Source: Dudresnaya verticillata
Taxonomy: Eukaryota
Direction: 5' to 3'
DNA: 36,001 bases
Assembly: GCA_977862235.1 (NCBI GenBank)
Contig: OZ374559.1
Coordinates: forward strand, 3,100,001-3,136,001
Shown here: positions 1 to 36,001 of the stretch, one piece after another
How positions within the stretch are numbered: position 1 is the first letter of the stretch
Layout of the letters: each line of letters opens with the position of its first letter
Program-made: the position numbers and the translations under genes
Notes under the pieces: generated by a model
The model's database searches: none
Told to the model about the DNA's origin: nothing
What the model saw: only the letters and a program-made list of their open reading frames with translations

Positions 1-742
1 CAGCCCTGGCACTAACGGCAATGCGGTTCACTCCTTCCCGTGCACTCTAAGCTTTGTTGAGTAAACTTTATCATCACTCCTTCCCATCGCCCAGCAAATG
101 CATCGCATACCATTTCCACGTCTTCTGCTTGCCATACACGAACCCCGCCGCGTACGGCGCACTCATTCTGATTACGTTGCGCAAGGAATGCAGTACCGCT
201 GCATCGTCCTAATCACGATTATCCCCTTCCTACCATTTCAAGAGTACTGCAGCACCTGTGCTCAGAGCGTCACAGCATAGACATCCTCTGGGACTAACAA
301 GCGTTAGCGTCCCTCTTGAGTTTCTGCTTAGAAACGTTCTCTCTCTATGTGATCTGTACAGTACCTGGACAAGCGTCTCTATGTCCGCATTGTACCCCGC
401 CGGGGCATTGCATTGTACTTGTTCTACAGTACTCTGCAACTGGCCGCGCAAAGCTATCCGAGTACGCCTATGCGAGCGCGCTGGTCTCCCTCCTATGCCA
501 CCTGACGGGCGAGTCGGGCACCCCCTGCGCCGGTTCACATCTATCCCCAAGTATCACAATCATAATCCGCAATAAGACAAGAATCCTTTTAATCGCAAGA
601 TTCAGAGTAACTCCCTTAAGGGGGTGTAATACGCACTGTTGCTAGCGCGGCGGTCAACAAGCTTGCGCCTGTTAACAGAAACCGCGACGCACTGAAATAC
701 TAAAGAGGTAAGGCGGGTGAGGGAGACCTTCTCGCTAGATGG

Positions 743-1330
743 GGCCGTTCCGTCCTCTGAAGCACCCGCATTGCTCCGAGGCCAAACTCCGCCTCATCGC
801 GTACTCCATCACACTCGTCCTGCCACTTCTTCACCGTTCGCCTCCTGTCGCAGACTTGAAACCAAGGAAATCACGAAAACAATAGATCCGCCATCCATGC
901 CGTTTCAGCAGATGCCCTAATGTACGTATACACCGCTTGTTGTACCACAGGCTCTTTACGAGTCTATAGCAACCATAACTGCATTGCTGTATGGTAGACG
1001 TTTCTACCGCTTTGCTCAGGAACGGTGACCCACGCACTTTTGCCAAGACCGTGAGAGGCGGCCGATTAATACCCCCATCTTTTTCTTCGAATAGCCCCGT
1101 CGCCTACGATCTCAAGCGTTCAACAACAGCCTTGTGTTCTGCAAATTGGAAAACGACAGCTCCTGTTTCCTTCCTATCCCAGCAGCCCTTCTTCACCTCT
1201 TTAGACGACCTCTAGAAAAGTCATTGAGCTCAAGTTTGATGAGAATTGACGAGGGTGAAATAGACACTGGGGCTTCAGAGCTACGTTATACGAGGATATG
1301 TGCCAGCTACTGCTGTACAGGATTTTGGGT
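743..1330 (-). pseudogene. Decayed minus-strand ORF of unknown function (other copies ~12272-12850, ~19963-20545, partial 14535-14719)
   Basis: The minus frame reads as a long stop-interrupted peptide (..SSEAPVSI..IEFELGDFSRGRL..LTVLAKVRG.PFLSKAVETSTI..). The overlapping plus ORFs look like antisense shadows. No family recognised. Confidence 0.3.
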
Positions 1331-1333
1331 TTA

Positions 1334-2583
1334 CGAGAACACCAACCCGGAAGGACGGTTCGTGCTGAACCTCAGTGACATGCTGACGGCTCTAGAGGTA
1401 ACCCCAGAGCGGTTGTTGAAGATTGTAGAGTTTCTTTCGAAGCTCCAGAATGAAAAGCGTCTGTTTGCACTAGTATTCGAAGACCCTAGCGGGGATGTGA
1501 TATCGGACGAGATGGTCTCGTACATGCGGGCGGTGTGCGGGATTATGGATGCGTGCAGCTGGAATGACGGGAAGCTGCTGGCGCACATCCACGAGAAGTG
1601 CGAGTTGCAGGCCACAAACACGCTAGAGTGTTTGGCAGCAGGGTGCGACGGGATGTGGAGCTGCCTGTGCGTGGAGGGTGCGGCGATCGGGCACGCGTGC
1701 TCGACGATGGTGTTGATGAACTTTGTATGGCTGGGGAATAAGAAGGTGCTGTCCAAATACCGGTGCCAGGAGTTTCGGAAGGCAGCGATCGAGGTTACGC
1801 GGCCGACGACACTGAAGGACCCGCACCCCAGCAGTGCTCGTACGGAGATCGGGCTCTGGGCCTTGTGTTTGAATCGAGCTCGATGGCGGGGCCGGGTTCA
1901 ACATGGCAGAGTTTTTCGGGAAGCGCGAGCGCGAGACGAACCGGACGACGACGCTGGAGTCACCAAACATGGTCATGAACAGGCTCAAGTACTTGTTTGG
2001 TGGTGACGTTCAGTTTACGAAGGATGTTGGAACTTTATGGTAGGGTTCGAAGGCAATGGCGCAGAAGATGCTGGCGCAGATGCTAGTGGACCTGAACGTG
2101 GATCGGAAGGAGCGACAAATGAGGAGGAGTACCAGAGCGCGATGGGACTGGTGGTGTTTTTCGACCTGTGCGGGGGCGGATGACGGGGATGATGAGCGAA
2201 GCGATTGCTCGCGTGCAGGTGCAGGACGCTCTCCACCAGCGGGTGACTGTGGATGTCCGGCAGATGTGGGACTTTTGCGACTCGAACGAGGCGCGGAATC
2301 AGGACGGGGCGCTTGACTTTGAGTCATTCTACCACGGTTTTCTCGCGCCGTACTTTGGGTGCTACCCGTGCACGGACACCAATGTGAACAACCAAGCAGG
2401 CGCTGGCCGAGATAGACATGGACAAGGATGGGGTGGTGGACTGGGAGGAGCTTCTTGTGTACGTCAAATGGGCTCTTGCACAATACCTCGAGACGAGCGA
2501 CGTGGACACGGCGATTGAGATCGGGTTGTAGAAGGGGTTGGTCTCGGGGATGAGGGACGTTAAAGTGGATGACCCGGAGATAC
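1334..2583 (+). pseudogene. 5'-truncated, frameshifted DRE-TIM metallolyase (HMGL/IPM-synthase-like) + EF-hand gene, copy A
   Basis: AHIHEKCELQATNTLECLAAGCDGMWSCLCVEGAAIGHA aligns with the HxHND.G.A.AN.L.A..AG....G.GE..GN motif of DRE-TIM enzymes. Downstream EIDMDKDGVVDWEE is an EF-hand loop. Several frameshifts, small insertions and a TAG at 2529. Confidence 0.6.
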
Positions 2584-2641
2584 ACGCTGCATTTTACCAA
2601 AGTGTCCAGCTCTATTATCCCTTAATGCCACAACTTGTGAT

Positions 2642-3140
2642 TTCCAATGCATCCCATAGCAGGTTGACAACGGATCTCTTTTCCGCCCCTGCGTGGCTGA
2701 TCAATATATCGTACGGCGTTACTGAGTCCTGTAGTTCAAAAGCGTAGTGGCCTGATCCCTGAGATACTCACTCAAGAATATGCGGCACCAGTTGTCCATA
2801 CTTCCGCATTTCCCTTCGGCCTCATCGCGTGCCTGGCATTCTTCAGTCGACACCCATGCCCGAGGTATTGACTGTAACACGCTTTTGGAGCGGCCGCGAC
2901 CTCGTTGGATGTTCGAAGGACAATCGGTAACTAGAAAATGATTCCGAGCTGCGCTGCTTCCGTGCGGAGGTCTTTTCATAACATCTTGCAGAGCTTTCAG
3001 ATATTGTTGACCCACCTTCGTCGCTGAGACGGCAACAATCGCACCTGATCGTCCACACAATCCATCAAGGGCCATAATTATGGTTGGATCTGGGAACACG
3101 TCCTTGTCACTAGAGAACCAGGCAAGTCTGGCAGAATGGC
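2642..3140 (-). pseudogene. Internally deleted relic of the Roc-COR-TIR gene (COR pieces to start of TIR)
   Basis: FSSDK|DVFPDPTII|..RPPHGSSAARNHFLVTDCP..ELQDSVTPYDI matches 7876-8992, with deletions of about 8868-8954 and about 8313-8840. Confidence 0.9.
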
Positions 3141-3379
3141 GCTTAGAATAGTAAAGGGGCATGGACACATCGGAACGGAAGTCTACTGTGTGTTTCTTCC
3201 AGCAGGTCGGTCAAGAATTATTCTACGGGAGCAACTAAGTGCTGCTACCGCACAGGACAGAAGGACAAAACCGGTATATTACATACTGTGGCATTTGTAG
3301 CTAATGCTGGCATTCGTGCTGTATTACTCCAATGGCGTACGTAGCTATCAATTCATCAAGTTACAAAACAACACAAAAA

Positions 3380-4185
3380 CCGGGCTCTAGGGCAATGGCT
3401 GCAAGCAATAACATTGCAAATTTTTGTTGCACCAATACGCTCCCCTTCGGCAATCTATATTGCTATATAGCCGCCATCATGCCCCAGTAACATCTGCAGA
3501 ATATGCTTACGTCGTGCAATAAGTTTGCAATAGACTTAGATAGTGCGAAGGAAGCATGGGGATCCATGTTAACGTTTGTGTAATGCGATGTCAAAACTGT
3601 TCATTCATTTTGAGGAATATAATAGCTTCAAAAACTTGGTGGTCATCGCCTTGCGATTGTCAGTTAGCACGTGGTCCGCAATGCTCCTGAGCCGGTCAAA
3701 CTCGGCAACGGATCTAAGAATAAAGTTGCAGTTGATAAAAGGATCTAGTTTCCAGGGTACCTTTCGCTTCTTGGCTAAACGCTGAATGATCGATGACTTG
3801 TAAATTATAAGTCATGGTGCATCATCGACGACGATGATACTGTTGGCGAGAAAGCAGACCTGGCAACTTGTTAGTGATAAAGTAGCAATGATTTGGTACT
3901 ATGTAATTTACAGCATGGGGCTAGAAAACGCTATATTCTCGGGATCAACTCTAGAGATACCGCTCCCCCGCAAACCCGAACATATGGTTATATATACTGC
4001 TTTTAGCAACAGGGCTTCTAATATTGCTACCTAACTTAACCCAATAGGTATTACAATATACATTGTCACAGCCATAAGAATTGCAATTTGCTATCATATC
4101 AGCAACTCAATATGCCATTGCTATTGTATATTGCAATATGTTGCTACTGCTATTAATTGCACGACAGCCCTGGTCACCAGCCCTG
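3380..4185 (-). mobile_element. Non-autonomous hAT-family DNA transposon relic with transposase C-terminal dimerisation-domain fragment (~3590-3794)
   Basis: Minus strand reads FINCNFILRSVAEFDRLRSIADHVLTDNRKAMT/frameshift/QVFEAIIFLKMNEQF*, resembling the hAT C-terminal ..S.A.VERL.S....LTD.R..M....E...FLK.N...W motif. Imperfect termini tagggc..tgcaa..aata / cagggc..tgcaa..aata, with many GCAA/TTGC subterminal motifs. No TSD found. Confidence 0.65.
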
Positions 4186-4373
4186 ACGCGACGCTTCTGC
4201 AACTTTCTGCGCTTCTTTTCCTCTTCTTCCCCTCTTTTTGCCCTTCTTTTCTGTCCTTTCTGTCCGTTTTCTGCAACCCATCCGACGTTATTAACCTTTT
4301 ATCCTGTCCTGTAAGACAGCCATGGCAGGGATCAAACAGATACCTACCTTTTTGTCACCCTGTCATGTGCTCA

Positions 4374-5465
4374 TTATGACGGCGCCAGAAAACTATTACA
4401 CCGGCACTTTAATCACTCAACCCTGTTCGTATTCGAAGCAACTGTGAACAATGTCGTGGCAGAGCTGTGCGACTCTCATGCATGCGATTTTAGACAAGTC
4501 TCCGAAGGGAGGTCCGTCGAACATCGTCGGTATATCTGCCCGGTCTAACAACATCTCGAACACAAATTGGAATTGGCTTCGGTGCTGAAATGGACCGCGA
4601 CCAGAGAATAGCTTTATCATCGTGTCTAGACTCCTTCGTGAAGGAAACCATGGGCGAATATATTATGTACCCATTGCGCCGATACTCCTGAAAGTTTGGA
4701 GAGAGGAAACACATGCTTGAGAACAAACAAATTGTTGAAAATATTTGTCAAGACTTGTTCACAAACTTTATCCGGACAAGACTGGCGGAGACGAAACAAA
4801 AAACAGAGCCTCACTCTTCAGATCTCTTGTACTCGATCATAGTCATCAGCAAGGGAGACATGACGTTGGACACCTCCCTGGTCGTCGAATTTGCTCTCTC
4901 CAGATACGTTTCAACCAACCAGGCCTTATCGTAGGCTGTTTACGAGACTTGCAGAAACTCTAATGTTGAATACTTGACAGGGACTGACGTTTCTACCCGC
5001 TTTAGGGACCGGCTGTTTAACCGCCCTTTATCTAGACGGAAAGTTTGAGAGCCTCCGTATCTGAACAGGGTATGTAACTGCAACAATCACGCAGCCCGCA
5101 AGACCGGTAAAATGACGCAGTGGCGGAACCAAGATCCCAAAGGGGGCATTGGTGATGAGTCTTCAAAGCTGGGCACACCTGGACCCCAAAATATGGCGCG
5201 GTCCGTTGGGGTTTGATCCGGAAGGGTGGGTCTACAGAACTTCTCGTAGAGAGGGTGACAAAGTCCGACCTGGAACTTTTGTTCCGTTTTGTAGTAGGTC
5301 TCGTGCTTGCGCCGGTAGGTTTCTTGCCAAGCACGACTAAGCTCTAATCCCCGCCGAATTGCATCGCAGTTTTATTTTCATGCTAGCTTCCGAGAAGAGC
5401 GAAGGAGTGGGAGTGAAGGCTTTTGTCGAGGTTGCAAAATCACCCTCTGTGAAGGGAGGGGGATT
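4374..5465 (+). pseudogene. Cytochrome P450 pseudogene, copy 1
   Basis: ExxR (GAA AGT TTG AGA = ESLR, ~5039), PERF-like FDPEGW and heme motif FCSRSRACAG (degenerate FxxGxRxCxG). Multiple stops and frameshifts. Confidence 0.8.
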
Positions 5466-5858
5466 AAAAAACGCTGAACAAGCGCGTTGGACTTCTGCCA
5501 GAACACAATACAGGAAACGCTATTTCTTTACGGCGTTAGAATACATGTGAATATTTGCCATGTCGTTTCTGTGCTTGTTTCAGGATGGGGAGTACTGATG
5601 AGAGCTCCTCACCTCTGGAGAGACAAGTGCCACTTCCGTGAGCACAATAACTACCTCTTCTAATAATCGATCAGAAGGAACGTTTTCTGTTTGTCCGAAC
5701 TCACAAGTAGATTACACACACGTTGTCTCCGAGAGGACCTGCGATAGATAAACTGTGGTTTAGTTTCTCGAAAGGAGGGGAACGCACAACGTACCTTGTG
5801 GGCGTAGAAAAGATGTATAAGACAAGAGCCCAACTTTTATGCTGTATACTAAGTGTTG

Positions 5859-5943
5859 TGAATCGCAACTACTATTTTTGATAATCACAACTCGTATCAA
5901 ATGAATCGCAACTACTATTTTTGTTAACCACAACCCGTATCAA
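5859..5943. repeat. Two tandem 43-bp units (tgaatcgcaactactatttttgataatcacaactcgtatcaaa)
   Basis: Units at 5859-5901 and 5902-5943. The same array occurs at 25435-25501, where the second unit is cut by a LINE. Confidence 0.9.
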
Positions 5944-7416
5944 TAGAACAGAATGTCATTTCGAGGAACGAAGAGGACCATGTAGGAGGAGACGGAAGCA
6001 GCGAGAGCTCCCAGGGTGAACGGTTACGTCTGCCACCCGTCGGAACGTTCCAGCAAATTCATGAGCTCCGTTGCGGTTTGGTACATAGCCGCACACAGCC
6101 GCCACCCACACTGATACACCCACTCACCGATCCATGCGTGCCGCCACTCGTCCCTTCGAGCTGCTAACAGCATATATGACGGGATTTTGCGTCTCAGGAG
6201 ACGAGAAACTGTCTAAACATCTCACGTGGAAGTATCTTTCAAACTCACTGGGACGAGGTCGTCGCCCTCGAAGCGAATTATGTGTTCCAGACCGTACGCA
6301 TCGGCAGTCTGGAGACCAAAAGCATTAAAGAAAGTGTGGCGAATGCGATGACCATTGCCCGTCTCGCGCATGCGAGCGACCATGGTCTCACCACCGGCCT
6401 GTCCAAACAGTTTATAGGCTCTGCCTTGCTGTTCACACTTGTTCGCCCTGGAAGCTGAAGTGAGGGCCGTCAAAGCCAAAAATGTCTGGATTCTTCGAGG
6501 CGAAAGCCATGAAGAAGGCCCGGATGCCGATGCTCTTAAAGTCGCATTCGTAGTGGAGCACGGCGTCAATTTGCAAGGGGACAATCTGCGTACTGATTCA
6601 GCAGGAGAAGCCACACGGGTGACAGCCAGCGCAGGGGTCCGTGAGGCATCGCGCTTTCGGCTGGTCGCGGCACGCGTTTTCCGCGGCGCGGCGTTCGGTG
6701 AAAGTTGCCAGCCGGGTGAAGGCACGCTGTGAAGTGCACGAGCAGCTACTAGTGTGTCGGGTGCGGGCGGTCCCCCCACAGCAAATATACTGGGACAAGG
6801 AGGGAAAAGAAACAAACGATAGGGGGTGCCGTCCATCTTCCGTGTGGCGGTGGTCGTGGGTGCTGGTTGATGTAAAAAGGTGAGTGCGAAGCGTGGTCGG
6901 TTGAAAGTGGTACATACGGGCTGCAGCAAGGACGAGATTCGTGTTCCGTTTTGCTGTTTGTCGACGGGGAGATCTTTTCGGAAGGCAGTACGGCCATTAA
7001 CAATAATGGTTTAACGCGGAAACAATAACAAGAGCGTTTTGTAAGCATGTTCAAGCCATCTTCTGACTCCGCCTGGGTTCTATGTATAGCCTGCACTTTG
7101 GTACAATCTCAAATGTTCAACAACCAGCTTTTTAAACATAGACAGGACACCGAGCTGAGCTTCGATGTCAATAGACATGGACGAAATAGAAATCAGACAC
7201 ACTACCGGTAGTAAAGCAAGCAACAACCTGGCAGTAATGGCACACACCCGCGACATTTCCACGGCCTTGTTCTTCCACGGTCGCCATATTCTGTTTCTCT
7301 GTACAGAAAGCGCATACCTAATCACACTCGACTCGTTCTACCGGCCAGATCTTGATCGCACAGGATTTTAATAGTCTTAACTCGCAAACTCGCGAGGTAC
7401 AAGATGTTTATTAGTA

Positions 7417-10400
7417 TTAACTTGCAAACTCGCGAGAGAACTTTTCTGCTGCTCTTGTTGCAAACTGAGTATCGGTCTCTCCACGGACATCGTTCCGAAC
7501 ACCGATATATCCTGTCACTTTCGCAAGTGTCTCCATTACCTCCGTCACTGGAACCTTCTTCTGCCGGTCGTGGTCGAAAAAGTGATTATCTTCAAATACA
7601 CTCCGAAATCGTTCGTCATACGGAAGCTGCTTGTCCTTGCAGTCTTCCACCTGGAGTTGGTAGAAAAGCGGGAATAGTACAGGTGACTGTGGTCCCTGCT
7701 TTCGCTCGAGAAATTCTGACAGTTCCAACATCGGCCACTTGCGAGCCACAAACGACGGAGAAAGAATGAAAGCGGCAGCCTTACTGCCGCGAATTGCCGC
7801 TCGAATTTGCTCTTCGTTTGTACGTTCCGAAACCTTCAAACTCTCTTCATCCAAAAAACATCGCAATCCCATTGCTTCCAATGCATTCCGTAGCGGGTAG
7901 GCAACAGATATCTTTTCCGGGCCTGCGTGGCTAATAAAGACATCATACGGAGTTACTGAGTCTTGTAGTTCAAAATGATCGTGGCTTGATCCGTCAGACA
8001 CACCCTCAAGAATATGTAACTTCAGTTCTCCATAGTTCCACAGTTGATTGCAATAGCATTTTCCTTCTGCCTCATCGAGTGCCTGACATTCTTCAGTCGA
8101 AACCCATGTCTGAGGTATTGACAACAACACACTTTTAGAGCCACCGCAACCCCCCTGGATGCTCGAAGGGCAATCAGTAACTAGAAAATGATTCCGAGCT
8201 GCGTTGCTTCCGTGCGGAGGTCTTGTCAAAAAATCTTCCATAGCTTTCAAACATTCTTGAGCCACCTTCATTGCTGAGACGGCATTGCACCTGATCGTCC
8301 ACACAATCCATCTTTTCTTAGGAACGAAGCAAACAACAACGCGGCAAGTCCCCTTCAGAGAAAGAATTACAGCATCTTGGCGAAGTTCCGGTGGCTTTGT
8401 TCGCTCTCCTCCGATAGTGCGATGAAGGAATGCAACAAAGTAGCCCTCCAAGCCAGGGGGAATGGCATCGTCAAAGATGGTTCTCAAAACAATTTCGCAC
8501 TCTCCTTCTTTCGTAGGGCACTGGAATCCCTCCCAACCTTTGGGAAGCAACGACGGAATCCCGACTAGCTCCTTCCGCTCATCACCCTCCGTCTCTGTAG
8601 AGTGCAAACGCATTAGAATGCCAAACCGGCACAGAATGTCAAGCATCACATCTCGAACAGGAGGTAGGTATTTACACCACAATTCATCCAGTCCCTTTCG
8701 TGGGATCAACCCGTTCTCGTAACTTTCTGCTTCATGCTGTCCTAGAGTTTGCAAACTCCTTTCAAACTCTTTCGCTTCTTCTTCACCCAGTCTTTCTCGC
8801 ATAAACTCAGCCGGGCCCGTGACCTGTCGAATAAAGTCCAGAATAACTGTTGGATCTGGGAACACGTACCATCCCTCGGCCGTCTGAACTTCGACGATAT
8901 GCCCTTGTTGGCCCTGGAATTGGACGCATTTCTCAACGTCTGCTTCTCTCTCCTCCTTGTCACTAGAGAATCCGGGAAGTCTGGCAGCATGGCTATGGAC
9001 TTCTCCCATTGCCAAAAAGACTTCTTGGCTTTCAGTGGCGTCTGACAAAATGGCTTCCCTGAGGGCAGCCCACCGAACTGGAACCTCTTCCCTTCCGTCA
9101 AGAATGTCTTCACTCGCTTCCTTGATAAACTTCTCTAGTTCCACAACGCCTGACCCGGCACGGTCTTGTTCAGCACTGCTGTTCTTGTTCTCGATGGCAA
9201 CCCACCGACACTTGCATTTGTCGACATCACCCTTCTCCCGTACCCAGTCATCGTAGACAGCCCTTCCGAGATGCTTTCGCAGTTTTTGTCGCAGCTGCTG
9301 AAACAAGCCTTCAGGGCTTTCAACTTCTGCCTTCCTGGTTCCCACCAGGATCACCCAAACATTTTTCGGGGTTTGCGAAGATGCATGTGCCATTTGCATC
9401 CAGTTGCATAGTTCTAACACTTCGTCCTCTTGGATGACTTCTGACGCAAACCTTTTCAGATCTACCACGAAAACAAAAATGGAAGCGCGGCGGATGAAGA
9501 TTGCGGGAACACTGAGGTACTCTGCCTGACCCCCAAGGTCCCAGCATTGCACCAACGCAGCTCGATTATCCGCCGGAAAGTCGGAACTCATGAGCCCTTG
9601 CCGTGCTGCTTCCCAAATGGGAGACGCTTGGGAGTTGATAGACTGCGAAGCAGCAATACTGGGCGGAGCTGGTGGTTGTTGAGCAGTGGTATGGCTGCTT
9701 GCCAATGTGTCTCCACTCTGGGGAACGGTCCTCTTGGTCGGAGGAGCTCGCTTGAGCCAAGTGGGGAGTTTAAGGTGGAACCTTGCGGTGGATTTTTCAC
9801 TCGGCCGCGATGATGCATCAGTTGCAGTTGGGAGAAACGCCGATCCAGCTCGAAAGGAGCCGGCATCGGATGCACTTGCTGTAGATGACGTTGGTCGTTC
9901 CATTGGCGTGGGTAACACTGGAATACCTGACCGTGACATGAGGGCATGGAAGGCCTCGCTGTTGAAAGCGAGTTGGTCGACAATGTCATCGTCCAACTTG
10001 GGGCCGTCCGGGACGACAAGAGTGCGACTCAGCGACACAAAGTGTGTCGGCTGGTGGGTGGCAACGAAGGGCATGGAGCGCAGGCTCCTTACCGTGCTTG
10101 TCTTGCCGCGTGCCGCACCGCCAAGAACAAGAAGAAAGCACTGCCGTGGCTTTGCTGTGGCGGTCTTGAGGGTGTTTTCAACAAGTGTGCTGGTGTCACC
10201 GATGCGGTTGACAAGGTATTGCGACCGCTCGCTGAAGAATCCAAGCTGAAGAGGCGTTACCTGTTGATGCGCTGCTTGTTGATGCAGTTGGGCTGCTGCG
10301 CGCTCATCACGAGCAACACCGACATCTCCGCGGCCAAGCAATGTGGCGAGCTCATAGAGTGCGGTGCGGGTGCGATGGAGTTCGATTGAGCGTTGGAAGA

Positions 10401-11223
10401 GGCTCTTCGCGCGCGGCGGATCGCGCGCGTCTCCGATATGATTGGACAAAAGCGCTTGGCCCAACTGAACCATCCAAAGTGGGGCCCTCTCGTGACCGCT
10501 GTCGTAGGCGCGTTGGAGCAGTTCGACGCCGCGCGGAACGTCTCGCGGAACATCGATTCCGCCGCTCAGCAGCAAATAGCCCAAATTGGCCATTGCGACG
10601 ACATTTTCGCCCTCCGCGATGGCGCGCTCGAACAGCGCAGCGGCGCGCGGAGCGTCTTTGGCGACGCCGTCGCCGGTTGCGAGGAGAAGGCCCAAATTGA
10701 CCATTGCGTCGACATCTTCGCCCTCCGCGATGGCGCGGTCGTACAGCGCAGCGGCGCGCGGAGCGTCTTTGGCGACGCCGTCGCCGGTTGCGAGGAGAAC
10801 GCCCAAATTGACCATTGCGTCCACATTCGCAAACTCTGCAACGGCTCGTTCGTACAGCGCTGCCGCGCGCTTTGTGTCTTTGACAAAATGGCGCCATCCT
10901 TCAGAGAGATTCCATCCGAGATTGTACAGCGACACCCCGCGCGGATCTCGCGCGTTGGCGCGCTCGACCAGCTCCGCGGCGCGGCGCTCGTCCTTGGGCA
11001 CTCCCGCGGCCCCTTCCTTTAGCAACAGTGCAAGGCCATGCCGCGCTTCGTCATGGTCGCCCTCATCAATCGCTCGCTCGAGCAAGGCGACGGCTCGCAA
11101 AGGCAGAACGGGCCCTCCATCTGATGCGTCCCAAAACGCAAAGGCGAGTGCAACCATGTCGTGGACGTCGGCATTGTCGTCGATAGCTTGGCGAAGGGCA
11201 CGGCGCTGCGGTGTGGCATCCAT
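7417..11223 (-). CDS. Sel1-like repeat - Roc GTPase - COR - TIR protein (ROCO family), 1268 aa, intronless
   Basis: About 8 Sel1 repeats (AMVNLG.LLATGDGVAKD..RAAALY.RA). P-loop GGAARGKT (10099-10122), G3 WDLGGQ (9526-9543), G4 VGTRK. COR motifs VPVRW, FPDPTVILDFIRQV, LDILCRFGIL, IPSLLP, IPPGL. TIR YDVFISHAG..LRCFLDEESL..SKAAAFILSPSF..KWPMLEL..LFPLFY. Confidence 0.92.
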   Translation of the reverse strand: MDATPQRRALRQAIDDNADVHDMVALAFAFWDASDGGPVLPLRAVALLERAIDEGDHDEARHGLALLLKEGAAGVPKDERRAAELVERANARDPRGVSLYNLGWNLSEGWRHFVKDTKRAAALYERAVAEFANVDAMVNLGVLLATGDGVAKDAPRAAALYDRAIAEGEDVDAMVNLGLLLATGDGVAKDAPRAAALFERAIAEGENVVAMANLGYLLLSGGIDVPRDVPRGVELLQRAYDSGHERAPLWMVQLGQALLSNHIGDARDPPRAKSLFQRSIELHRTRTALYELATLLGRGDVGVARDERAAAQLHQQAAHQQVTPLQLGFFSERSQYLVNRIGDTSTLVENTLKTATAKPRQCFLLVLGGAARGKTSTVRSLRSMPFVATHQPTHFVSLSRTLVVPDGPKLDDDIVDQLAFNSEAFHALMSRSGIPVLPTPMERPTSSTASASDAGSFRAGSAFLPTATDASSRPSEKSTARFHLKLPTWLKRAPPTKRTVPQSGDTLASSHTTAQQPPAPPSIAASQSINSQASPIWEAARQGLMSSDFPADNRAALVQCWDLGGQAEYLSVPAIFIRRASIFVFVVDLKRFASEVIQEDEVLELCNWMQMAHASSQTPKNVWVILVGTRKAEVESPEGLFQQLRQKLRKHLGRAVYDDWVREKGDVDKCKCRWVAIENKNSSAEQDRAGSGVVELEKFIKEASEDILDGREEVPVRWAALREAILSDATESQEVFLAMGEVHSHAARLPGFSSDKEEREADVEKCVQFQGQQGHIVEVQTAEGWYVFPDPTVILDFIRQVTGPAEFMRERLGEEEAKEFERSLQTLGQHEAESYENGLIPRKGLDELWCKYLPPVRDVMLDILCRFGILMRLHSTETEGDERKELVGIPSLLPKGWEGFQCPTKEGECEIVLRTIFDDAIPPGLEGYFVAFLHRTIGGERTKPPELRQDAVILSLKGTCRVVVCFVPKKRWIVWTIRCNAVSAMKVAQECLKAMEDFLTRPPHGSNAARNHFLVTDCPSSIQGGCGGSKSVLLSIPQTWVSTEECQALDEAEGKCYCNQLWNYGELKLHILEGVSDGSSHDHFELQDSVTPYDVFISHAGPEKISVAYPLRNALEAMGLRCFLDEESLKVSERTNEEQIRAAIRGSKAAAFILSPSFVARKWPMLELSEFLERKQGPQSPVLFPLFYQLQVEDCKDKQLPYDERFRSVFEDNHFFDHDRQKKVPVTEVMETLAKVTGYIGVRNDVRGETDTQFATRAAEKFSREFAS
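10580..10820 (-). repeat. 111-bp (37-codon) tandem Sel1-repeat units
   Basis: cccaaattg recurs at 10580, 10691 and 10802. The paralogue has it only at 18381 and 18492. Confidence 0.95.
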
Positions 11224-11316
11224 GTCGGCAGGAGCGGGCGGTCGAGCGGGTGGAGACGGTTGGAGATGGGATGGTTGGGGTATGTGTCGGGAGCGGGTGC
11301 ACCAACCGCACGGCTC

Positions 11317-11324
11317 TATTTATG
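11317..11324 (-). promoter_or_regulatory. Possible TATA-like box (CATAAATA) ~94 bp upstream of ROCO ATG; also 19005-19012
   Basis: The only AT-rich run in a GC-rich upstream region, followed on the minus strand by a C-rich leader. Motif and position only. Confidence 0.35.
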
Positions 11325-12102
11325 CAGCGCGGCGCGGTGAAAAGGTAGCCATCCAAACACATCGTGTGGCCTGTCGAAGCTCCACGTTGTAGCACAACGA
11401 CCGTCTTGTTGTCCCCTCCGCAACGCTATTGTTCGGCGTTTGTCCCAACAGGAGAATCACCGGAGGACGGCTCGCTTGGCCCGCCACAACGTTCTGATAA
11501 AAAACGTACGGCCGGTGCCGTCGCCTTATGCGAGCCCTAAGCGCAAGCTACACTTCGGGCCTGTGGCCGCTGGAGCGCATGAATTTGAGGGCCCCTGCAC
11601 GTTGTACATGCGCCGAGAGTCGTGCAATTGTGCCTATTATCTATCGGAGTGCATCCAACAGTAAGAGAGATGGGGGCCTTTATGGTCGGATTCGAAGGGC
11701 ACTAACTAGGTCGCCCCGTCCACTCAAGGACCAAGGACGTACCTGAAGGGCAAGCCGACGGCGATTGATTGCCAGCGCTTGAAAGCGGAGAAGGCGAGAG
11801 AGAGAGATGCAGTTTATTCAGCGAGATGCAAAAAGATATCGCGATATGGCCCAAATAGCAATAGGCCACCAACGGAGTATGCTTGGACTTGCGAGCAAGC
11901 CCTTTGTATTGCTTCAGCAATAGCGTAAGCACGTGATATTTGTGCAGCCCGCCGTTGGTAGGGATGCGCGAGGCGTAGTCGAGAAGAAAAGGCGGCGCAA
12001 GGAAAGTAGGGCCAAGCGATGGCCCGAGTGAATCCTGTACACGCCCCGATGGTCCCGGAACTCGCAACTGCCACAGCCACAAAAGCAACAACAGCACCAC
12101 CA

Positions 12103-12141
12103 CTTTCGCCATTGCGAAGGCAGTCACCGCAATGGCGAAAG
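12103..12141. repeat. Perfect 14-bp inverted repeat with 11-nt loop; second copy 19794-19832
   Basis: ctttcgccattgcg-aaggcagtcac-cgcaatggcgaaag. Confidence 0.9.
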
Positions 12142-12868
12142 CAGTCAACCGCTCTTAGAACAAACTCGGGCCCATTGAATGCTTTTTAAAGTGGCGCAAG
12201 GGAGAGAGCGCAGTACTCCTCCCCAAAGCCAATCTCCGGCCTCGCCCTGGATCTGCTGCGCATCCGAGCCCGGCCGTTCCGTCCTCTGAAGCACCCGCAT
12301 TTCTCGGAGTCCAGACTCCGCCTCATCGCGTAATCCATCGACCTCGTCTTCCACCTTCTTCACCGTTCGCCTCCTGTCGCAGACTTGAAACCAAGAAAAT
12401 CACGAAAACAATAAATCCGCCATCCATGCCGTTTCAGCAGATGCCCTAATGTATACACCGCTTGTTGTACCACGGGCTCTTTACGAGTCTATAGCAACCA
12501 TAACTGCATTGCCGGATGGTAGACGTTTCTACCGCTTTGCTCAGGAACGGTCACCCGCGCACTTTTGCCAAGACCGTGAGAGGCGGCCGATTTATACCCC
12601 CATCTTTTTCTTCGGATAGCCCCGTCGCCTACGATCTCAAGCGTTCAACAAACAGCCTTGTGTTCTGCAGATTAGAAAAGGACAGCTCCGGTTTCCTTCC
12701 TGAGGAACGCGCAGCAGCCCTTCTTCACCTCTGTAAACGACCTCGAGAAAAGTCACCGAGCTCAAATTCGATGCGAATTGACGAGGGTGCAATAGAAACC
12801 GGGGCTTCAGAGCTGCGTTATACGAGCATATGTGCCAGCTACTTCTGGACAGGATGTCTTGAGTTTAC

Positions 12869-14088
12869 GAGAACATCGACCAGAAAGGACGATTGGTGCT
12901 GACCTTCGTGACATGCTGACGGCTCTAGAGGCAACCCCAGAGCGCATGTTGAAGATTATAGAGTTGCTTTTGAAGATTATAGAGTTGCTTTGAAGCTCCC
13001 GAATGAAAAGCGTCTGTTTGCGGTAGTCTTTGTTCAGTATTCGAAGACCCCGGCGGGGACATGGTGCCGGAATAGATGGTCTTGTACACGCGGGCGGTGC
13101 GCGGGATGATGGATGCGTGCGGATGGAAGGACGGGAAACTGCTGGCGCATATCCACGAGAAGTGGGAGTTGCAGACGACAAACACGCTGGAGTGTTTGGC
13201 AGCAGGTTGCGACGGGATGTGGAGCAGACTGTACGTGGAGGGTGTAGCGATGGGCATGCGTACTTGACGGTGGTGTTGATGAACTTGTACGGCTGGGGAA
13301 TAAGAAGGTGCTGTCCCAGTACCGGTACCAGGAGTTTCCGAAGGAAGCGATCAAGGTTACACGGCTGACGACGCTGATGGACCCGCACCCCAAGCAGTGC
13401 GTGTGCAGAGAGCGAGAGCTGGACCTTGTATTTGACTCGGGCTGTATGGCGGGGGTGGTTTCAACATGGCAGAGCTTTTCGGGGAGCGCGAGACGAACCG
13501 GATGACAACGCTAGCGTCGCCGAACATGGTCGTGAACAGGCTCAAGTACTTGTTTGGTGCCGACGCGAATTTTACATAGGGATTGGCGCAGAAGATGCTG
13601 GTGCAGATGCTAGTGGACCTGATTGCCGGACGGAAGTAGGAGTACCAGAGCGCGATGGGACTGACGGTGTTGTTCGGCGGGTGCGGGGGGAAGGTGACGG
13701 GGAAGATGAGCGAGGCAGTTGCTCGCGTGCAGATTCAGAACGCTCACAACCATAAGGCGATTGCGGATGTCCGCAAGGTGGCGTGGGACGTTTGGGAGTC
13801 GAAGCAGGCGCGGAAGCAGGACGGGGCGCAGGACTTTGACTCGTTCTACCTCGGGTTCCTCGCGCCGTACTTTGGGTGCTGCCTTGCAAGGACACCAAGC
13901 GGGTGCTGGGCAGGATAGAAATGGACAAGGACGGGGTGGTGGACTGGGAGGAGTTTCTTTTGTACGTCAAGTGGGCTCTCGCGCAATACCACGAGACGAG
14001 CGACGCGGACACGGCGATTGAGATCGCGTTGCAGAAGGGGTTGACCCCGGGGATGAGGAACGTTAAGGTGGGTAACCCGGGGATACAA
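12869..14088 (+). pseudogene. DRE-TIM + EF-hand pseudogene, copy B (more diverged)
   Basis: LLAHIHEKWELQTTNTLECLAAGCDGMWS and RIEMDKDGVVDWEEFLLYVKWAL. Many frameshifts and a 21-bp tandem duplication at 12949-12990. Confidence 0.6.
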
Positions 14089-15233
14089 AGCGGGCCTTTG
14101 CGCGGCAGCCGGCGTCGGACGAAGAGTCGGCGAGGGCACAAGGGCCGGAGATTGAGATGCAACCGTGTAGCAGTGTTATGGTAATGCTCGTTATGAATAT
14201 GAAATCTGTTATGGCAGAAATCTCGGCCTCGGCGGCATCGCAACTGTCATTTTAACTCGGTCATTCCTTTGCTTTCAAAACTGGTCTCTATCCGTACTCT
14301 CTTTTCTGCTTGTGCCCTCGGCCCACCGCCAAGAGCAACTATTCCGCAAACCATCTTGGAGTGACCAGAATGTGGCCATGGAACATTTCTTGGCATACGA
14401 CTTGCACTGACAAGGGAAAAGAGCAAGTGAGAGAGAGAAAATGTGTGTGGATGTGTGATATGATGACAGTTACCGTTCTCAAAAGTGATGCAAGTCCCTG
14501 CGCCTGGCATCTAGGCAGCAAGCGCACCTGCAATCGTTGAACAAACAGCTTTGTGTTGTGCAGATTGTAAAACGAAAAAACCCGGTCTCCTTCCTTGCCC
14601 AGCAGCCCTTCTTCACATTCTTCACCTTTTTAGATGATCTCGACAAAAGTCGCTGGGCTTTAGTTTGATGTGAATTGACGAGGACGAAATAGAAACCGGG
14701 GCTTCAGAGCTGCGTTATATCCAGGTCACAATATTGCCACATGGTTGCTTTCAATCTGCAGAGCACACGCACTTACTACACTTTTCGTCTCCTCTCCTTC
14801 GTCCCCGGGTCCCGTAAATTAATGGTCGCCATATCGGCATTTTCCCGAGTAACCAAATTCGTTTCCTTAGCTCAACTACGTCCAGACAGCCTACTTTTTT
14901 GAAGTCTAATAGGTATTATTAGTTAAGTACAACAAGTTGTATTAAAAATAAAGTGATATACAGGTAGTGTGTAGTGTGGTAGGACGTGTCCAAACTAGTT
15001 TATATATTGATCATCCATAAACTCAAGCTTCATGCTTTCGTAAAGTGACGTTTACCCCCTCCATAAACCCCGAGGGTATTGTTCGCAATGACCTGCTATC
15101 AGAAGCAAGCGCCAATATTCTGGCACTTTGGAGCTCGAAAAGCTTTGGCCAGAGAGAAAGAGGAAGCAAAAAAGGTATCTCGTGGCAGTCCAGGTAGCGA
15201 TGTAACAGACAAGGAGGGGTGGCGGGACATAAT

Positions 15234-18200
15234 TTACTTAAGAGCCTCGAACAACATATGTGCAGCTCTCTTGGCGAACTCATTTTCCGATTCTCCTTGA
15301 TCGTTCCGAGCACCAGTATATTTCGTCACCGCTGCAACTGTGTCCATTACCTTCGACTCTTTCCCGAACTCGCGTTCAAAGAAGCGATTCTCTTTAAACT
15401 CTCGCCAAAATCGGTCGTCGAACGGAAGCTGTTTGTCCTTACAATCTCCGTACTCGAGTTTGTAGAACAGCGGGAACAGCACAAGGCGCGGTGATCCTTG
15501 TTTGCGCTTGAGAAATTCTGAAAGCTCCAACAGCGGCCACTTGCGAGAGACAAACGACGATGACAGGATGAAGACGGCAGCTTTGCTGCCCCGGACCGCT
15601 GGCCAGATCCGTTCATCAGTTGTTTGCGTGGAAACCCTCAGACTCTCTTCATCCAGAAAACAACGCAAGCCCTTCTCCATCAACGCACTTCGCAGCGGGT
15701 ATGCAAGCGACTCCTTATCTGGCCCTGCGTGGCTGATAAATACATCGAAAGGTCTTGCAGCTAGTCGCACGTCAACAGGACGCGGACCTGAGCCCGCACT
15801 TGCTCCTTTGAGGATGTGCGGCTTCAATCGCTTGAAAGTCCAAAGCTGCTCGCAAACGCAAGTGCCTTCTGCTGGGTCCAGTGGCTGGCACTGCGTACTT
15901 GTTACCCAACTCCGACGGATACCCAACTGCACGCTACTGGAACTTCCACACCCCCCGCGCAATTCCTTAGGGCAGTCGGTGATCAGATAGTCTTTCCAGC
16001 TTGCATTGGTCCCATGCAGTGGTCCCTTCAAAAAACTTTCCATGCCCCGCAAACACTGGTGCGCAACCTGCACTGCTTCATCGGCATCCGCCCTTATAGT
16101 CCAGTCGATCCATCTCTTTTCTGGAATAAAGCGAACCACGACTCTGCATGTCCCGCAAGGGCCAGGATGACGGCATCTTGACGAAGCTCGGGCGGTTTTG
16201 TCCGCTCTCTTCCAATGGTTCGGTGAAGGTACGCGATCAGTGACCCTGTCAGACTTGGCGGAATGGTATCAACAAACTCTGTTCGTAAACTTATTTCACT
16301 CTCTCCGTCCTTTGTGTCACACGAGAACCCTTCCCAACCCTTTGGCAGCAGTGAAGGTATCCCGATTAGCTCGTTCTGTTCACCGTCCGCTCCTTCCACA
16401 GCCTGAAGGCGCATGAGGATGTCAAATTGACAAAGAATGTCAAGCATGACTTTTCGGACAGCCGATGGGTATTTACACCACAGTACCTCCAGTCCTTCAC
16501 GGGGTATCAACCCATTCCGATAACCGTCTGCTTCATGCTTTCCCAGAGTCTGTAAAGTCCTTTCAAACTCTTTCGCTTCTTCTTCACCCAGTCTTTCTCG
16601 CATAAACTCAGCCGGGCCCGTGACCTGCCGAATAAAGTCCAGAATAACTGTTGGATCTGGGAACACGAACCATCCCTCGCCCGTCTGCACTTCTACGATA
16701 TGGCCCTGCTGACTCTGGAATTGGACGCATTTCTCAACGTCGGCTTCTCTCTCCTCCTTGTCACTAGAGAATCCGGGAAGTCTTGCAGCTTGGCTCTGGA
16801 CTTCTGCCATTGCCAGAAAGACCTTTTGACTTTCAGTGGCGTGTGACCAAATGGCTTCCCTGAGGGCAGCCCATCGAACTGGAACTCGTTCCCTTCCGTC
16901 AAGAATGTCTTCACTCGCTTCCTTGATAAACTTCTCCAGTTCTACAACGCCTGACCCGGCACGGTCTTGTTCAGCACTGCTGTTCTTGTTCTCGATGGCA
17001 ACCCACCGACACTTGCATTTGTCGACATCGCCCTTCTCACATACCCAGTCATTGTAGACAGCCCTTCCAAGATGCTTTCGCAGTTTTTGTCGCAGCTGCT
17101 GAAACAAGTCTTCAGGGCTTTCAACTTCTGCCTTCCTGGTTCCCACCAGGATCACCCAAACGTTTTTCGGGGTTTGCGAAGACGTATGTGCCATTTGCAT
17201 CCAGTTGCATAGTTCCAACACTTCGTCCTCTTGGGTGACTTCTGACGCAAACCTTTTCAGATCTACCACGAAAACAAAAATGGAAGCGCGGCGGATGAAG
17301 ATTGCGGGAACACTGAGGTACTCTGCCTGACCCCCAAGGTCCCAGCATTGCACCAACGCAGCGCGATGGTCCTCAGGAAAAACGTTACTCATGAGCCCTT
17401 GTCGTGCTGCTTCCCAAATGGGAGACGATAGGGAGTTTATAGACTGCGAAGCAGCAATACTGGGCGGAGCTGGTGGTTGTTGAGCAGTGGTATGGCTGCT
17501 TGCCAATGTGTCTCCACTCTGGGGAACGGTCCTCTTGGTCGGAGGAGCTCGCTTGAGCCAAGTGGGGGGTTTAAGGTGCAATCTTGCGGTGGATTTTTCA
17601 CTCGGCCGCGATGATGCATCAGTTGCAGTTGGGGGAAACGCCGATCCAGCTCGAAAGGAGCCGGCATCGGATGCACTTGCTGTAGATGACGTTGGTCGTT
17701 CCGTTGGCGTGGGTACCTCTTGAATACGTGACCGTGAAATGAGGGCATGGAAGGCCTCGCTGTTGAAGGCGAGCTGGTCGACAATGTCATCGTCCAACTT
17801 GGGGCCGTCCGGGACGACAAGAGTGCGACTCAGCGACACAAAGTGTGTCGGCTGGTGGGTGGCAACGAGGGGCATGGAGCGCAGGCTCCTTACCGTGCTT
17901 GTCTTGCCGCGTGCCGCACCGCCGAGAACAAGAAGAAAGCACTGCCGTGGCTTTGCTGTGGCGGTCTTGAGGGTGTTTTCAACAAGTGTGCTAGTGTCAC
18001 CGATGCGGTTAAGAAGGTATTGCAAGCGGCTGCCGAAGAATTCAAGCTCAAGAGGCGTTACCTGTTGATGCGCTGCTTGTTGATGCAGTTGGGCTGCTGC
18101 GGGCTCATCGCGAGCAACACCGACATCTCCGCGGCCAAGCAATGTGGCGAGCTCATAGAGTGCGGCGCGGGAGCGATGGAGTTCGATTGAGCGTTGGAAG

Positions 18201-18911
18201 AGGCTCTTCGCGCGCGGCGGATCGCGCGCGTCTCCGATATGATTGGACAAAAGCGCTTGGCCCAACTGAACCATCCAAAGTGGGGCCCTCTCGTGACCGC
18301 TGTCGTAGGCGCGTTGGAGCAGTTCGACGCCGCGCGGAACGTCTCGCGGAACATCGATTTCGCCGCTCAGCAGCAATTCGCCCAAATTGGCCATTGCGGC
18401 GACATTTTCGCCCTCCGCGATGGCGCGGTCGTACAGCGCAGCGGCTCGCGGAGCGTCTTTGGCGACGCCGTCACCGGTTGCGAGGAGAAAGCCCAAATTG
18501 ACCATTGCGTTGGCATTCGCAAACTCTGCAACGGCTCGTTCGTACAGCGCTGCCGCGCGCTTTGTGTCTTTGACAAAATGGCGCCATCCGATATGAAGAC
18601 GCACTCCGAGATTGAACAGCGACACCCCGCGCGGATCTCGCGCGTTGGCGCGCTCGACCAGCTCCGCGGCGCGGCGCTCGTCCCTGGGCACTCCCGCGCC
18701 ACCTTCCTTCAGCAACTGCAAGGCCATGCCGTGCTTCGTCATGGTCGCCCTCACCAATCGCTCGCTCGAGCAAGGCGACGGCTTGCAAAGGTAGAACAGG
18801 CCCTCCATCTGAAGCGTCCCAGTACGCAAATGCGAGTGCAACCATGTCGTCGACGTCGGCATTGTCGTCGATAGCTTGGCGAAGGGCACGGCGCTGCGGT
18901 GTGGCATCCAT
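15234..18911 (-). pseudogene. Second Sel1-Roc-COR-TIR gene, with two frameshifts and a divergent C-terminal half
   Basis: Same start MDATPQRRAL at 18911. 2-bp deletion at 18716/18717 and 1-bp loss in the C-run at 16152-16154 relative to copy 1. TIR FDVFISHAGPDK..KWPLLEL lies in ORF 15234-16139. Confidence 0.9.
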
Positions 18912-20552
18912 GTCGGCAGGAGCGGGCGGTCAAGCGGGTGGAGACGGTTGGAGATGGGATGGTTGGGGTATGTGTCGGGAGCGGGTGCACCAACCGCACG
19001 GCTCTATTTATGCCGCGCGGCGCGGTGAAAAGGTAGCCATCCAAACACATCGTGTGGCCTGTCGAAGCTCCATGTTGTAGCACAACGACCTTCTTGTTGT
19101 CCCCGCCGCAGCGCTATTGTTCGGCTTTTGTCCCAACAGGAGAATCACCGGAGGACGGCTCACTTGGCCCTCCACAACGTTCTGATAAAAAAACGTACGG
19201 CCGGTGCCGTCGCCTTATGCGAGCCCTAAGCGCAAGCTACACTTCGGGCTTGTGGCCGCTGGAGCGCATGAATTTGAGGGCCCCTGCACGTTGTACATGC
19301 GCCGAGAATCGTGCAATTGTGCCTATTATCTATCGGAGTGCATCCAACAGTAAGAGAGATGGGGGCCTTTATGGTCGGATTCGAAGGGCACTAACTAGGT
19401 CGCCCCGTCCACTCAAGGACCAAGGACGTACCTGAAGTGCAAGCCGACGGCGATTGATCGCCAGCGCTTGAAAGCGGAGAAGGCGAGAGAGAGAGAGATG
19501 CACTTTATTCAGCGCGATGCAAAAGAATATCGCGATATGGCCCAAGTAGCAATAGGCCACCAACGGAGTATGCTTGGACTTGCGAGCAAGCCCTTTGTAT
19601 TGCTTCAGCAATAGCGTAAGCGCGCGATATTTGTGCACCCCGCCGTTCGTAGGGATGCGCGAGGCGTAGTCGAGAAGAAAAGGCGGCGCAAGGAAGGTAG
19701 GGCCAAGCGATGGCCCGAGTGAATCCTGTACACGCCCCGATGGTCCCGGAACTCGCAACTGCCACAGCCACAAAAGCAACAACAGCACCACCACTTTCGC
19801 CATTGCGAAGGCAGTCACCGCAATGGCGAAAGCAGTCAACCGCTCTTAGAACAAACTCGGGCCCATTGAATGCTTTTTAAAGTGGCGCAAGGGAGAGAGT
19901 GCAGTACGCTTCCCCAAAGCCAATCTCCGGCCTCGCCCTGGATCTGCTGCGCATCCCAGCCCGGCCGTTCCGTCCTCTGAAGCACTCGCATTTCTCCGAG
20001 GCCAGACTCCGCCTCATCGCGTAATCCATCGACCTCGTCTTCCACCTTCTTCACCGTTCGCCTCCTGTCGCAGACTTGAAACCAAGAAAATCACGAAAAC
20101 AATAATTCCGCCATCCATGCCGTTTCAGCAGATGCCCAAATGTATACACCGCTTGTTGTACCACGGGCTCTTTACGAGTCTATAGCAACCATAACTGCAT
20201 TGCCGGATGGTAGGCGTTTCTACCGCTTTGCTCAGGAACGGTGACCCACGCACTTTTGCCCAGACCGTGAGAGGCGGCCGATTTATACCCCCATCCTTTT
20301 CTTCGGATAGCCCTGTCGCCTACGATCTCAAGCGTTCAACAAACAGCCTTGTGTTCTGCAGATTAGAAAACGACAGCTCCTGTTTCCTTCCTCTCCCAGC
20401 AGCCCTTCTTCACCTCTTTAGAAGACCTCTAGAAAAGTCATTGAGCTCAAGTTTGATGAGAATTGACGAGGGTGAAATAGACACCGGGGCTTCAGAGCTA
20501 CGTAATAAAAGGATATGTGCCAGCTACTGCTGTACAGGATTTTGGGTTTACT

Positions 20553-21742
20553 AGAACATCAACCCGGAAGGACGGTTGGTGTTGAACCTCCATGACATGC
20601 TGACGGCTCTAGAGGCAACCCCAGAGCGGTTGTTGAAGATTGTAGAGTTTCTTTCGAAGCTCCAGAATGAAAAGCGTCTGTTTGCGCTAGTATTTGAAGA
20701 CCCCAGCGGGGATGTTATACAGGACGAGATGGTCTCGTACATGCGGGCGGTGTGCGGGATTCCGGATGCATGCAGCTCGAATGACGGCAATCTGCTGGCG
20801 CCCATCCACGAGCAGTGCGAGTTGCAGGCCACAAACACGCTAGAGTGTTTGGCAGCAGGGTGCGACGGGATGTGGAGCTGCCTGTGCGTCGAGAGTGCGG
20901 CGATGGGGCACGCGTGCTCGACGATGGTGTTGATGAACTATGTACGGCTGGGGAATAAGAAGGTGCTGTCCAAGTACCGGTGCAAGCGGTTTCGGAAGGC
21001 GGTAATCAAGGTTACGTGGCTGACGACGATGAAGGACGCGGAACCCAAGCACGGAGAACGAGCGCTGGGCCTTGTGTTTGACTCGAGGGCGATGGCGGGG
21101 CCGGGTTCAACATGGCAGAGTTTTTCGGGGGAGCGCGAGCGCGAGACGAACCGGACGACGACGCTGGAGTCGCCAAACATGGTCATGAACAGGCTCAAGT
21201 ACTTGTTTGGTGACGACGTGCAGTTTACGAAGGCAATGGCGCAGAAGATGCTGGCGTATCTTGACCTGAACGTGGGACGGAAGGAGCGACAAATGAGGAG
21301 GAGTACCAGAGCGCGATGGGACTGGCGGTGTTTTTCGACCTGCGCAGGTGCAGATGACGGGGATGATGAGCGAAGCGATTGCTCGCGTGCAGGTGCAGGA
21401 CGCTTACCACCAGCGGGTAAGTGTGGATGTCCGGCAGATGTGGGACTTTTGGGACTCGAAGGAGACTCTGAATCAGGACGGGGCGCTTGACTTTGAGTCA
21501 TTCTACCACGGGTTTCTCGCGCCGTACTTTGGGTGCTACCTGTGCACGGACACCAAGAAGGCGCTGGCCGAGATAGACATGGACAAGGATGGGGTTGTGG
21601 ACTGGGAGGAGTTTCTTGTGTACGTCAAGTGGGCTCTTGCACAATGCCTCGAGACGAGCGACGCGGACACGGCGATTGAGATCGGGTTGTAGAAGGGGTT
21701 GGTCTCGGGGATGAGGGACGTTAAGGTGGATAACCCGGAGAT
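20553..21742 (+). pseudogene. DRE-TIM + EF-hand pseudogene, copy C
   Basis: LVFEDPSGD..APIHEQCELQATNTLECLAAGCDG..GHACST and LAEIDMDKDGVVDWEEF. Shares frameshifts and the terminal TAG with copy A. Confidence 0.6.
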
Positions 21743-21802
21743 ACACGCTGCATTTTACCAAAGTGTCCAGCTCTATTATCCCTTAATGCCGCAACTTGTG
21801 AC

Positions 21803-22301
21803 TTCCAACGCATCCCGTAGCGGGTAGGCAACGGATCTCTTTTCCGCCCCTGCGTGGCTGATAAATATATCGTACGGCGTTACTGAGTCCTGTAGTTCAA
21901 AAGCGTAGTGGCCTGATCCCTGAGATACCCACTCAAGAATATGCGGCACCAGTTGTCCATACTTCCGCATTTCCCTTCGGCCTCATCGCGTGCCTGACAT
22001 TCTTCAGTCAACACCCATGCCCGAGGTATTGACTGTAACACGCTTTTGGAGCGGCCGCGACCACGTTGGATGTTCGAAGGACAATCGGTAACTAGAAAAT
22101 GATTCCGAGCTGCGCTGCTTCCGTGCGGAGGTCTTTTCAAAACATCTTGCAGAGCTTTCAGATATTGTTGACCCACCTTCGTCGCTGAGACGGCAACAAT
22201 CGCACCTGATCGTCCACACAATCCATCAAAGGCCATAATTATGGTTGGATCTGGGAACACGTCCTTGTCACTAGAGAATCAGGCAAGTCTGGCAGAATGG
22301 C
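21803..22301 (-). pseudogene. Internally deleted Roc-COR-TIR relic, second copy
   Basis: Same deletion junctions as 2642-3140; reads YDIFISHAGAEKRSVAYPLRDALE. Confidence 0.9.
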
Positions 22302-22540
22302 GCTTAGAATAGTAAAGGGGCATCGACACATCGGAACGGAAGTCTACTGTGTGTTTCTTCCAGCAGGTCGGTCAAGAATTATTCTACGGGAGCAACTAAG
22401 TGCTGCTACCGCACAGGACAGAAGGACAAAACCGGTATATTACATACTGTGGCATTTGTAGCTAATGCTGGCATTCGTGCTGTATTACTCCAATGGCGTA
22501 CGTAGCTATCAATTCATCAAGTTACAAAACAACACAAAAA

Positions 22541-23341
22541 CCGGGCTCTAGGGCAATGGCTGCAAGCAATAACATTGCAAATTTTTGTTGCACCAATACG
22601 CTCCCCTTCGGCAATCTATATTGCTATATAGCCGCCATCATGCCCCAGTAACATCTGCAGAATATGCTTACGTCGTGCAATAAGTTTGCAATAGACTTAG
22701 ATAGTGCGAAGGAAGCATGGGGATCCATGTTAACGTTTGTGTAATGCGATGTCAAAACTGTTCATTCATTTTGAGGAATGTAATAGCTTCAAAAACTTGG
22801 TGGTCATCGCCTTGCGATTGTCGGTTATCACGTGCTCCGCAATGCTCCTGAGCCGGTCAACCTCGGTAACGGATCCAAGAATAAAGTTGCAGTTGATAAA
22901 GGCATCTAGTTTCCAGGGTACCTTTCGCTTCTTGGCTAAATGCTGAATGATCGATGACTTGTAAATTATAAATCATGGTGCATCATCGACGACGATGCTC
23001 CTGTTGGCGAGAAAGCAGACCTGGCAACTTGTTAGTGATAAAGTAGCAATGATTTGGTACGATGCAATTTACAGCATGGGGCTAGAAAACGCTATATTCT
23101 CGGGATCAAACTCTACAGATGCCGCTCCCCGCAAAACCGAACATATGCTTATCGTATACTGCATTTAGCAGCAGGCCTTCTAAATTACTACTTAACCCAA
23201 TAGGTATTACAATATACATTGTCACTGCCATAAGAATTGCAATTTGTTATCATATCAGCAACTCAATATGCCATTGCTATTGTATATTGCAATATATTGC
23301 TACTGCTATTAATTGCACGACAGCCCTGGTCACCAGCCCTG
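22541..23341 (-). mobile_element. hAT relic, second copy (duplicated with its flanks)
   Basis: Minus strand FILGSVTEVDRLRSIAEHVITDNRKAMT/../FEAITFLKMNEQF. Same termini as 3380-4185. Confidence 0.65.
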
Positions 23342-23526
23342 ACGCGACGCTTCTGCAACTTTCTGCGCTTCTTTTCCTCTTCTTGCCCTCTTTCTACCCT
23401 TCTTTTCTGTCCTTTCTGTCCGTTTTCTGCAGCCCATCCGACGGTATTAACCTTTTATCCTGTCCTGCAAGACAGCCATGGCAGGGATCAAACAGATAGA
23501 TACTTTTCTGTCACTTCATGTGCTCA

Positions 23527-24644
23527 TTACGACGGCGCCAGAAAACTATTACACCGGCACTTTAATCACTCAACCCTGTTCGTATTCGAAGCAACTGTGA
23601 ACAATGTCGTGGCAGAGCTGTGCGACTCTCATGCATGCGATTTTAGACAAGTCTCCGAAGGGAGGTCCGTCGAACATCGTCGGTATATCTGCCCTTTTCG
23701 GTCTAACAACATCTCGAACACAAATGGGAATTGGCTTCGGTGCTGAAATGGACCGCGACCAGAGAATAGCTTTATCATCGTGTCTAGACTCCTTCGTGAA
23801 GGAAACCATGGGCGAATATATTATGTACCCATTGCACCGATACTCCTGAAAGGTTGGAGAGAGGAACACGTGCTTGAGAACGAACAAAGTATTCAAAATA
23901 TTTGTCAAGACTTGTTGACAGACTTTATCCGGACAAGACTGGCGGAGACGAAACAAAAAACAGAGCCTCACTCTTCAGATCTCTTGTACTCGATCATAGT
24001 CATCAGCAAGGGAGACATGACGTTGGACACCTCCCTGGTTGTCGAATTTGCTCTCTCCAGATACGTTTCAACCAACCAGGCCTTATCCTAGGCTGTTTAC
24101 GAGACTTGCAGAAACTCTAATGTTGAATACTTGACAGGGACTCAAGTTTCTACCCGCTTTAGGGACCGGCTGTTTAACCGCCCTTTATCTAGACGGAACG
24201 TTTGAGAGCCTCCGTATCTGAACAGGGTATGTAACTGCAACAATCATGCAGTCCGCAAGACCGGTATTATTACGCAATGGCGGAACCAAGATCCCAGAGG
24301 GGGCATTGGTGATGAGTCTTCGAAGCTGGGCACACCTGGACCCCAAAATATGGCGCGGTCCGTTGGGGTTTGATCCGGAAGGGTGGGTCTGCAGAACTTC
24401 TCGTAGAGAGGGTGACAAAGTCCGGCCTGGAACTTATGTTCCGTTTGGTAGTAGGTCTCGTGCTTGCGCCGGTAGGTTTCTTTCCGAGTACGACTACGCT
24501 CTCATCCTCGCCGAATTGCACCGTAGTTTTAATTTCATGCTAGCTTCCGAGAAGAGCGAAGGAGTGGGAGAGACGGCTTTTGTCGAGGTTGCCAAATCAC
24601 CCTCTGTGAAGGGAGGGGGAACTAAGCAGCTGTGTTCATGTTAG
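23527..24644 (+). pseudogene. Cytochrome P450 pseudogene, copy 2
   Basis: KIPEGALV..AHLDPKIW..FDPEGW..YVPFGSRSRACAGRFL. The upstream part is fragmented by stops and frameshifts. Confidence 0.82.
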
Positions 24645-25501
24645 AATAGAGGGGCGATAGCACATCAGATTGTTTTGTGGTGATGTTGTATTTATTTGTT
24701 GTTTAAGGTGATCCAGCGCGGGCAACTTGGGCCCCTATGCCGGAAGTACACGTCACTTTACGAAAGCATGAAGCTGCCGGCGCACCGCTAACGAGGTCCT
24801 TACTGGGGTCCTGGCGACAGTACTGTAGCAGGGAGAGAGGATCTATTGTGGGTTCCCGCCAGTATGGGAGGTGGGAAAGTCACGTGCACAAAGGGTCCTG
24901 ATTGCACAAATTGCACACGAGATGGCTACAAGGGTCTGCGGGGAGGGGTGTGGCTTGGAGAGGTCGTGGAGTGCGCGGGAACGTTTGCGCACTAAATCGC
25001 GGGCGGAAAGGAAGCGTGGCGGGATGGGAAATGTTCCCAGGTGCCAACGGTTTGTGGTGTGTCAAGTTTCTCTGGAAGATAGCGAATATTGTTATACAGG
25101 CGATTGAGCTGAACCAAGGGCATAGTCAGCGCCTGAGAAGGTGACGGGTAATGACAAAAAAGCTAAACAAGCGCGTTGGACTTCTGCCAGAACACAATAC
25201 AGGAAACGCTACTTCTCTACGGAGCGAGAGAGAGACCTTTCTCTACTGCGTTAGAATACTTGTGAATATTTGTCATGTCGTTTCTGTGCTTGTTTCAGGA
25301 TGGGTAGTATTGATGAGAGCTCATCATCTCTAAAGAGACAAGTGCCACAGGAGGTGAAAGTACAACGTACCTTGTGGGTGTAGAAAAGATGTTTAAGACA
25401 AGAGCCCAACTTTTGTGCTGTATACTAAGTGTTGTGAATCGCAACTACTATTTTTGATAACCACAACTCGTATCAAATGAATCGCAACTACTATTTTTGA
25501 T

Positions 25502-27580
25502 CCCTCATGGAGCCGAATCTATTATTCACGCCATACGTTCTTTCGTGGAGTCTAATACTGAGCAAGACTATGTCCTTCTTAGGCTTGATGCCACCAACGC
25601 TTTTAACTGTGTTGAGCGTTCTATTATTCTCAGTGAAGTTATCAAAAGAGCTCCTGGCATTGCAAAGTTTGTGCATTTCCTTTTCTCGACTGAACCCGTT
25701 CTTCTATTTGGTCAGTTTTAGTTGTTCAGTCGGACAGGTACACAGCAGGGTGATCCCTTGAGCATGCTACTTTTTGCTCTTGCGATTCATCCCCTGCTCA
25801 TCAACATGCTCTCTACGTTCGCCTCCATCAAACTTCTTGCTGCATATGCTGATGACATTCATGTTGCTGTTCCGCGTTCTATTGCTTTCGATGTTATCCA
25901 GTTTCTAAAGACCCAAGGCCCCAAAATTGGTTTCAATCTGCACATAGCAATAGGGAAAACAGAAGCTTGGTGGCCTTCTTTATCGTCCCGTCGTGTTTCT
26001 CGTTCCCACTCCCTAGATTGTCCTATCAACAATCATTCTTTTATCACAGTTCTGTGCGCCCCTATTGGCAGTACTGAGGGCTGTTTACAACATCTAAGAA
26101 CTAAGCATGAGCCCATCAAATATTTCTGGGCCCAACTGAAGCAGCTTAATGATCCTCAACTCGTTTTTCATTTATTACGGTACTGTGCTGGAACTTCCAA
26201 GCTTTCATACCTACTGCGATGCACTACCCCGCAACTAACCCAAGCCATTTCATTGACACATGACTGTGGCATGCCTGGAGTGTTTGAACACACACACTTT
26301 CCACTGTCGGATGAATCCTGGGATATGGTTTCGCTTCCCATGCGACACGGTGGACTAGGTCTTACAAATGCCCGTCACATTGCCCACTGCAGCTATATCA
26401 CCTCCGTCCTGTCCTTTCACGCCTGGATTCGATGCCTGGTACCTTTTGATTCTCCTACTTTGCACCATTTCCTCGCCCCGTCTCTTCATAACATTCGCGA
26501 ACAGCAACTACTCCGTGAAGATCGTGAAAAATGCAGTGTTTCTTCTATCTTGTCGACCGCACCTTCCATAGGCCATGGTGTCGTTCCCGCATTGTCCCAA
26601 GATCTTCTTCCCTATATTCAACGAAAATTGCGACACGACCTCATGTCCCAGATGACTACTCAGCATAGTTCTCGTGCCCGAGTACGGATTCAATCTACCT
26701 CTACTGTCAACTCTAGCCGCCCTTTCAGTGCCCTCCCATATGCATCTTCTTCTACCCGCGTGCAACCCGACATATGGCTCACCATGCTCAAACTCAGACT
26801 GGGTGTGGCGATCTTCCGTGGTGATCGCCCTTGTCCTGCTTGTCTCCATGTCACATCCGCTGAAGTTCCACTCCTTGATATCTTTGGACACCATGCCACA
26901 ATCTGTCGATCGGGAACTGGCAGCATTCGCCGCCATGATACCCTCCAAAATCAACTTGGGGCTTTCTTTCGTAATACTGCTCGGAACCATGGCGTTACTG
27001 TTCAGCTTGAACGCAACTTTTCCTACCTAGAGGAGACTGGGGATTCCCGAGTTATGGCGTCTTCTCCACGCACTGCTTCAGAAAGGCGTCGCGATGCCCG
27101 TCAATTACAACGTACTGAAGACCGTTTCGAAGAAGACCGACGTGACCATCTTCGTATGGATCTCTATATTGATGACCCTGCGTTTGCTCCCCTCCCGCAA
27201 GCATTTGACGTCTCAGTGGTGACCCCACACCATCCAACGACACTGTCCAAAACGCCTCGCTCTCAACATCAAGCTATTCACCGCCGCGAGCAAGCTAAAG
27301 CCCGTCATTATCGTCGCTTATGTTCTACCAACCGGATAGAACTCCATCCTATGGTGATGGACATCTATGGTGCCATTGGTTCTGGGTTCGATCGAGGCGC
27401 TCAGCGCGTGGCGAATTTCTTAGCTGCTATGAAGGGCACTTCGCCGATATCTGAGAAACTATCTCTTCTCACCCACCTCACCTCTCTTGTACTTCAATCT
27501 GTCGCGGTGGCTGTTAACCGCCGTTTACTCTTCGACCGTCGCCTTTCAGATGAGTTGTAGATAAGCCCCCTTACGGGGCT
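25502..27580 (+). mobile_element. 5'-truncated non-LTR retrotransposon with RT, Zn knuckle and restriction-like endonuclease (CRE/SLACS-like)
   Basis: LDATNAFN, GTQQGDPLS, AYADD, LPMRHGGLGL, CPAC..GHHATIC, RRHD, RMDL..FDVSV..EQAK..Y. One in-frame TAG at 25719-25721; stop at 27560; 3' hairpin 27564-27580. True 3' end not located. Confidence 0.85.
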
Positions 27581-28459
27581 GTAGTCTTTCCTATGCATAA
27601 AGGTCTCCATCTCTTTATCCTTTTCTCACTCAAAGGAGCCTCCGCTCTCATATCCCTATTTTAGGCTTTTGCTCATCTCCGACAGGATTTTTCGCATCTA
27701 GAAGTTTGTAGATACAAGTAGTATCAGAGATGTTTTTTCTTTAGCCGAGACTTGTTAGAAAGCAAGATGACCGTCTAAGCAACACATTGTCCGCTACGGC
27801 TGTTAGAGAAGGAGGTCGTGCTGAAAATGAATCAAGTCATCACATGAGTAGGGGCAGATGCCAAAAAAGACGCTGTACTGTATCGTTAGCATTTACTATT
27901 AGCATTCAGCGATATCAACTGCACTTGATCTACAAATCGACAACGTAGGTTTCGTAGAGAATCAGCGGGTTGAGAGTACAAAAAGGGCGGAAGCTGGGTG
28001 ATCCAGTGAAAGAAAAAGCCATCTGTATCGAAGAACGAAGTGGTCCGCGAGCCAACTGTGGTACACCAACTCGCAAGAAGCCAAAGAATGTAGAAGAACC
28101 GGTACTACGGACTAGTCTTTTTGGATACGCTTCGGGAATACTGATTCCGTAATCAGTTGATCACCTCTAGAGAACTTCTCAACACTTGCAGCAGTGCTGC
28201 TTTGCATTTGTGGCTGAACGAATGCTTATCATTCAGCGCATAGGCAATATCTTAGAGCAAGTTAATCCATTGTGATAAATTGTATTTCTGAAAACTTTAC
28301 GGAGCAGCTTTGAGAATGTCCGGCACAGCTTTGCTTGCGCTAAGCGTCATTTTGCTCAACGGAAGCTTTAAATGGGGGGAGGATAGAGCTATGATAAGCT
28401 GCAGCTATACGAAAGATATGAGGCGGTGTTATCTCATGGTGGCGACGCGCCGATGCAAG

Positions 28460-28876
28460 AAGACGGCTGGACAATAGCTACTGTAGCGATTAACTGTTGC
28501 ACATGTTCCCTTTATGTACGGACCGTGGGCGACGCAACGCCTTGCAGCGCAGAAGTCAGAAGGGGGGTCGTGCAGGGATCTCCGCTAAGCCCAGTTTTGT
28601 TTAATTTGTTCATTGACCCTCTAGCGTACGCATTATGTGAGCGGCTGAACCGACCTGCGTCAAACCCGCCGGGCCGCCTGTTCGCAGATGATTGCCTCCT
28701 CCATGGATCATCACCTGCATTTATTCATACAGCACTCCAGGTCGGCGAAGAGTGGGCCCGAAATACAGGCATGTGTTGGTCCGTCAAGAAATATGCCATC
28801 CTCATGCCGGCCCGGCGCCGCACACGCCCTAACAACTGCACATTCACCCTAAACAATGAGAGAATAGTGCATCAAC
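28460..28876 (+). mobile_element. Fragment of a second LINE reverse transcriptase, cut by the LTR element
   Basis: VRTVGD..RGVVQGSPLSPVLFNLFIDPL..LFADD..W...TGMCWSVKK..IL..FTLNNERI. Homology stops where the LTR starts (28877). Confidence 0.85.
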
Positions 28877-29332
28877 TGTGGCAAACTCCGGTTCTTGAGC
28901 TGTCGGACCCTGGTAACGCGGTTAAAGGATTTGGCTGGGGCTCGATAGTGGCAAGGTCGCTTCCCTCTCCCCTCTCGGAGCTTACCGTCTGGTCGGGTCG
29001 CGCTGCCTTTACTACAGACAGTCAGTACAATACAGTACTTTGATAATCGGTTAGCGGATGCGTAGCCTACTGTATGCACCAGACTGTACGCATATGCGCA
29101 TGGACACTCCGCATACGCCAGACAACAGTCCGACTAACACGAAACGGTACTGCATCCGGAAGCACAGTCAGGTCTATCCATGGTGTAATGGCGGCGGATG
29201 CGGCAAAGGTAAGGCGGCGGATGCAGGTGAAGGTAATGGTGTCGGATACCGTTCTCCATTCCTTCACCAAACAGCACGCCAAACGTCGCTCGCTCTAGCC
29301 GTCCAAAACTATCATCGCGGCAGGGTTCTACA
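28877..29332 (-). repeat. 3' LTR (~456 bp, TGT...ACA)
   Basis: Left edge is fixed by the repeat at 34203 and by LINE interruption. Right edge is inferred from minus-strand GGGGAAC|TGTAG (short PPT-like tract) 38 bp after the pol stop. Confidence 0.65.
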
Positions 29333-29370
29333 GTTCCCCATGACCTGTACGCCTAATGGCGATATGGAGG

Positions 29371-32300
29371 TCAGTTGCTTGAGAAGGAACACTGCGCTAG
29401 AGCCTTCTGCTTCAGATCCTTATTCCTAGGGGTTCTGAGAAATTCAGTAACCATAGTTGGGAGATCCTGACTGATTGTGTGCAAAGGTTCCCAGGTAAGG
29501 TCCAACTTGTCCGGTAGGCCTTCCCATTCCACTTCTATTTCTAGTTCCCCATCGCGTTCGCGAATTCGACGTAAGGCCTGAGCGTCTTGGTACGACGTCT
29601 CAGTGTGTTCAGCCGCACGAATCAAGTCTGGGTGAACTTCAGTACCATCGATACTGGCTCTATACAACAAAAGCCTCTTGGCATGTACCACTTCAGTGTT
29701 CTGTTGAATAAGGTCCCGTACAACGAAGACCAAATTGGACTTGACTTCAACGACTCTGCGCGGACCAGTCCATTTGAAACTGAGCTTGGGCCGCTTGGTA
29801 ACAGCTTTCCGGACTAGAACAAAGTCACCCACAGAAAAGTTAACGGGTTGTACATTTGTGCGTCGATTGTGGGCGTCAATTTGACGCTTTCGAGACAGGA
29901 CCGAGAGGTCGTGAACTTCTTTGTGCACGTCGTGCAAGGCGGTCTGAATAGAATCCACCTGAATAAGTTGTCTTGCGTGTAGCTCAGTAGCAGTACGAGC
30001 TGCTTTGTACTTTGTGACGGGCAGAGCACGTAACAGTGGACGAGATGGCCGTTGTCCAGTGAAAACTTCTAAAGGCGTACGATAAACACCCGGTACATTT
30101 TTGTCTCGCAGACCGAGACGCCTTAGAGGGGCGCTATTCAACACCCCTTGAATCGACTCAACTACTGCCGGCCAATCTTTTGGGGCAAGTTTCCATTCAC
30201 TACACAATGCTCTGCACGCGCGCAGGACTTCTCGGCACAGGCGCTCTATTGTACCATTTGCCCACGGCGAGTAGGCAGTAGTAAAATGATGCCGTACCCG
30301 CAATTCGTTCGTGAGCTCCTGCATTAGGTTGTTCACAAAATGACTGCCTTGGTCCGATACGAGCCATTCGTTGCAGCCAAACGCTGCTACCCACGAAAGA
30401 ACGGACTCAGCTGCCGCATCGCTAGTAGCCGCGGGAACTGGGAACAGCCAGGAATACGATGACAAGTCATCCTTGATAAGGAGGACATACTTCAGATTGT
30501 CAACCCCAGCGCCCATATACAAGAAGTCCATGTGGAGGACTTCATTGGGCCGTTCAGCATGAAGAGCGTGGGCGAGTGGACGAGGCACAATCTCGCCTGA
30601 CCTGCTAATGATGCAATGCAGGCATTCTTTGACAAGTTGCGATACGTCCTTCTCCAGATTGTCCCATATGAACATCTCCTTTACGATGCTATTTGTGCCA
30701 TCAATTCCCCGATGACCAATCGAGCCGCAGTGAGACGTCACAAGAATTTTTAGCTGCAGTTCAAGAGACCCACTGGGGATCCACACAAGATTTCCCTTCT
30801 TCCATAACTTATCTGCCTTATCGAAGACCAGTCCAGTCTTGTTATCCTTGGAATTGCTCTGTTCCTTGCGAACCAATGAAAGGTCTGGCCATTCAAAGGA
30901 GTCGGCAGAGGGAATAATCTGCCGTGCAGACTCCAACAAAAGGCTACAGATGGTTTTCGCGGACGTCCTGGGGGGACGGTGCCCGCGTGTCCAACGCGTC
31001 AATATGTCTGCAAAGACGTTTGAGTTGCCTCGCACATGCTCTATTACGTATGGAAACCGTGACAGAAACAATGCCCAGCGCTGTACCTTGGCTACAATAT
31101 GCCGCCCTAGCGTTGGCTCTATTGCCAAGGGGGCAAATACAAAGACAAGATTGCGATGATCAGTGTAGATATGGATCTGCGATCCCCCCTCGAAGAGGTA
31201 GTCCAGTTTTGCAAACGTCTTGAATATTGCAAAACCTTCTTTCTCAAAGGTGCTCCACCCCAACTGTGATCCTTTGAATGCAGAGCCGATAAAAGCCAGT
31301 GGTTCATGTTTTTGTGTCTCGAGAGCGTGTTCCAGCTGGTCAGCACGCGTTTGAGTCACCACGCCAGACCAGTGCTGGTCCGAAGCGTCCGTAAAGACGC
31401 AGATGGCGTAATCTGGCTTGGGATACGAAAGCTTGACAGCGTTGTGCAGCGTGTCTTGCAAATCCCGAAAGGAGGTGATGTGGAGAGGGCCCCAAGAGAG
31501 GGTGCTCAACGAAATGTTTTTGATGGAACGTTTGGTGCGACGTCCGGAGCGGGCATAAGCTGCCTCGAGAATGGAGGTCAGGGGAGCGACGCGACGGGCA
31601 AAGTCAGGAATACAGGAAGACATCCATCTGCAACAGTAGAGGAATTCAGCGAGTTCAGATGCGGTAGTCGGCGGGACCATGGACTGCAGTGCAGAAATTC
31701 GGGACGGGTCCAAGCGGTAGCCGGACGCATCGATGAGGCGGCCGCACCACCTTATTTCCGTAGCAAAGAACCGACTCTTCACGGCAGAGAGGGACAAATT
31801 AAACCGAACACAAATGCTGAAGAACTTCTCGAGGACCGCTAGGAGACGTGCCTCGCTCTCCGCATGAAGATTAAAATCGTCAAGCCAGGCCTTCATGTTG
31901 CCACGGAGCTCGCGGAACAATGGTTCGACGGTGCTTTGAAAATATGCCGCGGCGTTAGCGAGCCCAGGGAGAACACGCTTGGAAACAAGTACCTTTTTGG
32001 GAGTGACGATGCCACACAGGGTGTAACATGACGGATGGAGAGGTAGTTGCCAATACGCAGAGACAAAATCAACGACTGCAAAACAAGAGCTTCCAGCGAA
32101 GTCTGCGACTTCGGAATCGACATGTGGCATGGGCCATGATTCCTTAATGGTAGCCGAGTTAATGGGACGCAGATCAATAGCCATGCGGTGGGTTGATCTA
32201 GAGCCAGGCTTCGGCACGAGTAGAGGCGCCGCCTGCCACAATGCCGTGGGCATCTCTTCACAGAAGTCCATGGCAATTAGCCGGTCAGTGTACGCTTCCA

Positions 32301-32424
32301 GGAAGTCTCTCTGTTCTGGAGAATATCTTCGTGCCTTGACACGAATGGGACGTTTGCCTTCTTCAAGGCGTACCCTCATTGGCTCCACGTCGGCTGGTCG
32401 GGCTTTGCCCAGCCGGACGCGAAA
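29371..32424 (-). CDS. pol: Pol: reverse transcriptase, RNase H, integrase, chromodomain
   Basis: RT RMAIDLR..VDFVSAYWQ..WLDD. RNase H TDAS..EKE..TDHRNL..AD. IN H..H..CLHC, HMDF, SDQG, NGTIER, WTGP. Chromodomain EIEVEWEGL..LTWEP. The frame extends upstream of the called GTG (32388) to FRVRLG at the frameshift. Confidence 0.93.
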   Translation of the reverse strand, partial: FRVRLGKARPADVEPMRVRLEEGKRPIRVKARRYSPEQRDFLEAYTDRLIAMDFCEEMPTALWQAAPLLVPKPGSRSTHRMAIDLRPINSATIKESWPMPHVDSEVADFAGSSCFAVVDFVSAYWQLPLHPSCYTLCGIVTPKKVLVSKRVLPGLANAAAYFQSTVEPLFRELRGNMKAWLDDFNLHAESEARLLAVLEKFFSICVRFNLSLSAVKSRFFATEIRWCGRLIDASGYRLDPSRISALQSMVPPTTASELAEFLYCCRWMSSCIPDFARRVAPLTSILEAAYARSGRRTKRSIKNISLSTLSWGPLHITSFRDLQDTLHNAVKLSYPKPDYAICVFTDASDQHWSGVVTQTRADQLEHALETQKHEPLAFIGSAFKGSQLGWSTFEKEGFAIFKTFAKLDYLFEGGSQIHIYTDHRNLVFVFAPLAIEPTLGRHIVAKVQRWALFLSRFPYVIEHVRGNSNVFADILTRWTRGHRPPRTSAKTICSLLLESARQIIPSADSFEWPDLSLVRKEQSNSKDNKTGLVFDKADKLWKKGNLVWIPSGSLELQLKILVTSHCGSIGHRGIDGTNSIVKEMFIWDNLEKDVSQLVKECLHCIISRSGEIVPRPLAHALHAERPNEVLHMDFLYMGAGVDNLKYVLLIKDDLSSYSWLFPVPAATSDAAAESVLSWVAAFGCNEWLVSDQGSHFVNNLMQELTNELRVRHHFTTAYSPWANGTIERLCREVLRACRALCSEWKLAPKDWPAVVESIQGVLNSAPLRRLGLRDKNVPGVYRTPLEVFTGQRPSRPLLRALPVTKYKAARTATELHARQLIQVDSIQTALHDVHKEVHDLSVLSRKRQIDAHNRRTNVQPVNFSVGDFVLVRKAVTKRPKLSFKWTGPRRVVEVKSNLVFVVRDLIQQNTEVVHAKRLLLYRASIDGTEVHPDLIRAAEHTETSYQDAQALRRIRERDGELEIEVEWEGLPDKLDLTWEPLHTISQDLPTMVTEFLRTPRNKDLKQKALAQCSFSSN

Positions 32425-34148
32425 ACCTGTTTATACTTTTCCAGCAGCTCCGAAAGCTTGTCGATGCCCTCATCAGACATACCCTGCTCACGACCGTCTC
32501 GAACCCGCGCCGCGAGAGCTGTATTGAGAACATCATCAGTGTCATCTCCTAGGTCAATGTACAGACCAGTATCATCCAAGCTGTCACTTTCCGTTCCACC
32601 TTCCCTATGAAATGTGCTCCCAAATTCATAATGAGACTCACGTAGTAAGCTTTGAATCGTGCCATTGTTCTGAGCCTGCCTTTGTGGCGAAGGATTAGAC
32701 TCCGGTACCAGCGTAGGCCGAAGTAGATCTGGTACATTCACAATCCCTTCGAACCGTTCACAGGCTGCCGCCAGCAGTTTTCGGTTATCTAATCCCAGTG
32801 CTTGCAGCACTGGGCGGCCGATGATGACAAATTTGGAGGGACGGTCACTAACCATCCACTCCATTCCTCTCATAATGAGTTTTGCAGCATGGCGAACCAG
32901 CAGAGTAACCGTAGCGTTCATCTTACGGCTACAAGGCAGTGAAGGGGCGGACTTGTCGACCGTTCCATAGTAGAATGTACCATCTAGAACTTCCATGTTG
33001 ACAGACGCATCAGCCTTCTGTATCTTGACTGCAACGTGTGGTGGGATCAAGTTTATGTCGGATCCTTGATCAGCAAGCGCGACAGCCTCCACAGCTCCAT
33101 TACAGAACGTAGCGGTAAATATGGAGGAGTTCTTGTCAGTTATGGGAGATGAGAGCTGCCCTATGTTTCCTTTGTCCCGCTTCTTATTTGCGTGATATGC
33201 GTCCAGCAATTTAACTTTCTCAACATCACCTGTATTGGGACAGTCGCGCATCCAATGATACCCATTGCACTTAGGATTAAGACACGAGGGAGCATCTCTT
33301 TTCTTTGCCGACGATCTCCCTATAGCACCAGAAGATGCCGGACGCATCCCCGCTCCCGACGCTCTTCCTGTGCGTGCCTTACGATCATCCGTTCGTATTG
33401 CCCGTAGGCGAGGATTTCCCTTCGAGGACTTAGAAGGCATGATCTTGTCAGTATCGGAATCATAATCTAGTCGAGCCCGCAATAACAGTGCGGCTGACTC
33501 GTGTCGATCCATTGCTTTGGCCTCCTTAGCCAATTCTCGCACGAATAGATTGAAATTGGCCTTAAACTCCTCTTTTCGTAGGCGGTATGTCAACTTCATG
33601 CGGCTGACAAGAAGGTCGTGCGAGATCCTCTTCAAGATATGCTGAACAGCTAAGTACGGTTGTTTCTCGATAAAGTTTGAATACCCGAGGTTGTCTAATG
33701 TATTTCTGTACATCAAGACAAGTTTCCAGATCTGCATCTCCAAGTTTTTGCCTTTTTCCATACGAACACCCCTCATGCCTTTCTCTAGTCGTGCTAAGTC
33801 AAAATCCTCAGGTTGAACCAATGCACGTTGCTGGATACAACGTTTCAGATGATCTTCGCTAATTTCCGATACCTTCTCGACTGGAACCCACTCCGCGGTG
33901 ATGAATATTTCCAGGATAGGGTCATCAATTGAACTGCGATATGTAGTCAAAGGAATCGAAGAGCCTTGTTCAACGCCCTTCTCCGTTACACGACGTTCAT
34001 ATATTTCCCGAAGCTGCTTGAATGCCACGAAAGCAGCGGTGTCAATGCCGCTGAGTCGGGGAGCTTCCAACGTTTCAACAATGGTCTGCTTGACAGTAGC
34101 TGCGGCGTCTGTGCTCGCCGCCGCGCTACGGGTGTTCTTCGGGGGCAT
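32376..34148 (-). CDS. gag: Gag-protease, 590 aa
   Basis: Zn knuckle CLNPKCNGYHWMRDC; aspartic protease ALADQGSDINLI..IIGRPVL. Confidence 0.88.
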   Translation of the reverse strand: MPPKNTRSAAASTDAAATVKQTIVETLEAPRLSGIDTAAFVAFKQLREIYERRVTEKGVEQGSSIPLTTYRSSIDDPILEIFITAEWVPVEKVSEISEDHLKRCIQQRALVQPEDFDLARLEKGMRGVRMEKGKNLEMQIWKLVLMYRNTLDNLGYSNFIEKQPYLAVQHILKRISHDLLVSRMKLTYRLRKEEFKANFNLFVRELAKEAKAMDRHESAALLLRARLDYDSDTDKIMPSKSSKGNPRLRAIRTDDRKARTGRASGAGMRPASSGAIGRSSAKKRDAPSCLNPKCNGYHWMRDCPNTGDVEKVKLLDAYHANKKRDKGNIGQLSSPITDKNSSIFTATFCNGAVEAVALADQGSDINLIPPHVAVKIQKADASVNMEVLDGTFYYGTVDKSAPSLPCSRKMNATVTLLVRHAAKLIMRGMEWMVSDRPSKFVIIGRPVLQALGLDNRKLLAAACERFEGIVNVPDLLRPTLVPESNPSPQRQAQNNGTIQSLLRESHYEFGSTFHREGGTESDSLDDTGLYIDLGDDTDDVLNTALAARVRDGREQGMSDEGIDKLSELLEKYKQVFASGWAKPDQPTWSQ

Positions 34149-34202
34149 CTTGCAGGTCCGCGGCTTCCAGAACCAAAGCCTCTCGATCGATAAAGTAATT
34201 AC

Positions 34203-34242
34203 TGTGGCAAACTCCGGTTCTTGAGCTGTCGGACCCTGGTAA
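34203..34242 (-). repeat. 40-bp remnant (inner end) of the 5' LTR
   Basis: tgtggcaaactccggttcttgagctgtcggaccctggtaa is identical to 28877-28916 and is followed immediately by telomere repeats. Confidence 0.93.
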
Positions 34243-36001
34243 GGGGTTTTAGGGGTTTTAGGGGTTTAGGGGTTTTAGGGGTTTAGGGTTTTAGGGGTTT
34301 TAGGGGTTTTAGGGGTTTTAGGGGTTTAGGGGTTATAGGGGTTTAGGGGTTTAGGGGTTTAGGGGTTTAGGGGTTTAGGGCTTTAGGGGTTTAGGGTTTA
34401 GGTTTAGGGTTTTAGGGTTTAGGGGTTTAGGGGTTTAGGGGTTTTAGGGGTTTAGGGGTTTAGGGGTTTAGGGGTTTAGGGGTTTTAGGGGTTTAGGGGT
34501 TTAGGGGTTTTTAGGGGTTTAGGGGTTTAGGGGTTTAGGGGTTTAGGGGTTTTAGGGGTTTTAGGGGTTTAGGGGTTTTAGGGGTTTAGGGGTTTTAGGG
34601 GTTTAGGGGTTTTAGGGGTTTTAGGGGTTTAGGGGTTTAGGGGTTTAGGGTTTAGGGGTTTTAGGGGTTTAGGGGTTTAGGGGTTTAGGGGTTTAGGGGT
34701 TTAGGGGTTTAGGGGTTTTAGGGGTTTAGGGGTTTTAGGGGTTTAGGGGTTTAGGGGTTTTAGGGGTTTAGGGGTTTAGGGGTTTAGGGGTTTAGGGGTT
34801 TAGGGGTTTAGGGGTTTTAGGGGTTTAGGGTTTAGGGGTTTTAGGGGTTTAGGGGTTTAGGGTTTAGGGGTTTAGGGGTTTAGGGGTTTAGGGGTTTAGG
34901 GGTTTAGGGGTTTAGGGGTTTAGGGGTTTTAGGGGTTTAGGGGTTTAGGGGTTTAGGGGTTTTAGGGGTTTTAGGGGTTTTTAGGGGTTTAGGGGTTTAG
35001 GGGTTTTAGGGGTTTAGGGGTTTAGGGGTTTAGGGGTTTAGGGGTTTAGGGGTTTAGGGGTTTAGGGGTTTAGGGGTTTAGGGGTTTAGGGGTTTAGGGG
35101 TTTAGGGGTTTAGGGGTTTAGGGGTTTAGGGGTTTAGGGGTTTAGGGGTTTAGGGGTTTAGGGGTTTAGGGGTTTAGGGGTTTAGGGGTTTAGGGGTTTA
35201 GGGGTTTAGGGGTTTAGGGGTTTTAGGGGTTTAGGGGTTTAGGGGTTTAGGGGTTTAGGGGTTTAGGGGTTTAGGGGTTTAGGGGTTTAGGGGTTTAGGG
35301 GTTTAGGGGTTTAGGGGTTTAGGGGTTTAGGGGTTTAGGGGTTTAGGGGTTTAGGGGTTTAGGGGTTTAGGGGTTTAGGGGTTTTAGGGGTTTAGGGGTT
35401 TAGGGGTTTAGGGGTTTAGGGGTTTAGGGGTTTAGGGGTTTAGGGGTTTAGGGGTTTAGGGGTTTAGGGGTTTAGGGGTTTAGGGGTTTAGGGGTTTAGG
35501 GGTTTAGGGGTTTAGGGGTTTAGGGGTTTAGGGGTTTAGGGGTTTAGGGGTTTAGGGGTTTAGGGGTTTAGGGGTTTAGGGGTTTAGGGGTTTAGGGGTT
35601 TAGGGGTTTAGGGGTTTAGGGGTTTAGGGGTTTAGGGGTTTAGGGGTTTAGGGGTTTAGGGGTTTAGGGGTTTAGGGGTTTAGGGGTTTAGGGGTTTAGG
35701 GGTTTAGGGGTTTAGGGGTTTAGGGGTTTAGGGGTTTAGGGGTTTTTAGGGGTTTAGGGGTTTAGGGGTTTAGGGGTTTAGGGGTTTAGGGGTTTAGGGG
35801 TTTAGGGGTTTAGGGGTTTAGGGGTTTTAGGGGTTTAGGGGTTTAGGGGTTTTAGGGGTTTAGGGGTTTAGGGGTTTAGGGGTTTAGGGGTTTAGGGGTT
35901 TAGGGGTTTAGGGGTTTAGGGGTTTAGGGGTTTAGGGGTTTAGGGGTTTTAGGGGTTTAGGGGTTTAGGGGTTTAGGGGTTTAGGGGTTTAGGGGTTTAG
36001 G
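34243..36001 (+). repeat. Telomere, (TTTAGGGG)n, G-rich strand running to the window end
   Basis: 1759 bp of T3AG4. Variants (T4AG4, T3AG3, TTATAGGGG at 34333, CTTTAGGGG at 34381) are concentrated proximally; the distal part is nearly homogeneous. Confidence 0.97.

What the first reader, a model, noticed from the sequence alone, without database searches (positions are those of the whole stretch)
7417..11223. Sel1-repeat / Roc-COR / TIR protein: a candidate NLR-analogue immune receptor built on a ROCO GTPase
Seen: one intronless 1268-aa ORF with ~8 Sel1-like repeats, Roc G1/G3/G4 motifs, COR, and a C-terminal TIR retaining the Glu of WPMLEL (E1167, codon 7723-7725). Known: NLRs use a repeat sensor, a nucleotide switch and an effector. 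Enzymatic TIRs (plant TNLs, SARM1, bacterial Thoeris ThsB) cleave NAD+ using this Glu once oligomerised. COR mediates ROCO dimerisation. ROCO sensors are usually LRR or ankyrin repeats, and LRR-ROCO genes have been proposed as pathogen receptors in brown algae. Inference: this is a sensor-switch-effector receptor in which Sel1 repeats replace LRRs and Roc-COR replaces the STAND ATPase. I do not know of a characterised protein with this architecture.
Basis: partly seen in the sequence, partly recalled or inferred. Interest (0 to 1): 0.88.

Follow-up and report, generated by a model that had tools for sequence, protein, structure and literature searches.

The report
Seaweed Sel1-Roc-COR-TIR candidate immune receptor
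This intact gene, probably from a red seaweed, joins Sel1 repeats, an LRRK2-like Roc-COR switch fold and a TIR domain that keeps its catalytic glutamate; it is likely an intracellular immune receptor of a layout already listed for the red alga Chondrus and for bacteria, and it sits near a chromosome end beside a broken, partly exchanged copy.

Summary
Observation confirmed. Window 7417-11223 (-) is one 1268-aa ORF with about 8 Sel1 repeats, Roc, COR and a C-terminal TIR with W1163/E1167. COR is shown by fold (Z 28.1 to LRRK2 Roc-COR), not by Pfam. The layout is not new on paper: Teng et al. 2024 list TPR-ROCO-TIR for Chondrus crispus, whose proteins are the named homologues found here, and Kaur et al. 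2021 predicted bacterial repeat-Roc-COR-TIR counter-invader proteins. My searches found no functional test. Added here: (1) the gene lies 23 kb from a telomere, beside a frameshifted copy and two remnants; (2) the two copies are 95% identical up to codon ~823 and 68% after it, so near-identical sensor-switch halves carry different COR-B/TIR halves; (3) the G4 guanine-binding Asp is missing (Ala here; Asp in 4 of 20 relatives); (4) in the careful tree the TIR groups with TIRs of NB-ARC proteins from the same searches. Best reading: a sensor-switch-NADase immune receptor. Ligand, enzyme activity, oligomerisation and expression are untested. Verdict: new member of a computer-catalogued, untested kind; interest 0.5.

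The parts
7417..11223 (-). Intact ORF, 1268 aa, Sel1-Roc-COR-TIR (copy 1, P0001)
10264..11166 (-). About 8 Sel1-like repeats (aa ~20-320); includes a 111-bp tandem repeat at 94% identity, one unit of which is absent from copy 2
   Evidence: Pfam; model; fold; tandem repeat; 111-nt gap
9088..10143 (-). Roc G-domain (aa ~361-712): G1 368-376, G2 Thr393, G3 561-566
9568..10023 (-). About 150-aa Ser/Ala/Pro/Thr-rich insertion between G2 and G3; core aa 440-529 has pLDDT under 50; length varies among relatives
9328..9342 (-). G4 region GTRKA (aa 628-632): Ala in place of the guanine-binding Asp
   Evidence: ungapped alignment to Ypt7 G4; column counts
7999..9087 (-). COR-A and COR-B (aa ~713-1075, borders approximate), with Cys1018/1026/1056/1058, a likely zinc site
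   Evidence: Foldseek to COR-only chain 3dpt_A E 1.3e-7; Z 28.1 to LRRK2 1329-1857; Cys1026 in 25 of 25 rows with a residue
7420..7947 (-). C-terminal TIR domain (aa ~1093-1268)
   Evidence: Pfam; AbTIR E 1.1e-11; RUN1 TIR Z 19.1, rmsd 2.4, 159 aligned
7723..7725 (-). Codon of Glu1167, the Glu of the WxxxE motif
8725..8763 (-). Identity break between copy 1 and copy 2 (best at codon 823, support range 821-833, inside COR-A)
   Evidence: 115 of 2354 mismatches on the 5' side, 418 of 1322 on the 3' side
11316..11324 (-). TATA-like element about 95 nt upstream of the ATG, kept in both copies
   Evidence: sequence; function not tested
15234..18911 (-). Tandem paralogue (copy 2), broken by a 2-nt loss near 18716 and a 1-nt loss near 16157; keeps G1-G4 motifs and the TIR WxxxE
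2642..3140 (-). Deleted remnant of a further copy (pieces of COR and the TIR start), 80% identical to copy 1
21802..22304 (-). Second remnant of the same kind, 81% identical to copy 1
34242..36001 (+). Telomere array, mostly TTTAGGGG (172 of 216 units): places the cluster in a subtelomere

Best explanation
The gene encodes a Sel1-Roc-COR-TIR protein that likely acts as a cytosolic immune receptor of a red seaweed, predicted to bind a foreign or altered-self protein with its Sel1 repeats and to respond by TIR-catalysed NAD+ cleavage. Shown: the four domains, intact G1-G3, the TIR WxxxE motif, a family of relatives that includes three Chondrus proteins, and a subtelomeric cluster with one intact copy, one frameshifted copy and two remnants. 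Inferred steps: (1) the Sel1 solenoid binds the trigger; (2) this shifts the Roc-COR unit towards its self-associated state, which in the bacterial model Roco is the GDP or empty state, so nucleotide-loaded monomer would be 'off', the reverse of an NLR ATPase; (3) self-association would cluster the C-terminal TIRs, which would cleave NAD+ through Glu1167 to deplete NAD+ or to make ADPR/cADPR-type signals leading to defence or cell death; (4) duplication, repeat-number change and exchange between paralogues would vary the sensor and re-pair it with other COR-B/TIR halves. My odds: architecture 0.98, TIR active as NADase when clustered about 0.75, immune or non-self role about 0.65.
For: Domains. 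Catalytic motif: W1163/E1167 align without gaps to the WxxxE of AbTIR, where E208A abolishes activity (PMC10641520 passages); Glu in 19 of 20 aligned relatives with a residue there. Switch motifs: G1 Lys 13 of 13, G2 Thr 12 of 13, G3 Asp 15 of 16. Purifying selection between the two copies: dN/dS 0.20 in Roc-C, COR-A and TIR against 0.86 in the Sel1 repeats. Module mixing among the hits: Sel1, ankyrin or TIR in front of Roc-COR-TIR (P0004, P0009, P0011), Sel1-TIR without Roc (P0020, P0026, P0030), and a non-TIR C-terminus in P0014. TIR tree: 10 Roc-linked C-terminal TIRs form one group (83/88) nested among 14 NB-ARC-linked TIRs, ingroup 100/100 against 3 outgroup TIRs. Chondrus has 58 NB-WD40 genes, 23 with TIR (PMC7145615 passage). 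Clustering and pseudogenes match the Ectocarpus ROCO candidate receptors (PMC3341825 passages). Bacterial Roc-COR proteins with swapped effectors, TIR among them, are predicted counter-invader proteins; Atlas clusters with Roc, COR-A and TIR_2 exist in bacteria.
Against: No ligand, activity or infection data. The G4 Asp is missing here and present in only 4 of 20 relatives, so GTP switching is not assured. The Sel1-versus-Roc difference in N/S counts is not significant (Fisher p 0.06 to 0.21 by rounding), and dN/dS 0.86 is below 1 and involves a broken copy, so it also fits relaxed selection. The clustering of 7 of 17 substitutions at helix-A positions (p about 0.009) uses a position set chosen after seeing the data, and 5 of the 7 lie in one patch. 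The larger quick tree of 144 TIR rows did not keep the Roc-linked TIRs together and placed P0001's TIR in a weakly supported group; the 83/88 support is not starred. GTP makes the bacterial Roco monomeric, so the NLR analogy fails in polarity unless the dimer is the active state, and a two-fold dimer may be too small for a TIR active assembly (recalled). Subtelomeric duplication and decay happen to any gene. The family is small in Chondrus, five ROCOs.
Confidence: 0.55

Rival explanations
1. A non-immune ROCO signalling protein for stress, development or membrane traffic, as for LRRK2, DAPK1 or Dictyostelium Rocos; the Sel1 repeats bind a host partner and the TIR makes a second messenger or scaffolds partners.
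For: The best-studied ROCOs are not pathogen receptors (PMC6337361 passages); many brown-algal ROCOs respond to abiotic stress (PMC11378527 abstract); sensor dN/dS is below 1.
Against: The TIR groups with TIRs of NB-ARC proteins; the locus shows copy birth, decay and exchange; sensors and C-termini vary across the family.
Confidence: 0.2
2. A receptor whose Roc is no longer a guanine-specific switch: it binds nucleotide weakly or without base preference, or serves as a scaffold, and ligand-driven clustering alone activates the TIR. This can hold together with an immune role.
For: G4 Asp replaced in 16 of 20 relatives and in this protein, while 3 of 4 more distant Roc hits keep it; a long variable insertion splits the G-domain; P0013 has degenerate G1 and G3.
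Against: G1-G3 are nearly invariant; Roc-C dN/dS 0.20; G4-G5 are known to vary in ROCO proteins; a conserved Glu-Asn pair in the G5 region of most rows might take over base binding (speculation).
Confidence: 0.15
3. A silent or dying subtelomeric duplicate, or an array partly produced by mis-assembly; the intact frame has no current function.
For: The neighbour is frameshifted twice and two further copies are remnants; the window also holds retroelement debris; reads could not be checked.
Against: 3.8 kb open frame with all motifs; dN/dS 0.20 in three domains; TATA-like element kept; the 3' thirds differ at 32% of bases and the downstream flanks do not align, which a doubled haplotype would not easily give.
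Confidence: 0.1

Closest known systems
Chondrus crispus TPR(Sel1)-ROCO-TIR proteins (XP_005713456, XP_005712860, XP_005710386; layout named in Teng et al. 2024, PMC11378527)
   Same: Same order of domains; 29% identity over 97% of residues 340-1268; identical G1 in XP_005713456; same Asp-less G4 in two of the three.
   Different: Different species or paralogue (29-34% identity). The paper gives the layout in a few words; the passages I read say nothing on function, G4, locus structure or TIR origin. Which Chondrus accessions it meant I could not see.
Prokaryotic AP-GTPase (Roc)-COR counter-invader proteins (Kaur et al. 2021, PMC8195603, Fig. 6D)
   Same: N-terminal repeats, Roc-COR, C-terminal effector slot that often holds TIR; several paralogues per genome; Atlas bacterial clusters with Roc, COR-A and TIR_2.
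   Different: Eukaryotic; Sel1 in place of LRR; the TIR appears to come from the same pool as NB-ARC-linked TIRs in my hits, though no identified bacterial Roc-TIR was in the tree.
Brown-algal LRR-ROCO candidate receptors (Zambounis et al. 2012, PMC3341825; Teng et al. 2024)
   Same: ROCO chassis, clustered genes, pseudogenes, repeat-number variation, proposed immune role.
   Different: They use exon-encoded LRRs and the Ectocarpus LRR proteins have no TIR; here one open frame, Sel1 repeats and an enzymatic-type effector.
Red-algal NB-ARC-WD40(-TIR) NLR-like proteins and plant TNLs
   Same: Repeat sensor, nucleotide switch, TIR of a related group; best TIR fold matches are plant NLR TIRs.
   Different: The switch is a Ras-like Roc-COR, not a STAND ATPase; the order is sensor-switch-effector, not effector-switch-sensor.
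LRRK2/LRRK1 and C. tepidum Roco
   Same: Roc-COR fold (Z 28.1, rmsd 4.8, 464 aligned).
   Different: About 15% identity, no kinase, Asp-less G4, long insertion, TIR output.

Membership tests
ROCO proteins | Roc G-domain (Pfam Roc; G1-G3) | tested here: met
   Roc 34 bits, cut-off 27; motifs
ROCO proteins | COR directly after Roc | tested here: met
   No Pfam COR hit, but fold match over LRRK2 1329-1857 and to the COR-only chain 3dpt_A
ROCO proteins | Canonical G4 Asp for guanine binding (common, but G4-G5 vary in ROCOs) | tested here: not met
   Ala632; Asp in 4 of 20 relatives. Lowers 'working GTPase', not ROCO membership
ROCO proteins | GTP binding and hydrolysis; COR-mediated monomer-dimer cycle | not testable with these tools
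   Needs biochemistry
Enzymatic TIR (NADase) domains | TIR fold with the Glu of WxxxE in register | tested here: met
Enzymatic TIR (NADase) domains | NAD+ cleavage on self-association | not testable with these tools
   Needs an assay
NLR / STAND receptors | STAND ATPase (NB-ARC or NACHT) | tested here: not met
   No NB-ARC or NACHT Pfam hit; not found by a local NB-ARC profile; fold is Roc-COR. Not an NLR; it may work like one
NLR / STAND receptors | Repeat sensor plus effector domain on one chain | tested here: met
   Sel1 and TIR; order reversed
NLR / STAND receptors | Diversifying selection on the sensor | tested here: inconclusive
   dN/dS 0.86, p 0.06-0.21, two copies only
NLR / STAND receptors | Clustered, birth-and-death gene organisation | tested here: met
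   One intact, one broken, two remnants within 20 kb; rest of the genome not held
Chondrus-type TPR-ROCO-TIR | TPR-like repeats, Roc-COR, C-terminal TIR, homologous to the Chondrus proteins along the chain | tested here: met
   E 5.1e-104, 97% of the Roc-to-TIR query covered; full alignment
Sel1-like repeat proteins | 36-40-aa helical hairpin repeats matching Pfam Sel1 | tested here: met

The most novel reading that the evidence does not exclude
Red seaweeds run a second class of intracellular immune receptor in which a Roc-COR unit that has lost its guanine-specificity Asp replaces the NLR ATPase, draws its TIR from the alga's own NB-ARC receptor pool, fires in the dimeric (GDP or empty) state, and gains new sensor-output pairs by recombination inside COR-A in subtelomeric arrays. 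It would be a eukaryotic ROCO with an NAD-cleaving output and a simple read-out for how Roc-COR controls an effector.
Probability: 0.25. Interest if true: 0.85.

Novelty: new member of a known kind. Interest (0 to 1): 0.5.

Why it matters
Red algae lack canonical plant or animal immune receptors in the genomes reviewed (PMC8307928 passage), and their candidates come from domain lists. This protein offers a direct test: one enzyme domain, one catalytic residue, a measurable product. It also bears on how Roc-COR controls an output domain, still debated for LRRK2, since NAD+ cleavage is easy to follow against nucleotide state. The layout itself is already catalogued, which limits the surprise.

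Tried and rejected
No whole genome is held, so family size in this organism is unknown. RNA runs: none was listed; no evidence either way on expression. Complex prediction of two copies of residues 886-1268 (COR-B plus TIR): score 0.00, verdict 'no answer', alignment not used; not evidence for or against. The word-index homologue search with 'longer' covered only 2994-5000 aa and found nothing; the repeat with the alignment returned only P0004 and P0002, so taxonomic range is poorly sampled: of 20 hit clusters looked up, 2 carry an organism name, both Chondrus. NCBIfam gave only partial TIR matches far below cut-off. The Atlas did not hold P0001 or P0004; the Chondrus homologue was used. Collen et al. 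2013 (Chondrus genome) is not held; it and its supplement may already describe these Sel1 proteins as candidate receptors, as the Asparagopsis paper's table based on Chondrus categories suggests. The one supplementary text file of Teng 2024 had none of 5 terms; its figures were not seen. A paper search for the telomere unit returned unrelated chemistry papers. I first read the quick tree as repeated TIR swapping between Roc and NB-ARC proteins; the careful tree fits one fusion, so I dropped that claim. Which copy is the recombinant could not be told: both 3' parts are about equally far from relatives.
Full report
1. Observation. The ORF is as described: 7417-11223 on the minus strand, 1268 aa, one frame. 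Pfam gives Sel1, Roc, TIR_2 and TIR above their curated cut-offs, and no COR. Glu1167 is encoded at 7723-7725. An AlphaFold2 model of residues 342-1268, built on a 37-row alignment, has mean pLDDT 82.5 and pTM 0.77. Foldseek ranks LRRK2, LRRK1 and C. tepidum Roco first and also hits a COR-only chain (E 1.3e-7). VIA-align gives Z 28.1, rmsd 4.8, 464 aligned residues against LRRK2 1329-1857, and Z 19.1 for the TIR against RUN1. A single-sequence model of residues 1-408 shows eight helical hairpins up to residue 320 whose best matches are Sel1-repeat proteins. So all four domains are real; COR rests on fold.

2. Motifs. In the 37-row alignment (36 relatives, many of them fragments; one misaligned row left out; counts are rows with a residue at the column) G1 Lys is kept in 13 of 13, G2 Thr in 12 of 13, G3 Asp in 15 of 16 and the TIR Glu in 19 of 20. 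The WPMLE stretch aligns without gaps to the WxxxE of AbTIR, whose E208A mutant is inactive (PMC10641520, passages). G4 departs: GTRKA aligns to Ypt7 GNKID, so the Asp that reads the guanine base (established knowledge of small GTPases) is Ala632. Asp is present in 4 of 20 relatives and in 3 of 4 more distant Roc hits. G4-G5 are known to vary in ROCOs (PMC6337361, passages). About 150 low-complexity residues lie between G2 and G3. COR-B holds four Cys, one of them in 25 of 25 rows, likely a zinc site.

3. Relatives. The word-index search found 1 protein among 7991 candidates: Chondrus crispus 'Sel1-repeat containing protein' XP_005713456, 29% identical over 97% of the query. The full HMMER scan gave 4494 hits at E<=0.001 and 27 at E<=1e-30; 150 were listed. 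Of 20 hit clusters looked up, 2 carry an organism name, both Chondrus; the rest are unnamed assemblies. I infer a red seaweed host from this and from the intron-free frame; it is not shown. Pfam on 31 chosen hits shows Sel1-Roc-TIR (P0002, P0003, P0004, P0006, P0007), Ank-Roc-COR-TIR (P0009), TIR-Roc-TIR (P0011), Sel1-Roc with another C-terminus (P0014), Sel1-TIR (P0020, P0026, P0030) and NB-ARC proteins with a C-terminal TIR, most with WD40 repeats (P0038, P0046, P0056, P0069, P0076, P0109, P0122). A quick tree of 144 TIR rows did not hold the Roc-linked TIRs together. A careful tree of 28 rows (10 Roc C-terminal, 1 Roc N-terminal, 14 NB-ARC, 3 outgroup; near-duplicates, fragments, plant-like NB rows and P0080 left out) put the 10 in one group at 83/88, nested among the NB-ARC TIRs. 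This fits one fusion of a TIR from the NB-ARC pool to the ROCO, but support is moderate, most rows have no organism, and no identified bacterial Roc-TIR was included.

4. Locus. The window ends in 1.76 kb of telomere repeat, 23 kb from the gene. A second copy lies at 15234-18911, broken by a 2-nt and a 1-nt loss and one Sel1 repeat shorter. Two remnants at 2642-3140 and 21802-22304 are about 80% identical to copy 1. Upstream flanks are 89% identical over 2.9 kb; downstream flanks do not align. Identity between the copies drops sharply inside COR-A: 115 of 2354 mismatches before codon 823, 418 of 1322 after (support range 821-833). One copy is therefore a mosaic, by gene conversion of the 5' part or by unequal crossing-over: nearly the same sensor and Roc are joined to COR-B/TIR halves only 59% identical in protein. 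dN/dS is 0.20 in Roc-C, COR-A and TIR and 0.86 in the Sel1 repeats; COR-B is saturated. The Sel1-Roc contrast is not significant (p 0.06-0.21). Repeat position 7 is the most variable across 69 repeats from 10 proteins and differs in 3 repeats between the copies, but that alone has p 0.2, and the wider helix-A clustering (7 of 17, p 0.009) is post hoc.

5. How it most likely works. Inferred: the Sel1 solenoid binds a trigger; the Roc-COR unit shifts to its associated state; the clustered TIRs cleave NAD+ through Glu1167; NAD+ loss or ADPR-type products drive defence or cell death. The bacterial model Roco is dimeric when empty or GDP-bound and monomeric with GTP (PMC5714945, abstract and outline), so the 'on' state for a TIR would be the GDP or empty one, the reverse of the NLR ATP state. 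Loss of the G4 Asp could weaken nucleotide binding and favour that shift; this is speculation. Rivals: non-immune signalling (0.2), a Roc that is no longer guanine-specific (0.15, compatible with immunity), a silent or mis-assembled copy (0.1).

6. Known and unknown. Teng et al. 2024 (PMC11378527; passages and section 14 read, one supplementary text file searched) list 'TPR-ROCO-TIR (Chondrus crispus)' and count five ROCOs there. Kaur et al. 2021 (PMC8195603, passages) describe bacterial LRR-AP-GTPase-COR proteins with at least 24 C-terminal domains, TIR among them, as predicted counter-invader proteins; earlier notes of this scan led me to that paper. The Atlas lists bacterial clusters with Roc, COR-A and TIR_2. 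Zambounis et al. 2012 (PMC3341825, passages) report clustered and pseudogenised LRR-ROCOs without TIR in Ectocarpus. Other papers seen as passages: PMC7145615, PMC12115072, PMC6928737, PMC9806590, PMC8307928, PMC7159879, PMC10022894. Seven searches listed no paper that tests a Roc-COR-TIR protein; most hits were seen only as listings, some lists were cut (for example 20 of 122), and subscription journals and Collen et al. 2013 are not held.

7. Verdict. A real, well-formed member of a kind already catalogued by computer and, as far as I found, untested. It is a ROCO and not an NLR; it likely works like one. New here are the Asp-less G4 across the family, the subtelomeric mosaic pair and the likely source of the TIR. 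Interest 0.5; most novel reading 0.25 likely, 0.85 if true.

Noticed in passing
window 28875-34241 (-): Ty3-type LTR retrotransposon with a chromodomain (gag-like ORF 34148-32376, pol 32379-29371). Its telomere-side LTR is cut to about 40 bp and joined directly to the telomere array, as if the chromosome end was healed inside the LTR.
   Followed up: partly
window 34242-36001: Telomere unit is mainly the 8-mer TTTAGGGG (172 of 216 units), with T4 variants (30 of 216); a paper search for the unit was uninformative.
   Followed up: partly
window 1239-2006, 12771-13557, 20456-21210, 14668-14727: Degenerate copies of an ORF with a weak HMGL-like match (E 0.011, below cut-off) travel in the same duplicated unit as the ROCO gene.
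   Followed up: no
window 743-5463 and 19963-24620: 4.7-kb segmental duplication at 94% identity that carries the ROCO remnants.
   Followed up: partly
window 25764-27560 and 28453-29043 (+): Retroelement remnants: a reverse-transcriptase fragment (E 1.6e-10) and a 598-aa ORF that looks like the C-terminal part of a non-LTR element (my reading; no Pfam support).
   Followed up: no
window 15234-16043 (-): The 3' piece of the broken copy is a 269-aa ORF starting at a Met in COR-B, with a whole TIR and its Glu; it could give a TIR-only-like product if transcribed.
   Followed up: no
proteins P0014/P0156: Sel1-Roc-COR relatives whose C-terminus is not a TIR and has no Pfam hit: an unidentified effector slot.
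   Followed up: no
proteins P0038, P0056, P0069, P0076, P0109, P0122: NB-ARC-WD40 proteins with the TIR at the C-terminus, not the N-terminus as in plant TNLs.
   Followed up: partly
protein P0013: Family member with degenerate G1 and G3 and no TIR in the held sequence, a possible pseudo-GTPase.
   Followed up: no

What the first reader, a model, noticed from the sequence alone, without database searches (positions are those of the whole stretch)
10900..10914. Hypervariable codon patches in the Sel1 helices inside otherwise identical DNA
Seen: 10900-10914 vs 18590-18604 differ at 10 of 15 nt (WNLSE vs VRLHI), while ~70 bp on one side are identical and ~70 bp on the other differ once (Y/F, also non-synonymous). 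The same position after NLG changes in other repeats (V/L to F; TAT Tyr to GAA Glu), as do residues before AM (VD/AN, VV/VA). A second patch lies at 10205-10250 (QLGFFSERSQYLV vs ELEFFGSRLQYLL). Known: helix-A residues line the ligand groove of TPR/Sel1 solenoids. Inference: strong diversifying selection, or targeted micro-conversion, at a ligand-binding surface. This is the best evidence here that the genes are variable receptors.
Basis: partly seen in the sequence, partly recalled or inferred. Interest (0 to 1): 0.8.

Follow-up and report, generated by a model that had tools for sequence, protein, structure and literature searches.

The report
Variable binding groove in algal receptor
Two near-identical genes next to a chromosome end, likely from a red seaweed, differ mainly at the amino acids predicted to line their binding groove, which is the pattern already known from candidate immune receptors of fungi and brown algae and likely reflects selection for new binding specificities.

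Summary
10900-10914 and 18590-18604 differ at 10 of 15 nt, with 1 difference in 120 flanking nt; chance gave this in 0 of 20,000 permutations. The patch is helix-A positions 9-13 of Sel1 repeat 3 in two subtelomeric, intronless Sel1-Roc-COR-TIR paralogues. Gene A is intact (1268 aa); gene B has two frameshifts. Their 5' 4 kb is ~4% divergent, their 3' halves 32%. Amino-acid changes fall at groove positions (11 of 48 codons vs 9 of 216). Groove dN/dS is 2.6 (p=0.014), but 1.7 and not significant without the patch. Point mutation at the fitted rates never gives 10/15, so the patch is likely a block: a short conversion tract or an island that escaped homogenisation. No donor lies in the window. 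The second patch is in the linker, not a Sel1 helix. The pattern is general: 46 of 47 fetched proteins with near-identical Sel1 repeats show it. The architecture is already reported in Chondrus, and groove hypervariability in fungal NLRs and brown-algal ROCOs. Verdict: a real new member of a known kind; receptor function is inferred, not shown.

The parts
7417..11223 (-). Gene A: intact, intronless Sel1(x8)-Roc-COR-TIR ORF, 1268 aa
   Evidence: COR assignment from Atlas features and relatives with COR-A hits
15234..18911 (-). Gene B: paralogue with 7 repeats, two frameshifts, no in-frame stops when read against A
10900..10914 (-). Main patch in A: WNLSE, helix-A positions 9-13 of Sel1 repeat 3
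18590..18604 (-). Main patch in B: VRLHI, end of the same predicted helix
10264..11172 (-). Sel1 solenoid of A (codons 18-320); amino-acid differences to B concentrated at positions 0, 2, 5, 9, 12, 13
10627..10737 (-). Extra 111-bp Sel1 repeat in A, absent from B (repeat-number difference)
10210..10248 (-). Second patch, in the linker between the last Sel1 repeat and Roc (B equivalent 18011-18049)
10099..10122 (-). Roc P-loop GGAARGKT
9562..9585 (-). 6/15 patch inside Roc, just before the WDLGGQ motif (control: patches are not confined to Sel1)
7624..7947 (-). TIR domain of A; WPMLEL aligns with WTNYEL of the NADase AbTIR, so the Glu recalled as catalytic is kept
8750..12700 (.). Homogenised block shared with ~16550-20390: ~4% divergent, sharp edge near 8750; beyond it 32% divergent
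18716..18717 (-). 2-bp deletion in B, at codon 66 = position 9 of repeat 2
16157..16158 (-). 1-bp deletion in B, in COR, cutting off the TIR frame
2642..3140 (-). COR relic without Sel1 part, closer to A than to B
21802..22304 (-). Second COR relic, 97% identical to the first
34242..36001 (+). TTTAGGGG-type tandem array at the window end, read as a telomere: the genes are subtelomeric (15-23 kb away)

Best explanation
The patch is a run of five changed codons in a Sel1 repeat of two tandem Sel1-Roc-COR-TIR paralogues whose amino-acid differences cluster at positions predicted to line the binding groove, likely because gene conversion homogenises the genes while diversifying selection likely keeps the groove different. 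Shown: the domain order, the ~4-kb near-identical block with a sharp edge, the repeat-number difference, the positional and non-synonymous bias. Inferred: (1) A and B are old paralogues (3' halves 32% apart) whose 5' parts were overwritten by conversion or unequal crossover; (2) the 15-nt patch is one block, either a short tract copied from a diverged third copy or allele elsewhere in the genome, or old divergence preserved while both flanks were converted; (3) the solenoid binds a variable ligand, probably from a pathogen or other non-self source, and signals through Roc-COR dimerisation to the TIR domain, as a cytoplasmic NLR-like sensor. Step 3 rests on analogy only.
For: Groove set fixed beforehand from PMC1261162 (positions 2, 5, 9, 12, 13, 33, 34). 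The same numbering (Asn = 6) gives peptide contacts at 0, 2, 5, 6, 9, 13 in the Sel1 crystal structure c5321, itself a sequence and fold hit. Amino-acid changes: 11 of 48 groove codons vs 9 of 216 others, p=1.2e-4; without the patch 8 of 45 vs 8 of 214, p=0.002. Random 7-position sets reach 11 in 0.3% of draws, 2.3% if drawn from helix A only. Codon model: omega 2.65 vs 0.36, p=0.014 against omega=1; repeats 3-8 only (chosen after seeing the data) 6.6, and 4.6 without the patch, p=0.011. Block origin: 0 of 20,000 simulations at fitted rates reach 10 changes in 5 codons; the patch includes a synonymous change and a non-groove codon; 10/15 windows do occur at the depth of the 3' halves (9 windows, 0.7%); upstream non-coding DNA is unclustered (40 substitutions in 1477 nt, max 3/15). 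Independent recurrence: 21 Chondrus Sel1 repeats have 21 different groove combinations, 40% groove vs 89% other identity, and four-gamete conflicts in 30 of 36 position pairs, including 9 vs 12. A Chondrus Sel1-Roc-TIR pair differs at 10 of 32 groove vs 22 of 147 other sites, and 67 of 920 downstream (p=0.03); a stand-alone Sel1 pair shows no bias, 3 of 84 vs 19 of 360.
Against: Only two copies, so no site model. Over all eight repeats omega without the patch is 1.7, not different from 1 (p=0.25). No donor for either 15-mer in the window (only 3-mismatch hits), and the genome is not held. B is frameshifted twice, so it may no longer be selected. Two other Sel1-Roc cluster pairs are identical at the groove (0 of 91, 0 of 49), and a third Sel1 pair shows only a weak bias (9 of 56 vs 24 of 233, p=0.16). 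Side-chain orientation was taken from the literature register, not measured on my models (coordinates not returned). No ligand, expression or phenotype data.
Confidence: 0.62

Rival explanations
1. Stepwise point mutation under very strong selection on these five codons, with no block transfer.
For: P(10 or more changes) reaches 0.10 at omega 20 (t=0.06) or 0.17 at omega 50 (t=0.03). 9 of the 10 changes are non-synonymous.
Against: Needs omega of 20-50 on five adjacent codons, two of them not groove positions, against 2.6-6.6 fitted for the groove class.
Confidence: 0.13
2. Relaxed constraint: groove residues are free to vary (omega about 1), B is a decaying pseudogene, and the patch is a neutral conversion scar.
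For: Omega without the patch is not significantly above 1 over all repeats; B has two frameshifts; lesser patches also lie in the linker and Roc; groove variability is generic in Sel1/TPR arrays.
Against: Non-groove codons show purifying selection (omega 0.3-0.4) and B has no in-frame stops, so decay is recent at most. Repeats 3-8 give omega 4.6 without the patch (post hoc). A neutral tract need not start at position 9 and end at 13.
Confidence: 0.14
3. A programmed or somatic diversifier: silent subtelomeric copies such as B donate short tracts to the groove codons of A, or a retroelement-like mutator targets them.
For: Subtelomeric position, a frameshifted neighbour, gene relics, a 2-bp deletion exactly at position 9, sub-repeat shuffling in Chondrus.
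Against: No donor or template repeat in the window; the reverse transcriptases present are of LINE and Gypsy type; only 6 of the 10 patch differences involve an A on the coding strand (by inspection); two cluster pairs of related genes are invariant at the groove.
Confidence: 0.07
4. Base-calling or assembly error.
For: B's two small deletions could be consensus errors; no reads could be checked.
Against: Differences respect the reading frame (no stops, synonymous bias outside the groove, non-synonymous inside); both patches fit the helix; neighbouring ORFs of 1268, 1019 and 629 aa are intact; non-coding flank shows no clustering.
Confidence: 0.04

Closest known systems
Chondrus crispus TPR(Sel1)-ROCO-TIR proteins (e.g. 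XP_005713456.1, XP_005712860.1)
   Same: Same domain order; 29% identity over 97% of the Roc-COR-TIR part; architecture named in PMC11378527, which counts five ROCOs in Chondrus (passages).
   Different: I found no paper analysing selection or conversion in them. The tandem subtelomeric pair with a converted 5' half is specific to this window.
Fungal NLRs with high-internal-conservation WD40/TPR/ANK repeats (Podospora HET-E/D/R, Pa_2_10340)
   Same: Near-identical repeats, a few hypervariable positions on the concave face, repeat-number change, inter-gene exchange (PMC4986451, PMC13449251 passages).
   Different: Those have NACHT/NB-ARC ATPases, an N-terminal effector and C-terminal repeats; here N-terminal Sel1, Roc-COR GTPase, C-terminal TIR. 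Only repeats 4-5 of A are near-identical to each other; the identity here is mainly between paralogues.
Ectocarpus LRR-ROCO candidate immune receptors
   Same: Repeat-Roc-COR genes, clustered, positive selection on the concave face (PMC3341825 passages).
   Different: LRR sensor diversified by one-repeat-per-exon shuffling; the gene here is intronless, has Sel1 repeats and a TIR.
Generic TPR/Sel1 ligand-groove hypervariability
   Same: Identical positions (PMC1261162; PMC3851747); seen in 46 of 47 near-identical Sel1 arrays among 258 fetched proteins. Positive selection on Sel1 genes is reported in Helicobacter (PMC1941758 passages).
   Different: Those are family-wide statistics or secreted bacterial proteins, not a nucleotide-level contrast between two converted eukaryotic paralogues.

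Membership tests
Sel1/TPR-ROCO-TIR (Chondrus type) | N-terminal Sel1 repeats | tested here: met
   Pfam Sel1 5e-33; solenoid model, top fold hits are Sel1 proteins
Sel1/TPR-ROCO-TIR (Chondrus type) | Roc GTPase with P-loop and DxxG motif | tested here: met
   Pfam Roc above cut-off; GGAARGKT and WDLGGQ; G4 reads VGTRK as in Chondrus
Sel1/TPR-ROCO-TIR (Chondrus type) | COR domain after Roc | tested here: inconclusive
   No direct Pfam COR hit; Atlas top hits are Roc+COR-A clusters, 0.96; colinear relatives have sub-threshold COR-A hits
Sel1/TPR-ROCO-TIR (Chondrus type) | C-terminal TIR | tested here: met
   Pfam TIR_2 1e-14; aligns to AbTIR with the Glu kept
Variable-groove repeat receptors (fungal HiC NLR / Ectocarpus ROCO kind) | Variable residues at concave-face positions | tested here: met
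   11 of 48 vs 9 of 216; register
Variable-groove repeat receptors (fungal HiC NLR / Ectocarpus ROCO kind) | dN/dS above 1 at those sites | tested here: inconclusive
   p=0.014 with the patch, 0.25 without; post hoc subset p=0.011; two sequences only
Variable-groove repeat receptors (fungal HiC NLR / Ectocarpus ROCO kind) | Repeat-number change and sequence exchange between copies | tested here: met
   111-bp repeat indel and 4-kb block with sharp edge
Variable-groove repeat receptors (fungal HiC NLR / Ectocarpus ROCO kind) | High internal conservation (over 85% over 100 aa, PMC4986451) | tested here: not met
   Only 2.2-2.6 copies of the 111-bp unit are alike, under 100 aa
Variable-groove repeat receptors (fungal HiC NLR / Ectocarpus ROCO kind) | Non-self recognition or cell-death function | not testable with these tools
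   No functional data
NLR proper (STAND ATPase) | NB-ARC or NACHT domain | tested here: not met
   Roc instead; works like an NLR at most
Diversity-generating retroelement | Template repeat and dedicated RT nearby | tested here: not met
   No template for the patch in the window; RTs are LINE and Gypsy; rest of genome not held

The most novel reading that the evidence does not exclude
A red alga diversifies a subtelomeric Roco-TIR immune receptor by copying 10-30-nt tracts from silent paralogues into the groove codons of the active gene, in the manner of antigenic-variation cassettes, possibly within one individual.
Probability: 0.07. Interest if true: 0.85.

Novelty: new member of a known kind. 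Interest (0 to 1): 0.4.

Why it matters
No pathogen receptor has, as far as I recall, been functionally shown in red algae; Sel1 proteins are listed only as 'potential pathogen receptors' (PMC12115072 table). This pair gives nucleotide-level evidence that Sel1-Roc-TIR genes change their predicted binding surface, and names the residues (positions 2, 5, 9, 12, 13) to swap in a test. It would extend the conversion-plus-selection regime of fungal NLRs and brown-algal ROCOs to a third lineage and another scaffold. That is useful to seaweed-disease and Roco specialists but not a surprise in kind.

Tried and rejected
Whole genome: not held, so no genome-wide donor search. Sequencing runs: none was listed; no reads laid. 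Metagenome scan: 171 pattern matches, none a relative. Three protein searches and one representative search found nothing closer than 50% identity, so no same-species alleles. Donor search in the window: only 3-mismatch hits; no Sel1 relic outside A and B. Micro-inversion: the two patches are not reverse complements of each other (by inspection). DGR-like mutagenesis: rejected, see rivals. False tandem duplication of two haplotypes: unlikely, the 3' halves are 32% apart and the units are not end-to-end copies. Earlier scan findings: none. Telomere-motif search gave 2 listings, neither read, no help on taxonomy. Bacterial promoter scan: 0 sites, uninformative for a eukaryote. The Chondrus genome paper is not held; it and its supplement may discuss these genes. 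In one search only proteins with 3 or more repeat pairs of 70% identity were counted (47 of 258). In one search the repeat-7 anchor was set by eye (7 of 8 anchors reproduced by a profile), and TPR 33/34 were mapped to positions -1/0.

Full report
Setting. The window ends in a 216-copy TTTAGGGG-type array from 34242, read as a telomere. Upstream lie a chromodomain Gypsy element and LINE fragments, then a tandem cluster. Gene A (7417-11223, minus) is one ORF of 1268 aa with Sel1 repeats, Roc and TIR. Gene B (15234-18911) is its paralogue with a 2-bp deletion at 18717, a 1-bp deletion at 16158 and one 111-bp repeat fewer. The only named full-architecture relatives are Chondrus crispus proteins, so a red alga is likely (inference; no genome held). 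At least five further Sel1-Roc or Sel1-Roc-TIR proteins came from unnamed assemblies.

Observation. The patch is as described: 10 of 15 nt, WNLSE vs VRLHI, 1 difference in 120 flanking nt. A and B share a block from ~12700 to ~8750 with 155 substitutions in 3828 columns; no permutation of 20,000 gave 10 in 15. Below 8750 divergence jumps to 32%. This sharp edge points to conversion or unequal crossover that put a recent copy of the promoter-Sel1-Roc half on an old COR-TIR half (inference).

Position of the changes. I took the groove set from Magliery and Regan (PMC1261162, passages: positions 2, 5, 9, 12, 13, 33, 34; Asn at 6). The c5321 Sel1 structure paper (PMC3851747, passages) puts helix 1 on the concave face. 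Its peptide contacts D304, T306, A309, N310, A313, R317 fall at positions 0, 2, 5, 6, 9, 13 when counted from its helix start at 305. With NLG as 6-7-8, the patch is positions 9-13 of repeat 3 and ends helix A in both models. Amino-acid changes hit 11 of 48 groove codons and 9 of 216 others (p=1.2e-4); without the patch 8 of 45 vs 8 of 214 (p=0.002). Groove codons carry 15.5 non-synonymous and 0.5 synonymous changes, the others 10 and 13. Position 9 differs in repeats 3, 4 and 6, between repeats 4 and 5 of A, and carries B's 2-bp deletion in repeat 2.

Strength of selection. A two-class codon model gives omega 2.65 (groove) vs 0.36, p=0.014 against neutrality. Without the five patch codons it gives 1.70 vs 0.32: still different from the rest (p=0.001) but not from 1 (p=0.25). 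Synonymous divergence is lower in repeats 3-8, and there omega is 6.6, or 4.6 without the patch (p=0.011), but I chose that region after seeing the data. Diversifying selection is therefore likely, not proven.

Origin of the patch. At the fitted rates, 0 of 20,000 simulations gave 10 changes in five codons; omega of 20-50 on all five would be needed. The patch includes a synonymous change and a non-groove codon. Windows of 10/15 occur at the depth of the 3' halves (9 windows). Non-coding upstream DNA shows no clustering, although Roc and the neighbouring duplicated gene show mild clustering (max 6 and 7 of 15). The simplest reading is a block event: a tract from a diverged copy, or an old island left by conversion of both flanks. 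The window holds no donor, so the two cannot be separated here.

Replication and controls. Twenty-one near-identical Sel1 repeats of two Chondrus proteins (no Roc hit in the one scanned) vary most at positions 9, 12, 2 and 5. All 21 groove combinations differ, and 30 of 36 position pairs show four-gamete conflicts, including 9 vs 12, three codons apart, which means recurrent change or very fine shuffling. A Chondrus Sel1-Roc-TIR cluster pair is more divergent in the groove (10 of 32) than elsewhere in the repeats (22 of 147) or downstream (67 of 920); a stand-alone Sel1 pair shows no bias, and a third pair a weak one. Against rapid ongoing variation: two other Sel1-Roc pairs are identical at the groove (0 of 91, 0 of 49); these may be near-clonal samples. 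Against specialness: of 258 fetched proteins, 47 have near-identical Sel1 repeats and 46 of them vary more at groove positions, bacterial ones included.

Likely function. The solenoid would bind a ligand in its groove, Roc-COR would act as the switch, and the TIR would signal; its WPMLEL motif aligns with that of the NADase AbTIR (catalytic role of this Glu recalled). All of this is by analogy.

Comparison. The architecture is named for Chondrus in PMC11378527 (passages). Concave-face selection with repeat exchange is described for fungal NLRs (PMC4986451, PMC13449251; passages) and Ectocarpus LRR-ROCOs (PMC3341825; passages). Red-algal Sel1 proteins appear as potential pathogen receptors in PMC12115072 (passages). 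PMC6928737, PMC7145615 and PMC1941758 were seen as passages and add context only. Searches listed no study of selection in red-algal Sel1-Roc-TIR genes, judged from titles, abstract starts and the passages above; the library lacks most subscription papers and the Chondrus genome paper.

Verdict. It is a new member of a known kind. Interest 0.4.

Noticed in passing
window 18716-18717: B's 2-bp deletion falls exactly on repeat position 9, the most variable position; it may be a real slip or a consensus error where reads of different copies disagree.
   Followed up: partly
window ~8750 / ~16550: Sharp switch from 4% to 32% divergence inside COR: the two genes share sensor and GTPase halves but carry old, different COR-TIR halves (omega 0.22), i.e. 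an effector-end swap.
   Followed up: partly
window 743-5463, 12272-14087, 19963-24620: Three copies of a divergently oriented gene with HMGL-like features (Atlas 0.87, a lead only) and EF-hands alternate with the Roco genes; frames appear interrupted.
   Followed up: partly
window 2642-3140 and 21802-22304: Internally deleted COR relics, 97% identical to each other and ~81% to gene A.
   Followed up: partly
window 29371-34265: Chromodomain Gypsy element with intact gag-like (629 aa) and pol (1019 aa) frames whose 5' end abuts the telomeric array at 34242.
   Followed up: no
window 34242-36001: TTTAGGGG-type telomeric repeat with T3/T4 and G3/G4 variants; only 2 papers in the library hold this word with 'telomere'.
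   Followed up: partly
window 24222-24644, 25722-27560, 28387-29043: Cytochrome P450 fragment and two RT-containing LINE-like fragments.
   Followed up: no
proteins P0002, P0004 (Chondrus), P0008: Sel1 proteins with up to 15 near-identical repeats, each with its own groove combination from a small alphabet; a better system than this window for a selection and recombination test.
   Followed up: partly
proteins P0147, P0258: The same Roc-TIR core occurs with ankyrin repeats or a second TIR in place of Sel1 repeats, suggesting sensor-domain swapping in this family.
   Followed up: no
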